Positions 1 through 64,000 are shown, numbered from the stretch's first letter. The stretch is 64,000 nt of DNA from an uncultured Phycisphaeraceae bacterium (GCA_964614075.1 CAZTJZ010000003.1:4408-68407); one strand, 5' to 3'. Notes: a model not told the origin generated them from the letters alone. Numbers and translations: made by a program.

Positions 1-104
1 TGGAGCTGGGCAAGCAGGCAACGTTCGCGCTGATGGGACGGGGCGGGTACGAGTCGATCAAGGCAAAGGTGGGCGGGGCGGGGACGGCGCGGCGCACGGT
101 GTAG
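1..104 (+). CDS. 3' end of an unidentified CDS entering from the left edge
   Basis: Frame 3 is open from the window edge to TAG 102-104 (..ELGKQATFALMGRGGYESIKAKVGGAGTARRTV*). Too short to name. Confidence 0.3.
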   Translation, partial: ELGKQATFALMGRGGYESIKAKVGGAGTARRTV

Positions 105-274
105 CTGCTGGTTTGCCCGGGACGGGGCAGGGGTTTTCCAGGGGTCTTTGGGGATAATTGCTTACTTCGCGCTTGCGGTGCTGCCAGGAAACGGGCAGAA
201 TCGGTGTGTCTCTGCCGCGCGGCGGGTGGCCGCGGCTGCGAGTGGGCAGCGAGGCGGGGCGTGGGTGGTGGAAT

Positions 275-502
275 ATGACGCAGTTGTTTGTGACGCTGAA
301 CGCGATCAGTCTGATCGTTTCTGGGTATCTGCTTCTTCGCCGGCAGGTCCGGCCGGCGGAGTTTGTGCCCGGGTGGCTGCTCGCGGGCGGGGCGCTGATT
401 TCCATCCTGCCGCAGAGCTGGGCGATCATGGCCGGGGGCTGGGCGGCGGCGGCGATTGGGCGGATGGCGCTGTATCGCCGGCAGGACTCGCGCGTGATCT
501 GA
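275..502 (+). CDS. small (75 aa) hypothetical membrane protein
   Basis: ATG 275 inside ORF 158..502. MTQLFVTLNAISLIVSGYLLL...GWLLAGGALISILPQSWAIMAGGWAAAAIG gives two hydrophobic helices. No family recognised. Confidence 0.35.
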   Translation: MTQLFVTLNAISLIVSGYLLLRRQVRPAEFVPGWLLAGGALISILPQSWAIMAGGWAAAAIGRMALYRRQDSRVI

Positions 503-608
503 GGGACACGTTGGGATGACGCTCGTGTTCCGATAATGCTCGGAAGGGGGCGGAAGGTGTCGTGACGGGCCCAAGGCGTGGGGTCGCGACGCCGATAAAC
601 TCCGGCCT

Positions 609-631
609 GCCCGGCACAAGCCGGGTTCTTT
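609..631 (+). terminator. possible rho-independent terminator
   Basis: GCCCGGC-ACAA-GCCGGG stem-loop followed by TTCTTT, between the small membrane ORF and the ACP gene. Confidence 0.3.
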
Positions 632-652
632 CCCAAGGCCGGGAGCTTCGCC

Positions 653-907
653 GTGGACTTGCAGGAACAGATCCGATCGTTCATCGCCGAACGGTTTCTC
701 TTTGACCAGGGGGCCGCGATCGATGCGGGTCAATCGCTGATGAAGGCGGGGATCCTGGACTCGACGGGGGCGATGGAGCTGGTGATGTTCCTGGAGAGCA
801 CGTTCGGGATCAAGGTCGAGGACGCGGAGATCGTTCCGGCGAACCTCGACACGATCCACGCGCTCGCGTCGTTCGTCACGCGCAAGAAGTCCGCGGTGGC
901 GGCGTAG
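653..907 (+). CDS. acyl carrier protein (phosphopantetheine-binding)
   Basis: 84 aa, GTG start. Carrier-protein serine motif GILDSTGAMELV. Lies 21 nt upstream of an adenylate-forming ligase. Confidence 0.85.
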   Translation: MDLQEQIRSFIAERFLFDQGAAIDAGQSLMKAGILDSTGAMELVMFLESTFGIKVEDAEIVPANLDTIHALASFVTRKKSAVAA

Positions 908-928
908 CCCCGCGAGAGGCGGGGGTTC

Positions 929-2455
929 ATGGTTCTGCTGCACGAGGCTCTGCGGGCGTCGGCGAGCGCGTTCCCGGAACGGCGCGCGGTGATCGCGGAC
1001 GGGGCGAGTCTTTCGTTTTCGGAGTTTGAGGGGCGTGCGCGTCGCGTGGCGTGGGGGCTGCAGCGCGCGGGCGTGGTGACGGGCGATCGGGTCGTGGTGC
1101 ACGCGCCCAACTCGGTCGAGGCGTGCGTGGCGATCTACGGCGTGCTGATGAGCGGCGGGGTGGTGACGCCCGTGGCCGCGGGCGCGACGGGGAGGCGTCT
1201 GGGGTTTGTGGCGCGGGACAGCGGCGCGCGGGTGGTGGTGGCGTCGACTGAGTGTGCTCCCGCGGTGGCGGCGGCCCGCGGGGAGGGCGTGTTCCCGGGG
1301 GTCTTGTGGTGCGGGGCGGGCGCGGCGCCCTCGGGCGAGACGCACCTGGATTCGCTCGGGGAAGGATCCGCTGCGGGGCCGCGGGACCCCGGGCTCATCG
1401 ACCTTGACCTCGCGGCGATCATCTACACGTCGGGCACGACGGGCGACCCCAAGGGGGTGATGCTCACGCACCGCAATCTGGTGAACACGAGCGGCGTGAT
1501 CGCGCGGTACCTGAAGAACACGCCCGAGGACGTCGTCGCGTCGGTCCTGCCCCTGGCGTTCAGCTACGGGCTGATGCAGTTGCTGGTGGCGGTGAACGTG
1601 GGGCACACGCTGGTCCTGGAGCGCAGCTTCGCGTTCCCGATGCAGCTCCTGCAGATGATCGCGGAGCGTCGCGTCACGGGCCTGCCGGCGGTGCCCACGC
1701 TCCTGAGCAAGGTGATCGAGCTGTCGGGGTCGGCGGACCTGTCGTCCTTGCGGTACATGACCAACGCGGCGGCGCCGCTCCCGCCGGCGCACGCGCGGCG
1801 GCTGGGGGAGGTGCTGCCCAGGGCCGAGCTGTTCCTGATGTACGGCCAGACCGAGTGCACGCGATCGATGTTCCTGGAGCCCGGGCTGGTGACGTCGCAC
1901 CCCGAGTCGGTCGGGCGGGCGATCGAGAACTGCCGGGTGTGGCTGGTGGACGAGGCGGGGCGGAGCGTGAAGCGGGGCGAGGCGGGCGAGCTGGTGGTGC
2001 GCGGATCGAACGTGATGCGGGGGTACTGGAACAACGCGGAGGACACGGGGCGCAAGCTCCGCGAGGGGCCGATCCCGGGCGAGAAGGTGCTGCACACGGG
2101 GGACCTGTTCCGGGAGGACGGCGAGGGGCTGTTGTATTTTGTGTCGCGGACGGACGACGTATTCAAGTGCCGGGGCGAGAAGGTGGCGCCGCGGATGATC
2201 GAGCACGCGTTGTGCGAGATCCCCGAGGTGCTGGAGGCGGCGGTGGTGGGCGTGGCGGACGCGGTGGACGGGACGGCGATCAAGGCGGTGATCGTGGCGC
2301 GGAACGGATCGTCGATCAGCGAGGCGACGGTGCGGAAGCACTGCAAGGCGCGGCTGGAGGCGGTGTTCATGCCCAAGTACATCGAGTTCAGGGGCGAGCT
2401 GCCCAAGACCGAGTCCGGGAAGCTGAAGCGATCGTCGCTTGTGGAACCGGCGTGA
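929..2455 (+). CDS. AMP-dependent synthetase/ligase (acyl-CoA or acyl-ACP ligase, ANL family)
   Basis: 508 aa. AMP-binding signature YTSGTTGDPKG, downstream GELVVRG..MRGYW, HTGDL and C-terminal catalytic Lys region (TESGKLKR). Confidence 0.9.
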   Translation: MVLLHEALRASASAFPERRAVIADGASLSFSEFEGRARRVAWGLQRAGVVTGDRVVVHAPNSVEACVAIYGVLMSGGVVTPVAAGATGRRLGFVARDSGARVVVASTECAPAVAAARGEGVFPGVLWCGAGAAPSGETHLDSLGEGSAAGPRDPGLIDLDLAAIIYTSGTTGDPKGVMLTHRNLVNTSGVIARYLKNTPEDVVASVLPLAFSYGLMQLLVAVNVGHTLVLERSFAFPMQLLQMIAERRVTGLPAVPTLLSKVIELSGSADLSSLRYMTNAAAPLPPAHARRLGEVLPRAELFLMYGQTECTRSMFLEPGLVTSHPESVGRAIENCRVWLVDEAGRSVKRGEAGELVVRGSNVMRGYWNNAEDTGRKLREGPIPGEKVLHTGDLFREDGEGLLYFVSRTDDVFKCRGEKVAPRMIEHALCEIPEVLEAAVVGVADAVDGTAIKAVIVARNGSSISEATVRKHCKARLEAVFMPKYIEFRGELPKTESGKLKRSSLVEPA

Positions 2456-2507
2456 GAGGCGGAGCGTGAGCCGGCGCGGGCGGGCCGGCGAGGAATGGAG
2501 ATCAAGC

Positions 2508-4508
2508 GTGTGCGGGATCGGCGGGGTGATGCGGTGTGGGGGCGGGCGGGCGATCGAGCCCGCGGAGCTGCGTCGCATGGCGGCGATGATCCGCCACCGG
2601 GGGCCCGACGGGTGGGGGTACTACCTGGACGACGCGTGCGGGCTCGCGCACACGCGGCTGTCGATCATCGACCTTCGCACCGGGCAGCAGCCCTTGTGCA
2701 ACGAGGACGGGACGGTGTGGGTCACGTTCAACGGCGAGGTGTACAACTACCTCGAGCTGCGTGAGGAGCTGAAGCAGCTCGGGCATCGGTTCCGGACGAA
2801 ATCCGACACCGAGACGATCGTGCACGCGTACGAGGAATGGGGCGACGGGGCCTGGGAGAAGTTCAACGGGCAGTTCGCGGTGGGGCTGTGGGACGCGCGG
2901 CGGGGCGAGCTGAGGCTGGCGCGCGACCGCGTGGGGATCGCGCCCTTGCACTACGCGTCGGGGGATGGGGCGGTGGCGTTCGCGTCGGAGGCCAAGGCGA
3001 TCTTCGCGGGCGGGCGGGTGGCGGCGGAGATCGACCCGGGGTCGCTCGCGACGGCGTTTGCGCTCTGGGCCGTGCCCGCGCCGGGGACGGTGTTCAAGGG
3101 CGTGAGCATGGTTCCGCCCGGGGCGTGCGTGAAGGTGGATCGGTCGGGCGCGATCTCGACGCGGGTGTACTGGAGGCCTCGGTTCGGGACGCCGGGGGCG
3201 AGTCGATCGCTTGAGGAGAGCGCGGCTGAGCTGGGCGAGCGATTGGGCGAGGGGGTCCGGCTCCGGCTGCGGGCGGACGTGCCCGTGGCGGCGTACCTGA
3301 GCGGGGGGCTGGATTCGTCGGTGATCACGCGGCTGGTGACGCTGGCGAACTCCTCGCCGCTGGAGACGTTTTCGGTCCGGTTCGAGGATGCGCGCTTTGA
3401 CGAGGGCCCGCAGCAGCACCGGATGGCGAAGATCCTGGGGACGCGGCATCACGAGGTGGTGGCGCGGGCGCAGGACATCCAGGAGGCGTTGCCCGAGGTG
3501 GTGTGGCACTGCGAGACGCCGCTGCTGCGCACTGGGCCCGTGCCGATGTTCCTGCTGTCGGGGCTGGTGCGGCGGAGCGGGATCAAGGTGGTGCTGACGG
3601 GGGAGGGTGCGGACGAGCTTCTCGCGGGGTACGACGTGTTCAAGGAGGCGAAGGTGCGTCGGTTCTGGGCGCGACGCCCGGAGTCTTCGGCGCGCCCGAT
3701 GCTTCTGGGGCGGATCCACGCGTACGCGAGGGCGGCGGGCGCGGGGGCGATGTGGCAGGAGTTTTTCCGGCGTGGGCTGGGCGGGGTGGAGGGGGCGTAC
3801 TACAGCCACGCGCCGCGCTGGACCAACAACCTGTGGACGACGCGGTTTCTCTCGGGCGAGGTCCGGCGCCACGCGGAGCTTTCGGCGGTCGAGGAGCGTG
3901 TGTCGGGCGTGATGCCCTGGCTGGGCGAGATGACGGGATGGCTGGAGAAGGCGCAGAGCGTCGAGCTGGTGACGTTCATGAGCGCGTACCTGCTGTCGAG
4001 CCAGGGGGACCGCGTGGCGCTGGGGCACGCGGTGGAGGCGCGGTTCCCGTTCCTGGACCCGGGCGTGATTGATCTTTGTTCGACGCTGCCGGCGTCGCAG
4101 AAGCTGCGCGGGCTCACGGACAAGGTGGCGCTGCGGGCGTTCGCGTCGGGGCACCTGCCCGAGGATATTTGGAGGAGGAAGAAGTGGCCGTACCGCGCGC
4201 CGATCGCTTCGGCGCTGTTCGGCGAGGGGGCGCCGGAGTACGTCCGGGAGGAGCTCGGGCCCTCGGCGTTGGGGCGGAGCGGGCTGCTGGATACCGCGGC
4301 GGCGGGGGCGATCACGCAGCGGGCGCTGGGCGCGGGGTCACGGCTGGGCGAGCGCGAGGAGATGGCGTGCGTGGGGCTGTTGACCACGCAGATCCTGCAC
4401 CGGGTGTTTGGGCGTGAGTTCGCCGAGCGAGCGCGGGCGCTGGAGGCTCGGTTGGCGGAGCACCCGGCGGACGTGCGGGAGGATCGGCGGGGAAGAAACG
4501 TCCGCTAA
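2508..4508 (+). CDS. asparagine synthase-like glutamine amidotransferase (AsnB family)
   Basis: In-frame GTG 2508 puts the Ntn nucleophile Cys at residue 2 (CGIGGV). Glutaminase-domain motifs HRGPDG and LSIIDL. Synthetase-domain PP-loop-like YLSGGLDSS. Confidence 0.9.
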   Translation: MCGIGGVMRCGGGRAIEPAELRRMAAMIRHRGPDGWGYYLDDACGLAHTRLSIIDLRTGQQPLCNEDGTVWVTFNGEVYNYLELREELKQLGHRFRTKSDTETIVHAYEEWGDGAWEKFNGQFAVGLWDARRGELRLARDRVGIAPLHYASGDGAVAFASEAKAIFAGGRVAAEIDPGSLATAFALWAVPAPGTVFKGVSMVPPGACVKVDRSGAISTRVYWRPRFGTPGASRSLEESAAELGERLGEGVRLRLRADVPVAAYLSGGLDSSVITRLVTLANSSPLETFSVRFEDARFDEGPQQHRMAKILGTRHHEVVARAQDIQEALPEVVWHCETPLLRTGPVPMFLLSGLVRRSGIKVVLTGEGADELLAGYDVFKEAKVRRFWARRPESSARPMLLGRIHAYARAAGAGAMWQEFFRRGLGGVEGAYYSHAPRWTNNLWTTRFLSGEVRRHAELSAVEERVSGVMPWLGEMTGWLEKAQSVELVTFMSAYLLSSQGDRVALGHAVEARFPFLDPGVIDLCSTLPASQKLRGLTDKVALRAFASGHLPEDIWRRKKWPYRAPIASALFGEGAPEYVREELGPSALGRSGLLDTAAAGAITQRALGAGSRLGEREEMACVGLLTTQILHRVFGREFAERARALEARLAEHPADVREDRRGRNVR

Positions 4509-4633
4509 GCTAGGTGGTTGCGAGCGAAACGGAGTGGGGCCGGGCGTGGCGCGGGATGTCCCGGGCCCGGGTTGGGCGCGGGGCTGGGATTGGTCGATAG
4601 CGGAAGGGCCGGTTTTTCTAAGGAAGACACGCT

Positions 4634-5665
4634 ATGGGTTCGACGACGCTGCACCGTCCCGCCGCTCGCCCGCCGTTCTCTCGCGCGGTGCTCGACATGG
4701 ACTGCGCCTCCACGGCGCGCCGGATCGAGGAACGTCTCCGGGAGATCACGGCCCGATCGCTCAAGCGTCGCGGGCTGGTGCTGGGGGTGAGCGGGGGGAT
4801 CGATTCGTCGGTGTGCGCGGTTCTGGCGGCGCGGGCCTTGGGGAAGGACCGCGTGCGGGCGATCCTGATGCCCGAGCGTGATTCGTCGCCCGAGAGCCTG
4901 AGCAAGGGCAAGTCGGCGTGCGCGACGGCGGGGATCGCGTACGACGTGCAGGACATTGCGCCGCCGCTGGAGGCGCTGGGGTGCTATCGCAAGCGGGAGG
5001 CGGCGATCCGCAAGGTCTTCCCGCAGTACCGGACGGGGGATCGGTTCAAGATCGCGGTCGCGGCGGACGTGATGGGGAGCGACCGGGTGAGCTTCTTCAC
5101 GCTGGTCGCGGAGCTCTCGGCGGAGGGGGGCAAGCAGGTCAGCGCCCGGATGCCCGTGGACGTGTACCTGGCGATCGTGGCGGCGACGAACATGAAGCAG
5201 CGTGTGCGCAAGCTCATGGAGTACACGCTGGCAGAAGAGCTGAACTACGGCGTGATCGGGACGCCTAATCGGCTCGAGTATGACCAGGGGTTCTTCGTGC
5301 GGGGCGGGGACGGGCTGGCGGACGTGAAGCCCATCGCGCTGCTGTACAAGACGCAGGTCTTCGCGATGGCGCGGTACCTGGGGCTGAGCCGGGAGATCTG
5401 CGAGCAGACCCCCACGACCGACACGTACAGCCTCCCGCAGACGCAGGAGGAGTTCTATTACGCGCTGCCGTACCCCGAGATGGACCTGATGCTGTGGGCG
5501 TACGTGCACGGCGTGGGCGCGGACGAGGCGGGGAAGGTGATGAAGCTCACGGCGACGCAGGTGGAGCGTGTGTACAAGGACATCGAGGCGAAGCGCGTGG
5601 TGAGCCGCCAGCTTCATGAGCCCGCGGCGCTGATCGAGGCGTACGACTGGGGTCGGGCGGTGTAG
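4634..5665 (+). CDS. NAD+ synthetase-like PP-loop ATP-pyrophosphatase (NadE family)
   Basis: 343 aa. PP-loop GVSGGIDSSV and NadE-like downstream pattern (TNMKQR.., GTPNR.E.D.GFF..GGDG). Longer than a canonical NadE. Confidence 0.8.
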   Translation: MGSTTLHRPAARPPFSRAVLDMDCASTARRIEERLREITARSLKRRGLVLGVSGGIDSSVCAVLAARALGKDRVRAILMPERDSSPESLSKGKSACATAGIAYDVQDIAPPLEALGCYRKREAAIRKVFPQYRTGDRFKIAVAADVMGSDRVSFFTLVAELSAEGGKQVSARMPVDVYLAIVAATNMKQRVRKLMEYTLAEELNYGVIGTPNRLEYDQGFFVRGGDGLADVKPIALLYKTQVFAMARYLGLSREICEQTPTTDTYSLPQTQEEFYYALPYPEMDLMLWAYVHGVGADEAGKVMKLTATQVERVYKDIEAKRVVSRQLHEPAALIEAYDWGRAV

Positions 5666-5668
5666 CGG

Positions 5669-7597
5669 TCAGGCGAGGGCCGCGGCGGCGCGGTAGAGCT
5701 CGGCGACGAGCTCGGCGATGTAATAGCGTCCGCGCTTCTTGGCGATCGAGTACCAGGGGTTCATGATCACCGAGCGGAGCAGGAAGACGCCCGCGGGGTC
5801 GTACTCCTCGCGGCGCACGCCCAGGCGGTCGAGGAACGGCCCCACCGTGGCGAGCGAGTACTGCCCGGGCGCGAGTGAGGTTCGGCTCACGAAGAACGTC
5901 TGGTCGTAGACGCGTTCGCCCGGGCCCATGCTGAAGCGTTCGTAGAGGGCGCGGTTGAGACGGTTGAGGGATTCGAGGGTGGAGGGTTGGGCGCGCCGGA
6001 AGGCGTAGCACACGATGTTCGAGCCCGGGGGGCAGAGGCACACGGCGTGGACGGGGCCCGTCGAGGTGAGGCGTGGAAAGCCCTCGAGGAGCGCGTGCAG
6101 CTCGCACGCGCCGCGGATGTTCTCGCGGATGAGGCGCCCGTGCCCCGTGGTGTCGAGCGGGATGAGCGAATGGCTGAGCCAGACGGAGGCGGCGATGGCC
6201 CCGGGCTTGCTTCCCTCCAGGACGTAGACCCCCACGGCGTCGGAGGTGCGTTCCTGCTCGGGGTCCTGGGGTTCGTCCGCGAGGTAGGGGGCGGATTGGC
6301 GCATCAGGGGCTTGACGCGGTTGCTGCGGAAGCAGATCGCGCCGGCGGGGTAAGGGATGTATCCGAGCTTGTGGGGATCGATGGTGACCGAGTCGCACTC
6401 GTGGAGGCGCTCGAGTGCGCCGCAGGCCTGGTGCTCCGGGAGATGGAGGGGGACCTCCAGGTCCTTCCCGGCGATGCGGACCCGGGCATTGGGGGCCCCG
6501 AGCCCGAGTCGCGCTGGGGTGGTGAGGGTGCGGAGGTACCCGCCGTAGGCCCCGTCGGCGTGGAGCCAGAAGGACGTGAGCCCTCGGCGGGCGCGTTCGA
6601 CGCGTCGAGCGACGATCTCGTCGATCGGGTCGACCGACCCTTCCTCGGTCGAGCCGACCACGGCGACGACGGCCAGAGGGACTCGCCCGGAGCGGGCCAC
6701 CTCGTCGAGCGTTCGGTCCAGCTCGTCTTGGCGCATGCGGAACTGGCCGTCGACCCGCACGGAGATGAGCCCGCGGCGTCCGATTCCCAGGAGATCCAGG
6801 GCTTTCTCGAAGCAGTAATGGTGCGTCTCGGGGGCGAGGACCACGGGTTCCAGCCCCAGCGCGGTGCTGACCGCGCCGAGCCCGCGCTGGGCGACGTTGA
6901 ACGGCGAGTCGTCGAGAATGGAACGAAGCCGACGGCGCAATCCCGGGGAGTTCGTGATGGCCCGTGCGTCTTCCCAGAGCGCGGCGTACTGGGTCATCGC
7001 CTCGTCGGGCGAGATCGCGAGGAGGTCGAGGGTCGAACGCCCCGCGAGAGGGTCGGCGAGGCCGAGCGCGGCCCGGGCGTCGCGCACCAGCCAGGGGAGG
7101 AACCGGACCGTCCGGGCCGCCCAGAGCGCCTCGATGTTCGCGGCGGTGCCCCCCGAGCACAGATGGGCCCAGGCGTCTGGCCCGTGCCCGATCATGGTCG
7201 AGAGCATCCGCCCGGCCTCGAGCTCGAGGCGGACGGTGACCGGCGCCGACTCGGCGGTCACGTTGTTGGGGTTGTACAGCATCGCGGCGAAGTACCCGGC
7301 GATGGCGGGGAGGGTCTGCTCGGCGAGCATGTGCGCGGCGTAGCGCGGGCTGTGGATGGGCACGTCGCCCTTGAGGCGTGCGAGCAGCTCAAGGAGTCGG
7401 TCCTCGAAGGCGTCGGCGAAGGGCTCGCTCTCGCGACGCATGGCGGAGTCCACGACCACGCCGTCCTCGGGGAAGTAGTTGCGACGCCACGCGTGATAGT
7501 CGTCGGCGATCCGCGTGAGCCACTGGGTGAACCAAGGGGCGTTCTCGCCCTTGGGCCCGGCGAACCACGCGCTCATCAAGGCCAGATCGTCGCCCAT
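5669..7597 (-). CDS. PLP-dependent decarboxylase, group II (tyrosine/aromatic amino acid decarboxylase-like)
   Basis: 642 aa from ATG 7597 (MGDDLALMSAWF..). Motifs SGGTAANIEAL and PLP-lysine motif DPHKLGYIPYPAGAI. The ORF-track extension to 8494 is Arg/Pro-rich junk overlapping the next gene. Confidence 0.85.
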   Translation of the reverse strand: MGDDLALMSAWFAGPKGENAPWFTQWLTRIADDYHAWRRNYFPEDGVVVDSAMRRESEPFADAFEDRLLELLARLKGDVPIHSPRYAAHMLAEQTLPAIAGYFAAMLYNPNNVTAESAPVTVRLELEAGRMLSTMIGHGPDAWAHLCSGGTAANIEALWAARTVRFLPWLVRDARAALGLADPLAGRSTLDLLAISPDEAMTQYAALWEDARAITNSPGLRRRLRSILDDSPFNVAQRGLGAVSTALGLEPVVLAPETHHYCFEKALDLLGIGRRGLISVRVDGQFRMRQDELDRTLDEVARSGRVPLAVVAVVGSTEEGSVDPIDEIVARRVERARRGLTSFWLHADGAYGGYLRTLTTPARLGLGAPNARVRIAGKDLEVPLHLPEHQACGALERLHECDSVTIDPHKLGYIPYPAGAICFRSNRVKPLMRQSAPYLADEPQDPEQERTSDAVGVYVLEGSKPGAIAASVWLSHSLIPLDTTGHGRLIRENIRGACELHALLEGFPRLTSTGPVHAVCLCPPGSNIVCYAFRRAQPSTLESLNRLNRALYERFSMGPGERVYDQTFFVSRTSLAPGQYSLATVGPFLDRLGVRREEYDPAGVFLLRSVIMNPWYSIAKKRGRYYIAELVAELYRAAAALA

Positions 7598-7647
7598 GCC
7601 CGAGCGTAGCGTGGAAAACAGACCTGCGGGTGCGGTGAGGGCGCGGG

Positions 7648-8514
7648 TCAGGCCTTGGCGGGGTCGGGCTTGAGCTTTCCATGCTCGCCCTCGAGCATCG
7701 AGTGGGCCCAGGAGAGCCCGATGGGGACGCCCAGGTACGCCCCGCACGTCCAGTCGAAGGAGACGGGGCGGGCGAACGGGATGAGGTTTGTGGCGAGGGC
7801 CGCGGTCTGGGCCTTGTCTCCGTGGAGGACCATCGCCACGAGCGGGGCGGCGACGGAGGCGACGACCACTCCCAGGGTGGGGAGCAGAGCGCCGGGGCGG
7901 ACGCCCATCATCGAGCCGACGACCATGGCCCCGCCCCCGGCGGCGATCCCGGCGGTGATGGCGGCGAAGACGCGCTGTCCGGGGATCGAGGAAATCGCGA
8001 CCAGGTAGGCGCCCGCGCCGGCGAGGACCGCGGCCGCGAGGCCGCAGGCGAGGGCGGCGTGGGCGGGTTTGGCGTCGCGGTCGAGATGGGTGAAGAGCGG
8101 GGTCGGGGCACGCTCGCGGTCTTTGGCGGCGCGTTCGGCGGCGAAGACGCCCGCGAGCAGCACGAGCCCGAGCGCGAGGGCTTCGAGGGCGAGCATCACG
8201 AGCGGGGCGGGAGTGGTTCGTAGGATGGGCTCGGCGCCCCCGACGCGCCACGCCGCCCACGCCGCGACGAGCCCGGCGGCGGTGAGCCCGGTGTCGCGCG
8301 AGAAGAACTTGGCGCCCAGGACGCCCACGCCGGCGGCGAAGAGAGCGATGGCGAGCCCGCGTGCGAGGTATGGTGCGGGCGAGGCGGAGACCAGGAGCGT
8401 GGCGTGCGGGGAGCCGTCGCTCGCGCGGAGCCCTTCGAGCAGCAGGGCGGCGAGCGGTCCCAGGGCGAGGACGGCGGCGATGATGAACGACCACCGGAGG
8501 ATGGTGTGGATCAT
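7648..8514 (-). CDS. hypothetical polytopic membrane protein
   Basis: 288 aa from ATG 8514 (MIHTILRWSFIIAAVLALG..). Ala/Gly/Leu-rich with multiple hydrophobic spans. Only the C-terminal third of ORF 7648..10059 is credible. Confidence 0.6.
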   Translation of the reverse strand: MIHTILRWSFIIAAVLALGPLAALLLEGLRASDGSPHATLLVSASPAPYLARGLAIALFAAGVGVLGAKFFSRDTGLTAAGLVAAWAAWRVGGAEPILRTTPAPLVMLALEALALGLVLLAGVFAAERAAKDRERAPTPLFTHLDRDAKPAHAALACGLAAAVLAGAGAYLVAISSIPGQRVFAAITAGIAAGGGAMVVGSMMGVRPGALLPTLGVVVASVAAPLVAMVLHGDKAQTAALATNLIPFARPVSFDWTCGAYLGVPIGLSWAHSMLEGEHGKLKPDPAKA

Positions 8515-8652
8515 GCCCGGATCATTGGCATGCCGATAAGGGGGCACGCCGGGGCATGGAATGGGCGAGGCGGGTGTCGGGGGGCGAGCGGTGTTGGGCG
8601 TGCCGCGGTACCATGCCCCTTTCCGGATTTCTCGCTTGCTGGGCATCCACGC

Positions 8653-9831
8653 ATGACCACGCCACACCGACCCAAGCTCCATCGCGGCTCGCCGCGGGTG
8701 AACGAGATGTGGGAGGCGATGATCTGGCCTCGGCTTCTGCTGGTGCCGAGGCTGGCGGGGTCGATGTCCCGCGTGGGGATCTCGCTGATCGCGGTGGTGC
8801 TGATTGCGCTGTTGGCGCGGATCCCCGAGATATTTCTGGGCGCGAACGTGGGTCCGGCGGCGGAGATCGGGCGTCTGGCGCCGCGGGCATTCACTCGGGT
8901 GGGCGAGGGCGTGGCGGCGATGCGTCCGGGGGAGATCGGGGGCGGGATCTGGGATCTGTGCATGATCCCCGGGCCGTTGTTTACCAAGTATCCGGTGAGC
9001 TCTGCGGCGGTGCTGGCGATGGTGCTGTGCGTGTGGGCGGTGGCGGGGGGTGCGGTGTGCCGCATGGCCGCCGAGGAGTATGCGCTGGGCGAGCGCCTGG
9101 CGTGGACGAAGGGTCTGGCGTTTTCCATTCGGCACCTGCGTTCGCTGGTGGGGGCGATGCTGGCGCCGCTGGCGGTGGTGGGCGCGGCGGCGGTGCTGAT
9201 GGGCGTGGGCGGATGGGCGCTGCTGGGCGTGACCGGGGTGCAGGTCGTGGGGGGCGGGATGTTCTTTCTGGCGCTGCTGGTGTCGCTGCTGGCGATCATC
9301 GGGCTCGCGGGTTTTGTGCTGGGGTTCCCGCTGATCCCGGCGGCGGTGGTGTGCGAGGGCGCGGACACGATCGACGCCCTGCAGCGCGTGTACGCGTACG
9401 TGCTCGACCGTCCTGGGCGGATGATTGTGTATCTGCTGATCCTGGCGGCGCAGGCGGCGGTGGTGTCGGCGATCCTCGCGCTGCTCGCGGGCGGGGTGGT
9501 GGAGTTTGCGCGCTGGAGCGTGACGATGTTCACGGGCGAGGCGCCGACGGCGGCGATCACCGACGCGGTGCGGGGGCTGTCGCCCACGGCGGACTCGGGG
9601 TGGTCGCTGCGGGCGATGTCGCGCGGCGTGCGGTTCTGGTCGCAGATCCCCGGGCTCTTGGTCGTGTCCGCGATGGTGAGCTTCTACTTTTGCGGGTCGT
9701 CGGTGCTGTACTTGCTTGTGCGCGAGGTCGCCGACGGGCAGGAACCCGCGGACCTGTGGTCCCCGGGGATGATCGCGGGCACGATGGCCCCGACGCACGA
9801 GCCCGAGGGGGATGAGGACGACAACTTCTAG
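8653..9831 (+). CDS. hypothetical polytopic membrane protein
   Basis: About 392 aa from ATG 8653 (MTTPHRPKL..), with several long hydrophobic segments (e.g. ISLIAVVLIALLA, GGMFFLALLVSLLAIIGLAGFVLGFPLI). Divergent from the preceding membrane gene. Confidence 0.6.
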   Translation: MTTPHRPKLHRGSPRVNEMWEAMIWPRLLLVPRLAGSMSRVGISLIAVVLIALLARIPEIFLGANVGPAAEIGRLAPRAFTRVGEGVAAMRPGEIGGGIWDLCMIPGPLFTKYPVSSAAVLAMVLCVWAVAGGAVCRMAAEEYALGERLAWTKGLAFSIRHLRSLVGAMLAPLAVVGAAAVLMGVGGWALLGVTGVQVVGGGMFFLALLVSLLAIIGLAGFVLGFPLIPAAVVCEGADTIDALQRVYAYVLDRPGRMIVYLLILAAQAAVVSAILALLAGGVVEFARWSVTMFTGEAPTAAITDAVRGLSPTADSGWSLRAMSRGVRFWSQIPGLLVVSAMVSFYFCGSSVLYLLVREVADGQEPADLWSPGMIAGTMAPTHEPEGDEDDNF

Positions 9832-9869
9832 CGCGGACGGCCCCCGGATGGGGATCGGTTGCTCCGCGC

Positions 9870-10583
9870 TCACGTTGTGGGTGAGAGGGGCAGCAGGTCC
9901 GATTGCGTGAGCACGTCGGGGAGCTGGTCGAGGCGTTTGGCCCGGTCCACGGTGAACGTGCCGCTGCGGGTTCGTCGGAGCCCCCTGAGCATCCCCCCCA
10001 CATTCAGCGCGCGCCCGAGGTCGCGGGCGATGCTGCGGATGTAGGTTCCCTTCCCGCACTCGACGCGCAGCGTGAGCAGGGGCCAGTCGTAGGCGAGGAT
10101 CTCGAGCTTGTGCACCACGACGGGGCGAGGCGGGAGCTCGACGGGCGTGCCCTCGCGGGCGAGCTGGTAGGCGCGGCGTCCGCCCACGTGGAGGGCGGAG
10201 AACGCCGGGGGACGCTGCAGGATCTCGCCCGTGAACCTGGGCAGGAGGGCGTGGAGCGCGTCCGGGGCGGGGGGCGCCGCGTTGTCGACGCGCTGCACCT
10301 CGCCGTCCGCGTCATCGCTGGAGGAAATGTGCGCGAGGTCGACCAGAGCGTCGTAGGCTTTCTCTCCGGCCATGAACTCGTCGCAGCGGCGCGTGGCCTG
10401 GCCCACGAGCACGACAAGCAGCCCGGTGGCGGCGGGGTCGAGTGTGCCGGCGTGGCCGACCTTGAGGCGTTTGGGCGCTCCCGAGCGGCGGAAACGTGTG
10501 CGCACGATCGCGCAGACGTCCATCGACGTGTATCCCGTGGCCTTGTCGATGAGCAGCACGCCGCACGGCGTCGGGACGGTCAT
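9870..10583 (-). CDS. truB: tRNA pseudouridine(55) synthase
   Basis: 237 aa. GVLLIDKATGYTS, catalytic Asp motif GHAGTLDPAATGLL, FSALHVGGRRAY. Its ATG overlaps the upstream gene's stop (ATGA at 10580-10583). Confidence 0.9.
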   Translation of the reverse strand: MTVPTPCGVLLIDKATGYTSMDVCAIVRTRFRRSGAPKRLKVGHAGTLDPAATGLLVVLVGQATRRCDEFMAGEKAYDALVDLAHISSSDDADGEVQRVDNAAPPAPDALHALLPRFTGEILQRPPAFSALHVGGRRAYQLAREGTPVELPPRPVVVHKLEILAYDWPLLTLRVECGKGTYIRSIARDLGRALNVGGMLRGLRRTRSGTFTVDRAKRLDQLPDVLTQSDLLPLSPTT

Positions 10584-12418
10584 GGCGCCCCGCTCTCGCC
10601 GACGTCGACGGTCAGGTATCTGCCCTTGGAGTAGTTGAATCCGCGGACCTGGGCGAAGGCGCGGAAGGCGGTGATCGAGGTGGGGGTCGGGCGCTGGACG
10701 ACGAGGATCGCGCCGGGGTGGTCGCGGAGCCACTGCGGGAGCGATGATTCGTCGACGCGCTGGGCCCTTCCGCGTGTCTCGAAGATCAGGCTGTCCTCGT
10801 GGTAGCCGACGGCGGCGATGGGCCGGGAGCCCGTGGGGTCGGCCTTGGCGATGGCCTTTGCGAGGTTCTCGCTGGTGCGGATCGCGGGGGTGGTGGAAAG
10901 ACCGAGGCTCAGGAGGGCGAAGGCGAGGACGCTGATTGCGGCGCCCCAGCGCTGCAGGTTGAGCCACTGCTGCGAGTTCATCCAGCGCAGGGTACTTCGC
11001 ACGCTCGCGGCGACGAGGAACGCCAGCGCCACGAGGGCCACCGCGGGGAGCAGCTCTTCGTATCCGTGCACGCCGAATCGCAGGAATGCATAGCGAATCG
11101 CCTCACCGCCCAAGGCGACGAAGACGAGCATCATCGCGATCCAGGCGTACGCGCCGATTCTGGGCAGGCGCGGGAGGTCGCGGGAGTGGTCCGCGGCGAG
11201 GACCATCCGGGCGCTGAGGAGCGCGACGATGGGGTAGAGGGGGAGCGTGTAGTGCGGGAGCTTGGTCATGACGAGCTCGAGGACGATCCAGCTCGGGGCG
11301 AGGACGCACAGGCAGAACGCCGCGGCGGGGCGGGCGCGGGCGTGGGCCCGCAGGCGTCGGAACAGGCCGGACTCGGGGCCGCGCGGGCGTGCGGCGCGGA
11401 GGATCCCGGCGCCGGTCAGGAGCGATCCGGCGCCGAGCATGGGGACGAGCAGGAGCGTGTGATAGCCCGGCGGGCCTCGGTGGCCCTCCTTCGCCTGGAG
11501 GCTTCGTCCGAGGGTTTCGTCGAGGACGATCTCGCGGTAGCGGTCCAGGCCGATGTCGCTCGCGACGGCGTAGACCCAGGGCCCGAGCATGGCGCCGATC
11601 ACGATGACGCCGAGCCAGGGGCGCAGCCTCCCCCACCACTTCCATTCGCCCGTGAGCGTGCTGAGGGTGAGGGCGCCCAGGAGCACGACCATGAGCGTGA
11701 TGGGCCCCTTGGTCATGACGCCCAGCGCGACGAAGGCCCACAGCGCGATCGCGTGGCCCCAGGAGGATGCCGCGGGGTGGCGCCGGCGTTTCCAGATGTT
11801 CCAGAGGGGGAGGAGCGCGAGCGTGGTCCAGAGGACCATGACGAGGTCGCTGCGGGCCTGGTGGGATTCCCAGTAGAGGACGGGGCTGACCGCGAGCAGG
11901 GCCGCACCGAGCTTGCCGACGCGTGGGTCGAACATGCGGACGCCGAGACGCCACGTGGCGAGGACGATCCCGACCGCGGCCAGGAGCGAGGGGAGGCGGT
12001 ACATCCAGATGGCGTCGCGGGCGATGGCGTCGTTCCCGAGCCAGATGGCGCCGGAGCAGACGCCGGCGCTCGCCGCCTGGAGCCAGTAGATGAGGGGCGG
12101 TTTGTTGAGGCGCGGGCGGTCCTGGACCATCGGCACGAGCCAGCCCCTGGGCGTGGCGGATTGCAGCATCTGGCGGCTGGCCTGGGCGAATCTCGCCTCG
12201 TCGCGGTCGATTGTGGGGATCGTGAAGAAGCCCGGCAGATACACTGCGGCGCACAGCGCGAGCAGGATGAGCAGCGTGCGCACGCCCCGGGCCGTGCGGA
12301 GCTCGCGGCGGCGGTCGAGCGGCGGGAGGCATGTCGTGGCGGGTCGAGCGATGAGCAACTCTCCGGAGCCCGCGGGCAGCGCGTGCGGTGACCCTTCGGG
12401 AGGTGCCTCGTGCAGCAC
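10580..12418 (-). CDS. GT-C family glycosyltransferase (ArnT / dolichyl-phosphate-mannose-protein mannosyltransferase-like)
   Basis: Up to 612 aa, polytopic. N-terminal loop DRDEARFAQASRQM and NKPPLIYWLQA are typical of GT39/GT83 enzymes. Exact start uncertain. Confidence 0.8.
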   Translation of the reverse strand: MLHEAPPEGSPHALPAGSGELLIARPATTCLPPLDRRRELRTARGVRTLLILLALCAAVYLPGFFTIPTIDRDEARFAQASRQMLQSATPRGWLVPMVQDRPRLNKPPLIYWLQAASAGVCSGAIWLGNDAIARDAIWMYRLPSLLAAVGIVLATWRLGVRMFDPRVGKLGAALLAVSPVLYWESHQARSDLVMVLWTTLALLPLWNIWKRRRHPAASSWGHAIALWAFVALGVMTKGPITLMVVLLGALTLSTLTGEWKWWGRLRPWLGVIVIGAMLGPWVYAVASDIGLDRYREIVLDETLGRSLQAKEGHRGPPGYHTLLLVPMLGAGSLLTGAGILRAARPRGPESGLFRRLRAHARARPAAAFCLCVLAPSWIVLELVMTKLPHYTLPLYPIVALLSARMVLAADHSRDLPRLPRIGAYAWIAMMLVFVALGGEAIRYAFLRFGVHGYEELLPAVALVALAFLVAASVRSTLRWMNSQQWLNLQRWGAAISVLAFALLSLGLSTTPAIRTSENLAKAIAKADPTGSRPIAAVGYHEDSLIFETRGRAQRVDESSLPQWLRDHPGAILVVQRPTPTSITAFRAFAQVRGFNYSKGRYLTVDVGESGAP

Positions 12419-12455
12419 CGTGGGCGAGACGGGCGACTATACCCGCTGCCCGAGC

Positions 12456-13202
12456 GTGTGCCCCAAGCGCCGGGCGGCGTGGGGGCTTGTGATCGGGCTC
12501 GTGGTCGCGGCGGCGCTCGTGGGGATCGATGAACCGGTGGCACGGTTCATGACGCAGTTCGGCGAGGGAGGGCGTTTCGAGCTGGGGGGTGATGTCCAGC
12601 GGGCGATGGCGTTCGTGCAGCAGTTCGGGGATCTGGTGAGCTCGGTCCTTGTGGGGCTCGCGATTCTGCTGCTCGACCGCGGGAATCGCGCGAGACTGCT
12701 CGACTGGCTGGCGGCAGGGCTGGCGACGGCGCTGGCGTCGTGGGCGCTCAAGATGCTCATCGGGCGCCCCCGCCCTCGCCTGGGCGAGCCGATGCTATTC
12801 CTGGGGCCGACGCGTGAGTGGACGTGGACGGTCGAGGGCGGCGCGGGCGTAACGGAGACCGTGACCACGCACGCGATGCGGCTGTCGGGGCGGGGCGTGT
12901 CGGATCTGTGGTCGATGCCTTCGAGCCACGCTTCGGCGGCGGCGGCGTGCGGCGTCGCGCTGGCGTGGATGTACCCCAGGCTCAGGCCGCTGGTCGTGGG
13001 GCTCGTGGCGGCGGTGGCGTGCACGCGTGTGGTCTTTGGGGCGCACTACGCATCGGACGTGGCGGTCGGGACGGCCCTGGGGTTCGCGATCTCGACGCTG
13101 GCGATGGGGCAGTGCTGGGGTCGAGCGGTGGGCCGGCGTGTGGTGGGTCGCCGCATGGCGGCCGTGTTGTTCGGGCGAGAGAACCGGACGCTCGAAGGCT
13201 AG
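12456..13202 (+). CDS. PAP2 family (phospho)lipid phosphatase
   Basis: All three PAP2 motifs are present: KMLIGRPRP, PSSHAS, TRVVFGAHYASD. Start set at GTG 12456 just before the first TM; ATG 12351 is possible but would overlap the divergent gene. Confidence 0.8.
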   Translation: MCPKRRAAWGLVIGLVVAAALVGIDEPVARFMTQFGEGGRFELGGDVQRAMAFVQQFGDLVSSVLVGLAILLLDRGNRARLLDWLAAGLATALASWALKMLIGRPRPRLGEPMLFLGPTREWTWTVEGGAGVTETVTTHAMRLSGRGVSDLWSMPSSHASAAAACGVALAWMYPRLRPLVVGLVAAVACTRVVFGAHYASDVAVGTALGFAISTLAMGQCWGRAVGRRVVGRRMAAVLFGRENRTLEG

Positions 13203-13218
13203 AGTTGGCCCCTTCGCC

Positions 13219-13305
13219 GGAGAGGTGTCCGAGTGGCTGAAGGAGCAGCACTGGAAATGCTGTATACGGGCAACCGTATCGGGGGTTCGAATCCCCCCCT
13301 CTCCG
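13219..13305 (+). tRNA. tRNA-Ser (anticodon GGA)
   Basis: GGAGAGG acceptor pairs with CCTCTCC. Anticodon loop CTGGAAA, long variable arm TATACGGGCAACCGTATC, T-arm GGGGG-TTCGAAT-CCCCC. Confidence 0.95.
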
Positions 13306-13311
13306 CTTGAC

Positions 13312-13362
13312 GCGGGAGACTCTTCCACCGAGACGGTGGTCGGGGTCTCCCGCATTTTGTTT
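13312..13362 (+). terminator. rho-independent terminator of tRNA-Ser
   Basis: GCGGGAGAC...GTCTCCCGC outer stem with a nested CCACC-GAGAC-GGTGG hairpin, followed by ATTTTGTTT. Confidence 0.6.
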
Positions 13363-13765
13363 CTCGCATTTAGTTTCTCGCGATATCTCGCGCGATTCCT
13401 CGCGATCGTCGATCCGGAACGGGCGGGTAGAAGAGGAACACAAGATCTGGTTCGTCGGGGGCACGCAAACTTCTCGTGCTCCGCGCGACGAGCGTCTCGG
13501 CGCTGTTCGTGCTTGATACTCGGTACATCGGGAGCGCGAGATGGCCGGGCGCATGGCGGCTAGAGCAACATCTTGACATGCCGCGGCAAGCGTTGAGGCG
13601 AACGGATGGGGAGTTTGCGCTCGCCCTTCGCCACGTCGTTCGGCGGAGGGCGCTCCCACGGGACGAGAGTGTGTTCTACGATCTGACCGTGGCCGCGTCG
13701 TTCGGTTGGGCCCTCGACGCCTGTGTGGCGTCCGCACGACGCGCGGATCCGCAGGAGACCGCTCG

Positions 13766-14686
13766 ATGCGATGCAATACATGGCTTGTGGCCGCGGTTGT
13801 GTGTCTGGGCGCGTTGGGCGTGCTGTGGATGTCAGCGCCCGCCGGGGCGCGCTCGGCGCCTGACGACGGGGTGCGGGTGTTCGACGGCGAATGGATCTAT
13901 GTCGAAGACCGGACCGAGGGGCGCGAGCTCGAGAAGCTCGGTCCCCCGATGGATTCGAAGTTCATCCTGCGCGTCGAGGAGGGCGCCATCGTGTTGGTGT
14001 GGGGGCACGGGGGCGGCGGACGCCGAAACGTCCGCGTCGCGCTCGACGGCACGATGACGGAGGTGCCCAACACCAAGACCGGCGAGGTGGCGCGCTACCG
14101 CGGCGAGTGGAAGGACGGCACGCTGGCGTACGAGATCGACTTCGTGCGCAAGCCGGGCGAGGAACCTCAGAACTTGATCCGCCGGGAGTTCCGCATGACG
14201 CCCGAGGGGCTCATGGTGAGCTTTCGCGGGTCGCTCGGGCTGTACCGCCACGCGGAGGACATCGCGATGCCCACGCCGGCCAAGGCGATAATCGGCGATG
14301 TGGCGTGGCTGGCCGGAGCGTGGACGGGCGTGAGAGGCTCGCAGGGGCAGATCTCGATCGAGGAACGGTGGAGCCCCCCGCTGGGCGGGGCGATGCTCGC
14401 CACGTCGCGGACGGTCTCGCGCGGCGCGATGTCCGCGTTTGAGTACCTGCGCGTCGTCGAGCGCGACGGCGGGCTGGTGTACATCGCGCAGCCCAACGGG
14501 GGCACGGCGACGGAGTTCACGATGACCGAGCACGGCCCGACGCGTGCCGTGTTCGAGAACCCGCGCCACGACTACCCGAAGCGGATCGTGTACGAGCTCT
14601 CGGCGGAGGGCGGGCTGAGCGCGACGATCGGGTTCATGAAGGGGGGCACGCCCCGTCGCTTTGAGTTCAAGCGCGAGGAGAAGTAG
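13766..14686 (+). CDS. hypothetical exported protein
   Basis: 306 aa from ATG 13766. Signal-like N-terminus MRCNTWLVAAVVCLGALGVLWMSAPAGA. The C-terminal half (FENPRHDYPKRIVYEL) resembles a lipocalin-like DUF I recall only vaguely. Confidence 0.55.
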   Translation: MRCNTWLVAAVVCLGALGVLWMSAPAGARSAPDDGVRVFDGEWIYVEDRTEGRELEKLGPPMDSKFILRVEEGAIVLVWGHGGGGRRNVRVALDGTMTEVPNTKTGEVARYRGEWKDGTLAYEIDFVRKPGEEPQNLIRREFRMTPEGLMVSFRGSLGLYRHAEDIAMPTPAKAIIGDVAWLAGAWTGVRGSQGQISIEERWSPPLGGAMLATSRTVSRGAMSAFEYLRVVERDGGLVYIAQPNGGTATEFTMTEHGPTRAVFENPRHDYPKRIVYELSAEGGLSATIGFMKGGTPRRFEFKREEK

Positions 14687-14743
14687 GCGATTCTGAAATG
14701 TGCGTGGGGACGGGGCGCCGGGTGTCGCCTCGGGGCACGTAGA

Positions 14744-15598
14744 ATGCTCCAACCGAGGGGGACACGTATGCCCACGCACGCCCGGCTCGAACTTTCCCGC
14801 TGGCTTCAGGAGTTTCCGCTCGCGAAGCTCCGCACTCCTGAGCGAGAGATTGATGTGGATCAGATTGATGGTCCGCGGGACATCGCGGTGCTTGAGCAAC
14901 TCCGCGCCGAAGGCGATATCCGTCTTCGGGGCGAGGGGGTGCCCACCGACGTCTGCCTCTGGAACGTTGGCGAGCCGGCCGATCGGGCCGCGACCAAGAT
15001 TGGCGGCGCACCGTATCGCCCGACGTCTGATCCCTGGCCCACGACGCGGGGCGGCTCGCCGATGGGCCTGCTCGCCCAGTTCAACTTCACGGATTCGATC
15101 GATGTGCTCGCCCCCATCAAGGCGAGCGACCTCCCCGGCGACGTCCTCCTCATCTTCACCAGCGGGCCCCACCTGTATGGCGATTGGGATCCGGACGACA
15201 AGGAATCGTGGGCGCTGGAATGGCATCGCGTGGGCCCGCACGTTGGCGAGCAGCCGGCGCGGCATGTTCACGACCTGACGCCCACCTTCGCGACGCTGCA
15301 TCGCACGATGGACTATCCCGACTCTCAGGTTGATGACTGTGCCAACGTTGTGTGGGGGTCCAAGTTCGGCGGTATACCACCCTATCAGCAGGGCGACCCC
15401 GAGCTCCCTGGTGTTCCGCTCTGCACACTTGCTTCTCTGAATCCCTATGGCGGCCCGTGGCCTCTGCTGAACGTGCCCGTCAATCCGAAGGGCGACGACT
15501 ACCTTGACCGCAAGCTTCTCATGATCGGGGACCTCGGCTCCGTGTACATCAATCTTGACAAGAGCGGCCGCGTGCACTGGAGCGCGGATTGCGGGTGA
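14744..15598 (+). CDS. hypothetical protein, DUF1963 (YwqG)-like
   Basis: 284 aa. Pattern KIGGAPY..P.....MGLLAQFNF...SKFGGIPPYQQG...IGDLGSVYINL matches my recollection of the DUF1963 fold family. No search was run. Confidence 0.55.
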   Translation: MLQPRGTRMPTHARLELSRWLQEFPLAKLRTPEREIDVDQIDGPRDIAVLEQLRAEGDIRLRGEGVPTDVCLWNVGEPADRAATKIGGAPYRPTSDPWPTTRGGSPMGLLAQFNFTDSIDVLAPIKASDLPGDVLLIFTSGPHLYGDWDPDDKESWALEWHRVGPHVGEQPARHVHDLTPTFATLHRTMDYPDSQVDDCANVVWGSKFGGIPPYQQGDPELPGVPLCTLASLNPYGGPWPLLNVPVNPKGDDYLDRKLLMIGDLGSVYINLDKSGRVHWSADCG

Positions 15599-15670
15599 TG
15601 GCGTGGGCGTGAAGGGCTGAGCGTGGTGCGCGGAGCTGGTGTGCGGCGCGTGCCGGGCGGGGCTCAGGGC

Positions 15671-15994
15671 TTAGGCGCACCGTCCGCCGCAGCAGTCGCC
15701 GGATGAAGCGCGGCGATTGGCATTGTCGCGCTTGTTCCACGGCATGCGGGCGATCAGCGATGCCATCGGGCACATGCCGCTCACTCCGGCGAACACCAGG
15801 CCGGCCCCGACGACGACCGGCACCACAAGCCACGCCATGCTCACGAAGTACGCGCCGGCGATCCCCGCGAGAAGGACTACTCCCATGAGTGCCTGCGTCT
15901 GGCGCATCACCGCCTTGCTGTGCGGTGCGTCCGAGAAAGCGTCGGCTGACGGCGGCGTGCTCACGGTTGTGCGGTTCATGGTGGCGGTCGACAT
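15671..15994 (-). CDS. small membrane protein, DUF2892 (YgaP C-terminal)-like, with Cys-rich tail
   Basis: 107 aa. Two TM helices and the GMCPMASL motif typical of DUF2892. C-terminus ..SSGDCCGGRCA. Confidence 0.6.
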   Translation of the reverse strand: MSTATMNRTTVSTPPSADAFSDAPHSKAVMRQTQALMGVVLLAGIAGAYFVSMAWLVVPVVVGAGLVFAGVSGMCPMASLIARMPWNKRDNANRRASSGDCCGGRCA

Positions 15995-16239
15995 CGAGGG
16001 GCTCCGGAAGAGGTGAATGAGTTCGGTCGCTGAGTTCGAGGCCGGGCGCGCCGGCGGGGTTCCCGGAAAATTCGGGCGTCGTGGCCAGCCTGTTTTCTCC
16101 GCGAGTTTGAAGGCTCGCCGTTCGTCGTGCCTCGTGGGAGATCACCCGGCGCCACACGAACTATCGAGCTCGGCTTCGTTGGGCTCGCGCGTTCCTGTTG
16201 CACCGCGCTGGGCGCATGCGAGTCGTGGGTCGCTCTGGG

Positions 16240-19200
16240 TTAGCCCTCCTGGGCCGTGCCGATCCCGTGCCCCGGGACGTTCTTGTAGAGCATCCAGTAC
16301 ACCAGCGGGATCACGAACTGGGTGAAGACGGTGGAGGCGATGAGCCCGAAGATGAGGGCCCAGGCCAGGCCGGAGAAGATCGGGTCGATGGTGATGGGGA
16401 TCGCGGAGAGCATCGCGGCGGCGACGACGAGCAGGATGGGCCTGAGCCGGACGGCGCCCGCCTCGATGACGGCGTCGATGAAGGGGCGCCCTCGCTTGAG
16501 CGAGAGGTGGATGAAGTCGACGAGGATGATCGACTGGCGGGTGACGATGCCGGAGAGGGCGATCATGCCGATCATGGCTGTCGCGGTGAAGAACACGGGG
16601 TCCGAATAGGCGCCGACGGTCTTGCCGGTGAGCAGCCCCAAGAGCCAGAAGCCTGGCATGATGCCGACCATGGTGAGCGGGATGGCGAGCATGACGACGG
16701 CGGGGATCATGAACGAGCCGGTCTGAGCGACGAGCAGGGCGTAGATCATCACGAGGGCCGCGGCGAAGGCGAGGCCGAGATCGCGGAAGACATCCAGCGT
16801 GATCTTCCATTCGCCCTCGCCGGACCAGACGACTTTGGTTCCGTCGGAGGTGTTCCATGGGATGCCCCCGCCGCGGATGAGGTGCGAACGGCCGGCGAGT
16901 GTGCGTGGGGAGGATGTGTCGAGCCACCCGCCGGGCGTGCGGGTGACGGTGCCCGTCTGAGCGGTCGTATCGGTTGCATGGTCGGCCATGACATCGACGA
17001 TCACGTCCGCGGGTGGACGCCCGGCGGTCTCAGCGAAGACATAGGCGACGCGCTGGAGATTCTTGTGGTAGATGGTCTGTTCGGTGCTTCGTTCCTCCCA
17101 CTGGCCGAGTTCCGCGAGCGACACGAGCCTGCTGTTTGGACTTGATTGCCCTCGAACCTCAATGCGAGACAGATCTGCGGCGCTGGAACGGTCGGCACGC
17201 GGCAAGCGAGCGATGATCGACAGGGGCTGCCGCTCGCTCGGAGCATGAGCCACGCCGACATCGGCTCCAGTGATCGCGGCCCGCACCGTGGCGGCGAGTT
17301 CGGCGACGCTGATCCCGTTGAGGGCGGCCTTTTCCTGGTCGGGGAGAAAGACCAGCTCGCGGTGGGCGGCCTCGACGGTGTGGTCCGGCTCGACTACGCC
17401 GGGCTCCACCGCGAGGCGGGCCTTGACCAGCTCGGCGGCGTCGCAGATGTCTGAATAGCGGAGATCATCGCGGCCGTAGATCTCGGCGGCGAGGGTATCG
17501 ATGACGGGCGGGCCCGGCGGAAGCTCCACGATTTTCAGGCGCGCGCCCGCCTTGGAGGCGATCGCCTCGAGAACCTCGCGTTCCCGCAGGGCGATCGTGT
17601 GGCTGGGGTCTTTCCGCGACTTCTTGCCCACGAGGTTGACGCGGATCTCCGCCTGATGCGGCATCGTGCGCAGGTTGTAGTGGCGGACGAGGCCGTTGAA
17701 GTCGATCGGCGACGGCGCCCCCACGTAGGACGTGAAGTCCGTCACCTCGGGGATCCGGGTCACGGCGGCTTCCAGGTCGCGGACCAGGGCGTCGGTGCGT
17801 TCCAGCGTCGTGCCCTCGTCGGCGTTGACCAGCAGGAGCATTTCGTTCTTGTTGTCGAACGGGAGCATCTTGAGGGGGACCTGGCGGAACGCCGCGAGCA
17901 TGGCGGCGCCCGCGGTGAGCATCGCGACGATCGCGAGGAAGGCCCAGCCCTTGGCGCGTGACGCGAGCAGCGGATGGAGCAGGGGGCGGAGCACCCGGTA
18001 CTGGAGGCTGGCGCGGGCTCTGGCGAACTCGTCGGCGGCGTGGGAGGACCCGTCTGCGTTGGCGCCACCGCCCGCCCACGGGCGCTTCTTGAGCAGGTGG
18101 AACGCGAGCCAGGGCGTGATCGCGAAGGCGACGAACATCGACATGATCATGGTCACGGGGACGTTGAGCGCCATCGGCCGCATGTACGGACCCATCATGC
18201 CGGAGATGAAGAAGAGCGGCAGGAAGCTCGCCATCACCGCGAGCGTGGCCGAGATGAGCGGCTCGCGGATCTCGCTGACGGCTTCGAGCGTGATGGCGCG
18301 GGTGGCCTTCCTGCGGAGACCGAAGTGGCGGGCGATGTTCTCCACGTCCACGATCGGGTCATCGACGAGGAGACCGAGCGACAGAATGAGCGCGAAGAGG
18401 GTGACCCGGTTGATCGTGTACCCCGCGAGCATGTTGACCGCGAGGGTGAGACCGAAGACCACGGGGACGGCCACCGCGACGACCAGGGCCTCGCGCCAGC
18501 CCAACCCGATGGTCAGGAGAGCCACCACGATGAGCACGGCCACCCACAGCCCCTCGACAAGTTCCGAGACCTTCTCGTCGGCGGTCCGCCCGCTGTTGCG
18601 CGTCACGACGAGGTCCAGGCCATCGGGCACCATCTCAGACTTGAGCCGCTGTGACTCTTTGATCACCGCTTCAGCGACGTGGACCGCGTTGGAGCCCTTC
18701 TTCTTCGAGATGGCGATGGTGACCGCCGGAACGCTCGCGGAGGGGCTTACGGACGCGGGCTCTTCGTGGTCGCCCTCTCCCACCAGTGTCCCGGCGGAGT
18801 GCGGATGGGCACCGAAGCCCCGTCCCGGTCCCCACCCGTGGCGGAGGTAGGTGGAGCGCTCCGCGGGCCCGTCGTCGATTCGGGCGATGTCCCGCAAGAA
18901 GACGGGGGTGCCCCTCGACACGCCCACCACCAGATTTCCGAGGTCGTTCCCGTCGCGGACAAGCGTGCCGGACCAGATGTGGATCACGCTGTCGCCGCGT
19001 TCGATGGCCCCCGCGGGCGGGCTCGCGTTCGACGCCTGGATCGCTCGCTGGATCTCGAGCAGCGAGAGCCCGCGGCCCGCGATGGCCTCGCGGTCCACGT
19101 ACGCCGTCAGCGTGCGCGGCAGGCCGCCCGTGATGGTCACCCGCGAGGTGTCCTCAACCGTGGCGAGGCGAGCGGCCGCTTCCTCAGCGACGCGCCGCAT

Positions 19201-19749
19201 GGTGTACTCGTCCGAATCGGCGGCGCCCTCCGACCGTCCGCGCAGGGTGAGCGTGACGATCGGGACGTCGTCGATCTCGACGGGCTTCATGGTCCAGCCC
19301 ACCACGCCCGGCGGCACCAGGTCCTTGCTCTCCTCGAGTTTCTTGAAGAGGCGGACCAATGACCGCTCGCGGTCTTGACCGACGTAGAACCGCACCGTCA
19401 CGATCGCCGCATCGGTCCGGGACATCGAGTAGACGTACTCGACGCCGTCGATCTGGTACAGGGCACGCTCGAGGGGTGTCGTGACGAGCCGCTCGACCTC
19501 CTGCGAGGCCATGCCCGGGGCGTTCACATAGATGTCGGCCAGGGGAACGACGATCTGCGGGTCTTCTTCGCGTGGCGTCATCAGCAATGCCGCCGCCCCG
19601 ACCGCGACGGAGATCACCAGCAGGATCACCGAGAGGTTGGAATGCAGGAATGTCTTGACGATTCCGTTGATCCAGCCGGCGCGGGCGTGCTCGGCGAGTT
19701 CGAACGATGAGCCTCGCGGGGAATCGTGTGATGAAGGGGTTTCGCTCAC
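16240..19749 (-). CDS. RND efflux transporter permease (AcrB/CzcA superfamily)
   Basis: 1169 aa, with 12-TM RND architecture and two large periplasmic loops. Typical segments: TLFALILSLGLLVDDPIVDVENI and ALLVAQTGSF. Lies 3 nt after the adaptor gene. Confidence 0.95.
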   Translation of the reverse strand: MSETPSSHDSPRGSSFELAEHARAGWINGIVKTFLHSNLSVILLVISVAVGAAALLMTPREEDPQIVVPLADIYVNAPGMASQEVERLVTTPLERALYQIDGVEYVYSMSRTDAAIVTVRFYVGQDRERSLVRLFKKLEESKDLVPPGVVGWTMKPVEIDDVPIVTLTLRGRSEGAADSDEYTMRRVAEEAAARLATVEDTSRVTITGGLPRTLTAYVDREAIAGRGLSLLEIQRAIQASNASPPAGAIERGDSVIHIWSGTLVRDGNDLGNLVVGVSRGTPVFLRDIARIDDGPAERSTYLRHGWGPGRGFGAHPHSAGTLVGEGDHEEPASVSPSASVPAVTIAISKKKGSNAVHVAEAVIKESQRLKSEMVPDGLDLVVTRNSGRTADEKVSELVEGLWVAVLIVVALLTIGLGWREALVVAVAVPVVFGLTLAVNMLAGYTINRVTLFALILSLGLLVDDPIVDVENIARHFGLRRKATRAITLEAVSEIREPLISATLAVMASFLPLFFISGMMGPYMRPMALNVPVTMIMSMFVAFAITPWLAFHLLKKRPWAGGGANADGSSHAADEFARARASLQYRVLRPLLHPLLASRAKGWAFLAIVAMLTAGAAMLAAFRQVPLKMLPFDNKNEMLLLVNADEGTTLERTDALVRDLEAAVTRIPEVTDFTSYVGAPSPIDFNGLVRHYNLRTMPHQAEIRVNLVGKKSRKDPSHTIALREREVLEAIASKAGARLKIVELPPGPPVIDTLAAEIYGRDDLRYSDICDAAELVKARLAVEPGVVEPDHTVEAAHRELVFLPDQEKAALNGISVAELAATVRAAITGADVGVAHAPSERQPLSIIARLPRADRSSAADLSRIEVRGQSSPNSRLVSLAELGQWEERSTEQTIYHKNLQRVAYVFAETAGRPPADVIVDVMADHATDTTAQTGTVTRTPGGWLDTSSPRTLAGRSHLIRGGGIPWNTSDGTKVVWSGEGEWKITLDVFRDLGLAFAAALVMIYALLVAQTGSFMIPAVVMLAIPLTMVGIMPGFWLLGLLTGKTVGAYSDPVFFTATAMIGMIALSGIVTRQSIILVDFIHLSLKRGRPFIDAVIEAGAVRLRPILLVVAAAMLSAIPITIDPIFSGLAWALIFGLIASTVFTQFVIPLVYWMLYKNVPGHGIGTAQEG

Positions 19750-19752
19750 GGC

Positions 19753-20856
19753 TCAGCGCCCTTCCGTCACGCGGTCGATCACGACCTTCTCTCCGGGCAC
19801 AAGGCCGGAGAGCACCTCGACGCGCCCGTCCACGCTTCTGCCCAGTCGGACGGCTCGACGCTCGCGCACGCCGTTCACGGCTACGTCGACGCACTCGACC
19901 TGGCCGATCGTGCGCACGGCGTCGCGGGGGATCAGGAGGGTCTTTTCCTCGCCCACGGGGATCGACAGGCGACCGAACATCCCCGCGTACACGCCCTCGG
20001 GGCAGGGGCCGGTGACCTTGACCTGGAACGTGCGGCTCGCGGACTCGGCCTCGGGCACGATCTCGCTCACGGTTCCGGTGCAGGCATGGTCGAGCGCGTC
20101 GACCTTCACGGACACCCGACTGCCGACGGTGAGGACTCGTGAGAGCGACTCGCGCACGCTCGCCACCATCTGCATGCGACTGGGGTCCAGGACCGTCACG
20201 ACCACCTGCCCCGGCGACACCGTGTCGCCCGTGCTCACACGCTTGTCGACCACCGTGCCATCGATCGGGCTGCGAAGCGTCGCGTACTCCAGGACGGCCT
20301 GGGCCTCGGTGAGCGACTGCGTGGCTCGTGCCAGGCTGGCCTCGGCCCCTTTGAGCGCATGGACCGCGCGGTCCAGCTCAAGCCCGGCGATGGCGTTCTT
20401 CTCGAACGCGGATCTGAGCCTGGACTCTTCGGCCCGCGCCTGGTCCAGCATGGCCTGGGCGTGGGACACCGTCGATTCCGCCTGGGCACGCCGGGCGATC
20501 AGATCGGTGTCCTCGAGGCGGACCACGATGTCTCCCTTGTCGACATGCTGGCCGGCGATGACGTTGACCTCCAGAGCCCGCGCGAGCAGCCGCGAGGCGA
20601 TCTCCACACGATGCACGGGCTGGATCGCGCCTACCGCGGTCTCCTCCCGGGGCAAGGAGTACGCCAGGACTTCCACGACAGCCGCCGTCCCGAGTGGCCG
20701 GGCGGACGCCGCGGGCGTTGCGTGAGCCGAGATCTTGGGGCGGAACGCTCCGACCAGCCAGAGCATGAGTGCGACCACCGACGCCGTGAAGACCACGAGC
20801 ACTGACGCTGTGGTGATCCAGCGTGGCCGACGAGCAATTCTGGAGTGGATGCTCAC
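19753..20856 (-). CDS. RND efflux periplasmic adaptor (MFP/HlyD family)
   Basis: 367 aa. N-terminal TM anchor, coiled-coil hairpin region, and beta-barrel segments (VDKGDIVVRLED.., TLRSPIDGTVVDK). Confidence 0.9.
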   Translation of the reverse strand: MSIHSRIARRPRWITTASVLVVFTASVVALMLWLVGAFRPKISAHATPAASARPLGTAAVVEVLAYSLPREETAVGAIQPVHRVEIASRLLARALEVNVIAGQHVDKGDIVVRLEDTDLIARRAQAESTVSHAQAMLDQARAEESRLRSAFEKNAIAGLELDRAVHALKGAEASLARATQSLTEAQAVLEYATLRSPIDGTVVDKRVSTGDTVSPGQVVVTVLDPSRMQMVASVRESLSRVLTVGSRVSVKVDALDHACTGTVSEIVPEAESASRTFQVKVTGPCPEGVYAGMFGRLSIPVGEEKTLLIPRDAVRTIGQVECVDVAVNGVRERRAVRLGRSVDGRVEVLSGLVPGEKVVIDRVTEGR

Positions 20857-20918
20857 GAGAGGTTCTCCGCGGAGTGACGCCTCGACACTCTGACGGAGAC
20901 TTTGAGGCGCCTACCCCT

Positions 20919-21911
20919 TCACGGGTTCCTGGAGAGTCGGGCTCGCGATCGGTTCGGGCCTGGGGCACGGCTTGCGCGTGCTAATCCATGACCGTTGCGA
21001 ACCTCCGAGCCCCCGCCCGCGTCGCGATCCGCACTACGGATGGCCTTGAGGATCGCCTTCCGCACCCGCAGGGGCATCTTCCCTTCTGAGAGCCTCGCGC
21101 ACGTGCTCTGCGCGAGGTCCAGTTCCGCGAAGACCGATTGGCAGCGCTCGCACACGATGCCCTGCCCGATCGGGAAGCCCCTTCCCTTGTCCATCGCGTC
21201 GAGCTTGGCCTTGAGCAGGTCCAGGCAGACCTGTTTCTCGTAGGTCGGCGCTCTGGCGGATCGCTTGGGTACGGCTCGTCGCGCCATGATCGCCTTGCGC
21301 AAGAGCAGCCGGGCCCGGTGGACGCGCGTCTTGATCGTCTCGGGCTTGATGTTCAGTGCGGCGGCCACATCCTCGATGGAGAGCTCCAGCATCTCCTTGA
21401 GGACAAGGGGCACGCGGAAGCTCTCCGGCAGCGTCAGGATCGCCTCGTGCACGGCCCGGGCCGACTCACGGACAATCGCCGAGCCCACCGGCCCTTGCTG
21501 GTCCGCGTGAAGCGGATCACGTTCAAAATCGGCGAGGTCCACGTTCTTCGTCTCGTTCCATGGCATCAGCTGCGACACCGCGGGCATGCGACGGTCGATG
21601 CCTCCCTTCCGCCTCATCCGGGCCTTGCACGATCGGGCCGCGATCGCGTACAGCCACGTGCCGGGGCTGGCGTTTCCCTTGAATGTGTGCCACTTGCGGT
21701 AGGCCTGGAGGAACACGTCCTGCACCATGTCCTGAGCGTCGGCGGCGTTGCCGCACATCCGCGAAGCCAGCGCGTAGAGCCTTGGAGCGTGGAGCTCAAA
21801 GAGCGCCGGGACGGCCGTCCTGGCGGGGTCCATCGCACGCGGCTCCTCACACGGCGGCGTCGCGGCGGGAACCTGCTTGGCGGTTCTGGTGGCGGATGGG
21901 GAGTGACTCAC
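20919..21911 (-). CDS. ECF-type RNA polymerase sigma factor with ~110-aa C-terminal Cys-containing extension
   Basis: Region 2 (DAQDMVQDVFLQAYRKW) and region 4 HTH (LSIEDVAAALNIKPETIKTRVHRARLLL), then an extra tail with C-x25-CxxC-x15-C. The start could be ATG 21833 (MDPART..). Confidence 0.85.
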   Translation of the reverse strand: MSHSPSATRTAKQVPAATPPCEEPRAMDPARTAVPALFELHAPRLYALASRMCGNAADAQDMVQDVFLQAYRKWHTFKGNASPGTWLYAIAARSCKARMRRKGGIDRRMPAVSQLMPWNETKNVDLADFERDPLHADQQGPVGSAIVRESARAVHEAILTLPESFRVPLVLKEMLELSIEDVAAALNIKPETIKTRVHRARLLLRKAIMARRAVPKRSARAPTYEKQVCLDLLKAKLDAMDKGRGFPIGQGIVCERCQSVFAELDLAQSTCARLSEGKMPLRVRKAILKAIRSADRDAGGGSEVRNGHGLARASRAPGPNRSRARLSRNP

Positions 21912-22138
21912 GAGGGCAGTGTAGGGATTGAGGGCTCCGCCTTGGGGCGTGAGCTCATGAGCTGATGCCTTTCACCGAGGGCGTTGCAGGCCATGGCGAG
22001 CCACGCGAGCGCGCGCTGTTCAACCCGTCCATGAAGCTGGCTCCGGACGGGTCGCTGTGGCGGCTCCAAGCCCCGCGGAGCCTCGCTCGGAGTGCGCGAC
22101 TGCGTTGCACGTCAGGCACTCGCAGACGGTGTTCGCGG

Positions 22139-23380
22139 TTACTCTGTTCGGGCTCGAGGCGTGGTCATGCCCTGCGCCGAAGCCCAGTGGGCGAGATCCG
22201 TGCCGTTGATGGCCGCGGCCATGAGCTCGGGGAACATGTCGGGAGTGCACGCGAAGCTGGGGACGCCGAAGCCCGCGAGCGCGGCGGCGTTCTTCTCGTC
22301 GAAGCTCGGCGCCCCGGAATCTCCGAGGGCCAGCAGCGTCACCATCCGCGCCCCCGAGCCGGCGATCGAGGCGGCCCGCCTGAGCATCTCCGCGTTGTTC
22401 CCGCCCTCGTACAGGTCGGTGACGAGCACAAGGATCGTGTCGCGCGGACGCGTGATCAACCCCTGGCAGTAGGCGAGGGCACGGTTGATATCGGTGCCGC
22501 CCCCCAGCTGCACGCCCATGAGCACGTCGACCGGGTCGCCCATCTTCTCGGTGAGGTCGACGACGCTGGTGTCGAACGTCACGACGTGCGAGCGGATCGC
22601 GGGGATCGACGCGAGCACCGCGCCGAAGACGCCGGAGTAGACCACCGACTGCCCCATGGACCCGGACTGGTCGATGCAGACGATGATCGTCCGGAGCTGG
22701 CTGCGTTTGCGGCCGTACCCGATCCGCGACTCGGGGACGATCGTCTTGTATTCGGGCTGGTAGTGCTTGAGATTGGCCCGGATCGTTCGGTTCCAGTCGA
22801 TCTCGTTGTGCCTCGGGCGACGCGTCCTGGTGGATCGCTTGAGCGCGCCGGTCACCGCGGTGCGCATCGGGGCGTCGAGGCGGCGTTTGAGATCCTCCAC
22901 CACTCGCCGCACGACCTCCCGCGCCGTTGCCTTGGCTTTCTGGGGGATAACCCCCGACAGCGCCATGAGCGTTGTGACCAGGTGGATGTCCGGTTGCACG
23001 GCCTCGAGCATCTCGGGCTCGAGCAGCAATCGCTGCATTCCCAGGCGTTCGATCGCGTCCTTCTGCATGACCCGCACGACCGAACTCGGGAAGTACTCGC
23101 GGATGTCTCCGAGCCAGCGTGCGGCGTTCGGGGCCGAGGCGCCCAGGCCGCCGCGGCGTTCGGACCCGCCGGCGTTCCCGTCGTAGAGCAGGGACATGGC
23201 CTTGTCCATGGCCAGCAGCCTCGCGTCCAGGCTGACCCCGGTGCCGTCGGCCTCGTCCCCGCCGAGCAGAAGTCGCCAGCGCTTGAGGCGGGTTTCCGCA
23301 TCCACCGAAGGGTGGGTCGGCGCCGCGAGACGGGGCGAGCCTTGGGCATTGGGCGCGATGGACGGCCTGGCCTGATTCAT
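22139..23380 (-). CDS. VWA domain protein (5th gene of SWIM-MoxR-VWA operon; YehP-like by recollection)
   Basis: 413 aa. Complete MIDAS set: DQSGSM, GGGTD, LVTDLYEGG. Its ATG overlaps the upstream stop (ATGA 23377-23380). Confidence 0.85.
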   Translation of the reverse strand: MNQARPSIAPNAQGSPRLAAPTHPSVDAETRLKRWRLLLGGDEADGTGVSLDARLLAMDKAMSLLYDGNAGGSERRGGLGASAPNAARWLGDIREYFPSSVVRVMQKDAIERLGMQRLLLEPEMLEAVQPDIHLVTTLMALSGVIPQKAKATAREVVRRVVEDLKRRLDAPMRTAVTGALKRSTRTRRPRHNEIDWNRTIRANLKHYQPEYKTIVPESRIGYGRKRSQLRTIIVCIDQSGSMGQSVVYSGVFGAVLASIPAIRSHVVTFDTSVVDLTEKMGDPVDVLMGVQLGGGTDINRALAYCQGLITRPRDTILVLVTDLYEGGNNAEMLRRAASIAGSGARMVTLLALGDSGAPSFDEKNAAALAGFGVPSFACTPDMFPELMAAAINGTDLAHWASAQGMTTPRARTE

Positions 23381-25647
23381 CGCGTGAGCTCCCCGAGGAT
23401 CATTTTCAGCACCGGGTCCACAAGTTGGCCTCGCGCGGGGTCGTACTCGTCGTCGGCCTCGCTCGCCGGTTGGTGTGCAACGCCCAGGCCGCGCTTGAGA
23501 CTCTCCCCGATCATCCGGCGTTCGGGCTTCGCGAAGGTCGAGAACGTGCGGCGTGCGATCGGGCAGACTTGCTCGAAGGTCGTCGGCGAGAGAGACCCGA
23601 CCCATCCGTCGATGATCGCGAGGAGTCGCTGGTCGTGCACGAGCACCGCGCCGGAGCCGCTCAGGAACCCCTCCACCCAGGCGGAGGCCTGGCCCGGCTC
23701 ATGGCCGGGAGAGAGGGCGAGCGCGATGCGCGTCTCGGCAGATTCCGTGCTGCACGCCCGGGCGTCGAGCAGGATTCGCCACGCCCGCCCGGCCACGAGC
23801 CCGTGGACGTCTGCGTCGGCGAGCTTGCTCAGCTCGGCGTGCCAACGCTCGCTGAACTCCGGTTTTGCCAGCGTGCCCAGGGCGGCGGAGACCGCGTCGA
23901 GCCGGCCGCGCATCTCGCCGGCGGCATCGTCGTCGAGGGAACCGCACGCCGGGAGGAGTCCGGCGCAGATTCGGGCGAGCAGCCCGTCCACCAACGGCTC
24001 GACCAGGGCCGCGTCGGTCTTGCGAACGTTGCCGTACCGGAGGATCAGCGCCAGGGGTGAAAGGGCGTCCATCAGCCCGCCGATGCTCGCGGCAACGGCC
24101 GAGAGGGACTGAATCCGCGAGATGAGCGTGTCGACCGCGCCGGGCAGGTCGGCCAGCATGACGTGATCGAGCAGGTGGGTCAGCTCTGAGAGCTCGCGGG
24201 CGTTGTTGGCCCGGTCCTGAACGCACGCCGCCGCGGCGTCGTGGATCGTGTTGCCCCAGCGGGCGGCCTCGATGACGGCGACGGCAAGCTCCGGCTTCCA
24301 CTGCAGCTTCCACACCTCGTGGAACGTGTTGGAACGCTGCCTTTGGTCGGCCGCCCGTTTGCCCCATGCAATCCCGAGTACGGAGAGCCGATGCAGCAGC
24401 CGGCTGCGGAGGGCGTCGGTCTCCTTCCGCAGATCGAGGTCGAGATCGGCGTCGTCGGCCGAGACCTTCATGCGGAGCGATTTCTGCTGGGCTGCGAGGT
24501 CACGCTGCAGCGGGATGTTGGGGGCGTGCTCGGGAATCTCACCCAGCCGGCGTCCCACAATCAGTTTCTGCTCGATGACGCGCATCGGCAGGGGGTTTCC
24601 GGAGCACAGGATCGAGAGCGTCGCTTCGGAGAGCTCGTCCAATCCCGCGATCGATCGGCCGCGGAGCGCCGCGAGCGCTTCGGCGAGGCGCACCGACTCG
24701 ATGACACTCGCCGGGGAAGCGTCGAGGCTCTCCTCACGCAGGAATCGGGCCACTTTGGCGAGCCATCTCGTGGAGATCTGGTCGTGGTTCAGCCAGAGGT
24801 GCTCGTACCACCCCGGGCTTGTGACCCCCGCGCCGTACCCCGATTGGTGCGAGAGCCGGTCGTAGGTCCAGGGGATCCACGTCGCGTCGGTCTTGCGTTT
24901 GGGGAGCCCCTTGAGGAGCTCGTCGTCGGCCTTGGGCGCGATCGACGTGAGCGACTGGGCGGTCAGCACCGGCGCGTGCCACGCCCCGCAGATGACCGCG
25001 ATGCGCTCGTGGCCTTCCCGCATCGCCGCGCGGATCGACCGGCGCATGTGCGCCTCGCGAGCGGGCTCCTCCGCATCGTGGCGTGATGACCCGAGCTCGG
25101 CGCGGGCGCAGCCCATCGCCTCGGTGATCGCCCCGAAGACGTCCAGCGGGTGATCGTCGCCGCGCCGCTCCTCGATGAGTCGGCCCCACCAGGCCTCGCC
25201 ATCCGCGAAGCCCGCCGCGTGCGCCAGGGCCTCGAGCGGATCAGCCCTTGGCCCCGCGGGCTGCGGTGAGTTTGCCGGCGTCGCCCGGTGTTGCTCTTCG
25301 CCCGCGGCATCCCCCTTGGTCGCTCGCTTCGCGCGGAGCGACTGGGGCAGGTCGATGAACCGCAGCAATGACTTGTGCTTGAGCGCCCAGCGGATCGCCT
25401 GCCACTCCGGAGAGAACTCGGCGAAGGGGTAGTACGAAGCGTCCGAGGGGACCTCGGGGTCATAGACGAGGATCGCGACGGGAGGGACCATGTGGGCGTC
25501 CGCCGCGAGCGGCAGAACTCCCTCGGCGTCCGGAGGTCCCTCGATCAGCACCGCGTCGGGCTTGATCATCTGGAGTGCGCGGCTGACCATGCGCGCCGAG
25601 CCCGGGCCGTGATGGCGGATCCCCAGGATGTAGAGCTCTGCGGGCAT
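23377..25647 (-). CDS. large uncharacterised protein (DUF5682 / YehM-like by recollection)
   Basis: 756 aa. N-terminus LYILGIRHHGPGSARMV...PDAVLIEGPPDAEG matches what I remember of DUF5682. No catalytic motif recognised. Confidence 0.7.
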   Translation of the reverse strand: MPAELYILGIRHHGPGSARMVSRALQMIKPDAVLIEGPPDAEGVLPLAADAHMVPPVAILVYDPEVPSDASYYPFAEFSPEWQAIRWALKHKSLLRFIDLPQSLRAKRATKGDAAGEEQHRATPANSPQPAGPRADPLEALAHAAGFADGEAWWGRLIEERRGDDHPLDVFGAITEAMGCARAELGSSRHDAEEPAREAHMRRSIRAAMREGHERIAVICGAWHAPVLTAQSLTSIAPKADDELLKGLPKRKTDATWIPWTYDRLSHQSGYGAGVTSPGWYEHLWLNHDQISTRWLAKVARFLREESLDASPASVIESVRLAEALAALRGRSIAGLDELSEATLSILCSGNPLPMRVIEQKLIVGRRLGEIPEHAPNIPLQRDLAAQQKSLRMKVSADDADLDLDLRKETDALRSRLLHRLSVLGIAWGKRAADQRQRSNTFHEVWKLQWKPELAVAVIEAARWGNTIHDAAAACVQDRANNARELSELTHLLDHVMLADLPGAVDTLISRIQSLSAVAASIGGLMDALSPLALILRYGNVRKTDAALVEPLVDGLLARICAGLLPACGSLDDDAAGEMRGRLDAVSAALGTLAKPEFSERWHAELSKLADADVHGLVAGRAWRILLDARACSTESAETRIALALSPGHEPGQASAWVEGFLSGSGAVLVHDQRLLAIIDGWVGSLSPTTFEQVCPIARRTFSTFAKPERRMIGESLKRGLGVAHQPASEADDEYDPARGQLVDPVLKMILGELTR

Positions 25648-25668
25648 GGGTGGGCGTTGCGTCGGGCG

Positions 25669-26781
25669 CTAGAGGATCTCCTTGCACGCCCGGTAGAGGT
25701 CCTTCCAGCCCTCCCGCTCCTTCACGACGGTCTCGAGGTACTCCTGCATCACGATCTTGTCCTGCACCGGGTCCTTGACGATCGCTCCGAGGATCCCGCT
25801 GGCGACGTCCGCCGCCTTGACCTTGCCGTCCCCGAAGTGGGACGCGAGCGCCATCCCGCTGGTCACGACGCTGATCGCCTCGGCGGTGCTCATCGATCCC
25901 GAGGGGCTCTTGAGCTTGCTCTTGCCGTCGATGGACTTGCCGTCGCGTAGCTCGCGGAAGATCGTGACCACGCGGCGGATCTCTTCAAGAGCCGGAACCT
26001 CGCCGGGCAGGTCGAGGGCCTTGCCCATCTGCCCCACGCGCTGGTGCACGATCTTGACCTCGTCGTCCATGGAGTCGGGCACGGGGAGCACGACGGTGTT
26101 GAACCGCCGCTTGAGCGCGCTCGAGAGCTCGTTGACGCCGCGGTCTCGATCGTTGGCGCTGGCGATGATGTTGAAGCCCTTGACCGCGCGCATCTCCTCG
26201 TTGAGCTCCGGGATCGGCATCGTCTTCTCGGAGAGGATGGTGATCAGCGTGTCCTGGACCTCGCTGGGCACGCGCGTCAGCTCCTCGACGCGGACGATCT
26301 TCCCGTCGGCCATGCCCCGCATCACCGGGCTCTGCACCAGGGCGTCGCGCGAGGGCCCCTTGGCCAGGAGCAGCGCGTAGTTCCATCCGTACCGGATGGC
26401 CTCTTCCGGGGTGCCCGCCGTTCCCTGCACCAGGAGCGTCGAGTCGCCGCTGATGGCCGCGGCAAGATGCTCGCTGACCCAGCTCTTCGCGGTGCCCGGC
26501 ACGCCCAGCAGCAGCAGCGCCCGGTCGGTCGCGAGCGTGGCGACCGCGATCTCGATGATCCGCTTGTCGCCCACGTACTTGGCGGAGATCTCGGTGCCAT
26601 CCTTGAGCTTCCCGCCCATCAAGTACGTGACGACCGCCCAGGGCGAGAGGTTCCATCGCGGCGGGCGCTCGCGGTCGTCCGTCCTGGCCAGGGCGGCCAG
26701 TTCCGAGGCGTGCTGCTTCTCGGCGGCTTCGCGCATGACGGACGGCACGGCGGCGCTCGCCTCTCGGCTGGTCTTGCTCAC
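25669..26781 (-). CDS. MoxR-class AAA+ ATPase (AAA_5; YehL-like by recollection)
   Basis: 370 aa. Walker A GVPGTAKS, Walker B-like IVRVEELTR, and MoxR-type segment NIIASANDRDRGVNELSSALKRRF. GTG start overlaps the upstream stop (GTGA 26778-26781). Confidence 0.9.
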   Translation of the reverse strand: MSKTSREASAAVPSVMREAAEKQHASELAALARTDDRERPPRWNLSPWAVVTYLMGGKLKDGTEISAKYVGDKRIIEIAVATLATDRALLLLGVPGTAKSWVSEHLAAAISGDSTLLVQGTAGTPEEAIRYGWNYALLLAKGPSRDALVQSPVMRGMADGKIVRVEELTRVPSEVQDTLITILSEKTMPIPELNEEMRAVKGFNIIASANDRDRGVNELSSALKRRFNTVVLPVPDSMDDEVKIVHQRVGQMGKALDLPGEVPALEEIRRVVTIFRELRDGKSIDGKSKLKSPSGSMSTAEAISVVTSGMALASHFGDGKVKAADVASGILGAIVKDPVQDKIVMQEYLETVVKEREGWKDLYRACKEIL

Positions 26782-28289
26782 GATTGAAACTCCCTGTGCA
26801 TCTCCGCACGAACCCGGACACGGTCAAGGCTCTTCCGGATGCTCTCGCTGGGGCCGTCCGGGTACATCTCCGCGACGAGCGCTTCGAACAGATCCGCCGC
26901 CCCGGGGTGGAGCAGCCTCGATATCGACTCGATCGGCGACCAGAACTCCCAGGTGTCGGCCTTCTTGGGTATCGCGGCGCGGAGGATCTTCGCTGCACGC
27001 CTGGAGAAGTCGAGCGACCACGGACGCGGGTCCGACGCCAGCAGCCTCCACGCGGCTGCCCCCGGCACCGGCCCCGCACCATCGAGGAATCGGAGGCGCA
27101 GCGCTTCGCCCTTCTCGGGAGCCTGCGCCCTCCAGATCATGACCAAGCCGGCTTCGTACTCGAGCTTGTGATCGGCGCACGCCGAGACGATGGCCTCGCT
27201 CCATTCGGCGCTATCCGGCTGCTGGGGACAACCGGCGATGCTCGCAAACATCGCTCCGAACGCATCGTCAAAGTACTCGTCGCCGCGGATGGCGGTGAGC
27301 AGCTCCGAGGGCGTCAGCCCGGTGAGCCCTGTCCACGCCGCGAGGTCCGTCGAGGAAAGCACCTGCACCATCCAGAATGCCCGCTTGCCCTTGCCGGCCG
27401 CGGCCTGCTCCTCGATTCCGTCTCGCTCCCACGCCTTGTCGAAGGCCTTCGGCGGCTCGATCCTGACCGTCGTCTTGGCGCGGCGGATCGGTCCCGCTTT
27501 CGTCCTCTCCACGCCGATCATGCCCGCGGCCCGCTCTCGCATGCGAGCACGCAGCGAGGACCCCGCCAGCCGGGTCAGAGCGCGCACGCTCTCTCGACGC
27601 ACCGTCTTGCTGCGATCGTCGAGCGTGGATTCGAGAAAGGGCTCGTCCGCGGGCGCCACGCTGTGTCCCAGGACCTCGACGAACTTCCGCCGCTCTTCGG
27701 CTCCGTCCACGTCCCACGTGGCCCGCACCATCTCCAACGCCCGGGCGGCATCGGTTTTCCGAACCGTGACCAGCAGCGCGGCGCGTTCCGCGGGGGATCC
27801 GGTCTGCCAGATCTCGTCCGCATCCTCCGGGATCTCCGACACCGCGATCGGCTTTCGCCAGTCAGGGTTGAGCCCCGCGAGCCAGGCCCCGCACGCGCCC
27901 GTGGCGCCGAAGACTTCGGGCGAACGGCTCGGCTGCCTCGCCCACCAATCCAGGAGCACCGGAACGACGACCGCGGGCGCCCGCACCTCGCGTGCCTGCG
28001 CGAGCGTGCACCACTCCTGGATCAGCCCCGGCTCGGGAATGGCCAGCAAACGTTCGAGCAGCGCGGCCTGCGACGCCGTCGCGTCCGAACGAGCGTCCGC
28101 GGGGCAGGTCTCGACCGCCTCCGCGGCCGCGCGGCAGCGCCGCCCCGCTCGCGCCCGCATCCCCGCCACCGCCGCCCGCGTGAGCAGCGTCGCGGGTGTG
28201 TCGCCTGTTCGCGCCGCGCGGTCACTGCCCAGCATCGCCGTGACGGCGAGTTCCTTGAGATCCCGTAGTGGCGTGGCTCGGGTGCTCAT
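26778..28289 (-). CDS. uncharacterised protein (DUF5691-like by recollection)
   Basis: 503 aa, mostly helical-looking, no motif recognised. ATG 28289 overlaps the SWIM gene's stop (ATGA 28286-28289). Confidence 0.65.
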   Translation of the reverse strand: MSTRATPLRDLKELAVTAMLGSDRAARTGDTPATLLTRAAVAGMRARAGRRCRAAAEAVETCPADARSDATASQAALLERLLAIPEPGLIQEWCTLAQAREVRAPAVVVPVLLDWWARQPSRSPEVFGATGACGAWLAGLNPDWRKPIAVSEIPEDADEIWQTGSPAERAALLVTVRKTDAARALEMVRATWDVDGAEERRKFVEVLGHSVAPADEPFLESTLDDRSKTVRRESVRALTRLAGSSLRARMRERAAGMIGVERTKAGPIRRAKTTVRIEPPKAFDKAWERDGIEEQAAAGKGKRAFWMVQVLSSTDLAAWTGLTGLTPSELLTAIRGDEYFDDAFGAMFASIAGCPQQPDSAEWSEAIVSACADHKLEYEAGLVMIWRAQAPEKGEALRLRFLDGAGPVPGAAAWRLLASDPRPWSLDFSRRAAKILRAAIPKKADTWEFWSPIESISRLLHPGAADLFEALVAEMYPDGPSESIRKSLDRVRVRAEMHREFQS

Positions 28290-29644
28290 GCCGCCCACCT
28301 CGCCCCGAGGGCGACGTACTTCGTCCCCCCACTTTCGACGAAGAGCCCGACCGGTTCCGCCACTTCACCGTCCCATTCCACGACGACGGTCGCCTCGCGT
28401 CCGCCCGTGGCCGAGAGCAGCCGCCACAGATGAATCCCCCGCTCGAACGCGGGTGCGAGTGGCAGCACCTCTTCTCTCTGTTCGAGCAGCCAGCGATCTC
28501 CCGAGCGCATCACCCTCGTGCGGGGCAGCACCATGGGCCACCGCGCCAGCCAAGGGTTCGCGCTCAACGCCTTGGCATACCGGTCGAGGTTCGCGCCGAT
28601 GGCGTTGGGGCCTGCTTCCCCGGGCGCGGTCGCGGCCGACGAGCTCTCGCCACAAGACTTCACCAGCGCTCGAAGCGGCGCTCCCGACGGGTAGTACACC
28701 ACTTCACCCTCGAAGGTCGTTCCCGCCACCAGCGACGTGTCCAAGGGCTGGTTCCCAACCGAGAAGTCCACGACCAACGCGGCTCCCGCGGTGCGCTTGC
28801 CCCACAGCCATGTCCGCCGCACAGTGAGACGATTGTCTTCTTCGAAGGCCTGGCCGACCACGGTCCACAGGTCGGGAATGCCCTGCCCCGCGAGAACTTC
28901 TTCCTTGGACTGGTTGTATCCGATCGCGACGCGGACATCGCCCGCGAGCTCGCTCGGCAGGTCGGCGAGACGATCCGCGGCCGTCAGCAGCAGATGGAGT
29001 CGCCCCAGCTGATCAAGAGCCCGCACTTCCCACCCGAAGCCCGACGCCATCGACAGGGGGATACGCCTGATGATCGCCGCCAAGCCCGGGGCTTGCGCGT
29101 CGACCATCCGCGCCGCGACCCGTTCGCACTCGGCGGTCGCGTTGGCCTGGGCCGCCGCGAGCCCGCGACGCACGAGATCGTCCAGCCAAGTCCGGCACTC
29201 CGCCACGCCCTGGCGGACCCGCTCCTCACGAGCGGCCGCACGCTTGGCCTGAGCCGCCGGATCCACGGGCGACTCCGCCGCGGACTTGGCTTTCTCCGCC
29301 TTTTTCTCGGCCCTCTCGGCCCGGCCGTCGATCCACTCGCTCACCCACCCGGGCTCGTCGCCCTTCTTGAAACTCGCCTTGGCCTTCGCGAACAGCAGGA
29401 GCAGCCCGAGGCCATGCTTGCAGGGGAACTTCCGGCTCGGACAGCTGCACTTGAAGACCGGCTCGCCGAGGTCGATGCGAGATTGATACGGATCCTTGCC
29501 CGACCCCTGGCAGAGCCCCCAGATCGCCCGATCGCTCGCGCCCAGCGACGTCCACTTTCGTTCGGAGGCAAGGCCCTGCCCGGCGGAGGCCGAGCCCGCG
29601 TCGGGCGCGAGTGCAAGCACTTTGTCCGTGCTCCAGTCCTTCAC
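28286..29644 (-). CDS. SWIM zinc-finger protein (first gene of operon)
   Basis: SWIM signature CSCPSRKFPCKH (CxCxnCxH). Start set at GTG 29644 (MKDWSTDKVLALAPDA..), the N-terminus usual for this family. The track extension to 29845 is not protein-like. Confidence 0.8.
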   Translation of the reverse strand: MKDWSTDKVLALAPDAGSASAGQGLASERKWTSLGASDRAIWGLCQGSGKDPYQSRIDLGEPVFKCSCPSRKFPCKHGLGLLLLFAKAKASFKKGDEPGWVSEWIDGRAERAEKKAEKAKSAAESPVDPAAQAKRAAAREERVRQGVAECRTWLDDLVRRGLAAAQANATAECERVAARMVDAQAPGLAAIIRRIPLSMASGFGWEVRALDQLGRLHLLLTAADRLADLPSELAGDVRVAIGYNQSKEEVLAGQGIPDLWTVVGQAFEEDNRLTVRRTWLWGKRTAGAALVVDFSVGNQPLDTSLVAGTTFEGEVVYYPSGAPLRALVKSCGESSSAATAPGEAGPNAIGANLDRYAKALSANPWLARWPMVLPRTRVMRSGDRWLLEQREEVLPLAPAFERGIHLWRLLSATGGREATVVVEWDGEVAEPVGLFVESGGTKYVALGARWAA

Positions 29645-29818
29645 AACGCAGACTCTATCCGTTCGAGCCTCACCTTGCGTGCGAAAGAGTGTGCGAGTCT
29701 GTCGGCAGCCGGCACGATCCACTTCGGCGAGCTCGTCGCTCGGCTGATGAACGCCAACCTCGAGCGGTACCACGTGGACTACAGCCGCATGAAGAACACG
29801 TGCTACACGCCCGACGGC

Positions 29819-29950
29819 GGATCGTGCGTCGAGCCCATGGAGCACGATGCCGCGTCAATCGGCGAAGAGTCTTCTGCCGCCCAGGTTGAAGCCGCGGTTC
29901 TGGGAGCCCGACATATGCCGTTTGCAGAGCGCCAAGGCGGCTTTGGAGGA
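29819..29950. repeat. degenerate copy (c0) of the hairpin + tRNA-Pro-3'-end + arm module
   Basis: Hairpin GGATCGTGC..GCACGATGC (29819-29850), then core remnant TCGGCG. The arm TCTGGGAGCCCGACATATGCCGTTTGCAGAGCGCCAAGGCGGCTTTGGAGG is about 75% identical to 31424-31480. Confidence 0.6.
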
Positions 29951-30049
29951 TTGAGGGATACCAGCAAAGCCGACAGGTACTGAAGGCGCGCGTCACGCGA
30001 CGATCCGATTATCAACAATGCGATTCTGAAACCTGCTCGTGAGTACCGG

Positions 30050-31027
30050 CTACCTCTCCCAACCACTTATCGTCTGCCGCCGCTCAAGAAGCTTCCGTCC
30101 AGCTCCGCCGGAATCAGGCGTAAACCAAAGCTGAACCAATACGTCGTGCTTCGAATCCCAGCCTGTGGCGATCTCTTCGACGACCACCTTCGAGTTGGCG
30201 TAGAAGAGTTGTTCTGATTCGTCTGAGTATCCAACGCGCTCACGCGCGTAGAGGTGCGCGTGCGATATCGTAAGGTCTTTCGACTCGTCGCCGGACTTGA
30301 CCCGCAACTCTGTCACGCCTGGCATCCCCGGATTGATCCACGCTTCGATATCCAACTCCTGCTTCGCTGAGTCATCAATGGTGATGGAGGGCGCCCCTTT
30401 GTGCGTGTCAGTAGGCGAGATGGCTGACAGCGGCTTGCCATCCTGAACGGCCTTGCGAACAGCAGCCAACTCAGTCTCTACCTCAACCAAGAGCCCAGGC
30501 GTCTTTGGTAGGTTCCCGACGTCGTCGATTTCGACGGTCGAGAGCCAAAGGTTGGGAACGCCCACGAAGAGATACGCAAGGCGCCGGGACGGGATCGGCC
30601 GATAGGTGCAGATCGCCACTTGAGTGGCGCCGGCATCCGGCGCGACCTGCGTTACGCAGGGCGACATGAACTCCGGTTCCGTTGGCTTCTCCTCGAAAAC
30701 AAGTCCCACTCGTGTCTGCGTCTTGGATCCGATGAAACCGTTCAGTGTGACGCGAGAATCTAACCGCCGATACGCGACGGCGACGTCGCGGCCACCGCGT
30801 CGTTCCATCCCTACGCGCCAGCGCGGAGAAGCCTCGACGTACCGTTTGAGGTCGTCTTTCTTACCATCGCAGAAGTACTTGAATGACGGAAGACTGACGT
30901 CGATCTTCTGCGAGCCGCTGCTGCTGTATGGAGTGGCTGTCGCTTTGGGTGGAGGGGCGTTCTGCGGAGCCTGTCCCGCGGGCTGAATGAGTGCGAACAG
31001 CAGCACTGAATAGCAGAGTGTCAGCAT
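30050..31027 (-). CDS. hypothetical secreted protein (lower-GC islet gene)
   Basis: 325 aa. Signal-like MLTLCYSVLLFALIQPAGQA. GC about 55-58% in sampled lines, with many A/T-ending codons. No family recognised. Confidence 0.6.
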   Translation of the reverse strand: MLTLCYSVLLFALIQPAGQAPQNAPPPKATATPYSSSGSQKIDVSLPSFKYFCDGKKDDLKRYVEASPRWRVGMERRGGRDVAVAYRRLDSRVTLNGFIGSKTQTRVGLVFEEKPTEPEFMSPCVTQVAPDAGATQVAICTYRPIPSRRLAYLFVGVPNLWLSTVEIDDVGNLPKTPGLLVEVETELAAVRKAVQDGKPLSAISPTDTHKGAPSITIDDSAKQELDIEAWINPGMPGVTELRVKSGDESKDLTISHAHLYARERVGYSDESEQLFYANSKVVVEEIATGWDSKHDVLVQLWFTPDSGGAGRKLLERRQTISGWER

Positions 31028-31064
31028 CGAGCTAATTGTATGCGTAGCGCACCCACATCTCGCA

Positions 31065-31262
31065 TCAGGTGTGGATGACGCGTCCCTCGCTCGCCAGCGC
31101 CGCCTCCCACGTCGCCTTATGCATCGTCGGCAGCGCGTGACTTGAGCAGATGATCTCTTCCATGGTCAGTTCCAGACGCCGCGCCAGCGGCAGCCCGCAG
31201 ATCAGCTCGGTCGACTGAGCGCCTCGTGCGGGCACGATCGGCTCGGTAAATCGATTTGACAA
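31065..31262 (-). CDS. small hypothetical ORF (weak DUF433-like C-terminal pattern)
   Basis: 65 aa. ..LTMEEIICSSHALPTMHKATWEAALA loosely resembles the DUF433 tail (s.eEIl..YP.Lt.e.i.aAL.Y). Possibly a decayed gene. Confidence 0.25.
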   Translation of the reverse strand: MSNRFTEPIVPARGAQSTELICGLPLARRLELTMEEIICSSHALPTMHKATWEAALASEGRVIHT

Positions 31263-31335
31263 AGGCGCGAGCGGATCAAATCAGTGACGAACCGCTTGGG
31301 ATGGCAGGACGCAATCGCACTCCGCCGTAAACACC

Positions 31336-31500
31336 GATGGCCCCGGTACCTACCGAGGCCATCTGGTCTTCCAAGTCGGGGTGACAGGACGCCAATAGAA
31401 CTCTTCTTGGAGGGCGTTAGGGTCTGGGAGCCACGGATATGCCGTTTTCTGAGCGGAAACGCGGTATTGGGGGAATGAGCGATCAGCCGCAAAGTCGACA
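31336..31500. repeat. copy c1 of the hairpin + tRNA-Pro-3'-end + arm module (left boundary of ars islet)
   Basis: Hairpin GATGGCCCCGG-TACCTA-CCGAGGCCATC (31336-31363). AAGTCGGGGTGACAGGA (31373-31389) is identical 17/17 to 33537-33553. The arm is CGCCAATAGAACTCTTCTTGGAGGGCGTTAGGGTCTGGGAGCC... Confidence 0.8.
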
Positions 31501-31659
31501 TGCAAACGCGTAGATCAACGCCATGACGACAAGCCCGAACGTCAACGCGATACCGACGTGCTCAACCGTCCCGCCCGTCGTCTGATTGACGATGATTGCG
31601 CCCGTACCCGCGAACACGAGGCAGAACGTCCCCAATGACTCCGCGAGAAGTCGATTCAC
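31483..31659 (-). pseudogene. truncated MIP/aquaglyceroporin (N-terminal ~53 aa only)
   Basis: VNRLLAESLGTFCLVFAGTGAIIVNQ..VGIALTFGLVVMALIYAFA is a MIP helix1-helix2. The ORF breaks just before the expected HISG..NPA motif, at the islet arm. GTG overlaps the arsC-arsM stop (GTGA 31656-31659). Confidence 0.65.
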
Positions 31660-32981
31660 CACTTCACCGCCGACACATCAAGGCTCGTGATGTAGTCGCT
31701 CGGCTTGGAGCCGGCGGGGAGGGCTTCCACGATCCGGCGATAGAGCGGGTCTTCCCAGTTCGTCATGGCGTCGATGTATTGCGGCTTGGGCGTGAGCGTG
31801 ACTTCGGACAATCCTGCCGCGTCCGCCATTGTCCGCGTCTCTTCGACGAGCACGGCCCCGGCAATGCATCCCACGAGCGCTTCCACGTCGGCTTTGACCG
31901 ACTCGGGAAGCGGGCGCACGAGCGCCAAGTCCGAAACGGCCACGCGCCCGCCCGGCTTCAACACGCGGGCAATCTCACGCCAGACTCGCGGCTTGTCGGG
32001 CGAGAGGTTCAACACACAGTTGGATATCACCACGTCCACGCTCGCGTCGGCGACGGGGAGCGATTCAATCTCACCCAACCGAAACTCCACGTTGTCCAAG
32101 CCGGTTTGCTTGTGGTACGAAGCCACGTTGCGGCGGGCCTTTGTGAGCATGTCGGGCGTCATGTCCACGCCGATCACGCGGCCCGTCTTCCCCACCTTTG
32201 GCCCGGCCACGAAGCAATCGAAACCCCCGCCCGCGCCCAAGTCGAGCACCACTTCACCGGGACGGAGCGAAGCAATCGCGGTTGGGTTGCCGCACGAGAG
32301 GCCCATGTTCGCACCGTCCGGCACCGCCGACAGTTCGCCACTCGCGTACCCGATTGCTTGGGCGAGTTGATCGGGCGAGAACGCGGTAGCGCCACAGCAC
32401 CCGCCGCCGCTCGGGCCACAGCATCCACTCTGCGCAATCTGCGCGTACCCCGCGCGGACTTGATCCCGCACGGCGTTCGCATCCGGCGCTGCGGGTGGGC
32501 AGCACGAATCATCACAGCATGTACGCTCGGGCATGGCGGAACCTCCGGTAAGGGCTTGGGGCAACGTCTCCACGAATCGCCGAATCTCATCACGCACCCG
32601 GCGGTAGTGCGGCATGGCGTCTTCGTCGGTCTTCGCACCCTTCGCCAACGTGGGCGGATCATCGAAGCCGACGTGGATCACCTTCGCGGGGCCGGGGAAG
32701 TACGGGCACGCTTCGTTCGCGGAATCGCATACCGTCACCACGAAGTCAAAGGCAACGCCCGAGAGAGCATCCACGGTCTTCGACGTGTGGCCGGATATGT
32801 CCACGCCCGCTTCGGCCATCGCTCGAACAGCGAGCCGGTTCATCCCGTGCGGATCGGTCCCGGCGGAGTAGGGCTCGATGGAATCAGAACGGAGCGCCCG
32901 CGCCCAACCCTCCGCCATCTGACTCCGGCACGAGTTGCCGGTACAGAGGAACAACACGCGGCGCTTAGCAGCACTTGCCAT
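31656..32981 (-). CDS. arsM: fusion protein: LMW-PTP-type arsenate reductase (ArsC) + arsenite S-adenosylmethionine methyltransferase (ArsM)
   Basis: 441 aa from ATG 32981. The N-terminal ~140 aa carry LFLCTGNSCRSQMAEG (CX5R P-loop) and DPPT. This is followed, with no stop, by Cys pairs and the ArsM core VLDLGAGGGFD, GVDMTPDML, VISNCVLNL, LVGCIAGA. Confidence 0.9.
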   Translation of the reverse strand: MASAAKRRVLFLCTGNSCRSQMAEGWARALRSDSIEPYSAGTDPHGMNRLAVRAMAEAGVDISGHTSKTVDALSGVAFDFVVTVCDSANEACPYFPGPAKVIHVGFDDPPTLAKGAKTDEDAMPHYRRVRDEIRRFVETLPQALTGGSAMPERTCCDDSCCPPAAPDANAVRDQVRAGYAQIAQSGCCGPSGGGCCGATAFSPDQLAQAIGYASGELSAVPDGANMGLSCGNPTAIASLRPGEVVLDLGAGGGFDCFVAGPKVGKTGRVIGVDMTPDMLTKARRNVASYHKQTGLDNVEFRLGEIESLPVADASVDVVISNCVLNLSPDKPRVWREIARVLKPGGRVAVSDLALVRPLPESVKADVEALVGCIAGAVLVEETRTMADAAGLSEVTLTPKPQYIDAMTNWEDPLYRRIVEALPAGSKPSDYITSLDVSAVKW

Positions 32982-33351
32982 TGCACGCCCCTCCCTTCGC
33001 GGGACAGCACTCATCCAACGCATCCGCGAGGGACCGAATGGAGCGGACGAGTTCGGCGTAGCGGACGCGATAGAACACCGTCCGCCCTTCCTTCGTGGCT
33101 TCCAGCACGCCGGAGCGGGCGAGCAACGCGAGATGCCGGGACACCACGGAGAAGTCCACGGAACAGCACTCGGCAACCTCTCCGACAGAGCACCCACGCC
33201 CGCACTTGGCGATGCACCCGATGAGGGAGACGCGGGTAGGGTCGGACAACGCCTTGAACAGCACGGGGTCTAGCAGCGCGTCGAGAGGCCCACAGCACGC
33301 GGCGGCTTGCTTTGGTGTGGCCGGCGGCCTTCGTTTGCGTATTTGCGTCAT
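32965..33351 (-). CDS. arsR: ArsR/SmtB family metalloregulator
   Basis: 128 aa from ATG 33351. Winged-HTH FKALSDPTRVSLIGCI...VGEVAECCSVDFSVVSRHLALLARSGVL. Extra Cys pairs (AACCGP, DECCPAKGGACNGKCC). 17-nt overlap with the arsC-arsM start. Confidence 0.85.
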   Translation of the reverse strand: MTQIRKRRPPATPKQAAACCGPLDALLDPVLFKALSDPTRVSLIGCIAKCGRGCSVGEVAECCSVDFSVVSRHLALLARSGVLEATKEGRTVFYRVRYAELVRSIRSLADALDECCPAKGGACNGKCC

Positions 33352-33493
33352 GGTGCAAGTATTGGCGACGATGCGTGCGTTGTCAAAGTTCAAACGCGGT
33401 TCAATAATCCTGTCAACCCCGCCCGAAAGCCGCCCATTCGGCAGCGTTACTTGAACAGTCACTTGGATAACGCAAGTGCTGTGTTTTCAACGA

Positions 33494-33526
33494 GAAAGCC
33501 CTTCGACGTGCTCATCGAAGGGCTTC
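33494..33526 (-). terminator. islet-borne terminator hairpin following tRNA-Pro(CGG)
   Basis: On the minus strand, GAAGCCCTTCGA-TGAGCACG-TCGAAGGGCTTTC immediately downstream of the tRNA 3' end, followed by TCTCGTTG. Confidence 0.55.
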
Positions 33527-33538
33527 ACTCTGAACAAA

Positions 33539-33613
<75 letters not shown>

Positions 33614-33738
33614 CGGTGAGCGTCACTATAGGCTCCCCATGCAGTCGCCCGCGCGGCATCCCGTTACGAGCTCTGTTGAGCGCCCCGCCACGCACCCAGG
33701 GCCACACCCCGCTCCGCGCCCCGGCCCGTGCCCTGCCG

Positions 33739-34587
33739 TCACTGCTGGAACTGCGGCGTCGCCAGGTACACGTTGTCCTCGTTGAGGTCCGCGAACACCG
33801 CGCCCGTCGAGCTGTTCAGCCGAATCGTGCCCGCCTTCCCGTCCGGGCCCACCGAGTAGAAATACGCCCGACCGCTCTGGCAGGTCCCGCCGTCCGAATC
33901 TGGCTCGGTCGGCACGGTGTTGCCCGCGGTGTCTCGCACGGCCACGGCGTTGCGCCGGACCTGCAGATAGTTCGCGTCGATCTTGCTGCCCGTGGTCATC
34001 TCCGCCGGCAGGTCCACGATCTCCACAAGGCGCCTCGGCATCATCGGGTTCGCCCCGCCGCTGGCCTGAGAGTCCTGGAGCAGACCGTCGAGCGCGGGGT
34101 GGACAAACCGGATCGGCTTGCCCCAGGCGTCGAGCACGCTGGTGTACTGCACGCCGTTGATGGTCACGAGCCGCACGAACTTGCTGGGGATGTTCTTGAG
34201 GACCTTGTCCGCGGCCTCGACGCCCTCGACGCGTTTGAGAAAGAGCCCCAGGCTCGGGATCGGGGCCCCGGCCTGGTCCACGCCGTCGATCATGGGGATG
34301 TACTTCTCGCCCGCGGCGCCCGCGCCGGTGACGATCCGGACCATGGGGTCGAGCGTCTTCCCGCCCGTGGCATTGGTGTACTCGGTGAAGGCCTGATCCA
34401 GCGTCATGAGAATCTCGCGGGTGGTCTTCACCTTGCCCCCGCCGATCACTTTGGCGCCCACGACCGTGGCGATGCCGACCAGGGTCGAGATGATGGCCAC
34501 GACGATGAGCAGCTCGACGAGCGTGAACGCCGGGAGTCGCCCCGTGCGAGTGCCCCGACTTGTGTGCGCGTGCGGCATGTGTTCCAT
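33739..34587 (-). CDS. prepilin-type N-terminal cleavage/methylation domain protein (type II secretion pseudopilin-like)
   Basis: From ATG 34587. Class III signal ..GRLPAFTLVELLIVVAIISTLVGIA, with a C-terminal GspG-like SVGPDGKAG. Confidence 0.8.
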   Translation of the reverse strand: MEHMPHAHTSRGTRTGRLPAFTLVELLIVVAIISTLVGIATVVGAKVIGGGKVKTTREILMTLDQAFTEYTNATGGKTLDPMVRIVTGAGAAGEKYIPMIDGVDQAGAPIPSLGLFLKRVEGVEAADKVLKNIPSKFVRLVTINGVQYTSVLDAWGKPIRFVHPALDGLLQDSQASGGANPMMPRRLVEIVDLPAEMTTGSKIDANYLQVRRNAVAVRDTAGNTVPTEPDSDGGTCQSGRAYFYSVGPDGKAGTIRLNSSTGAVFADLNEDNVYLATPQFQQ

Positions 34588-35008
34588 CTCCGACTGGCCT
34601 AGACCCCCAACCAGGGTCATTCTCGCCACCCCGCGGACCCTGGACCTCCGCGAGGCCCCCTTGGAGGCGAAGGGTACACCCCCGACCCTCGTGGCAGCCA
34701 AGCTCCCGCCGGTCCATTGTCTGTACGGGTCCGGGGTGGGTCAGGATTCACGAACGCTCGGGCAATCTGGGTTCCGAGAAATCTGGCGTCAGCTGCACGC
34801 TCCGTGTGGGTTGGGGGCTTTTCCCTAGTCCGCGATGAAAACGTTGAACATCTGACCTCTGCCGCGGTAGAGTGCCCGCGCGTGCGAGGGGTGCCGCGTG
34901 CTGTAGGTGCATGCGCGTCCGGCGTTCGCCAGACAACCGGAGTTTCACGTGGTTCAGGAGACGCATGCGATCCGCCATCCTTTGCTTCCCGCCAAGGGCG
35001 CGGGCGAG

Positions 35009-35593
35009 ATGTCGATGGTCGAGATTGCCGAGAATCTCGAGCGAGTCACCAGCCTGATCGAGGGGGAGCGCGTCAAGGAACGCGAGGCCCGCAAGGTCTA
35101 CGAGGCGGTGGCGCGGGATGTCGAGTCCAACATCGCCAAGATCCGCGAGTTCGCGAAGCAGCTCGTGGCGGCGCACGGGTCGCGTCTTTCCACCTTCAGC
35201 GGGATGCTGGGCGAGACCATCGAGGTCAAGCCCCACGCGAACGGGCCGAGCACCAACGGCATCGGGCACGTCACCCACGCCCGTCGCCCCGCGCCGCACG
35301 CCATCGGCGACATCAAGAACCTCGCCGACGCGGTGCTCCGTGTGTGGGACTTGGAGCCCACAGCGATGACCTCGGAGGATATCGCGGATCTTCTCCCTCG
35401 CACGGGCTACCAGTCCAACGCGGCCCCCGCTTCGATCCGCTCCAGCGTCAACCAGGCCATCGCCAAACTCTGCCGCATCGGGAAAGTGATCCGCTACCGC
35501 GGCGACGGGAGCATCATCCCCATCCGCGACCGCACCTCGCGCGCCCGCAAGTACCTCGCGGCGTCCAAGGCCCCCGAGAGCGACGTCGCCTGA
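35009..35593 (+). CDS. hypothetical protein
   Basis: 194 aa from ATG 35009 (MSMVEIAENLERV..). Coiled-coil-like N-terminus and a possible winged-helix C-terminus (SSVNQAIAKLCRIGKVIRYRGDG). No family recognised. Confidence 0.5.
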   Translation: MSMVEIAENLERVTSLIEGERVKEREARKVYEAVARDVESNIAKIREFAKQLVAAHGSRLSTFSGMLGETIEVKPHANGPSTNGIGHVTHARRPAPHAIGDIKNLADAVLRVWDLEPTAMTSEDIADLLPRTGYQSNAAPASIRSSVNQAIAKLCRIGKVIRYRGDGSIIPIRDRTSRARKYLAASKAPESDVA

Positions 35594-35618
35594 TCGCACG
35601 CGGCGCGTTGCTACGCTC

Positions 35619-36506
35619 GTGAGCATGAACCTCGTCGCCCGAGCCCCAGCACATGCCGTCGCCCTGGAGACGACGCTGCTGCTCCACGGCGTGACGCGGG
35701 GTGAGGGCGCGCCTCTCGCGCGGGAGCTCGACGAGATCCTGACCCACGAGGGCTCCTGCGCCGCGTTCGTGGGCGTGCACGCGGGGGTCGCGACGGTGGG
35801 GCTCACCACCACCGAGCTGGCGGCGTTGCTGGATGCCGACCGCGTCCCCAAGGCCAATACCAGCAACCTGGGCGTCTTCCTGCACCGGCGCCAGCACGCG
35901 GCGACGACGGTCGCGACCACGATGGAGCTCGCTCACGCCGCCGGGCTGCGCGTGTTCGCCACGGGCGGGCTCGGGGGCGTCCACAAGGGCTACGCGCACC
36001 ATCTGGACATCTCCGCGGACCTCGGCGCATTCACCCGCTTCCCCGTCGCCGTGGTGAGCAGCGGCGTGAAGGGGCTGCTCGACGTGGCCGCCACGCGGGA
36101 GCTGCTGGAGTCGCTGGGCGTGCCCGTCGTCGCCTTCCGAACCGACCGCTTTCCCGCGTTCTACCTCCGCGACGGCGGGGTCGGCGTGGATGCCACCTTC
36201 GAGAACGAGGACGAGCTGGCGTCCTTCCTCGACCACGAGCTCGCTCGCACCGGGCGCGGCGTGGTCGTCGCCAACCCCATCCCCGCGCCCGACGAGATCC
36301 CCGCCTCCCAGTGGGAGGCTTGGCTCGCCCGCGCCATCGAGCAGGCCCAGGCCAACGGCATCGAAGGGCGCGACGCGACGCCGTTCGTGCTGGGGGCCCT
36401 CCACCGCCTCTCCGACGGACGAACCCTCCGCGCCAACCTCTCGCTGGTCCGGTCGAACACGGCCTTGGCGGGGCGGCTCGCCGCCCGGATGAAGCCCCGG
36501 GGCTGA
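35619..36506 (+). CDS. psuG: pseudouridine-5'-phosphate glycosidase
   Basis: 295 aa. ETTLLLHGV, TTVATTMELAHAAGLRVFATGGLGGVH, DISADL, VAVVSSGVKGLLD and FPAFY are characteristic of the PsuG/IndA family. Confidence 0.9.
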   Translation: MSMNLVARAPAHAVALETTLLLHGVTRGEGAPLARELDEILTHEGSCAAFVGVHAGVATVGLTTTELAALLDADRVPKANTSNLGVFLHRRQHAATTVATTMELAHAAGLRVFATGGLGGVHKGYAHHLDISADLGAFTRFPVAVVSSGVKGLLDVAATRELLESLGVPVVAFRTDRFPAFYLRDGGVGVDATFENEDELASFLDHELARTGRGVVVANPIPAPDEIPASQWEAWLARAIEQAQANGIEGRDATPFVLGALHRLSDGRTLRANLSLVRSNTALAGRLAARMKPRG

Positions 36507-36637
36507 GCCGGGCGCATTCCCGGACTTTTCCGATGGCCCGGACTTTTCTGACTGGTGGTTCCCGGGGGCGTGGTAAACTTGGGGTGCAGGGTGGCGGAGC
36601 CCCGACCGATTCACGGGGGAGATCGCGGAGCTTCTCG

Positions 36638-38896
36638 ATGCACCGAGTGCCGAATATTGCCCGATGCGCCGGCCTTGCCGTGGCCCTCGCCGTGGCCGCC
36701 GCCAGCACCCAAGCGCAGGACAGCGTCTCACGCAACAGCGACGCGGGCAACGGGCTGCCCGGGGACGCTCTCAACTCCCTTTCCATCGGGACCAACCAGC
36801 GGGCGTCGTACGTCGTCGACCTCGTGCCCCTCACGACCTCGGGCGGCACGACCTTCGGCATCGCGCCGATCGTCAAGTCGGGGCGTCTCGGGACCGCGCG
36901 CTTCAACGCCGTCAACGGGCCCAGCGCCATCAGCCAGACCGTCCGCCAGGGAGCCGCGTACCCCTCGACGAGCTACACGCTCTGGACCCAGCCCGGCGGC
37001 GGGGTCAACACCGCCGAGAACCTCCCCGCCCTCAACACGAGCCTTTCGCCCACGGGCAGCGCGAGCGTCTTCGCGGTGGGCGTTCTGGACTTTGCCGACG
37101 CGACGGTCGGCGCCACCACCGCGTTCTTCAACACCATCACCGGCGCGCTGGTCGCCATGAACCCTTCGACGCCCACGCGTCTGTTCGTCCGGCGCGTCGT
37201 GGCGGCCAACAACAGCCCCTCGCTCGCCCAGGCCGACCGCGCCCAGTTCGGTTTCGGCTCCGTCGACGCCCACGGGAACATCTACTTCCGCGCCGACAGC
37301 ACGATCGCCAGCGGCACGACGAACCTCATCCCGGGCGACAACCTCTTCCGCGTGGCCCTGGCGTCTCGCTCGACCTCGATCAACACGATCGATTCTCTGG
37401 GCGGAACCGACACCGCGGCGACCTCGTGGCTCCTGGTGAACTCCCCCACCACCCACGCCACGCCCCAGAACATCCCCCAGTCCCTCGCGGGGCGCCCGCT
37501 GCTCCTGGGCGACAACCTCCTGGGCCAGTACATCCGCGAGAGCTCGCCCGGCGTGCTCACCAGCGACACCGCCCACCGCCCCACCACCGCCGACCACCGC
37601 GGCGCCGTCTCCTTCTCGCCCGCCGCACTGTTTGCCGGCTCGGTGGGAACCGGGGGCGTCCTCGCCCGCACCACGCTTGTCGGGCGCAACACCTCCATCA
37701 GTCTCTTCGGACTCGACGCCAACGGCGTGGTCACCACCGCCCGCACCATCACCCTCCCCGTCAGCGTCGTCGACCAGTGCGACTTTTTCAACTGGCCCCT
37801 GGCCAACGGCGATTTCCGCCACTACGAGAGTCAGGTGACCTTCCGCGGGGGGAACGGCCCGGTCGCCATCGCCAAGGACCAGAGCGGGCGAGCCCTCGCC
37901 GCCGCCGTCGTCTACAACGGCGCGTACGCCGGCCCGGGCGGAGGGTCCGCCGCCAACCCCTTCGACGCTCTCTACGTCGCCCGCTTCGACCCGACGAACG
38001 CCAACTCCAGCGTCGAGTGGACCGCCGCGGCGTGGGTTACGTCCGACGTGCTCGACGGGAAGGACCTCGTGGGCGACTTCGGCGCCGACGGCGCCCCGGG
38101 CACCAGCGACGCCGGCGAGAACGACGGCCAGGTCAACGCCACCGACGCCCCCATCGGGCGTCTTGCGAGCCAGTTCGAGGCCGGGCTGGGCCAGAACGGC
38201 CCGTCGATCTCCCCTCCCATGCTCGACGCCGCCGGGAATCTCTGGTTTGTCTCGGCGGTTTCGCTGAAGCGCCACAACGGGACGGCCATCGTCCACGACT
38301 TCACGCACGCGCTCGTCCGCGGCGTCTACAACCCCGCGAGCTTCTGCTACACCCTCGAGCTCGTGCTTCCCCTGGGGCGCGTGGTTCAGGGCGCCAACTC
38401 CGGCAAGAACTACCAGGTCGTGTCCCTCGGGCTCGCCGACACGGACTCCGTCGCGTCGCATGCCCCGTGGTCCGCGAGCATCAGCGGCGTGGGGTTCAAC
38501 GGCGAGCCGATCGCCGGCCTTCCCACGAAGGACTCGCGCACGCTCGGCGGGCTGGTGCTCTCTTCACGCGTCGTCTACGACATGAACAGCGACGGGCTCT
38601 ACCAGGACCCCACTCTCCCCGCCGGGAACTCTTCCAGCCCCGACGAGGCGTACAGCGTCGTGCTCTATCTCGGGCACGCGCAGACCCCCTGTCCCGCCGA
38701 CTTTGACGACGGGTCGGGCACCGGCACGCCCGACGGCGGGGTCACCATCGACGACCTGGTCTTTTATCTCACCCTCTTCGAGGCCGGCGACGTCCGAGCC
38801 GACATCGACGACGGCACCGCCACAGGCACCCGCGACGGCGGGGTCACCATCGACGACCTCATCTACTTCCTGACGCGCTTTGAGCTAGGCTGCTGA
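36638..38896 (+). CDS. large secreted protein with tandem dockerin/EF-hand-like C-terminal repeats ending in GC (GC-type dockerin anchored protein, by recollection)
   Basis: 752 aa from ATG 36638. Signal peptide MHRVPNIARCAGLAVALAVAAASTQAQ. C-terminus DDGSGTGTPDGGVTIDDLVFYLTLFEAG / DDGTATGTRDGGVTIDDLIYFLTRFELGC*. Confidence 0.7.
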   Translation: MHRVPNIARCAGLAVALAVAAASTQAQDSVSRNSDAGNGLPGDALNSLSIGTNQRASYVVDLVPLTTSGGTTFGIAPIVKSGRLGTARFNAVNGPSAISQTVRQGAAYPSTSYTLWTQPGGGVNTAENLPALNTSLSPTGSASVFAVGVLDFADATVGATTAFFNTITGALVAMNPSTPTRLFVRRVVAANNSPSLAQADRAQFGFGSVDAHGNIYFRADSTIASGTTNLIPGDNLFRVALASRSTSINTIDSLGGTDTAATSWLLVNSPTTHATPQNIPQSLAGRPLLLGDNLLGQYIRESSPGVLTSDTAHRPTTADHRGAVSFSPAALFAGSVGTGGVLARTTLVGRNTSISLFGLDANGVVTTARTITLPVSVVDQCDFFNWPLANGDFRHYESQVTFRGGNGPVAIAKDQSGRALAAAVVYNGAYAGPGGGSAANPFDALYVARFDPTNANSSVEWTAAAWVTSDVLDGKDLVGDFGADGAPGTSDAGENDGQVNATDAPIGRLASQFEAGLGQNGPSISPPMLDAAGNLWFVSAVSLKRHNGTAIVHDFTHALVRGVYNPASFCYTLELVLPLGRVVQGANSGKNYQVVSLGLADTDSVASHAPWSASISGVGFNGEPIAGLPTKDSRTLGGLVLSSRVVYDMNSDGLYQDPTLPAGNSSSPDEAYSVVLYLGHAQTPCPADFDDGSGTGTPDGGVTIDDLVFYLTLFEAGDVRADIDDGTATGTRDGGVTIDDLIYFLTRFELGC

Positions 38897-39408
38897 TCGC
38901 GTTCGGCCGCGTACTCCGCGAGCTCCGCCGGGATCTCCCGCAGCCCGCGCCGCCGCGCCTTGGCCACCGCGTACCGCAGCGACGCCCGCATCCGGCGACG
39001 CACGCCCTCGGTCACGTTCAGGCCGCGCCGTTCCATCTCGTCGATCGCGAACTTCCACGCGTGGTATTCCTCGAGGCAGCGCGGCTTGTACACCCCCAGC
39101 CCGATGGCGTGATGCCCGATCTCGTGCAAGAACACCGCGGCGGACATGGGCCCCTTGGGACGAGGCGACTCGATCAGGCGCTGCACCGTGCCGTCGCGGT
39201 ACTCGACGAACCACGCGACGCCCGACATCGCGCTCCGCCACCGGCGCACCCGCACCCCGTACTTCGAGAGCATCTCGCGCGTCATCTCGTCGTAGCGGGC
39301 GGCCATCCCGGACGCTCGCACGGCCCGCGGCTTGTCCCGGACCATTGGCGGCCTCACCCCCGTGATCGCCTTCTTGAGCGACGCCACGTAGTCCCACAGC
39401 GTCAGCAC
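38863..39408 (-). CDS. small HExxH zinc-metallopeptidase-like protein
   Basis: 181 aa if started at GTG 39408, which overlaps the fmt stop (GTGCTGA); ATG 39345 is the alternative. Motif AAVFLHEIGHHAIG. 3' end overlaps the convergent dockerin gene by 34 nt. Confidence 0.5.
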   Translation of the reverse strand: MLTLWDYVASLKKAITGVRPPMVRDKPRAVRASGMAARYDEMTREMLSKYGVRVRRWRSAMSGVAWFVEYRDGTVQRLIESPRPKGPMSAAVFLHEIGHHAIGLGVYKPRCLEEYHAWKFAIDEMERRGLNVTEGVRRRMRASLRYAVAKARRRGLREIPAELAEYAAERDQQPSSKRVRK

Positions 39409-40352
39409 GGGCGGCCTCCGATCAGGACTTCCCCCTCGCGGACCGGACGCCCGCGCACGAAGTCCAGCCACGTCATGGCCCGCTTGCCCGCGGGCTGAAC
39501 CTCGAGGAGCTCCAGGCACGCCCCCGTGCCGCACGACACCAGCCCGCGCGCTTGGTCCACGACCCTCCCCGCTTCCAGCTCGCTCGTCGTCCCGCTCACA
39601 CGCACCCGCAGCAGCTTCAGCTCCAGCTCCCCGAGCCTCACCACCACGCCGGGCCAGGGGTTGAGCCCGTGCACACGCCTCCGGCAGGCCTCCGCGCCCT
39701 CGCGCGGGTCCATCCACGCGTCGCCCTTGGAGAGTTTCCTCGCCAGGGTCACGAGCGAGGGGTCCTGCTCGCGCCCCACCAGCGTCCCCAACGCCTGCTC
39801 CTCGAGCACCCGCAGGACCAGCGCCGCCCCGTCGCCCGCGAGCTGGTCGTGCAGCTCGCCCGTGGTGACGCCGGGCGAGATCTCACGCCGTGACTGCCCC
39901 AGGATCAGCCCCGCGTCCATCTTTTCCGCGAGCGTGATCACCGAGTTGCCCGTCTGCGCGTCCCCGGCGAGGATCGCCGAGTGGATCGGCGCCGCCCCAC
40001 GCCACCGCGGGAGCAGCGACGCGTGAAGATTCACCGCGAAGCGCCCTTCGAGCAGCCCCCGGGACAGCTTCTGCCCGAACGCGATCACCACCCACGCGTC
40101 GGCGTCGATCTCACGCACCCTCGCGAGCATCCCCGCCTCGTTCACGTTCTCCGGCTTGAGCACCATCACGCCCGGCGCGTGTTCCGCCGCCCACTGCGCG
40201 ATGGGCGTGGGCGTGAGCTTGTGCCCGCGTCCGGCGGGCTTGTCGGGCTGGGTGACGATGGCGCGAAGCTCGTGGTGGGCCGCCAGCTCGCGCAGCGTGG
40301 GCACGCCGAACGCGCCGGAGCCGAAAAAAATGACCCGACGCCGCTCGGCCAT
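39402..40352 (-). CDS. fmt: methionyl-tRNA formyltransferase
   Basis: 316 aa. RVIFFGSGAFGVP, VTQPDKPAGRG, NLHASLLPRWRGAAPI. Confidence 0.95.
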   Translation of the reverse strand: MAERRRVIFFGSGAFGVPTLRELAAHHELRAIVTQPDKPAGRGHKLTPTPIAQWAAEHAPGVMVLKPENVNEAGMLARVREIDADAWVVIAFGQKLSRGLLEGRFAVNLHASLLPRWRGAAPIHSAILAGDAQTGNSVITLAEKMDAGLILGQSRREISPGVTTGELHDQLAGDGAALVLRVLEEQALGTLVGREQDPSLVTLARKLSKGDAWMDPREGAEACRRRVHGLNPWPGVVVRLGELELKLLRVRVSGTTSELEAGRVVDQARGLVSCGTGACLELLEVQPAGKRAMTWLDFVRGRPVREGEVLIGGRPC

Positions 40353-40382
40353 CTTCGGAAGATCCTCCTCTGGGTCGGCCTC

Positions 40383-40940
40383 TTACAGGCCGGCTTCGCG
40401 CTCCAGCGCCCGCACCGCGGCCTTGTTCTTGAGCCGGTAAATCTGCGTCATCTTGTCGATGATCAACACCCCGTCGAGGTGGTCCTGCTCGTGCTGCCAG
40501 CACCGCGCGAGCAGCCCCGCGCCGGTCATCGTGAACGCCTTCCCGTCCAGCCCCGTCGCGCGGAGCGTGATCACGGGCGGGCGCAGCACGTCGCCCCGGA
40601 TGTCCGGCAGGCTCAGGCACCCCTCCTCGTATGTTTCGAGCTCCCCGGTCGGGTCGTGCAGCGACGGGTTGATACACACCAGCGGCGTGCGCGTCGCCGT
40701 CGCGGGCGTGTCGTCCACGCTCCGCTTCTCCCCCGGCGGCACGTGGCACACGAACATCCGCCACGAGAGCCCGACCTGCGGCGCCGCAAGCCCCACGCCT
40801 TCGGCTTCCCGCATCAGCTCGATCATGCGTTCCGCCACGGCGCGGACCTCCCCCGTGATCTCGCCCACCGCCTTCGCCTTCGCGCGCAGGACTGGCGCCG
40901 GGTAGCTCACGATCTCGAGTTCGCGAACGGGAACCGCCAT
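40383..40940 (-). CDS. def: peptide deformylase
   Basis: 185 aa from ATG 40940. Motifs GVGLAAPQVG, EGCLSLPD, QHEQDHLDG. Confidence 0.95.
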   Translation of the reverse strand: MAVPVRELEIVSYPAPVLRAKAKAVGEITGEVRAVAERMIELMREAEGVGLAAPQVGLSWRMFVCHVPPGEKRSVDDTPATATRTPLVCINPSLHDPTGELETYEEGCLSLPDIRGDVLRPPVITLRATGLDGKAFTMTGAGLLARCWQHEQDHLDGVLIIDKMTQIYRLKNKAAVRALEREAGL

Positions 40941-41008
40941 CGCCCATCGTACCCCCGTCATCCCCCGAAATTCCCGTCACGCGACGCGCGCCCGCATACC
41001 CTCCGTGC

Positions 41009-42130
41009 ATGTTGAAACCCACCCGCTCCGTTTTCACGGCGCTCGCGCTCGCCGCGGGCTCCCCGGGCGCCCTCGCGCAGCCGGGCCCGCCGCCGGCCAA
41101 CGTCCAGTTCGGCGAGGTCCGCAGCGAGCTCGTCCAGCAGCTCCGCGCGGTCACGGGTGAGGTCCGCGCGATCCGGCGGTCCCTCGTCGCCGCCGAGGAG
41201 GCGGGGCGGGTCGAGTCCGTCGCGGTCGAGGCGGGCGACCGCGTCACGGCGGGGCAGGTGCTCGCGAAGCTCGATGATTCACTCGCCCGACTGGCCCTCG
41301 CCCGCGCCCAGGCCGAGCTCGCCTCGCGCCAGGGCCAGCTTGACGAGCGCCGGGCGGAGCTCGACCGAGCGGTGCGTGAGCTCTCCCGCTACAGCGGGCT
41401 GGCGGAACGGGTCGCGTCGGAGAGCCTGATCGATGAGTGGCGCATGAACGAGAAGACCGCCACGTCCAAGCTCGCCCAGGCCGAGGCCGACGTGAAGCGT
41501 GCCCAAGCCGACCTGGGCGAGGCGCAGCGGCGTTTGGATCGCCTCACCATCAAGGCTCCCTTCGCGGGGCGCGTCGTGAGCAAGCGAACCGAGGCGGGCG
41601 CGTGGGCCAACCCAGGCAGCCCCGTCGCCGAAGTGCTCGCCACCGACAACCTCGAGGTCCGCCTGGACGTCCCCGAGATCTATGTGGGGGTCATCAAGGA
41701 AGGGCAGACCGCCGTCACGCTCCAGTTCCCCGCCCTGCGGCGCGAGGCTACCGCCACCGTCGCCAGCGTCATCCCCGACGCCGACACGCTCTCGCGGCTT
41801 GTCCCCATCCGACTTACCCTCCCCAACCCATCGGGCGAGTTCTGGGCCGGGATGACCGTCACCGGGCTTGTCCCCACCGGGGATCAGGCTCCGGCGATCA
41901 CGATTCCCAAGGACGCCATCCTCCGCGACGACGCCGGCGAGTATGTCTACTTCGACGCGAACGGGAGCGCTATGCCCGCCCGGATCAAGCGCCTCTACGC
42001 CCTCCAGGACCGCGTCGCCATCGAGCCCGCCATGCTCCAGCCCGGGATGAAGGTCGTCACCGACGGCAACATCCGCGTCTTCCCCGGGCAGCCCCTCAAC
42101 AACGTCGGCCCCGCGCAGCCCGCCAAGTAG
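41009..42130 (+). CDS. RND efflux periplasmic adaptor (MFP family)
   Basis: 373 aa. Signal peptide, coiled-coil hairpin (LARAQAELASRQGQLDERRAELDRA..) and the LTIKAPFAGRVV motif. Confidence 0.9.
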   Translation: MLKPTRSVFTALALAAGSPGALAQPGPPPANVQFGEVRSELVQQLRAVTGEVRAIRRSLVAAEEAGRVESVAVEAGDRVTAGQVLAKLDDSLARLALARAQAELASRQGQLDERRAELDRAVRELSRYSGLAERVASESLIDEWRMNEKTATSKLAQAEADVKRAQADLGEAQRRLDRLTIKAPFAGRVVSKRTEAGAWANPGSPVAEVLATDNLEVRLDVPEIYVGVIKEGQTAVTLQFPALRREATATVASVIPDADTLSRLVPIRLTLPNPSGEFWAGMTVTGLVPTGDQAPAITIPKDAILRDDAGEYVYFDANGSAMPARIKRLYALQDRVAIEPAMLQPGMKVVTDGNIRVFPGQPLNNVGPAQPAK

Positions 42131-42169
42131 ACCCGACCGACCTCCCCACCACCTCATCAGGGACTTTGC

Positions 42170-45100
42170 ATGGATCTCATCCGTTGGTCGATGAGCCGAC
42201 CCGTCAGCGTCAGCGTCGTCGTGATGCTGGTCGTCCTGTTCGGGCTCATTGGCCTGACCGCCATCCCCATCCAGCTCAAGCCCACGGTGGACACCCCGGT
42301 GGTCACCGTCCACACCGCCTGGCCCGGCCGCAGCCCCGAGGAGCTCGTCGACGAGGTCACCCGCAAGCAGGAGGAGCGCCTCAAGAACGTCGCCAACCTC
42401 AAGACCATGCGTTCCACGAGCCGCGAGGGCGAGTGTGACATCACCCTCGAGTTCACGCTCAACGCCGACATCAACCGGGCCCTCCAGGAGGTCTCCGACG
42501 CGCTCCGCCAGGTCGCCGACTACCCCGACGAGGTCGAGCCCCCCACCGTCGAGGCCTCGGAGGGCGGCGTGTCCAACGCCATCGCGTGGCTGATCCTCGA
42601 CCTGGACCCCGCGGCCCGAGCCCAGTTCCCCGATTTCGATGTCGCCACGCTCTTCACCCCCGTCGACAAGGAGATCAAGCCCTACCTCGAGCGCGTCGAG
42701 GGCGTGGCGCAGGTCCGGGTGTTCGGCGGACGCGAGCGCGAGGTCCACGTCCTGGTCGACCCCAGCGCCCTGGCGCAACGCTCCCTCGCCTACGACCAGG
42801 TCATCGCCGCCCTGCGCGATGAGAACATCAACGCGTCCGCGGGCGCGGTCGCCGAGGGCAAGCGCGACATCCGCGTGCGCGTCCTGGGCCAGTACCGCTC
42901 GCCCTCGGAGATCCTCGACACCGTCGTCGCGTACCGCGACGCCAGGCCCGTCCACGTCCGCGACGTGGCCCGCGTCGAGATCTCCCACGAGAAGGTCCGA
43001 GGGTTTGTCCGCTCCTTCGGCGAGCCCTCCCTCGCCATGCCCGTCATCCGCCAGGGCGGCGCCAACGTCGTCAAGGTCATGGGCGAGCTTCGCCAACGCC
43101 TGGGCGAGGTCCGGCGGGACATCCTCCCCAAGCTCGACCCCGCCGTCGGCAAGCACCTCCGCCTCCGCCAGGTCTACGACGAGACCGTCTACATCGACTC
43201 GGCGATCGACCTTGTCCTCGAAAACCTCTGGAAGGGCGGCGTGCTGGCCGTCATCACCCTGACCCTCTTCCTCCGGTCGTTCCGCAGCACGGGCGTCATC
43301 GCCCTGGCCATCCCGATCTGCATCATCGCGACCTTTCTCATCATCCTCGCCGCCGGGCGGACGCTCAACATCGTCTCCCTCGCCGGGCTCGCCTTCTCGA
43401 CGGGCATGGTGGTCGACAACGCGATCGTCGTTCTCGAGAACATCACACGCCGGCGCGCCCTGGGCGACGCGCCCCTCGACGCGGTCTATCGAGGCACCAA
43501 GGAGGTCTGGACCGCGATCCTCGCCTCCACGCTCACCACGGTCTGCGTCTTCATCCCGATCCTCACCGTCCAGGAAGAGGCCGGGCAGATCTTCTTTGAT
43601 CTCTCGCTCGCGATGGCCGTCGCCGTCTCGGTGAGCGTCGTCGTCGCCATCACCGTCGTCCCGTGCGCCTGCGCCCTGGTCTTCAAGCGCGACGCCAAGC
43701 CCGCGGTCCGCGGCGGCCCCCCCGCACGCTCGGCCTGGCAGGAGCTCTTCGGGCTTGCGCAGCTTTCCGCCGGGTTCGCCGCGCGCGTCGGGAACCTCGT
43801 CCTCTGGCTCATCACCGGCTGGCGCGCCTGGAGCGTGCGCCCCGCCCTCATCCTCGCGATGACCGCCCTGAGCATCCTTCTCTCGATCACGCTCGCCCCG
43901 CCCCTGGACTACCTCCCCAACGGCAACCAGAACCTCGTCTTCGGCGGGCTGCTCATCCCCCCCGGGCTCTCCGTCGAGCAGCAGGTCAACATCTCGCAGC
44001 GCATCGAGGCGCAGATCAAGCCGTACCTTGACGCCGACATCAAGCGGCCCGAGACCCTTGAGAACCTTCCGCCCATCGCGCGCCGTGAAGCCCCCGACAA
44101 GCCCTTCCCGCCCGTTCCCCTCGACAACTTCTTCATCGGCGCATTCCAGGGCGGGATGTTCGTCGGCGGGATCAGCCAGGACCCGCAGCGCGTCATCCCC
44201 GTCGGGACGCTCATCAGCAACGCGATGGTGACCATCCCCGACGCCTTCGGCGGGGCCGCGCAGGCTTCAATCTTCGGGCGCTCCGCCGGAACCACCAGCA
44301 CCCTCAACGTCGAGATCTCGGGCCCCTCGATCTCGCGGGTCTCCGCCGCCGCCAGCATGATGCTCTTCAAGGCCTTCGCGATGCCCGAGATCGGGCCGTT
44401 CCGGGTGCGGCCCGCGCCCGCCAACTTCAACCTCCAGCAGCCCGAGGTCCAGGTCCGCCTCAACGACGCCGGCCGCGAGCTAGGCCTGCGCCCGCGCGAC
44501 GTCGGCACCGCCGTGCGCGGGCTCTTCGACGGCGCCTTCGCCGGCGAGTACATCGACCAGGGACGCGCCATCAGCATCCTCGTCAAGCCCGTCGGCGGAG
44601 ACCTGGGCTCCACCGATCACCTCCAGGATGTCTCCCTCTCCACACCCGCCGGCAAGATCGTCCCGCTGGGCGCTGTCGCGCAGATCAGGCCCGGCCAGAG
44701 CCCCCAGGAAATCCAGCGTATCGAGGAACTCCCCGCGGTCAGCCTCCAGATCACCCCGCCCGAAGGGCTCCCGCTCGAGTCACTCACGCAGCTCATCCGC
44801 GAGCAGCTCGTGGCCCCCGCCGAGGCCGCCGGACTCCTCGACCCCTCCATGCGCGTCCGCATGGAGGGCACCGCCGCCAAGCTCGAAGAAGTCAAGACCG
44901 CCCTCTTCGGCGCGCGCCACTCCGCCCCCGAGGCGCCCTGGCAGCGCGCCCTGCGCGTCGCCTCGTACCTGCTCTCCTTCATCGCGCTGGGCGTCGCGAC
45001 ATTCTGCGTCGTCCGGGCCGGAAGTTCCCGCCACGCCTTCTACGGCGCCGTCGGCGCCCTGCTCCTGGGGCTGGTTCTCGCGGGCATGCTCCTGGGCGTT

Positions 45101-45724
45101 GCGCTGGCCCCCCAGCTTCTCCTGGCGCGCTTTGTGTGGGCCCTCCTCGTCACGTACCTCCTCATGTGCGCCCTCTTCGAGAGCTTCCTCTACCCCTTCG
45201 TCATTATGTTCTCTGTTCCCCTGGCGATGGTCGGCGGGTTCGCCGCGCTCCGCCTCGTCCACAACTGGACCCTCACCAACCCCGCCATCGCCCCCCAGCA
45301 GCTCGACGTGCTCACCATCATCGGGTTCGTCATCCTTGTCGGCACCGTCGTCAACAACGCCATCCTCATCGTCGAGCAGGCCCTCAACTTCATGACCCCC
45401 GGGAAGGCCGGCGAAGAGTTCGCCAAGGACCACGCCCTTGCCCCGCGAGAGGCCATCTGCGAGAGCGTCCGCACCCGGCTCCGCCCCATCCTCATGACCA
45501 CGCTCACGACCCTTGGCGGCGGGCTTCCCCTTGTCATCGCCCCGGGCTCCGGCTCGGAGATGTACCGCGGGCTCGGGGCCGTGGTTTGCGGCGGGCTGCT
45601 CGTCTCCACCATCTTCACGCTCGTCCTCGTCCCCATGGTCTTCAGCCTCGTCCTCGACATGAAGGACGGCTTCACCCACGCCCTCGCCAGCCGGAAAGCC
45701 GAAGCCGCGGCCCGCGCCATCTAG
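42170..45724 (+). CDS. RND efflux transporter permease
   Basis: 1184 aa. MDLIRWSMSRPVSVSVVVMLVVLFG, SLAGLAFSTGMVVDNAIVVLENI, GFVILVGTVVNNAILIVE. Follows the adaptor gene by 39 nt. Confidence 0.95.
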   Translation: MDLIRWSMSRPVSVSVVVMLVVLFGLIGLTAIPIQLKPTVDTPVVTVHTAWPGRSPEELVDEVTRKQEERLKNVANLKTMRSTSREGECDITLEFTLNADINRALQEVSDALRQVADYPDEVEPPTVEASEGGVSNAIAWLILDLDPAARAQFPDFDVATLFTPVDKEIKPYLERVEGVAQVRVFGGREREVHVLVDPSALAQRSLAYDQVIAALRDENINASAGAVAEGKRDIRVRVLGQYRSPSEILDTVVAYRDARPVHVRDVARVEISHEKVRGFVRSFGEPSLAMPVIRQGGANVVKVMGELRQRLGEVRRDILPKLDPAVGKHLRLRQVYDETVYIDSAIDLVLENLWKGGVLAVITLTLFLRSFRSTGVIALAIPICIIATFLIILAAGRTLNIVSLAGLAFSTGMVVDNAIVVLENITRRRALGDAPLDAVYRGTKEVWTAILASTLTTVCVFIPILTVQEEAGQIFFDLSLAMAVAVSVSVVVAITVVPCACALVFKRDAKPAVRGGPPARSAWQELFGLAQLSAGFAARVGNLVLWLITGWRAWSVRPALILAMTALSILLSITLAPPLDYLPNGNQNLVFGGLLIPPGLSVEQQVNISQRIEAQIKPYLDADIKRPETLENLPPIARREAPDKPFPPVPLDNFFIGAFQGGMFVGGISQDPQRVIPVGTLISNAMVTIPDAFGGAAQASIFGRSAGTTSTLNVEISGPSISRVSAAASMMLFKAFAMPEIGPFRVRPAPANFNLQQPEVQVRLNDAGRELGLRPRDVGTAVRGLFDGAFAGEYIDQGRAISILVKPVGGDLGSTDHLQDVSLSTPAGKIVPLGAVAQIRPGQSPQEIQRIEELPAVSLQITPPEGLPLESLTQLIREQLVAPAEAAGLLDPSMRVRMEGTAAKLEEVKTALFGARHSAPEAPWQRALRVASYLLSFIALGVATFCVVRAGSSRHAFYGAVGALLLGLVLAGMLLGVALAPQLLLARFVWALLVTYLLMCALFESFLYPFVIMFSVPLAMVGGFAALRLVHNWTLTNPAIAPQQLDVLTIIGFVILVGTVVNNAILIVEQALNFMTPGKAGEEFAKDHALAPREAICESVRTRLRPILMTTLTTLGGGLPLVIAPGSGSEMYRGLGAVVCGGLLVSTIFTLVLVPMVFSLVLDMKDGFTHALASRKAEAAARAI

Positions 45725-46130
45725 GGCGAGTTGTGTGCCGGTCAATGGGAGTGTTGCCCGCTCGGCAGGGCGTGGCCCTCGTGGGCTCGATCACTCCCCC
45801 CCCCGCGACCGGGCTGGGGCGAGTTTCAGCATGAACGCTCGGAAGCGGCTCGCGTTTTCGGGGTTGATCCTGCGGCGACATTTGAACCCCGGCCGGAGAG
45901 CGGCCGGCGTCTGATCGTGCCGCCGTCACGCCGCTGGTGACCACGCTCCTCCCGCATGCACACGGCTCCGGTCACGGCGTGTCGATCATGGGCCGTGGCC
46001 ATGAACAAGCAGGCTCGCGAAGTCCGTCGTCACCGGCGGGGCCGGCGTAGGGCTCGGCGAAACTCTTCACAGTTCCCTTTGCGTTGGCGGTCGGCGAGCG
46101 TGCCTTGGTCACCCACGATATGGTTGGCCC

Positions 46131-46925
46131 ATGAATCTGTACTGGGTCTACGACCTCTCGAACGCGGTGTTCTGCGTGCTCATGGTCAGCCTGGCCGTGA
46201 TCTTCGGCGTTGGCGGGCTCTTGCTCACGCGCCCGCTCGCCCGGCGGATCTTCGGCCCGCCGCCGGGGTGCAACGACCTCGTGAGTTACTTTCTCTCGGC
46301 CACCGGTGTGTTTTACGGCATCACGCTGGGCCTGATCGCCATCGGCGCATGGGAGAACTTCAACATGGTCAGCAATCGCGTGTCCGGCGAGGCGGCGGCC
46401 CTGGCGACCCTCTGCCAGGACGTCCGTGCGATGGGCGATCGCCCGGGCGCCGCCGAGCTGAATGCCGACCTCAAGGAATACCTGCGCTACACCATCGAGG
46501 ACGCCTGGCCCGTGCAGCGCAAGGGCCTGATCCCCAAGGGCGGCACGGAACGACTCACGACGTTCCAGAGACACCTCCTGGCCCTGGACACCTCGAGCAG
46601 CACCGACGAGATGGTCAAGACCGAGATGCTGGGCCGGCTGAACCAGGTCATCGAGACGCGACGGCTGCGGCTGGAGTCGGTCGAGTCGGGCCTGTCGATG
46701 GTCCTGTGGCTGGTGGTCGTCGTGGGCGGCGCCCTGAACATGGCGTTGACCTGGATGTTTGTGACCGACCGGACGCCCGCTCACGCGCTGCTCGTGGGCG
46801 TGCTCGGATCGCTGGTGGGCCTGCTGGTCTTCATGGTCGCGGCGATGGACAACCCGTTCCGAGGCGAGCTGAGCGTAAGCCCAAGGCCGTTCGAGGTAGT
46901 CCTGGACCGGTACTTCTCGAGCTGA
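46131..46925 (+). CDS. membrane protein, DUF4239-like (by recollection)
   Basis: 264 aa. N-terminal TM, VFYGITLGLIAIGAWENF, and C-terminal TM pair. No catalytic motif. Confidence 0.6.
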   Translation: MNLYWVYDLSNAVFCVLMVSLAVIFGVGGLLLTRPLARRIFGPPPGCNDLVSYFLSATGVFYGITLGLIAIGAWENFNMVSNRVSGEAAALATLCQDVRAMGDRPGAAELNADLKEYLRYTIEDAWPVQRKGLIPKGGTERLTTFQRHLLALDTSSSTDEMVKTEMLGRLNQVIETRRLRLESVESGLSMVLWLVVVVGGALNMALTWMFVTDRTPAHALLVGVLGSLVGLLVFMVAAMDNPFRGELSVSPRPFEVVLDRYFSS

Positions 46926-47330
46926 GCTCGCGGCCTCGTGCCTTGCCCGCAGGGCCTGGCCGCGCTTCGACGAAGCTTGAACCTCGCGAGCGGACACCCT
47001 CAGCCCCGAAGCGCGGCACGCTTTTCCCATGAAGCAAGGCGACGCCTGCGTGGAAGCTGACGCGGGCCTTGGCGTTGGCGGCGATCGTGGGGAGCGAGAA
47101 CCTCGCGGGATATTCGGCGCAACTAGAACGCCCCGGAGAGAGCTCCGAGGCGCTGTGACGATGAAGCTGGATCAAACCGCACGCGTCGCCCCCGCGTCCC
47201 GGCGTCATCGCGATGACGGCGGCGGATTCGGAGACCACTTCCGGCCGCGGCCTCCCGCCACCACCGATAACGCATCCTGGAAAGGGTGGCCATTGTGAGA
47301 TCGCGGCCGTGGCCGGGTCGCGCGTCGTGC

Positions 47331-48191
47331 TTACCGCATGCCCGCGACGGCTCGAGTGGCGCGAATCGTCCACCATGTCGCGACGGCGATCGTGGTGGCA
47401 CGCAGCACGTTCTCGACGAGCCCGCCGCCTCCCGCGCCGCCGCTCACCGCCGCGAGCATCCACCCCAGGTTCATGCCGGCGTGCATCGCGATCGGCACCC
47501 ACACCGAGCCCCATCGCGAGAGCAGCCACGCGTACCACAGCCCGCCCGCGCCGGTCACGAGCAGCGTGAACCAGCCGCTCGCGAACGCCTCCATGGTCCA
47601 GGACACATGCAGCGAGGCAAAGAGCAACGAGGACGCGAGAGCGTTTCCCCAGAATCGCGTGCCGCTCCACCCCATCGCGGCGGCGCTCACCGCCACCAGC
47701 AGCCCGCGAAACAGCAGCTCCTCGCGCAACGGCGCGTTGAGCACGCCGCCGACGAAACGTGAGATCGCGCCGTCCATCGCGGTGTCCGGCGTGAGCCGCA
47801 TCCACCCGAGCACCAGGCCGCCGACAACCATGGGCAGGAGCGCGACGAGGACCATCTTCACCCAACCCCGCCCGCCACGCCGCAGCCGCAGCAACGACGC
47901 CACGGAGCCGCCCGTCCACCGCGCGACGAGCCACGCACCCAGGCACGCCGCGCCCGCGAACACGAGCAGGCTGTCGAGGTTTCGGACATAGTCGGGGATC
48001 TCACGCTCGGCGCACCAGCGATGCAGACCCTTGTACGCCTCCCACTCTCCTCGATACCGCACGGCCGCAACCGCGCCCAATCCCAACACCCACGCGATCG
48101 TGATGACGAGCGCCGCACGCGGCACTCCCAGCGCCCGCGGCCCGAGCTCCGATGATTCGGCGGCGACCTCCGAACTCGTCGAGCGGCTCAT
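47331..48191 (-). CDS. CPBP family intramembrane glutamic endopeptidase (CAAX protease-like)
   Basis: 286 aa from ATG 48191. Motif 1 PLREELLFRGLL, motif 2 FASLHV, motif 3 HAGMN. Confidence 0.8.
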   Translation of the reverse strand: MSRSTSSEVAAESSELGPRALGVPRAALVITIAWVLGLGAVAAVRYRGEWEAYKGLHRWCAEREIPDYVRNLDSLLVFAGAACLGAWLVARWTGGSVASLLRLRRGGRGWVKMVLVALLPMVVGGLVLGWMRLTPDTAMDGAISRFVGGVLNAPLREELLFRGLLVAVSAAAMGWSGTRFWGNALASSLLFASLHVSWTMEAFASGWFTLLVTGAGGLWYAWLLSRWGSVWVPIAMHAGMNLGWMLAAVSGGAGGGGLVENVLRATTIAVATWWTIRATRAVAGMR

Positions 48192-48448
48192 GCGGGCAGT
48201 ATACGAACTTCTGCCGAGGAAGGCTCCGCCCGTCACCGATGAGCGGCCCGCGGGTCCATGAGGTCGTACCGCGCGGGGCTCGCCAGACGCGTCATCATGA
48301 AGCTGGGCGGCGGGTCCGCCGCCATCGCCGCGCCGGCGAGCGCGCTGAGAGCAATGTAAGAACACCATCGACGCATACCGCACCTCTTTCTCCGGCTCCG
48401 CCGGAATAGCCCCCGCGAGAGATGCTGAGTTGTACGTCCGAGGATGAT

Positions 48449-49546
48449 TCAGGTTGCGGCGGCGCGGCGCTTCCGCTTCGAGGTGACGAGACACGCCGCA
48501 CAAACCGTGACACACACGCCCGGTGTCGGCACCGTCGTCACGAAGCCGAAGGACATCGCCGGTCCCGACGTGCTCCGCGCCCAGCCCGCGAACGTCCGTC
48601 CGTCCGCGGACATCGCGTTGCAGTTCGCCAGCCTCCACCCTGCCGGGACGCTCACGCCCTGCGACATGAGATAGCTGAACAGGCTCTCGCTCCCGCGCGT
48701 CGGCGTCCAGATCCAGGCTTCCTGCTCGACGTTGGGGTTGGTCCCCTCGCCCGCGACCACCGTCCCGTCGTCGCTGATGCCGTGCGGGACCATGATGCCC
48801 CAGCCCGCGAGCTGGGGAAGGAGCGTGGGGGAGCCGCCGTTGTGCCACACCAGCGCCGGGTTGTCGCCCGAGAATCCCGCGATGAGGCTGCCGTCGTGGT
48901 TCGTCGCCGTGGCCTGCGTGCCGAAGATGTTCCCGATCGGAAGCGGCAGCGCTTGCAACCCGCTCGATGGTGTCCAGCGGAACGCTTCGCCCGCCGCGCC
49001 GCCCCCGCCGCTCCACCCCACGATCGTCTGCCCGTCGCGGCTCACGGCCTGCGCGAAGCTCGCCGAGTGCCCGGGCCGCGTGCGCCCCAGCGCCTGCGTC
49101 CCCGTGCCTTGCGTCCAGCGCCACGCCATCGCGCTCGACGAGCCGCTCAACCCCGTCCCCACCACCACCGATCCGTCCCCGCTCACGCCGTCGGCCTGGT
49201 TGTTCGCGAACCCGGTGGGCGCCGGCAACGGTTGATATGTCCCCGGCCCAGCGTAGCGGAACGCCACGCCCCCCGCGGCTCGTCCGGCGATCGTGGTCCC
49301 ATCGCCGGAGATCGCGGCGGACGACCCCGCGACGGTCGGTAGATCCTGCCTCCCGCCCGCCCGCGTCCAAAGAAACGATGTCCCCGACGGGCTCGACCAT
49401 CCCGTCGCGACACGTCCGTCGGCCGAGAGCGCATAGACCCTCGTGCCCTCGACGGCCGGCGCCCCGGTCAGATCGAAGGTCTGCGCCGAAACACCCGACG
49501 CCGCCGCGAGCGTGCAAAGACCAATAAGAACGGAGCGAATCCGCAT
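48449..49546 (-). CDS. secreted repeat protein (HAF-type repeats) with PEP-CTERM-like tail
   Basis: 365 aa from ATG 49546. Signal MRIRSVLIGLCTLAAASGVSAQ. Recurring ..S.DG..V.G.. units (VSGDGSVVVG, VSRDGQTIVG, ISDDGTVVAG, MSADGRTFAG). C-terminus VPTPGVCVTVCAACLVTSKRKRR. Confidence 0.7.
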   Translation of the reverse strand: MRIRSVLIGLCTLAAASGVSAQTFDLTGAPAVEGTRVYALSADGRVATGWSSPSGTSFLWTRAGGRQDLPTVAGSSAAISGDGTTIAGRAAGGVAFRYAGPGTYQPLPAPTGFANNQADGVSGDGSVVVGTGLSGSSSAMAWRWTQGTGTQALGRTRPGHSASFAQAVSRDGQTIVGWSGGGGAAGEAFRWTPSSGLQALPLPIGNIFGTQATATNHDGSLIAGFSGDNPALVWHNGGSPTLLPQLAGWGIMVPHGISDDGTVVAGEGTNPNVEQEAWIWTPTRGSESLFSYLMSQGVSVPAGWRLANCNAMSADGRTFAGWARSTSGPAMSFGFVTTVPTPGVCVTVCAACLVTSKRKRRAAAT

Positions 49547-49851
49547 GACCACCCTCCCGGTGTCGTCGCTCGCTCCTGGTGTCAGTCTACCCGATCCGCC
49601 GCCGCCGCAGAAGTTCATTTTCGGGCCGAGAACTCAGGCCCACGGCCCGGGAGCGTTCGCACGCACGACCCGTCACGCCGCACGGATCTCCGGTCACCCA
49701 CGACGAAGAGCTCGTCCGCCGCGACGGAGCCCTCGTCACCCAGGACGGACGGCCCGGTCGCTCCGCCGCGGCGTCCGTCGGCGGGGACGGGCACCGCGTT
49801 CGGCGTGACGCGTGGGGCGTGCGCGTGGGCGAGGGTCCAGGAGGAGGAGTA

Positions 49852-49912
49852 GGCCACAGGCGGGACGCCCGCGCCACAAGGAAAAGGAGAGCACGCGGGG
49901 GACACTTGTGCC
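49852..49912. repeat. intergenic REP doublet (same family as the hairpins flanking the valS insert)
   Basis: GGCCACAGGCGGGACGCCCGCGCC (49852-49875) and GAGCACGCGGGGGACACTTGTGCC (49889-49912), each followed by a CACAAGGAAAAGG / CACGAGGAAGGGGAAGAG purine tail. Compare 60074-60111. Confidence 0.6.
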
Positions 49913-50035
49913 ACGAGGAAGGGGAAGAGAGAGGGCGGCGGGCCTTCCGGACCGGCTTGCAGAACCCGAGCGCTCGCCCGCCTTGTCGCGCGACTTGTGC
50001 GCCTTTTTTCCCCCTTCCGCCGATATTTCTCCGCT

Positions 50036-50520
50036 ATGGCGACTTCTCGAAAGGCTCGTGCGGTGGACCCCGCGATCGTGCTCCGGCGGCTGGGGCTTCT
50101 GGTGATGATCGCGGCGTGGGTGTTCGTCGCCGCCAGCCTCATCGGCTTTGACCCCAAGGACCCCCCCACCCACGCCTATGCGCCCGCCAACAACCCGGTC
50201 ACCAACTGGTGCGGGGCGTTCGGGGCGGTGACGTCGTACACGCTCATCAAGCTGCTGGGGCACGGGTCGTACGTCCTCACGATCCTGGTCGGCATCGGGC
50301 TCTTCGCCGCGGCGATGAGCCCGCCGGCGGAGAAGTTCTGGAACAACGCGCTCAACGCCTGCGTGCGCCTGCTCGGGCTGTGCATGCTGACCGGCGCGGT
50401 CAGCGCGATGAATACCTCGGCGCGCTGCGCGTTTGTGGGTCGGGCGCGGCGGGTCGGGGTGGATTCGTCTCGCTCGCCTCTCGGCGCTGCGCTGGGGCGC
50501 GCTTGGTACGTCACAAGCTG
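50036..50520 (+). pseudogene. FtsK-like 4TM N-terminal fragment, apparently frameshifted and truncated
   Basis: MATSRKAR..LGLLVMIAAWVFVAASLIGFDPKDPP..NWCGAFGAVTSYTLIKLLGHGSYVL resembles the FtsK N-terminal membrane domain. No motor domain follows. The G-rich/TM continuation appears only in another frame (GGSGWIRLARLSALRWGALG). The 3' part overlaps the opposite-strand PEP-CTERM gene. Confidence 0.35.
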
Positions 50521-50589
50521 CCCACCCTCGATCAGCGCGAGCAGGCGAAACGTCTCGGGGAGAATCGCCGCCATCGCGCGCTCGGCGCT

Positions 50590-51201
50590 CTATCTCCGCC
50601 GTCGCGCGGCGAGCAGTCCGCCGAGTCCAAGCACCGCGATCGCGCCGGGGGCAGGGATCGGCCGCGACCACAGCAGGGCTTCGTTGGTGCCTGTTGCGTT
50701 GTTGAAGCCCCAACCAGAGATGTACATGTTCACGCCGTCGCTGGAGATGCCTCGCGCGAAGCTATCCCGGAATTCGGCCGGCAGAACAGTGTGGAGATCA
50801 ACCCACGAGCCCGCCGTACCGGCCCACAGACTTGCACGTTGCACTCCGTCCACGAACGCCGTCCCGGCCTGTTGCCCGCCGTCTGCGGCGTAGCCGAAGG
50901 ACAGCGCCGCTCCCCCTGGGTTCAGGTTAGTGACGCTCCACTGCGCGTGCGCGATGGGCACGAGCGCCGACTGCAGCACCGCCACAACGACCAGCCCCAC
51001 CGACGGCACCCAACGAACGTGAGAAGGACTGACAGAATGAGCAACCTCGACAACTGAACGCGTTGTGGTGATCACTTGAGAGCTCCTGCGAACGCCGCGT
51101 CTTGCTGACGGTGTTCGAACGGATGGGAAGCTCTCTCCTCTGCCGTGCTGAGATTCTACGCGAAACCCAGCGAAACTACAATACTCAACGGTGTCGGACA
51201 A
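50590..51201 (-). CDS. PEP-CTERM domain protein with HAF-like repeat
   Basis: C-terminus IPAPGAIAVLGLGGLLAARRRR* is a textbook PEP-CTERM sorting tail. Signal-like VGLVVVAVLQSALVPIAHAQ suggests the real start is GTG 51009 (139 aa) rather than 51201. Confidence 0.7.
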   Translation of the reverse strand: MSDTVEYCSFAGFRVESQHGRGESFPSVRTPSARRGVRRSSQVITTTRSVVEVAHSVSPSHVRWVPSVGLVVVAVLQSALVPIAHAQWSVTNLNPGGAALSFGYAADGGQQAGTAFVDGVQRASLWAGTAGSWVDLHTVLPAEFRDSFARGISSDGVNMYISGWGFNNATGTNEALLWSRPIPAPGAIAVLGLGGLLAARRRR

Positions 51202-51373
51202 GCCGTATCTTCATGCGCGACCGCGGGGGTGTGGCCACACCGAGCACATGCTGTGCGACAACGCCGAGAGCGCCGTGCGATACCGGGCTTCTCACAGCGA
51301 TCACGCGGCTAACTCGCCTCGCGCGAGCGTCGAACCGCACACGACCTGCCAATTGCCCAGCACAGTCACGGCG

Positions 51374-51448
51374 CCACCGTCGCCGTCGCCGTCAGGAACT
51401 CGGACCACGGCCCCCTTTTTCCGCGGCAGGTGTTGACCCAGCGGAGCA
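51374..51448 (+). repeat. direct repeat A (~70 nt) upstream of CDS 51585..52175
   Basis: CCACCGTCGCCGTCG..GACCACGGCCCCC..CCGCGG..TGACCCAGCGGAGCA matches 52181-52246. Confidence 0.6.
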
Positions 51449-51584
51449 GGTAGACCGCCGTCTCACCGCCGCCCTAGGTGCGGAACTCGGCGCGAAGCTC
51501 GGCGTGGTGGTCATGGTCAGAAAGGTGAGCGCGGCTCTGTCAGTGGCCGCGTCGAACGTCGGCTCCGCAACCAGAACCACTACC

Positions 51585-52175
51585 ATGCACGACATGGACG
51601 TTCCGCTCGTGACAATCTCAGGGTTGCCCGATGAAGCCGCCCACGCGATGCACGAATATTGGCGGGCGATCTCCGCGCGCGACAAGTGCCCGCGCTGCGG
51701 CGTTCCCCGCAAGCACACTCGCAAAGTGGACGGCCCGATCCCGCTGCTCGAAGGGACGCGGAGCATCCTGGCCGCGGTGTGGGGCGTGCAGCCGTACCTC
51801 GTCGCCCGCGCCCTCTATGACGTGATCCGCGACGAGCTGCCGCCGCACTGGGTCTGGAAGGTCATCCCGGACGCTCGCAGCGCGCCGCTCGAGCCCGTCG
51901 GTGTTCGCGTGCGTCCCAAACATTGCCCGATGGCCCATGCCGAGGGGTACGTTCCGCGGCGTTGCCGCGCCTGCGGCGAACTCAACTATCCCAAGGGGCC
52001 GCTCACGTATGTCGTGCGCGGAACCCTGCCGAACTTCCCGATCACGCAAGTTCGAGGCGGCTGGTTCATCGCTGAGCAGGCGTACGCGGCGCGGCTCCTA
52101 AAGACGTTCCCGCGCAAGCTGAAGGCCGAGCCGTTTGAAGTGCGTGACCAGACGCCGGATTCGGTTGCCACCTAA
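51585..52175 (+). CDS. hypothetical protein with two CxxC pairs (possible zinc ribbon)
   Basis: 196 aa from ATG 51585. CPRCG ... CRACG. Bracketed by direct repeats A and B. No family recognised. Confidence 0.5.
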   Translation: MHDMDVPLVTISGLPDEAAHAMHEYWRAISARDKCPRCGVPRKHTRKVDGPIPLLEGTRSILAAVWGVQPYLVARALYDVIRDELPPHWVWKVIPDARSAPLEPVGVRVRPKHCPMAHAEGYVPRRCRACGELNYPKGPLTYVVRGTLPNFPITQVRGGWFIAEQAYAARLLKTFPRKLKAEPFEVRDQTPDSVAT

Positions 52176-52180
52176 GCCAC

Positions 52181-52246
52181 CACCGTCGCGGTCGTGACCT
52201 CCGACCACGGCCCCTCTTCGCCGCGGGCGCTGACCTAGCGGAGCAT
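52181..52246 (+). repeat. direct repeat B (partner of repeat A)
   Basis: CCACCGTCGCGGTCG..GACCACGGCCCCT..CCGCGG..TGACCTAGCGGAGCA begins 6 nt after the stop of CDS 51585..52175. Confidence 0.6.
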
Positions 52247-52356
52247 GGGAACGATCAACTTGTCGAAGTTGGCGACGCGGCGGGACTTGGCCCAAACCCG
52301 CCGGTGGTGCCTGGGCTGCGAGGACACAGAATGAACCGCACCAAGAACACAGGTGA

Positions 52357-52480
52357 CCTCGGCGTTTGCCGAGGCCATTGCGCCAACTATGTCGGAGTAA
52401 CAGGACACCAAGAGAACTCTTCTTGGCAGGCGTTAGGGTGCTGATGCCTGCGACTCGGGCGATTTTGGGTGGATCAGTCC
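52357..52480. repeat. copy c2 of the hairpin + tRNA-Pro-3'-end + arm module
   Basis: Hairpin CCTCGGC-GTTT-GCCGAGG (52357-52374), core TCGGAGTAACAGGA (52392-52405), arm CACCAAGAGAACTCTTCTTGGCAGGCGTTAGGGTG.., ending in ..GGATCAG as in c1. Confidence 0.7.
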
Positions 52481-52917
52481 GGCTTCGTTCCTCTGATCGG
52501 GAACGCTGCCAGCACGACTTTGAGCGATCTGACGAGCCTTGCCAAGTCAGAAGGATCGATGGAGAATCGGAACTCATGAAACTGAGTGATGTTATCAGGA
52601 GTGATTTTCGTGATAGCCACCAAGCCCTTGAATTCACCCGAACGGTCAACGGTGATGTCGAGATATGGCTCCATTGGTGCGAGAGGTGCTGTCTCACTCT
52701 GACCATCCAAGAGTCGCTGACACGCTTCGGCCCAACCGGCTAGTTCAGGAAGTCGAAGGCAGGGATCACAGAGCTTCACGATCGCATGTTGGCCCATGCA
52801 CTCGACTCGGGTATTGACCCAGTTGGCGTCCCAGTAATCGGCCGCATCCACGAACTGATATCCATCGATCCAGACCGAAAGACCTCCGAGCTGAAATGAC
52901 ACTCCTGAATCGCTCAT
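52474..52917 (-). CDS. hypothetical protein, possible polymorphic-toxin immunity protein (WapI-like pattern, memory only)
   Basis: 147 aa, 43% GC in the one sampled 60-nt line. LSVWIDGYQFVDAADYWDANWVNTRVE... and C-terminal ..LKVVLAAFPIRG resemble what I recall of WapI-type immunity proteins. Confidence 0.55.
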   Translation of the reverse strand: MSDSGVSFQLGGLSVWIDGYQFVDAADYWDANWVNTRVECMGQHAIVKLCDPCLRLPELAGWAEACQRLLDGQSETAPLAPMEPYLDITVDRSGEFKGLVAITKITPDNITQFHEFRFSIDPSDLARLVRSLKVVLAAFPIRGTKPD

Positions 52918-52989
52918 GGTATTGGTATCTCAATGCCAAGCCGCCAGTAGTCAGTGGTGAGAGTACGGCAGCGAAGACGTAAACGATAA

Positions 52990-53140
52990 CGCCCGCAAGC
53001 CATGACTGCGGGCGTTTCAATTCGTCAATCGGGGTGACAGAACACCAATAGAACTTTTCTTGGAGGGCGTTAGGGTGTGGGAAGCCGGTATTCGCCATTT
53101 GGTGAGCGCCAGCGCGGTTTGACTCCCGTTCCGGTAGAAA
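52990..53140. repeat. copy c3 of the hairpin + tRNA-Pro-3'-end + arm module
   Basis: Hairpin CGCCCGCA-AGCCATGAC-TGCGGGCG (52990-53014), core TCGGGGTGACAGAA (53029-53042), arm CACCAATAGAACTTTTCTTGGAGGGCGTTAGGGTGTGGGAAGCC..GAGCGCCAGCGCGGTTTG. Confidence 0.8.
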
Positions 53141-53358
53141 CCACACAGTTGTCGGCACCCACGATGAACGAACTGACGCCGCGCTGGTCCGGGACACCTG
53201 GGGCCTTTGACGTACTTCTCTTCATCTGGGACCGGCGCTACGCGATGGAGCGTCCCCTTCGCATCGAAGATGCGGCCAAGCTCGCCTCGCGCCCAAATCA
53301 TGCGCCGCCTATGCCAGGGCACCTACGGTTGCCGGTACATCGTCCCTTGGAGTAGAAC

Positions 53359-53913
53359 GTGGCGAATGATCGCGTTTTCCCCATGGTCGTCCTTCTATTG
53401 GACCGCATTCGGCGGGTCTCAATCGAAGAGGCTCGTAGGATCATCGACGCCGAACACGGTGAGGATGCTTCGACATCAGCGCAGGCCATCAACGAGGATG
53501 GTGATGGAATGCGGTACATTGATTGGCGCTTCGGCGGCACGCCATACCACATCGGCACATCGTCCGAACCGTACATCAACGTGATCGGTGAGGGGAAGCT
53601 GGATGAGGTGACAGGGCGAGTCGGCGAGATGAAGTGGAAGATGTCGGAGGAGCTGCCACCCGATAGTGAACGCGAAAGGGATGCTTGGATGTCGCACGCG
53701 GCGTGGGTGTACGTCGATGCGCTCTTCTTTCACACGTCGTCCTTTGCAGAGGATCAGCAGCACCTTCGGCACGTGCTTCGGATCGCCGGCCAACTGGCTG
53801 ATGAGCGATGTGTGCTGTTCTGGCTCTGGGGACCAAAGGATCAGCCGAAACGCGTCGCGCTGCCATCCCCACGAGTCATTGCCTCACTGCGCGCCGGCGA
53901 ATGGCCCCATTGA
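53359..53913 (+). CDS. hypothetical protein (lower-GC islet gene)
   Basis: 184 aa, GTG start, noticeably lower GC by eye (not counted), A/T-ending codons common. No family recognised. Confidence 0.5.
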   Translation: MANDRVFPMVVLLLDRIRRVSIEEARRIIDAEHGEDASTSAQAINEDGDGMRYIDWRFGGTPYHIGTSSEPYINVIGEGKLDEVTGRVGEMKWKMSEELPPDSERERDAWMSHAAWVYVDALFFHTSSFAEDQQHLRHVLRIAGQLADERCVLFWLWGPKDQPKRVALPSPRVIASLRAGEWPH

Positions 53914-54182
53914 TTGACGCACCCGCCCCGGCTCATCGCTGAACCAGGGCCTTCTGTTTCCTGGGGATGGAAGTGCCGGAGGAATGGGGGTTACGCCGTC
54001 CGAAGGACCCCTCCTCTGGAATATCTGAACAAGACTCCTCCGGCCCGCCTCCAGCTGCTGCGATGACATGCGGTCAGCATCGCTGACCAATTTGAGTTAC
54101 AAAGACTCGCGCGACGAGCAGTTCAATCGATCGCAAGAACAGTCGGTGTGGCAGTATACGTTTGAACTCTTCCGTAAACACC

Positions 54183-54210
54183 GATGGCCCCGGCACCTGC
54201 CGAGGCCATC
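54183..54210 (-). terminator. terminator hairpin following tRNA-Pro(GGG)
   Basis: GATGGCCCCGG-CACCTG-CCGAGGCCATC, 12 nt from the tRNA 3' end. Homologous to the hairpin at 31336-31363. Confidence 0.6.
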
Positions 54211-54222
54211 TGCTCTTCAAAA

Positions 54223-54296
54223 TCGGGGTGGCGGGATTTGAACCCACGACCTTTTGACCCCCAGTCAAACGCGCTACCAAGCTGCGCTACACCCCG
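54223..54296 (-). tRNA. tRNA-Pro (anticodon GGG)
   Basis: Minus strand CGGGGTG-TA-GCGC-AGCTTGGTA-GCGC-G-TTTGA-CTGGGGG-TCAAA-AGGTC-GTGGG-TTCAAAT-CCCGC-CACCCCG-A. Confidence 0.95.
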
Positions 54297-54401
54297 CTGT
54301 GAACGAAGAGGATAGGCCCCCGGACCCTGCCCCGCCACGCCCCGCCGTGGTTTCACGACACGCCCCGACGCCCGTTCCGGGCTCCGCTGATACGCTCCGA
54401 C

Positions 54402-55697
54402 GTGGCTTCGCTCCTCGTGACCAACGCGCGCCTGATCGACCCCGCGTCGGGGATGGACCGGACGGGCGACATGGCCATCGCCGACGGGCTGGTCGCCGCG
54501 ATCGGCGCGTCGCTGCAACGCTCCGCCGCCGACCGCGTGATCGACGCGAAGGGCGCCATCCTCTGCCCCGGCCTCATCGACCCGCACGTGCATCTGCGTG
54601 AGCCCGGGGGCGAGCACAAGGAAACTCTGCGCACCGGGGGCGAGGCCGCGATCAGCGGCGGGTTTACCGCCGTCTGCTGCATGCCCAACACGACACCGGC
54701 CCTCGACACGCCCGAGGCGCTCCGCGACCTCGCCGAACGCGCCGCCCGCACGAGCTTCTGCCGCATCTTCCCCGTCGCCGCGGCTACCAAGGGACGCAAG
54801 GGCGACGAGCTGGCCGAGATCGACCTCCTCGCCCGCGCCGGCGCGGTGGGGTTCTCCGACGATGGCGACTGCGTCGCGTCCGCGGGGATGATGTCCCGCG
54901 TGCTGGGCGCGGTGTCCCGCACGGGCCTCGTGTTCATGCAGCACGCGCAGGAACCCACGCTCACCCGCGGCGCGAGCATGCACGCGGGCGAGGTCAGCGT
55001 GCGCCTGGGCCTGACGGGCTGGCCCCGCGTCGCCGAGGAGCTGATCGTCGAGCGTGATCTCCGCCTGGTGCGTCACGCCCCGTGCCGGTACCACGTCCAG
55101 CACGTCTCCTCCGCCGGCACGGTCGAGCTGCTCCGGCGGGCGCGGAGCGAGGGGCTCTCGGTGTCGGGCGAGGCCTCGCCGCACCACCTCCTGCTCACGC
55201 ACACCGCGTGCGACGGCTACAACACGCTCGCGAAGGTCAACCCGCCTCTGCGAGAGGATCGCGACGTCGCGGGCCTGCGCGAGGGCGTGCGCGACGGCAC
55301 GATCACGGTCCTCGCGACCGACCACGCCCCGCACGCCCCGGAGGAAAAATCGCTGCCCTTCGAGGAGGCGCCGTTCGGCCTGATCGGACTGCAGACCGCG
55401 CTCCCGCTCTACGCCGAGGCGCTCGTGCACACCGGGATCCTCTCCTGGCCGCGCCTCGTCGCGATGCTCACGGTCGAGCCGGCGCGCCTCTGCGGCCTCG
55501 ACACGCGCGGGCTCGGGCGGCTCGAAGTCGGCGGGCCCGCCGACGCCCCCCGCGTCGACCCCGACCGCGCGGGGACCAGCGAGCCCTTGCGCCGCGCGGG
55601 GCTCAGCAAGGACACGCCCGTCGCCGGGCGCCAGGTCCGCGGGCGCGTCACGCACACGATCGCGGGCGGCGTGGTGCGCTTCGAGCTGGACCGATAG
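54402..55697 (+). CDS. pyrC: dihydroorotase
   Basis: 431 aa, GTG start. GLIDPHVHLREPG metal-binding motif, TAVCCMPNT, ATDHAPH. Confidence 0.9.
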   Translation: MASLLVTNARLIDPASGMDRTGDMAIADGLVAAIGASLQRSAADRVIDAKGAILCPGLIDPHVHLREPGGEHKETLRTGGEAAISGGFTAVCCMPNTTPALDTPEALRDLAERAARTSFCRIFPVAAATKGRKGDELAEIDLLARAGAVGFSDDGDCVASAGMMSRVLGAVSRTGLVFMQHAQEPTLTRGASMHAGEVSVRLGLTGWPRVAEELIVERDLRLVRHAPCRYHVQHVSSAGTVELLRRARSEGLSVSGEASPHHLLLTHTACDGYNTLAKVNPPLREDRDVAGLREGVRDGTITVLATDHAPHAPEEKSLPFEEAPFGLIGLQTALPLYAEALVHTGILSWPRLVAMLTVEPARLCGLDTRGLGRLEVGGPADAPRVDPDRAGTSEPLRRAGLSKDTPVAGRQVRGRVTHTIAGGVVRFELDR

Positions 55698-55749
55698 CAG
55701 AAACTGCCGGCCGATCGCGCGAAACCGTGCCCCCGCCGCCAGCACCCGC

Positions 55750-56766
55750 TCAGAACGTCATCGCCGTGCTGCTCTCGCGCACGACCAGGCGCGTGGGGAG
55801 GCGGATGAGCTGCGCCGGGGCGTGCTTGTTCTCGAGGCGTTTGATGAGCAGGTTCACCGCCGCCGCCCCCACCTCCGCCATGGGCAGGGCCACCGACGAC
55901 AGCCGCGGGCGGACGACCTGGGCCAGGCGAGAGTTGTCGAACCCGACAAGGCGGAGCTGATCGGGCACCCACAATCGCGCGTCCTCCGCGGCGCGGAGCA
56001 CGCCCGACGCGATCTCGTCGTTGGACGCCAGAACGCCCGCGTTCTCCAGCCCCTGGCGCTTGATCATCCGCACGGCCCACTCCTTGCCCCACTCAAAGGA
56101 GTACTCGCCGTAGGTGATCTGATCGGGCGTCACCGTCCAGCCGTGCGCCGCGAGCGTCGCGGAGAACGCTCCGCCCCGCGCCGTGGTGTCGAAGTTCGTC
56201 CGGGGCCCGCCCACGAAGAAGCACCGCGAGGGCTCGACCCATCGGAGCAGATGCTCCACCGCCTCACGGGCCCCCTTGTCGTTGTCGAGGACCACGCTGT
56301 CGAGCCCGTGCTCGGTAAGGTCGATGTCCAGCGCGACCGTCGGGAGCTGCGAGTCAATCGCCTCGCCCACGAGCGAGTCGGACTTGTCCGCCGCGAGCAT
56401 CGCCACGCCGTCGATCAGCCCCGAGTTGAAGATCCGGTTCCGCCGGTACAGGTCGGCCTGGGCCTCGATGGAGGTGACGAGCATGGAGTACCCGTGCTTG
56501 GCCGCCTCGGCATCGGCGCCCTTCATCAGCTCGCTGTAGAACTCGCCGTGGAAGCTCGGGAGCGCCAGCCCCAGGACCTTGCTCGAGCCCGAGGAGAACG
56601 CCTGCGCGAGCGGGCTGGGCTGATACCCAAGCTTGCGGATGACCTCCTGCACCTTCGCCGCCGTCGCCGACGAGACCGCACCGGGGTTGTTCATAACCCG
56701 AGACACCGTCGCGATGGAGACCCCCGCCGCCGCCGCGACCTGGCGGATCGATACCGGCGCCTTCAC
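55750..56766 (-). CDS. LacI family transcriptional regulator
   Basis: HTH SIRQVAAAAGVSIATVSRVMN plus a periplasmic-binding-protein-like core. Start set at GTG 56766 (338 aa, VKAPVSIRQVA); the track ORF extends to 56886. Confidence 0.85.
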   Translation of the reverse strand: MKAPVSIRQVAAAAGVSIATVSRVMNNPGAVSSATAAKVQEVIRKLGYQPSPLAQAFSSGSSKVLGLALPSFHGEFYSELMKGADAEAAKHGYSMLVTSIEAQADLYRRNRIFNSGLIDGVAMLAADKSDSLVGEAIDSQLPTVALDIDLTEHGLDSVVLDNDKGAREAVEHLLRWVEPSRCFFVGGPRTNFDTTARGGAFSATLAAHGWTVTPDQITYGEYSFEWGKEWAVRMIKRQGLENAGVLASNDEIASGVLRAAEDARLWVPDQLRLVGFDNSRLAQVVRPRLSSVALPMAEVGAAAVNLLIKRLENKHAPAQLIRLPTRLVVRESSTAMTF

Positions 56767-56896
56767 GCCGTCGTCCGGCCCGCCCTGGCCATGCTCTTGA
56801 GGTGTGCTCACAACGACGGATGATAGGACGGGGGCGACGATGGCTGAACGCACGCCAGCCTTCGCCTCATCCCGCACCTGCCCCATGCACCAACGA

Positions 56897-57880
56897 CTAC
56901 TTCCCCAGCCGCTCGCTCAGCTTCTTCCCCGCCTCGCTCCCCAGCATCGCGCTGCGCTGGGCGAACCGGCGCGCCTCGTCCAGCTTCCCGGCCCGCTCCA
57001 TCCACACCGCCGCGTCGAGCGCGAGCTGCGCATCGGTCGGCTCGCTCTCGGCGTGCTTGGCGTACAACCCCGCCGCGTCCTCCGGGCGCCGCAGCAGCCC
57101 GTAGCACTCTCCCATCACCGCCAGCACCCCGGGCTCGCGCTGCTCGCTCATCGAGAGCCCGACCAGCCCCTGCAACGCCTCCTCCGCCCGCCCCAGCCGT
57201 TTCTTCGCCCGCGCCTCCACCAGCCGCCACACCACGTTGTACGGGTCGAGCGTCCGGGCCTTGGCGACGTGCTGGACCGCCATCTCCGCGTGGTTCTCCC
57301 GCAGCGCGATCTCGCCCAGGGTTCCCCACACAATCGCCTTCTCGGGATCGAGGTTCGCCGCCAGAAGCAGGTTCTTCTTCGCGTCGGTCAGCTTGTCGAG
57401 CTTGAGCTGCGTCTGCGCGAGGTAGATCGGGATCTGCGCATCGTTGGGGCTCAGCCCCTGGGCGGCGGCGTAGTGCTCCTCGGCCCGGTCGGGCTTCCCC
57501 GCCGAGCTCGCCACCGTCCCCGCGTCGAACTGCAGCTTCGCGTCGGGCTTGCCCAGCGCGATCGCCTTCTCATACATCGGGTATGCCTCGCCGGGCCGCC
57601 GCTGGGCCACCAGCAGCTCGCCATAGCTCAGACACAGCCGCGCCTCCTGCGGATACTTCGCGATCGCCTCTTTCAAGATCGCCTCGGCCTTGGCCGGCTC
57701 AAGCTGCTTGACGTACACCTCCGCCGCGTTCAGGATCGCGTCGATGTTCTCCGCGCTCCCCGTCCCGGGCTTAGCCTCCGCGGGCGAGGGCGAGAGCGCT
57801 CCTCGAACGACCAGGACCAGCGCCCCCGCGAGCGCGAGGACCAGCACCACCACCACCGCCTTGAACACGCCGTTCTTCAT
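56897..57880 (-). CDS. TPR repeat protein, membrane-anchored
   Basis: 327 aa from ATG 57880. N-terminal TM KAVVVVLVLALAGALVLVV, then repeated 34-aa A/L/Y-rich TPR-like units. Confidence 0.75.
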   Translation of the reverse strand: MKNGVFKAVVVVLVLALAGALVLVVRGALSPSPAEAKPGTGSAENIDAILNAAEVYVKQLEPAKAEAILKEAIAKYPQEARLCLSYGELLVAQRRPGEAYPMYEKAIALGKPDAKLQFDAGTVASSAGKPDRAEEHYAAAQGLSPNDAQIPIYLAQTQLKLDKLTDAKKNLLLAANLDPEKAIVWGTLGEIALRENHAEMAVQHVAKARTLDPYNVVWRLVEARAKKRLGRAEEALQGLVGLSMSEQREPGVLAVMGECYGLLRRPEDAAGLYAKHAESEPTDAQLALDAAVWMERAGKLDEARRFAQRSAMLGSEAGKKLSERLGK

Positions 57881-57960
57881 CGCCTTCGCACCCTCCGTCG
57901 CCCGAGTCCCGTCCGCGCTCCGCCGGGCGTCCCCACGGGCAAAGCGTACACTCCCCCGCC

Positions 57961-60900
57961 ATGTCGTCATCTATGTCGTCATCTTCGGCACTTCCCGATC
58001 AGAACCCCCCCGCGGCGCCTCACGCCCCCATCCCGATGGACGCCCCCACAGACGCCCCTGCCGAGCTCTCCAAGACCTACAAGCCCGCCGAGCACGAGTC
58101 ACGAATCTGGGATCGCTGGATCGCTTCGAACGCCTTCCACGCCGACCCGCAGCGTGTTCTCCAGGGCGCCGTCCGTCCCTACACCATCGTCATCCCCCCG
58201 CCCAACGTCACCGACCGCCTGCACCTCGGGCACGCCCTCAACAACACCCTCCAGGACATCCTCGCCCGCGCCCACCGCATGATGGGCTACGAGACCCTCT
58301 GGATGCCCGGCACCGACCACGCGGGGATCGCCACGCAGGCCGTCGTCGAGCGTCGGGTGATGAAGGACGAGAAGAAACGCCGCACCGATTTCACCCGCGA
58401 GGCCTTCGTCGCCAAAATCCAGGCCTTCAAGGACGAGTACGAGGCGGTCATCACGGGCCAGCTCCAGAAGATGGGCTGCTCGTGCGACTGGGAACGCCAG
58501 CGCTTCACCATGGACGACCAGTGCGCCAAGGCCGTGCGCGAGGCCTTCTTCCGCCTCTTCAGGGGCGGCATGATCTACCGCGGGAAGCGCCTGGTAAACT
58601 GGGACCCCGTGCTCCAGACCGCGGTCGCCGACGATGAGTGCTACGACGAGGAGATCGACGGCGCGTTCTATTACCTCCGCTACCCGCTCGTCCACGCCGG
58701 CGCGCGAGAGCGCGGCGTGGAGCACGACGACAAAGTCCAGGACGCGCAGCCTGTGTCCTGGGGAGAGCTCGCACGCCGCGGCTACGAGGGCGCCGGTCAC
58801 CACCCCGCCGACGCCCCGGCCTGGATCACCGTCGCCACCACCCGCCCCGAGACCTACCTGGGCGACTCCGCCGTCGCCATCAACCCCCACGACCCCCGTG
58901 CCAAGGCCCTCAAGGGGCTCAGCGTCGAGCTTCCCCTCGTGGGGCGCGTCATCCCGATCGTGGAAGACAGCTACGTCGTGCTCCCCGAGCGCTACGCACG
59001 CACCGACGATGAAAAAAACGACCCCAAGGCCGCCGTGGCCACCGGGTTCCTCAAGGTCACGCCCGCGCACGACCAGAACGACTACGAGCTCGGACGACGC
59101 CACAACCTCGCGGTGATCAACGTGATGGCCCCGGACGGCTCCATCAGCGACACGCACGGCTGGAGCGACCCTGGCGACGCCCACCTCTTCGTCGGCAAGA
59201 AACGCGAGGACGCGCGCAAGCTCGTCATCAAAGAGTTCCAGGCCCGCACCGTCGGGAACGAGCCGCTGTTTGAGGGGAGCAAGCCCCACCGCCACAGCGT
59301 CAAGCACAGCGACCGCAGCAAGGCGATCATCGAGCCCTACCTCAGCGACCAGTGGTACGTGAAGGTCACCGACCCGCGCCTGGCAAAGGCGGCGAACCAG
59401 GCGCTCGTCGCGGAGCAGCGCTCTGCCTCTTCTCCCTCTCGTGGCACAGGCGTCCCGCCTGTGCCTTCCCATCCTCCTTTGCCTCAAGGCACGGGTCATC
59501 CGCCGGTGCCCCACCCTTCCACGCTCCACAAGCCGCTCAGCGCACAATTCACATCCTCCATCCGCAATCTCCCGCACTGGCAGCAGGGAGGCCAGACCTA
59601 TTTCATCACGTTCCGTCTCGCACACGGCACGCTCTCAGAAGCGGAGCGGACCCTTGTCCTCCACGCCTGTCGCCACTGGGATGCCGAACGTCTCGAGCTC
59701 CACGCGGCGTGCGTCATGCCCGACCACGTCCACCTCATCCTGTCGCCGTTCGAAAAGTCACCCGGGCAGTGGTACACGCTCGCGGAGATCCTCCACAGCC
59801 TCAAGTCGTACTCGGCCCACGAGATGACCAAGCAGCACGGGCGAAACGCACCCGTGTGGCAGGACGAGTCCTTCGACCGGATCCTCCGCCCCGGAGAGTT
59901 CCAGGAAACCCTCGCGTACCTCCAGCACAACCCCGTGAACGCCGGCCTGGCACGGGCATGGTCGGAGTACCCGTGGACCTGGGTTCCCGGAGCGTCGCTC
60001 GACGGGCAGTGCCGATTCCCCGAGAGATGGCGCGGCACGACACGGGCTGATGGGCAAGAAGAGAAAAACGAAGAACACAGGCGGGACGCCTGTGCCACAA
60101 GAGAAGACAACACGCTCGCCTTCCACCCCGCCCGCTACGCGAAGACCTACGAGCAGTGGCACGACCAGATCCGCGACTGGTGCATCTCCAGGCAGCTCTG
60201 GTGGGGGCATCGAATCCCGGTGTGGCATATCTCCCCCGTAACAAAGTTCGGGCCATCGGATGAGAACGATGGCTCCGCTGAATATGAAGAATTTTCATCG
60301 AGCGTGGCAATGGCAGCATGGAAATTGTGCGACGACTGCGACGACACTCCCTGCTTTGTGAAGCACGATTCGATCGTCCAAACATGCCATCTTGTGGCCA
60401 GTAGCGCGACATCAGAGGCCATCTTCACTGAACTCGCATCGTGGCTCAGCTCGGGTGCGAGCGAAGCATCCATTCCATCGAAGTGGCTGAAGAACCCGAA
60501 GCAGCTCGCCGCCGCGAAGACACTCGGCCGGCTTGTCGCAAAGTGCGAGCGCGACCCCGACGTCCTCGACACCTGGTTCTCCTCCGCACTCTGGCCCATG
60601 TCCACGCTCGGCTGGCCCGACGACACCGACCTCCTCAAGGCCTTCAACCCCACCTCCACCCTCTGCACCGCCCGAGAGATCATCACCCTCTGGGTCTCGC
60701 GCATGGTCATGTTCAACCGCTACTTCCTGGGCGAGGGCCAGGGCAAGGGGCCTGTCCCCTTCCGCGACGTCTTCATCCACGCGGTCATCCAGGACGGCGA
60801 AGGCCGAAAGATGTCCAAGAGCCTGGGCAACGGCGTTGATCCTCTGGACATCATCGCCACGCACGGCGCCGACGCGATGCGCTTCACGCTCTGCCACATG

Positions 60901-61941
60901 ACCACCCAGACCCAGGACGTCCGCCTCCCGGTCGTCAAGGACCCCGCCACGGGGAAGAACACCAGCCCCAAGTTCGATCTGGGACGCAACTTCGCCAACA
61001 AGCTCTGGAACGCCGCACGATTCGCGCTGGGAATCCTGGGCGGCTCGCCCGCGCCCGCCCAGGGCCAAACCACGCTCGCCGACCGATGGATGCTCTCGCG
61101 TCTGGCCTCGGCGGCGACGGGGATCGACGACTCGCTCGCACGCTTCGAGTTCTCCGAGTACGCCGCCAGCGTCTACACCCTGCTCTGGAACGACTTCTGC
61201 GACTGGTACCTGGAGGCCATCAAGCCCACCGCCGCCACGAACCCGGCGCAGCGTGCCGTCCTCGCCGCCACGCTCGAATCGATCGTCCGTCTCCTCCACC
61301 CCGTCATGCCCTTCGTCACCGAGGCGATCGACGAGAAGCTCCGCGCCCTCCCCGCCGCCCGCGTCCCGGGTGTGCGCCTCGAGCGCCCGCGCGGGCGAGA
61401 CCTGCTCTGCCTCGCGGCGTGGCCGGCCATCGACCCCTCCCTCCGCGACCCGGCCGCCGAGGCCGACTTCGAGCGCCTGCGCGCCTTCGTGACCGCCATC
61501 CGCGACGTGCGCGCCAAGCACCAGGTGAAGCCCTCGCGTCGCATCACGCTCCATCTCTCGACGGATGCCAAGCGCACGCCCCCGTCGTTCACCCCCGAGC
61601 AGCTCGCCCTGGCGATGACGCTCGCGGGGCTGGAGCGCGTGGAGACCGCCCTCCCCCCGCCGGGCTCGACCCTGTTCACGTTCGAGTCGCACGAGTGGGC
61701 GCTCAGCAACCTCGCCGACGCCGCCCAGGCCGGCGCCGCCGAAGACGCCGAACGCCAGCGCTTGACGCGCCAGATCGCCGATCTCGAAAAGTCCGCCGCA
61801 ACCCTCGAGGCCCGCCTCGCCAACCCGGGCTACGCCGACAAGGCCCCGCCCAAGATGGTCCAGCAGACTCGCGACCAGCTCGCGAAGATCACCGGGGATC
61901 TCGACGCGGCCCGCGCCGCCCTCGCCAAGCTCGCCCCCTGA
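57961..61941 (+). CDS. valS: valine--tRNA ligase carrying a 231-codon in-frame HUH-transposase insertion
   Basis: HIGH-region PPPNVTDRLHLGHAL, DWCISRQLWWGHRIP, DVLDTWFSSALWP, KMSKS, and a C-terminal coiled coil. 1326 aa versus roughly 880-950 aa for typical bacterial ValRS. Confidence 0.9.
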   Translation: MSSSMSSSSALPDQNPPAAPHAPIPMDAPTDAPAELSKTYKPAEHESRIWDRWIASNAFHADPQRVLQGAVRPYTIVIPPPNVTDRLHLGHALNNTLQDILARAHRMMGYETLWMPGTDHAGIATQAVVERRVMKDEKKRRTDFTREAFVAKIQAFKDEYEAVITGQLQKMGCSCDWERQRFTMDDQCAKAVREAFFRLFRGGMIYRGKRLVNWDPVLQTAVADDECYDEEIDGAFYYLRYPLVHAGARERGVEHDDKVQDAQPVSWGELARRGYEGAGHHPADAPAWITVATTRPETYLGDSAVAINPHDPRAKALKGLSVELPLVGRVIPIVEDSYVVLPERYARTDDEKNDPKAAVATGFLKVTPAHDQNDYELGRRHNLAVINVMAPDGSISDTHGWSDPGDAHLFVGKKREDARKLVIKEFQARTVGNEPLFEGSKPHRHSVKHSDRSKAIIEPYLSDQWYVKVTDPRLAKAANQALVAEQRSASSPSRGTGVPPVPSHPPLPQGTGHPPVPHPSTLHKPLSAQFTSSIRNLPHWQQGGQTYFITFRLAHGTLSEAERTLVLHACRHWDAERLELHAACVMPDHVHLILSPFEKSPGQWYTLAEILHSLKSYSAHEMTKQHGRNAPVWQDESFDRILRPGEFQETLAYLQHNPVNAGLARAWSEYPWTWVPGASLDGQCRFPERWRGTTRADGQEEKNEEHRRDACATREDNTLAFHPARYAKTYEQWHDQIRDWCISRQLWWGHRIPVWHISPVTKFGPSDENDGSAEYEEFSSSVAMAAWKLCDDCDDTPCFVKHDSIVQTCHLVASSATSEAIFTELASWLSSGASEASIPSKWLKNPKQLAAAKTLGRLVAKCERDPDVLDTWFSSALWPMSTLGWPDDTDLLKAFNPTSTLCTAREIITLWVSRMVMFNRYFLGEGQGKGPVPFRDVFIHAVIQDGEGRKMSKSLGNGVDPLDIIATHGADAMRFTLCHMTTQTQDVRLPVVKDPATGKNTSPKFDLGRNFANKLWNAARFALGILGGSPAPAQGQTTLADRWMLSRLASAATGIDDSLARFEFSEYAASVYTLLWNDFCDWYLEAIKPTAATNPAQRAVLAATLESIVRLLHPVMPFVTEAIDEKLRALPAARVPGVRLERPRGRDLLCLAAWPAIDPSLRDPAAEADFERLRAFVTAIRDVRAKHQVKPSRRITLHLSTDAKRTPPSFTPEQLALAMTLAGLERVETALPPPGSTLFTFESHEWALSNLADAAQAGAAEDAERQRLTRQIADLEKSAATLEARLANPGYADKAPPKMVQQTRDQLAKITGDLDAARAALAKLAP
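59443..59465. repeat. REP hairpin (left end of valS insert)
   Basis: Perfect palindrome GGCACAGGCG-TCC-CGCCTGTGCC. Confidence 0.85.
59488..59510. repeat. second, degenerate REP hairpin
   Basis: GGCACGGGTCATCCGCCGGTGCC, an imperfect palindrome of the same family. Confidence 0.5.
60074..60096. repeat. REP hairpin (right end of valS insert, inverted orientation)
   Basis: AACACAGGCGGGACGCCTGTGCC is the reverse complement of the left REP, with 2 mismatches at the outer end. Confidence 0.8.
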
Positions 61942-61951
61942 ACGGTTCGGT

Positions 61952-62518
61952 TCAGCCGCGCGCCCCGTGGCGTTTCAGGTCCTCGGGCGTGTCGATGTCC
62001 AGCCCCGCCGCCTCGCACGCGATGGCGCGAACGCCCTCGCGCGAGAGCAGATTCTTCGCGCCGCGGTCCTCACGGATCGAGCGGAGCTCCTCGAACCACG
62101 CCCTCGAGAAGCACGCCGGCACGCCCACCACCCCCGCGTACCGCGTCGCGCACGCCCCCGCCCCTCGCCCCACCGCCTCGCCCAACGCCGCGAAGTGCGC
62201 CGCGGGCACGCACGGCTGGTCCGCAAGCGCGATCACCAGCGCCTCCGCCCCGACGCTCGCGTCCACCGCCGCCCGGATCGAGGTCGACAGCCCCTCCGCC
62301 CACGCCGGGTTCTCCACCACCTCCACACCGTGCGGCACCAGCCCACGCAGCGCCTCCGCCTCACACCCCAGCACCACCACCACACGCTCCGCCCCGGACC
62401 GCACCCCCGCCCGCACCGCGTGCGCAATCAGCGGCAGCCCGCGAAACTCCATCGCGAGCTTCATCGCCCCCATCCGCGTCGAGCCCCCCGCGCCCAGCAC
62501 CGCGTGCACGATCCTCAC
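61952..62518 (-). CDS. MobA/MocA-like nucleotidyltransferase (molybdenum cofactor cytidylyl/guanylyltransferase family)
   Basis: 188 aa from GTG 62518, which overlaps the XdhC stop (GTGA). AVLGAGGSTRMG, LADQPCV. Confidence 0.75.
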   Translation of the reverse strand: MRIVHAVLGAGGSTRMGAMKLAMEFRGLPLIAHAVRAGVRSGAERVVVVLGCEAEALRGLVPHGVEVVENPAWAEGLSTSIRAAVDASVGAEALVIALADQPCVPAAHFAALGEAVGRGAGACATRYAGVVGVPACFSRAWFEELRSIREDRGAKNLLSREGVRAIACEAAGLDIDTPEDLKRHGARG

Positions 62519-63600
62519 GCTCCGCCCCCGATCGCGCACGACCCCGCGACGACACCCCCCGCCGCCCGCCCCGCTTCACCCCGCTCGTGGATCGCCCCGC
62601 GACGATCCCGCAGCGCTCCACCCCCACGCCCGCGCAGCACCGCGCGGGCCTCGCCCAGAATCGCCACCGCGATCTCTCCCGCCCCCTCGGCCCCGATGTC
62701 CAATCCCGCCGGGGCGTACAGCCTCGACATGTCCACCGCCACCCCCGCCGCGCGCAGCGACCCGACCAGCTCGTCCCGCCGAGACGCCGGCCCCAGGAGC
62801 CCGACATACCCGCACGCCCCCGCGAACGCCAGGCGCAGCGCCGCGACATCCGCCTCGACGTGGTGCGTCATCACCACCGCCGCCGAACGCTCGCCCGCCA
62901 GCCACTCGCCCACGCGTGGGTCCGACGCCGTCACGCACGCCGCCGCGCCCGCCAGCCGCCCCGTGATCAACGCCGACTCCCGCCCCACCACCACCATCGT
63001 GACAAACCCCGCGTGCGGGGCGAGCCGCGCCAGCGCCTCCGCGTCCTGCCCCGCCCCAAAGATCACCAGCCGCTCCGGCACGCTCGCCCGGTCCACGAGC
63101 ACCCCCGCCGCCGACGCCTCTCCCTCTCGCGCCTCCTCCTCGAGACGTGTGCCCAGCCTCGCCGAGCCCTCGAACACCACCTCGATCGCCCGCGTGCTCT
63201 CCCCGCGCGCCACGCTCCAGAACATCCGCGCCATCGCCGCGCCACGCGCCACCTCGACACGCTCCAGCAGCACGCTCACCAGCCCCCGGCAGCCCAGCGC
63301 ATACCCCAGCTCACGCTCCCCATCTCCCGAGGTGTCATACGTCACCACCCGCGGGCCACGCTCGACATGAAAAAACGCCCGCCTCGCGATCTCGCTCTCG
63401 AGGCACCCCCCGCTCACCATCCCGACGCCGCGCCCGTCCCGTCGCACCAGCAACCGAGCCCCGGGACGCCGGTACGTCGAGCCCTCCACGCCCACCACCG
63501 TGCCCAGCACGACATCCTCGCCCGACCGGGCGGCCTCGTCCAACTCCCGCGCAATAGCCTCAAGCTCGATCACGACGGATCGTAGTGCCGCGCCCGCCAC
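62515..63600 (-). CDS. XdhC/CoxI family molybdoenzyme maturation protein
   Basis: 361 aa. LGTVVGVEGSTYRRPGARLLV, MVSGGCLE, Rossmann-like LVIFGAGQDAEALARLA. Confidence 0.8.
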   Translation of the reverse strand: MAGAALRSVVIELEAIARELDEAARSGEDVVLGTVVGVEGSTYRRPGARLLVRRDGRGVGMVSGGCLESEIARRAFFHVERGPRVVTYDTSGDGERELGYALGCRGLVSVLLERVEVARGAAMARMFWSVARGESTRAIEVVFEGSARLGTRLEEEAREGEASAAGVLVDRASVPERLVIFGAGQDAEALARLAPHAGFVTMVVVGRESALITGRLAGAAACVTASDPRVGEWLAGERSAAVVMTHHVEADVAALRLAFAGACGYVGLLGPASRRDELVGSLRAAGVAVDMSRLYAPAGLDIGAEGAGEIAVAILGEARAVLRGRGGGALRDRRGAIHERGEAGRAAGGVVAGSCAIGGGA

Positions 63601-63615
63601 CCCCGGTCGCGATCT

Positions 63616-64000
63616 CTAGTTCAGCTCCCGGCACACCCACGCCGTCTCCCCGCCCACGTTCACCGCCGCGAGCAGGTGCAGCTGCACGCCCGAGTCCAGC
63701 AGCCGCCGCACATTCCTGGGCTGGTCCGTGAGCAGATGCAGCGCCGTCTTCTCGGATTCGCCCGACAGCGTCACCCCCGGGCTGGCCAGGCGCAGCAACT
63801 CCAGGTGATCAAACGCCCACCCAGCGACCGACACGAGCTTGGCCACGGTCTGCCCCACCGCCTCGTCCGCGAGCTCGCGCGAATCCGCAACGTACGCGAG
63901 CAGGTGCAGCGCCCCCGACGCGTCCGCCGCGAGCTGGACCTTGGGCGCAAAGGGGCAACGGGCCTTCAGCCCCACCAGCCCCGGCAGGTGCTTCGCCAGC
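63616..64000 (-). CDS. 3' part of a hypothetical CDS continuing past the right edge
   Basis: The frame is open to the window end (..LAKHLPGLVGLKARCPF..VCRELN*). No family recognised. Confidence 0.4.
   Translation of the reverse strand, partial: LAKHLPGLVGLKARCPFAPKVQLAADASGALHLLAYVADSRELADEAVGQTVAKLVSVAGWAFDHLELLRLASPGVTLSGESEKTALHLLTDQPRNVRRLLDSGVQLHLLAAVNVGGETAWVCRELN

Follow-up and report, generated by a model that had tools for sequence, protein, structure and literature searches.

The operon at 22139-29644 (minus strand) of the window, the 64,000-nucleotide stretch of DNA from an uncultured Phycisphaeraceae bacterium analysed here, comprises five co-directional genes in the order SWIM, DUF5691, MoxR AAA+ ATPase, DUF5682 and VWA/MIDAS. 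The MoxR ATPase, the MIDAS-bearing VWA protein and the DUF5682 protein form its invariant core, which is joined by the SWIM and DUF5691 proteins. We tentatively propose, with a confidence somewhat short of even, that the five gene products assemble into a soluble, self-contained machine of the YehL/YehM/YehP type, driven by ATP, in which a putative TIKI-type hydrolase would be gated by the MoxR-VWA pair.

The window's copy is typical of its family, and the system is catalogued and uncharacterised. The initial annotation had described the architecture as lacking an experimentally assigned role. Our literature search is in line with this, as it returned no functional study of DUF5682, DUF5691 or yehLMPQ as a system; yehM and yehQ are named only incidentally, in mutation or strain lists, and YehL appears only as an uncharacterised MoxR subfamily. 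The cassette is among the larger conserved bacterial gene blocks still without a function, with a DUF5682 family that counts 4328 clusters at 50 % identity, spans at least eight phyla and is represented in the E. coli K-12 core genome. Because of this last point the cassette is directly testable by standard genetics. Three results focus such work: the module is autonomous, SWIM and DUF5691 appear to act as one unit, and DUF5682 probably carries a TIKI/TraB-like site.

Operon Organisation and Subunits

The features of the operon are as follows.

28286..29644, minus strand: SWIM zinc-finger protein, 452 aa, with an N-terminal SWIM domain, a long helical region and two C-terminal beta-barrels
26778..28289, minus strand: DUF5691 protein, 503 aa; start overlaps the SWIM stop via ATGA
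25669..26781, minus strand: MoxR-type AAA+ ATPase, YehL subfamily, 370 aa
25648..25668, minus strand: MoxR-DUF5682 spacer, 21 nt; sole non-overlapping junction of the operon
23377..25647, minus strand: DUF5682 (YehM-type) protein, 756 aa; largest and most diagnostic subunit
24862..25647, minus strand: DUF5682 N-terminal alpha/beta domain, residues 1-262; proposed TIKI/TraB/GumN-like hydrolase domain
23380..24300, minus strand: DUF5682 C-terminal alpha-solenoid, residues ~450-756, from AF2 secondary structure and pLDDT
22139..23380, minus strand: VWA protein, CoxE/YehP type, 413 aa; start overlaps the DUF5682 stop (ATGA)

All five ORFs were recovered on the minus strand at the coordinates of the initial annotation, whose picture of a five-gene SWIM/MoxR/VWA operon held in every motif and junction that it had quoted. 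Read from the sequence, the junctions are an ATGA overlap between SWIM and DUF5691 (28286-28289), a GTGA overlap between DUF5691 and MoxR (26778-26781), TAG, 21 nt and ATG between MoxR and DUF5682, and a second ATGA overlap between DUF5682 and VWA (23377-23380). By this reading of the sequence the five genes are translationally coupled, and no promoter-like or terminator-like signal in the operon interior rose above chance. The GC3 of the five genes (0.79-0.95) is what real genes would show at a genomic GC of 69 %. Immediately upstream of the operon the GC content drops from 0.68 to 0.60. The operon had been described as ending directly at the boundary of a tRNA-Pro islet; a low-GC stretch does adjoin it, but the tRNA-Pro itself (33539-33613) is 3.9 kb away. 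None of the five proteins carries a membrane segment, the hydrophobic segment score never exceeding 1.8.

Pfam searches bear out each of the proposed domain assignments, namely SWIM (21.4 bits against a gathering cut-off of 19.6), DUF5691 (E=1e-93, full length), AAA_5 (E=2e-37), DUF5682 (E=3e-258) and VWA_CoxE (E=5e-50). For the SWIM protein the open frame extends to 29845; we prefer the GTG at 29644 as its start because about 100 homologues measure 450-452 aa and begin with MxxWTxD. Its CxCxnCxH signature CSCPSRKFPCKH maps exactly to 29414-29449, and the residues C66, C68, C75 and H77 do not vary among 59 homologues. In the AF2 model (pLDDT 89.6) the SWIM part matches ZSWIM8 with a Foldseek probability of 0.9, and the C-terminal barrels (28310-28879) give only weak OB/HIN/RPA-like matches at E>0.02. 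The DUF5691 protein shows a weak HEAT-ARM match among the PADLOC models. A kinship of DUF5691 with DUF4132 (YehI) was considered and rejected at an hhalign probability of 0.3 %. In 15 Micromonosporaceae loci a single ORF joins SWIM and DUF5691, which suggests from gene structure that they act as one unit and strengthens the idea of a stoichiometric complex raised in the initial annotation.

The MoxR protein carries the Walker A motif GVPGTAKS (26482-26505), the Walker B-like motif VRVEE (26281-26295) and ALKRRF (26101-26118). The acidic pair of its Walker B is EE instead of DE, and EE is kept in YehL. It is about 70 % identical across phyla. Among characterised relatives its sequence is most similar to E. 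coli YehL (E=3e-82, 43 % identity across 358 of its 370 residues), the subfamily call being based on pairwise similarity; the nearest solved sequences are Midasin (E=5e-9) and NorQ (E=3e-4). The VWA domain of the fifth protein spans 22229-22867 and holds a complete MIDAS, consisting of DQSGS (22658-22672), GGGTD (22490-22504) and VTD (22415-22423), whose DxSxS, T and D motifs were read from the translation and aligned with YehP (36 % identity). The VWA proteins are about 60 % identical across phyla and uniform in length throughout the loci (380-415 aa).

A Putative Hydrolase Domain in DUF5682

The DUF5682 protein, which is 28 % identical to E. coli YehM, yielded an AF2 model with a pLDDT of 82 and a pTM of 0.77. 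Its N-terminal domain contains the invariant motifs GIRHH (25597-25623), LIEGP (25534-25548), SPEW (25402-25413), IDLP (25345-25356), REAHM (25045-25059) and CGAWHAP (24970-24990). Within them G9/H12, E36, P80/W82, D99, R197/E198 and G221/H224, as well as E81, are unchanged from planctomycetes to E. coli. In a blind MAFFT alignment all six motifs line up with those of 12 TraB/GumN proteins. The counterparts in YbaP are G38/H41, E67, P116/W118, D141, R228 and G249/H252, so that H12, E36, R197 and H224 of DUF5682 co-align with H41, E67, R228 and H252.

Members of the TIKI superfamily are defined by a His/Glu catalytic set and a conserved basic residue in an alpha/beta fold to which various other domains are appended (PMC6254334), and the His/Glu set and conserved Arg of DUF5682 agree with this published definition. 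The order of secondary-structure elements in the AF2 model is compatible with the TIKI fold. Among 403 BFVD fold matches, a TraB family protein of Marseillevirus ranks first (E=5e-3, prob 1.00), with a borderline TM of 0.42 on the target and a high rmsd of 12.5. Foldseek searches of the full-length model against the PDB returned only helical-repeat scaffolds among the best 50 matches, none at E<1e-3 and none a TIKI-fold entry, the helical C-terminal part dominating the matches.

Profile methods did not raise this relationship to significance. Pfam at E<=10 reported DUF5682 alone, with no TraB, ChaN or erythromycin-esterase match, and phmmer and profile searches against the PDB returned nothing relevant. 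Comparison with hhalign was negative for YbaP alone and for the YbaP family alignment (probability <=5 %); the best local alignment with TraB was weak (E=0.007 at 5 % probability) and the global one meaningless. Taken together, the motifs and the model indicate that the N-terminal domain of DUF5682 is likely a distant TIKI/TraB/GumN relative, a link that is new in this analysis; we do not file it as a member of the superfamily, because the profile similarity is not significant. DUF5682 thus probably carries a putative TIKI/TraB-like active site, and the invariance of its His/Glu/Arg set in sequence suggests catalysis over pure scaffolding. Separate TraB-like ORFs occur neither in the window nor in the homologous loci. 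At the other end of the protein, the solenoid closes with an acidic, disordered stretch, DDEYDP (23437-23454), and after it a terminal helix that is conserved.

Proposed Mode of Action

In the machine that we propose, DUF5682 would be scaffold and catalytic subunit at once: its N-terminal domain may be a divergent TIKI/TraB/GumN-type hydrolase retaining the active-site residues of that superfamily (two His, one Glu, one Arg), and its C-terminal alpha-solenoid would bind the partners. A MoxR hexamer would work via the MIDAS of the VWA protein, as in NorQ-NorD, CbbQ-CbbO and Midasin, and the pair might either switch the hydrolase on through a conformational or metal-loading step or draw a bound substrate into it. 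Substrate recognition could fall to the SWIM-DUF5691 pair, whose target would be a protein or a protein-nucleic-acid complex. As a hydrolase gated by the MoxR-VWA pair is suggested, the operon itself may encode the missing client, the partner that MoxR-VWA pairs usually serve.

A more far-reaching reading is possible, albeit rather doubtful to us. According to it, the cassette would represent an unrecognised class of AAA+-coupled hydrolase, with DUF5682/YehM as a cryptic TIKI/TraB-family protease or esterase that is gated by MoxR through a VWA-MIDAS adaptor and aimed by a SWIM-DUF5691 receptor at a cytoplasmic protein or protein-nucleic-acid target. If true, bacteria would thereby possess their own counterpart of AAA+-assisted site-specific proteolysis, assembled from different parts.

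Conservation, Genomic Context and Alternative Functions

The five genes form a conserved unit, as the initial annotation had presumed. In tblastn searches over 80 loci the order SWIM-DUF5691-AAA-DUF5682-VWA was kept in about 65, distributed over at least eight phyla (Planctomycetota, Verrucomicrobiota, Actinomycetota, Chloroflexota, Gemmatimonadota, Acidobacteriota, Armatimonadota and Pseudomonadota), and it recurs in independently annotated RefSeq records of Deinococcus and Rhizobium. Median junction gaps are about 0 across loci. In 13 of 74 loci MoxR and DUF5682 are separated by more than 400 nt of inserted sequence, compared with 0-2 loci for each other junction, and these inserts are lineage-specific genes of at least six unrelated families. 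In Saprospiraceae, phmmer placed neither MoxR nor VWA within 10 kb of DUF5682, which apparently can exist apart from them.

A sixth conserved gene or client did not emerge. When 5,479 flanking ORFs were clustered all-against-all, only within-family synteny and nothing common across phyla was seen; 98 flanking proteins carried 152 Pfam families, the commonest occurring only 4 times, with nothing recurrent in Pfam or PADLOC; and twenty tightly linked co-directional neighbours showed no kinship among them. The gene-neighbourhood analysis set a defence island against a conserved client and found neither, the flanks being unrelated metabolic or housekeeping genes. The module is autonomous in that it has no conserved client and no defence context.

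These observations bear on a classical MoxR-VWA maturation chaperone, which would load a client encoded elsewhere with a metal or cofactor, or else remodel that client, with DUF5682, SWIM and DUF5691 only as adaptors. AAA_5 and VWA_CoxE are the families of NorQ-NorD, CbbQ-CbbO and CoxD-CoxE, NorQ is among the solved sequences nearest to MoxR, and reviews call MoxR proteins maturation factors. Furthermore, in E. coli the operon is a stable part of the core genome and is carried as a single chromosomal copy by 5353 of 5426 complete genomes (98.7 %), as expected of a housekeeping role. We still regard such a chaperone as unlikely, since the known couples adjoin their client genes and the 50 diverse loci share no conserved neighbour, since three large conserved extra subunits would be left unexplained, and since the invariant residues of DUF5682 speak for catalysis.

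An NTP-dependent conflict system against phages or other invaders, analogous to vWA-MoxR-VMAP, appears even less probable. It would combine a MoxR-VWA threshold switch with DUF5682 as a TIKI/TraB-like protease effector and SWIM-DUF5691 as a sensor. The initial annotation had named vWA-MoxR-VMAP conflict systems as one reading; neither context nor domain content supports it. The patchy occurrence across distant phyla, together with the high conservation (MoxR ~70 %), would be compatible with horizontal spread. One MoxR-DUF5682 insert is a nuclease of NucS-like type that matches PDC-S02, a PADLOC candidate, an AbiEii-type nucleotidyltransferase overlaps the DUF5682 start in Saprospiraceae, and there is a weak bpMoxR match. 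On the other hand, some inserts are known selfish hitch-hikers occupying the sole spacer-bearing junction, such as a 23S-IVS-type four-helix protein (match to PDB 2GSC at 1e-8). PADLOC models left the five proteins unmatched save for one weak HEAT match, and no defence islands flank the operon. The cassette was met on only 39 of 72,556 plasmids and in 1 of 50,697 phage records, and its core belongs to nearly every E. coli genome. Its architecture is uniform, with a VWA protein that bears no variable effector domain; a Pfam scan of the five proteins detected no VMAP or iSTAND component; and Kaur et al. 2020 (PMC7159879) do not mention the cassette.

We give least credence to a nucleic-acid-linked damage response, in which the SWIM finger and OB-like barrels would bind nucleic acid, the AAA+ ring would extract a stuck (crosslinked or stalled) protein and the TIKI-like domain would cleave it: the SWIM-protein barrels do repeatedly match ssDNA-binding OB/HIN/RPA/LEF-3 folds, E. 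coli yehLMPQ adjoins WGR and DUF4132 genes (yehF, yehH/molR, yehI), a type whose expression rises strongly when Deinococcus responds to radiation, with molR described as part of the LexA regulon (PMC8533742), a DUF4132 protein lies inside the operon in two Verrucomicrobiota loci, and the RNA-repair genes RtcA and RlaP stand beside two loci, but each of these items is weak or anecdotal, the fold matches staying at E>0.02 and the neighbours occurring in few loci only, DUF5691 shows no detectable kinship with DUF4132, and five close relatives of the window's operon share no conserved motif upstream of the SWIM gene. SOS control was likewise rejected, as LexA-box-like sites are not enriched in the E. 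coli yeh region (10 vs 8.7 expected from shuffled sequence) and none lies upstream of yehL.

Comparison with Known Systems

Among known systems the operon is close to yehL-yehM-yehP-yehQ of E. coli K-12, to which the initial annotation had likened it. The correspondence stands for the core, which is the same and matches over full length (YehL 43 %, YehP 36 %, YehM 28 % identity), and the E. coli operon too includes a SWIM zinc-finger partner. It does not extend to the remainder: E. coli has no DUF5691 gene, its order is MoxR-DUF5682-VWA-SWIM, unlike the SWIM-DUF5691-MoxR-DUF5682-VWA of the window, and the WGR and DUF4132 genes upstream of yehLMPQ are absent at the window's operon. YehQ, which has two SWIM fingers, and the window's SWIM protein both match Pfam SWIM but differ in operon position, and BLASTP between them gave nothing significant. 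The idea that YehQ might be a SWIM-DUF5691 fusion was rejected, as it shows BLASTP similarity to neither protein.

The TIKI/TraB/PrgY/GumN superfamily includes the Wnt protease TIKI1, the Ras protease RRSP, the erythromycin esterases and E. coli YbaP. The N-terminal motif order of DUF5682 (GxxH, E, PxW, D, R, GxxH) is the same as in this superfamily, from which it differs by a disordered insert of ~35 residues and a 500-residue helical extension. We know of no TIKI-family member that works with a MoxR-VWA pair.

The vWA-MoxR-VMAP/iSTAND ternary systems (Kaur et al. 2020, PMC7159879) resemble the cassette in uniting MoxR, a CoxE-type vWA and further large components in one operon. They have no SWIM protein, whereas the window's cassette has no VMAP/iSTAND protein, variable vWA effector domain or defence-island context.

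NorQ-NorD, CbbQ-CbbO and CoxD-CoxE likewise pair an AAA_5-type ATPase with a complete-MIDAS VWA protein, and in Pfam the window's VWA protein falls into the CoxE family. These are two-component systems encoded next to their client enzyme; the window's cassette, in contrast, has three further large conserved subunits and no conserved neighbouring client.

Midasin/Rea1, from eukaryotes, is an AAA_5 ring whose MIDAS domain grips an acidic target residue; it strips assembly factors from pre-ribosomes. It is a single polypeptide of 4,900 residues with six fused AAA modules and has no equivalents of SWIM, DUF5682 or DUF5691, and its similarity to the window's MoxR protein is limited to the AAA module. 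Within that module it is nonetheless the best match to MoxR among solved structures, and it too couples an AAA ring to a MIDAS.

The five-gene operon and its conservation

In a window of about 69 % G+C, five long open reading frames lie on the minus strand within 22139-29845, and their codon-position GC pattern is that of real genes at such G+C (GC3 0.79-0.95). Pfam searches assigned them as follows.

Minus strand: SWIM zinc finger protein, 21.4 bits (cut-off 19.6)
Minus strand: DUF5691 protein, full length, E=1e-93
Minus strand: MoxR ATPase, AAA_5, E=2e-37
Minus strand: DUF5682 protein, full length, E=3e-258
Minus strand: VWA protein, VWA_CoxE, E=5e-50

Reading frames, coding pattern and Pfam matches confirm the operon and domains described in the initial annotation, the HMM check suggested there (SWIM, AAA_5, VWA, DUF5682, DUF5691) having returned all five families. 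The motifs it quoted were all located at exact coordinates, and reading the sequence confirmed its four junctions (ATGA; GTGA; TAG, 21 nt and ATG; ATGA). The MoxR subunit carries a Walker A motif, a Walker B of the EE type and a motif resembling an Arg finger; the MIDAS of the VWA protein is complete. Promoter-like or terminator-like sites above chance were not found inside the operon, nor was a membrane-spanning hydrophobic segment in any of the five window proteins. The SWIM reading frame stays open to 29845, 67 codons upstream of the GTG at 29644, which is the likely start since about 100 homologues are 450-452 aa long and start at the matching position. A 495-aa product (P0121) is called in at least one public assembly, and gene callers will probably disagree about the SWIM start (28286-29845).

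The closest DUF5682 relatives are found in Planctomycetota/Phycisphaerales MAGs at 81 % identity, and near-identical proteins also occur in metagenome assemblies. Scanning a single genome for each species gave 258 relatives, the 80 best loci covering Planctomycetota, Verrucomicrobiota, Actinomycetota, Chloroflexota, Gemmatimonadota, Acidobacteriota, Armatimonadota, Bacteroidota and Pseudomonadota; an exhaustive search returned 4328 clusters at 50 % identity (E<=1e-3), or 3122 at E<=1e-10. Using tblastn with the five window proteins, we recovered the order SWIM-DUF5691-MoxR-DUF5682-VWA in essentially all loci with enough flank, with median gaps near zero at the four junctions, and independent RefSeq annotation gives the same order in Deinococcus and Rhizobium replicons. 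The five genes were presumed to belong together, and across phyla they do form a conserved unit, of which the window copy is a typical member and not a new kind of locus. Cross-phylum identity is about 70 % for MoxR, 60 % for VWA, 45 % for DUF5682, 40 % for SWIM and 30 % for DUF5691. SWIM and DUF5691 go together as a unit: in 15 Micromonosporaceae genomes they form a single uninterrupted reading frame of about 920-980 codons, classical fusion evidence from which we infer that the two proteins act together.

A probable TIKI/TraB-like domain in DUF5682

The AF2 model of DUF5682 (pLDDT 82, pTM 0.77) falls into four parts.

Part 1: N-terminal alpha/beta domain, residues 1-260, of which 110-132 form a disordered insert
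Part 2: mixed middle region
Part 3: C-terminal alpha-solenoid
Part 4: disordered acidic stretch and, after it, a conserved terminal helix

A fold search of the whole model against the PDB gave helical-repeat scaffolds only. Invariant across phyla and E. coli are G9, R11, H12, H13, P15, E36, S79-P80-E81, D99, W154, E159, R197-E198-A199, M201 and C220-G221-x-W223-H224 of the N-terminal domain. As their order and spacing were reminiscent of the TraB/GumN (TIKI) family, we tested this relationship. Pfam at E<=10, a PDB profile search and hhalign of the domain against YbaP of E. coli and proteins closely related to it were negative or weak. When 15 DUF5682 N-termini were aligned blind with 12 TraB/GumN proteins in MAFFT, six motifs fell into register, given here against YbaP.

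GxxH: H12 with H41
E36 with E67
P80/W82 with P116/W118
D99 with D141
R197 with R228
G221/H224 with G249/H252

Independently of this register, the best BFVD fold match of the DUF5682 model was 'TraB family protein [Marseillevirus LCMAC201]' (E=5e-3, probability 1.00, TM 0.42 on target). The domain also fits the TIKI superfamily as it is defined in print, by an alpha/beta fold together with a catalytic His/Glu set and a conserved basic residue, to which varied domains are appended (PMC6254334). Together, register, fold match and fit to the definition make the domain a probable distant TIKI/TraB relative with a predicted intact active site. Since the profile searches stayed below significance, we do not count it as a TIKI member.

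The model of the SWIM protein (pLDDT 90) comprises a SWIM domain matching the fold of ZSWIM8 (probability 0.9), long helices and two beta-barrels. Nearest to the MoxR subunit among solved sequences are Midasin and NorQ; none was found near the VWA protein. In NorQ-NorD, CbbQ-CbbO and Midasin the AAA ring acts via a MIDAS, and by analogy the MoxR ring may work through the MIDAS of the VWA protein. DUF5682 would be scaffold plus hydrolase, with substrate recognition by SWIM-DUF5691.

Genomic neighbourhood and distribution

Around the operon, the window holds the following features.

16240-19749, co-directional, downstream: AcrB-type RND pump
19753-20856, co-directional, downstream: HlyD-type membrane-fusion protein
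20919-21911, co-directional, downstream: ECF sigma factor, 330 aa, with a long C-terminal extension
30050-31027, upstream: hypothetical 325-aa ORF without Pfam match
31656-33197, upstream: low-molecular-weight phosphatase/ArsC-like domain fused to a SAM methyltransferase
33539-33613, minus strand, 3.9 kb upstream: tRNA-Pro(CGG)

A gap of 227 nt separates the operon end from the downstream trio (16240-21911), whose adjacency to the cassette is not kept in other genomes. From the operon to tRNA-Pro(CGG) (29846-33613), GC is 0.60-0.65 versus about 0.69 for the window; tRNA-Pro(GGG) at 54223-54296 adjoins another low-GC block (52-54 kb, GC 0.59), and both stretches look like tRNA-associated islets.

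Clustering of all flanking ORFs revealed no family common to several phyla, local synteny being confined to Micromonosporaceae, and the tightly linked co-directional neighbours are not mutually related. The 98 immediate neighbours at 50 diverse loci represent 152 different Pfam families, the commonest seen 4 times. In one Chthoniobacterales locus (L020) a nicotinate phosphoribosyltransferase gene follows the VWA gene. The cassette is an autonomous module, conserved, translationally coupled and encoding soluble proteins. As the clustering showed no conserved client outside the operon, the client of the MoxR-VWA pair would most simply be DUF5682 itself or a substrate held by it. That the module serves as a chaperone for an unlinked enzyme is unlikely.

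The initial annotation had also pointed to conflict systems, a lead with which distribution, flanks and defence-model scan do not fit. The cassette occurs in 39 of 72,556 plasmid records, mostly megaplasmids, and in one of 50,697 phage records; with the single chromosomal copy of its E. coli relative, this is unlike the distribution of a mobile defence system. Apart from a weak HEAT-ARM match of DUF5691, PADLOC matched not one of the five window proteins, and it gave sporadic matches among the 98 neighbours. That the module is a conflict system whose effector is a protease is decidedly unlikely. Megaplasmids of Deinococcus taeanensis and Hymenobacter radiodurans (H28, H29) are among the carriers.

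A permissive slot between MoxR and DUF5682

Within the window, only the MoxR-DUF5682 junction contains a spacer, and it alone recurrently takes up inserts, found in 13 of 74 loci versus 0-2 at each other junction. They belong to at least six unrelated, lineage-specific families.

DUF4253 protein
Small four-helix protein of 23S-IVS type (PDB 2GSC, 1e-8)
HD plus nucleotidyltransferase (cytidylyltransferase-like) protein, 330-370 aa, about 8890-9990 in L020, L022 and L027 (Chthoniobacterales), 70 % identical among these loci
NucS-like nuclease matching PADLOC candidate PDC-S02
DUF4132/HEAT protein of about 1000 residues, L042 7008-9995 and L062 6882-9995 (Verrucomicrobiota)
AbiEii-type nucleotidyltransferase (Saprospiraceae)

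We read most of them as hitch-hikers in one permissive gap. In Saprospiraceae, the stop of an AbiEii-type nucleotidyltransferase gene overlaps the start of the DUF5682 gene; here DUF5682 (L064 9303-12307, 40 % identical to the window protein; also L049 and L059) stands without MoxR, VWA and SWIM within 10 kb. On the Deinococcus taeanensis plasmid (L091 8765-9001) the slot is again filled, by a hypothetical 78-aa gene.

Comparison with E. coli yehLMPQ and known systems

The K-12 region reads yehF (WGR), yehH (pseudogene), yehI (DUF4132), yehK, yehL (AAA_5), yehM (DUF5682), yehP (VWA_CoxE), yehQ (SWIM). The proposed equivalence to yehLMPQ holds for the core, YehL, YehM and YehP being 43 %, 28 % and 36 % identical to the window MoxR, DUF5682 and VWA proteins over their lengths. 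Outside the core, E. coli lacks the DUF5691 gene of the window operon, and YehQ has BLAST similarity neither to DUF5691 nor to the window SWIM protein, with which it shares the zinc-finger family only. The DUF4132 insert is notable in that yehI (L081 5280-8912) likewise adjoins a cassette relative; relatedness between DUF5691 and DUF4132 was not detectable.

A role in nucleic-acid damage is very unlikely. Weak hints of it are the WGR and DUF4132 genes just upstream of yehL in E. coli, such genes being reported as strongly induced in the Deinococcus radiation/desiccation response (PMC8533742), as well as RtcA/RlaP neighbours in two loci and the OB-like barrels of the SWIM protein, whose repeated matches to ssDNA-binding OB/HIN/RPA-type folds are non-significant.

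yehLMPQ is a core-genome operon: 5353 of 5426 complete E. coli genomes carry it, in one copy on the chromosome. Compared with K-12 (query L081 9597-15945), its nucleotide identity spans 90-99 %, with 934 genomes at 90-95 %, a range that seemed wide for a core operon.

Pfam DUFs, the YehL subfamily and routine RefSeq names already catalogue the five-gene architecture, which is uncharacterised; YehL itself has been named as a subfamily of MoxR proteins, likewise uncharacterised (PMC3893208, PMC11432383). None of the papers searched deals with the system, in line with the earlier statement that its function is unassigned. Overall the interpretation in the initial annotation is supported, corrected as to the E. 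coli equivalence and the conflict-system lead. To this catalogue we add the autonomy of the module, its core-genome status in E. coli, SWIM-DUF5691 fusions in some lineages, the MoxR-DUF5682 junction as a permissive insertion slot and, probably, a TIKI/TraB-like active site in DUF5682. Through its yehLMPQ relative, this long-uncharacterised system is directly open to E. coli genetics.

Follow-up and report, generated by a model that had tools for sequence, protein, structure and literature searches.

The valine-tRNA ligase gene (valS) analysed here carries, in frame, a complete RAYT together with two inverted, GTGG-footed REP hairpins, that is, a REPtron. An earlier note on the same stretch of DNA, a window of 64,000 nucleotides, had proposed a complete REP-flanked module of the RAYT-type Y1/HUH kind within the valS frame, and this proposal is now supported by profile searches, by the predicted fold of the insert and by the footed, inverted REPs at its ends. 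RAYTs and REPtrons are a known kind of element; what appears new is their residence inside essential genes, and we did not find any description of this residence, or of the corresponding nested way of life, in the literature searched. The best reading, and a probable one, is that the REPtron uses a permissive loop of an essential gene both as an expression site and as a safe harbour.

The host gene extends from 57961 to 61941 on the plus strand and encodes 1326 aa with the nested module included, in agreement with the length initially reported. Its true start may be M26 (58036), where both the NCBI protein P0121, which is identical and called at 1301 aa, and the protein of the conspecific strain L001 begin. 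The product scores 929.7 with NCBIfam PRK05729 (NF004349), against an equivalog-level cutoff of 704, and contains the Pfam domains tRNA-synt_1, Anticodon_1 and Val_tRNA-synt_C. The ValRS catalytic motifs are present, HLGH (for HIGH) at 58222-58233 and KMSKS at 60808-60822. The window contains one valS and one RAYT, and the neighbourhood of the gene is common to the window, L001 and L002, at occupied and empty loci alike. The host is the organism's orthologous valS, with a normal ValRS body around the module.

The whole insert covers 231 codons (59419-60111, plus strand, within the limits first drawn), arranged as left arm, RAYT core and right arm. These 693 nt are indeed in frame and stop-free, and correspond to codons 487-717, between ANQALVAEQ and TLAFHPARY; a peptide spanning the insert junction of a fused product would read ALVAEQRSASSPSR. 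The module lacks both a start and a stop codon, and the ORF list contains no second ORF within it. The insertion point lies between positions ~205 and ~209 of the Pfam tRNA-synt_1 model. This site had been described as a short turn in the E. coli enzyme, and the T. thermophilus ValRS (1GAX), checked instead, has a 2-4-residue turn there, the site being aligned to VLKGLRRGDIAFVPERW in the LRRGD turn. In the AF2 model, a check that had been suggested at the outset, the RAYT core (pLDDT 93-98) is an independently folded domain joined to ValRS by two tethers predicted to be disordered, which supports the initial reading of a tolerated surface-loop insertion. The left tether (59419-59562, plus strand) is REP-encoded and of low complexity, with pLDDT below 55 and a GC3 of 0.61; the right one (60031-60111, plus strand) combines a purine-rich tail with REP-encoded residues, with pLDDT below 50 and a GC3 of 0.56. 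The loop that hosts the module is a permissive, hypervariable surface loop of valS.

The RAYT (TnpA-REP, Y1 HUH) core domain lies at 59563-60030 on the plus strand. The motifs that had been listed are all found, namely RNLPHW (59563-59580), YFITFRL (59599-59619), PDHVH (59719-59733, aa 587-591), which contains the HUH motif (59725-59733), and LAYLQHNP (59911-59934), in which the catalytic Tyr653 (codon 59917-59919) fits a Yxxx(N/Q)P helix. The claim that the catalytic motifs of both proteins are intact thus holds, for HUH and Tyr on one side and for HIGH and KMSKS, within a ValRS of equivalog level, on the other. Profile similarity to Y1_Tnp, on which the earlier note had made its assignment depend, was obtained with PF01797 (26.7 bits, above the gathering cutoff of 23), and NCBIfam NF047646 (REP_Tyr_transpos) matches over positions 4-145 of 146 with 77.1 bits, 3 below its cutoff of 80 (E 1.2e-21). 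Homologs at 45-50% identity bear the RAYT name in NCBI and IMG. A sequence search of the insert against the PDB gave no matches, so that a fold search was needed. With the predicted core, the best Foldseek match was 4er8_A (E 4.6e-9, target-normalised TM 0.67), followed by the TnpA structures of IS200, ISDra2 and IS608. PDB 4ER8 shows the RAYT of E. coli in complex with a REP hairpin.

The left REP (59441-59465, plus strand) is made of a 5'-GTGG foot (59441-59444) and a perfect 10+3+10 palindrome, GGCACAGGCG-TCC-CGCCTGTGCC, at 59443-59465; with its foot, this strand reads tCTC-GTGG-CACAGGCG-TCC-CGCCTGTG, and it is translated as GTGVPPVP. The right REP (60076-60098, minus strand), translated as HRRDACAT, is the inverted copy, with a hairpin at 60076-60094 and a GTGG foot on the minus strand, read as CCAC at 60095-60098 on the plus strand. 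Both termini had been described as inverted copies of a perfect 23-nt palindrome, which stands for the left one, whereas the right one is only 8+3+8, because its outer GG is replaced by AA. The outward 5'-GTGG foot on each hairpin was absent from the initial description. The two ends form a terminal inverted repeat of 28 nt (59436-59463 and 60076-60103, 96% complementary), and both fold stably as ssDNA, with -13.4 kcal/mol (z -7.2) on the left and -9.6 kcal/mol (z -5.6) on the right, none of 200 shuffles being as good in either case. The second degenerate hairpin that had been placed at 59488-59510 is a decayed left REP copy (59486-59511, plus strand, translated as GTGHPPVP, 72% complementary to the first REP), but its stability is not significant (z -1.2). 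Likewise, the doublet noticed at 49.85 kb (49853-49912, minus strand, with a purine-rich tail on the plus strand; motif search and fold) is of the same REP type, but degenerate: one copy has 3 mismatches (z -2.0) and the other is decayed. When up to 3 mismatches are allowed, the window has 4 occurrences of the REP 23-mer, for 0 expected, and the cognate copies outside valS amount to this one doublet in 64 kb, a sparse family. GTGG-footed hairpins as a whole are not enriched in the window (25, compared with 17-38 in shuffled sequence), which gives no sign of a high-copy REP population.

The same loop harbours such modules in many related Phycisphaerales. Among the 120 ValRS proteins closest to this one, ~60 have a RAYT module there, as have 20 of the 76 scorable valS loci (73 from a genome-collection scan, plus the window, L001 and L002). 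The spacing between anchors is bimodal across ValRS relatives and the insertion site is always the same, with variable, low-complexity insert boundaries. Alignment of orthologues, as had been recommended, gave the empty site, in L002/P0123, at 88% core identity. Some of the "empty" loops hold solo REPs or low-complexity scars, and one locus (L078) harbours a different Y1 family in the same valS loop. At each of ~15 occupied loci, one and the same REP forms both hairpins, in inverted orientation, and the stems vary from locus to locus by compensatory changes. It had been argued that relatives sharing the extra domain without REP hairpins would point to a plain ValRS domain: many relatives do share the domain, but the hairpins are present and co-vary with it. 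The module is thus an old, lineage-wide resident rather than a recent arrival here, since many relatives carry it at the same site, and it is still a REPtron rather than a plain lineage-specific ValRS domain, since the hairpins of the relatives co-vary with their RAYT.

The nested RAYTs do not follow the history of their host. Fitch parsimony on the core tree (120 tips) gives at least 21 occupancy changes, gains or losses, the trees being simple NJ/identity analyses of MAG-derived proteins. RAYT identity does not track core identity (Spearman 0.08), and of 10 pairs whose cores are at least 90% identical, 6 have RAYTs with just 42-69% identity. A single ancient insertion followed by purely vertical descent is ruled out by this lack of correlation and by the number of occupancy changes. 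Repeated capture of random free-standing RAYTs by valS is also ruled out, since the nearest neighbour of a ValRS-nested RAYT is another ValRS-nested RAYT in 66 of 67 cases; the L078 entry is independent.

The clearest case of turnover is provided by L001, a conspecific strain that bears a different RAYT/REP allele at valS. According to identities in 60-nt bins and to the junctions, the differing tract extends from 59396 to 60120 (plus strand), with 0.49-0.80 identity per bin against 0.97-1.00 in the flanks; overall, the flanks are 98.7% identical and the RAYT tract ~62%. The dS is 1.03 in the RAYT and 0.036 in the ValRS core. The divergent tract overshoots the REP feet by ~45 nt on the left and ~22 nt on the right, which disfavours REP-to-REP transposition as the route of the swap. 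A single recombination tract covering both the RAYT and cassette 2, the variants of which pair with different lineages, is ruled out by the ~105 bp in between, which are 100% identical.

For dN/dS estimates, the genome-collection loci were too divergent (at most 75% aa identity) and closer pairs were used instead. The nested RAYTs gave 0.164 and 0.190, compared with 0.181 and 0.122 for the ValRS core in these pairs (0.12-0.22 over close pairs); nested RAYT cores are under purifying selection comparable to that of the ValRS core. The arms gave 0.98 and 1.35, with a dS of 0.06-0.08 as against 0.21-0.37 in the core of close relatives; with dN/dS around 1, low dS and no GC3 bias, these REP-encoded arms are constrained as DNA, not as protein. 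The nested copies are mutually only 40-60% identical, and retain both HUH histidines in 67 of 67 cases and the tyrosine in 66 of 67.

This nesting extends to other genes. Among the best 150 RAYT cluster representatives, about one-third have the RAYT in the interior of a long protein, and the in-frame hosts besides ValRS include RdgB, PurH, AlaRS, DnaK, PriA, RecG, BirA and methyltransferases; the rdgB-nested modules, checked on DNA, have the same footed REPs. In one class I aaRS-like host (P0247), the RAYT is at a different position and the flanks do not match ValRS. In a published RAYT census, long proteins of this sort were set aside as fusions or misannotations (PMC6006769). In databases, nested ValRS are misnamed "class I tRNA ligase family protein" or even "REP-associated tyrosine transposase". 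Free-standing relatives are also found. That of Paludisphaera soli (L089) has two 27-nt arms, 100% complementary and 594 nt apart; in another (L088), the ORF starts inside the left REP and its stop codon is in the loop of the right REP.

Judging from sequence, the RAYT would be made solely as part of the ValRS polypeptide, and would therefore borrow the promoter, the start codon and the indispensability of an essential gene, a niche that would resemble that of an intein, without splicing. The enzyme may still act as an ssDNA endonuclease/ligase on the REPs cognate to it. A REP-RAYT-REP unit could first have entered the loop by REPIN-like transposition; from then on, homologous recombination across the strongly conserved valS codons on either side of the loop could have spread the module from lineage to lineage and replaced one version by another. 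The latter route fits the tract swapped between the window and L001, which reaches past the REP feet, the boundaries being those of one conspecific pair; an allelic polymorphism of long standing, its flanks homogenised, would leave an identical picture. Loss of the module could proceed by deletion, leaving solo REPs or low-complexity scars. Since every REP is a palindrome, the pair at the two ends also counts as direct repeats, and a REP-REP deletion in the window would remove 631 nt, out of frame. Protection by frameshift is not a rule: modulo 3, the REP-REP spacing leaves a remainder of 0 at 6 loci, of 1 at 7 and of 2 at a single one. On balance, nested REPtrons appear to represent a distinct lifestyle in PVC bacteria, as in-frame passengers, coding almost from REP to REP, of permissive essential-gene loops (valS, rdgB, purH, alaS, dnaK, priA, recG) which would be expressed only as fusions, would spread by recombination through conserved host codons and would be intein-like without protein splicing; imprecise deletion would be penalised because it would break the essential host gene.

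The most serious alternative, although an unlikely one, is that the RAYT fold has been exapted for a ValRS- or cell-linked host function (ssDNA or RNA binding, regulation, a moonlighting nuclease), the hairpins being cis-regulatory mRNA or DNA structures rather than transposon ends. The purifying selection and the retained catalytic residues are consistent with it, as are the codon adaptation of the core (GC3 0.85, compared with 0.91 for valS) and the one clade of 27 tips on the core tree that is fully occupied; RAYTs are moreover already viewed as domesticated, vertically inherited genes (PMC5581495). However, a ValRS domain exapted in this way, one of the readings initially offered, is disfavoured by the empty site in the closest relatives, by the 21 or more gains and losses, by the different alleles of conspecific strains and by the different Y1 family in the same loop of L078. 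The module is also present in unrelated hosts (RdgB, PurH, DnaK, PriA) and free-standing, so that any function it has is not specific to ValRS.

It is highly improbable that the module is removed before ValRS works, be it by RNA splicing, protein splicing, proteolysis or, in some cells of the population, seamless ssDNA excision of the IS608 kind. The Y1 transposases of IS200/IS605 elements excise seamlessly, the disordered arms could be accessible to proteases, and the solo-REP loops attest to precise RAYT loss over evolutionary time. Against this, the ends are inverted copies, so that the REP strand recognised by the RAYT is on opposite strands at the two ends, and the complement of the REP (iREP) is not bound in vitro (PMC8266576). 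Seamless excision, which the earlier note had considered, is not supported in view of these inverted ends, of the frameshift that the 631-nt deletion would cause in valS and of an Rfam scan of 57500-62200 (E up to 1) with 0 matches, hence no intron or IStron. Pfam detects no intein or Hint domain in the 1326-aa protein, the boundaries are variable and of low complexity, and more than 60 independent assemblies give the occupied valS as consensus.

Just as poorly placed, with very little probability left to it, is a tolerated past insertion that is now decaying, kept open only since a stop codon or a frameshift would kill valS. Such a neutral passenger would suit the disordered tethers and the permissive loop, the decay of the second left REP and of the 49.85-kb doublet, and the sparse REP family in the window. 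It is nonetheless largely refuted by the selection estimates: selection against stop codons alone would not keep the catalytic residues in such divergent copies, nor a RAYT dN/dS of 0.16-0.19, nor terminal REPs that have stayed intact and change along with the RAYT at ~15 loci. That the sequence is misassembled, or that this valS is a disrupted paralogue, is conceivable since the source is evidently a metagenome-assembled genome, but has next to no probability and is effectively refuted by the identical NCBI protein, by the recurrence of this architecture across dozens of independent assemblies, one of them a closed 3.36-Mb chromosome (CP064987.1), by a gene neighbourhood conserved with the empty orthologue and by the strong purifying selection on the host gene.

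The RAYT is the textbook example of a domesticated, single-copy, vertically inherited transposase, the benefit and persistence of which are debated. A large group of RAYTs translated only inside essential proteins would provide a concrete mechanism for this persistence. Being under purifying selection, with co-evolving REPs and swaps between conspecific strains, the nested copies offer a natural system for probing the RAYT role. Defined loops of ValRS, DnaK, AlaRS and PriA accommodate a foreign enzyme of 150 aa on disordered tethers; such loops are permissive sites of use in protein engineering, and an entry route for new domains into old proteins. Annotation is also concerned, as nested genes are currently misnamed.

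Among known systems, IS200/IS605 elements and IStrons resemble the valS module in their Y1 transposase, which is homologous, and in their hairpin ends, which have a guide tetranucleotide at the foot. The module has neither TnpB nor a group I intron, and where those elements have distinct LE and RE hairpins on one strand, its two ends are one hairpin in inverted orientation. With such ends, no second ORF and one copy in the window, it does not classify as an IS200/IS605 insertion sequence, nor, with no Rfam match at E up to 1, as a group I/II intron or IStron. Inteins and homing-endonuclease elements are also selfish in-frame coding inserts of conserved housekeeping genes (aaRS, DnaK, helicases), with a sporadic distribution, empty and occupied alleles among close relatives, divergent alleles at one site and an insert phylogeny discordant with that of the host gene. 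In contrast, the valS insert has no Hint fold or splicing motifs, is presumably kept in the mature protein, lies in a permissive variable loop rather than in a conserved active-site motif, and encodes an ssDNA HUH transposase instead of a homing endonuclease; an intein is ruled out by the HUH fold, the variable low-complexity arms and the absence of intein/Hint families in the Pfam search.

Intragenic in-frame palindromes are known as the Rickettsia palindromic elements (RPE) and as the GTAG/CGTC REPs of Opitutus and others (PMC3733652). They are small, sit in housekeeping genes such as those of tRNA synthetases and repair proteins, and are tolerated as loop residues, which matches the valS arms and the solo REPs of the "empty" loops. 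They yield peptides of 20-80 aa of non-coding origin, whereas the valS unit carries a translated transposase gene; the plain decoration was thus rejected for a unit that adds a 155-aa transposase domain under purifying selection. The closest likeness is with REPtrons, RAYT/TnpA-REP genes flanked by inverted REPs in E. coli, Stenotrophomonas and Marinomonas (PMC3333891, PMC3479197, PMC8266576, PMC6006769). The Y1 HUH fold with its HUH and Tyr motifs, the inverted flanking hairpins each with a 5' GT[AG]G foot, the perfect 8-10-bp stem with a 3-nt loop, as in group-3 REPs, and a REP variant proper to each RAYT are shared, and the free-standing relatives of Planctomycetota have the identical layout. 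Three differences are observed. The cognate REP population is apparently small here, within the 64-kb window; close strains have swapped alleles, in contrast to the mostly vertical inheritance described for RAYTs (PMC5581495); and canonical REPtrons are intergenic with their own start and stop codons, whereas the valS module has neither and is read in frame within an essential gene.

The single long ORF in the ORF list at 57961-61941 (+ strand, 1326 aa) is unambiguously a valine--tRNA ligase: it scores 929.7 bits against NCBIfam PRK05729 (cutoff 704), Pfam matches tRNA-synt_1, Anticodon_1 and Val_tRNA-synt_C in its product, and it contains both HLGH and KMSKS. The window shares the neighbourhood LacI, TPR protein, valS, NTP_transf_3 and XdhC with a conspecific strain's locus (L001) and with that of a close relative (L002), and all three genes are therefore orthologous valS. 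The longest ORF starts at 57961; the identical NCBI protein P0121 (1301 aa) and the L001 gene begin at M26 (58036), and the first 25 codons (57961-58035, MSSSMSSSSALPDQNPPAAPHAPIP) may be untranslated. The insert is in frame and stop-free, as the earlier note described it, and covers codons 487-717 (59419-60111) between Pfam model positions ~205 and ~209. Its counterpart in T. thermophilus ValRS (1GAX) is a tight turn (...GLRRGDIAF...), in line with the short turn that the earlier note gives for E. coli ValRS.

The identification of this insert as a REP-associated tyrosine transposase (RAYT) is borne out by profiles, fold and hairpins. RNLPHW, YFITFRL, PDHVH and LAYLQHNP are all found in it, Pfam Y1_Tnp matches at 26.7 for a gathering score of 23, and the NCBIfam RAYT equivalog, its whole profile covered, reaches 77.1, 3 bits under the cutoff of 80. 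Its homologs at 40-56% identity, more than 800 in number, are RAYTs. An alignment-based AlphaFold2 model has a confident core (residues ~55-190, pLDDT 93-98) flanked by two low-confidence arms. The top PDB match for this fold is 4ER8, the E. coli RAYT in complex with a REP hairpin (E 4.6e-9), followed by the TnpA structures of IS200, ISDra2 and IS608. In a 1200-residue model of the ValRS, the body is well folded and the RAYT folds as a domain of its own, tethered by two linkers (model residues 465-496 and 669-689) with pLDDT <50. No intein was found by the Pfam scan, and no match by an Rfam scan of 57500-62200.

At the left end, the palindrome at 59443-59465 is perfect. The right end is indeed its inverted copy, but it forms an 8+3+8 hairpin (60076-60094) and not the full 23-nt palindrome that had been proposed. 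The two ends make a 28-nt inverted repeat, 96% complementary, and their single-stranded folds stand well apart from shuffled sequences (z -7.2 left, -5.6 right; none of 200 shuffles as good). Each terminal hairpin has one outward GTGG foot, at 59441-59444 and 60095-60098 (CCAC). The further hairpin at 59488-59510 and the doublet near 49.85 kb do belong to the same REP type, but are decayed copies. A pair of this layout was found in about 15 valS loci occupied by a RAYT: one REP inverted at the two ends, feet outward, loops TCC or TTCCA. Stems vary between loci (CACAGGCG, GGCGGGC, CACCGCTCT, GGCAGGTG, CCCGCCTC, CACTGGTC, GGCAGGTT) through fully compensatory changes, as would be expected of REPs co-evolving with their RAYT, and this shows that the hairpins are maintained. 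Multiplied REPs were also observed (left REPs tripled in the L006 arm, 2+2 REPs in L003, 3+3 in L047, 4-5 tandem EEHRRDACATSSG repeats in the arms of protein P0135), lengthening ValRS by tens of REP-encoded residues.

Free-standing relatives have this same architecture, and the module in the window is thus a complete REPtron, a RAYT with two inverted REP hairpins. In Paludisphaera soli (L089), two 27-nt GTGG-footed arms, 100% complementary, lie 594 nt apart around a free-standing RAYT. In another free-standing copy (L088), the left REP contains the beginning of the called ORF, which ends at a TAA in the loop of the right REP; REP doublets nearby have the same feet, also pointing outward. Since the free-standing form codes nearly from REP to REP, in-frame nesting is easy.

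The 120 closest ValRS proteins, every one from Phycisphaerales or Phycisphaerae MAGs, show a bimodal spacing between the anchors SDQW... and DWCISRQ, of either ~45-75 aa or 243-333 aa. Half of them (60/120) are occupied, always at one site between ANxALVxEQ and xLxFHPARY, as are 20 of 76 scorable valS loci (73 of the 80 from a genome-collection scan, plus the window, L001 and L002). The earlier note had set an old ValRS domain, shared by relatives without REP hairpins, against a mobile unit; the domain is indeed widespread at the same site, but REP hairpins accompany it. The RAYT module in valS is a lineage-wide resident and no private insertion. Empty loops are low-complexity stretches of 2-31 aa (R[TS]S...GDG), and most occupied loops start with RS/RT and end with GDG/TDG; the module thus lies within a variable linker that was there before it.

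Palindromic elements use this valS loop as a landing pad. Perfect hairpins occur in 10 of 56 empty or intermediate loops, including an intact solo REP with its GTGG foot (L033) and other palindromes. The empty loop of L059 holds an inverted footed REP, those of L010 and L012 two unrelated palindromes (CCCACGCGCGAGCGTGGG; CCTCCGCTCGCGCGGAGG), and L048 a repeated CCAGATGCCGCATCTGG. At the same loop, L078 (DAOMNQ010000028.1) carries in frame a different Y1 transposase (Pfam Y1_Tnp 33.4 bits; motifs NHVH ... RYVLDEQ), resembling 'class 3' of PMC6006769 and bounded by its own inverted terminal repeats of ~30 nt (AACGAGCCGCGACCGTTAGGGAGCGGTTC). An unrelated insert in the loop of L074 (DASZWV010000156.1), ~115 aa long and without a Pfam family, has a duplicated 15-aa junction (ATDAGDGSMRF[FY]PAR) at its borders and is preceded by an array of short TKTPLAG-like peptide repeats.

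Occupants of the loop are exchanged. L001 is 98.7% identical to the window outside the cassettes. Precisely over 59401-60120, however, the 60-nt bins drop to an identity of 0.49-0.80. Its RAYT shares 61% protein identity with the window's and has a different REP (GGGCGGGC-TTCCA; peptides GAGFQPA/GLEARPT). Divergence in place does not account for a dS of 1.03 in the RAYT against 0.036 in the core, which indicates allele replacement. REP-to-REP transposition fits this swap more poorly, since the divergent tract (~59396-60120) runs past the REP feet at both ends; recombination in the conserved flanking codons fits better. The empty site sought among close relatives was found in L002 (88% core identity), whose loop retains CTCGTGGCACGG, a match to the foot and stem start of the window's left REP. 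RAYT and core identities are uncoupled (Spearman 0.08, 1770 pairs), and in 6 of the 10 closest core pairs the RAYTs are merely 42-69% identical. Fitch parsimony on the 120-tip core tree requires at least 21 occupancy changes, against ~40 (minimum 32) with shuffled labels. The nearest neighbour of a ValRS-nested RAYT is another one in 66 of 67 cases; they make up a valS-adapted lineage moving among valS alleles.

All 67 ValRS-nested RAYTs keep both HUH histidines, and 66 of the 67 keep the catalytic Tyr, with the same picture in 188 free-standing homologs. Nei-Gojobori dN/dS was obtained for two locus pairs with a vertically inherited module. For L083/L003 it is 0.181 in the ValRS core (dS 0.206), 0.164 in the RAYT core (dS 0.136) and 0.98 in the REP-encoded arms (dS 0.059); for L084/L085 the values are 0.122 (dS 0.369), 0.190 (dS 0.186) and 1.35 (dS 0.081). 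What is conserved in the arms is therefore their nucleotide sequence, without any pattern across codon positions, in agreement with GC3 in the window (valS 0.91-0.95, RAYT core 0.85, arms 0.56-0.61). Selection acts on the RAYT as protein, in the frame of valS, and on the arms as DNA.

Nesting extends to other host genes. An exhaustive HMMER search returned 7054 homologs of the insert; among the best 150 cluster representatives, roughly one in three is a protein of 400-1340 aa that has an internal RAYT. A Pfam scan of 50 such long proteins identified as hosts ValRS, Ham1/RdgB, PurH, AlaRS (two sites), DnaK, PriA, RecG and BirA, several DNA and SAM methyltransferases, a Type ISP restriction enzyme, a hydantoinase, a glycyl-radical enzyme and an Fe-S protein. 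The non-valS set comprises proteins P0012, P0018, P0028, P0108 and P0241-P0384 and loci L086 and L087. Copies nested in RdgB carry the same REP peptides (GTGV[PS]PV ... HRRDACAT) and, at the DNA level, the same footed inverted REPs; they interleave with the ValRS-nested ones, and PurH-nested RAYTs form their own group (7/7 nearest neighbours). Some hosts are Verrucomicrobiota by source name, so nested RAYTs span PVC bacteria. Automated annotation picks up the domain, for example as 'DnaK/REP element-mobilizing transposase RayT'. ValRS with a nested RAYT are named 'class I tRNA ligase family protein' at NCBI (P0128, P0141, P0149, P0155, P0200, P0214, P0216) or, for P0169, 'REP-associated tyrosine transposase'; insert-free orthologues, where named, are mostly 'valine--tRNA ligase'.

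A second hypervariable cassette lies in valS at 60226-60540 (codons ~756-860), between WWGHRIPVW and DVLDTWFSS; its counterpart in 1GAX is the Zn-hairpin segment 418-440. It is unrelated in sequence between the window and L001, and is swapped in two further close pairs (amino acid identity 0.32-0.34, core 0.93-0.94). Its GC is 0.56 and its GC3 0.64, against 0.91-0.95 for valS, its AlphaFold2 pLDDT is 45-65, and Pfam gave no match to it. P0146, a ValRS whose RAYT site is empty, has a version 47% identical to the window's; the two cassettes vary independently, with ~105 identical bp between them. Elsewhere in the window, dispersed repeats of 50-95 nt (31319-31465, 33535-33619, 53027-53077) match L001 at 2689-2782, 3373-3462 and 4510-4646 with 78-92% identity and form a separate family. 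A ~130-nt unit (50795-50927) matches L001 consecutively at 612-744, 741-873 and 870-1003 (71-75% identity), and appears to be tandemly repeated there.

The best-supported reading is that of a functional REPtron for which the permissive loop of an essential gene would provide both expression site and safe harbour. The RAYT would be expressed from the valS loop, the essential gene being its predicted expression site, and the nested REPtron persists under selection, with exchange or loss at the population level. Full-text searches of the literature library covered retrieved no account of an entire RAYT module sitting in frame within a host gene. REPtrons, the GT[AG]G foot as guide and cleavage at CT are already known (PMC3333891, PMC3479197, PMC8266576), as are REPs inside RAYT genes (PMC6006769) and REPs alone in frame within genes, tRNA synthetases among them (PMC3733652).
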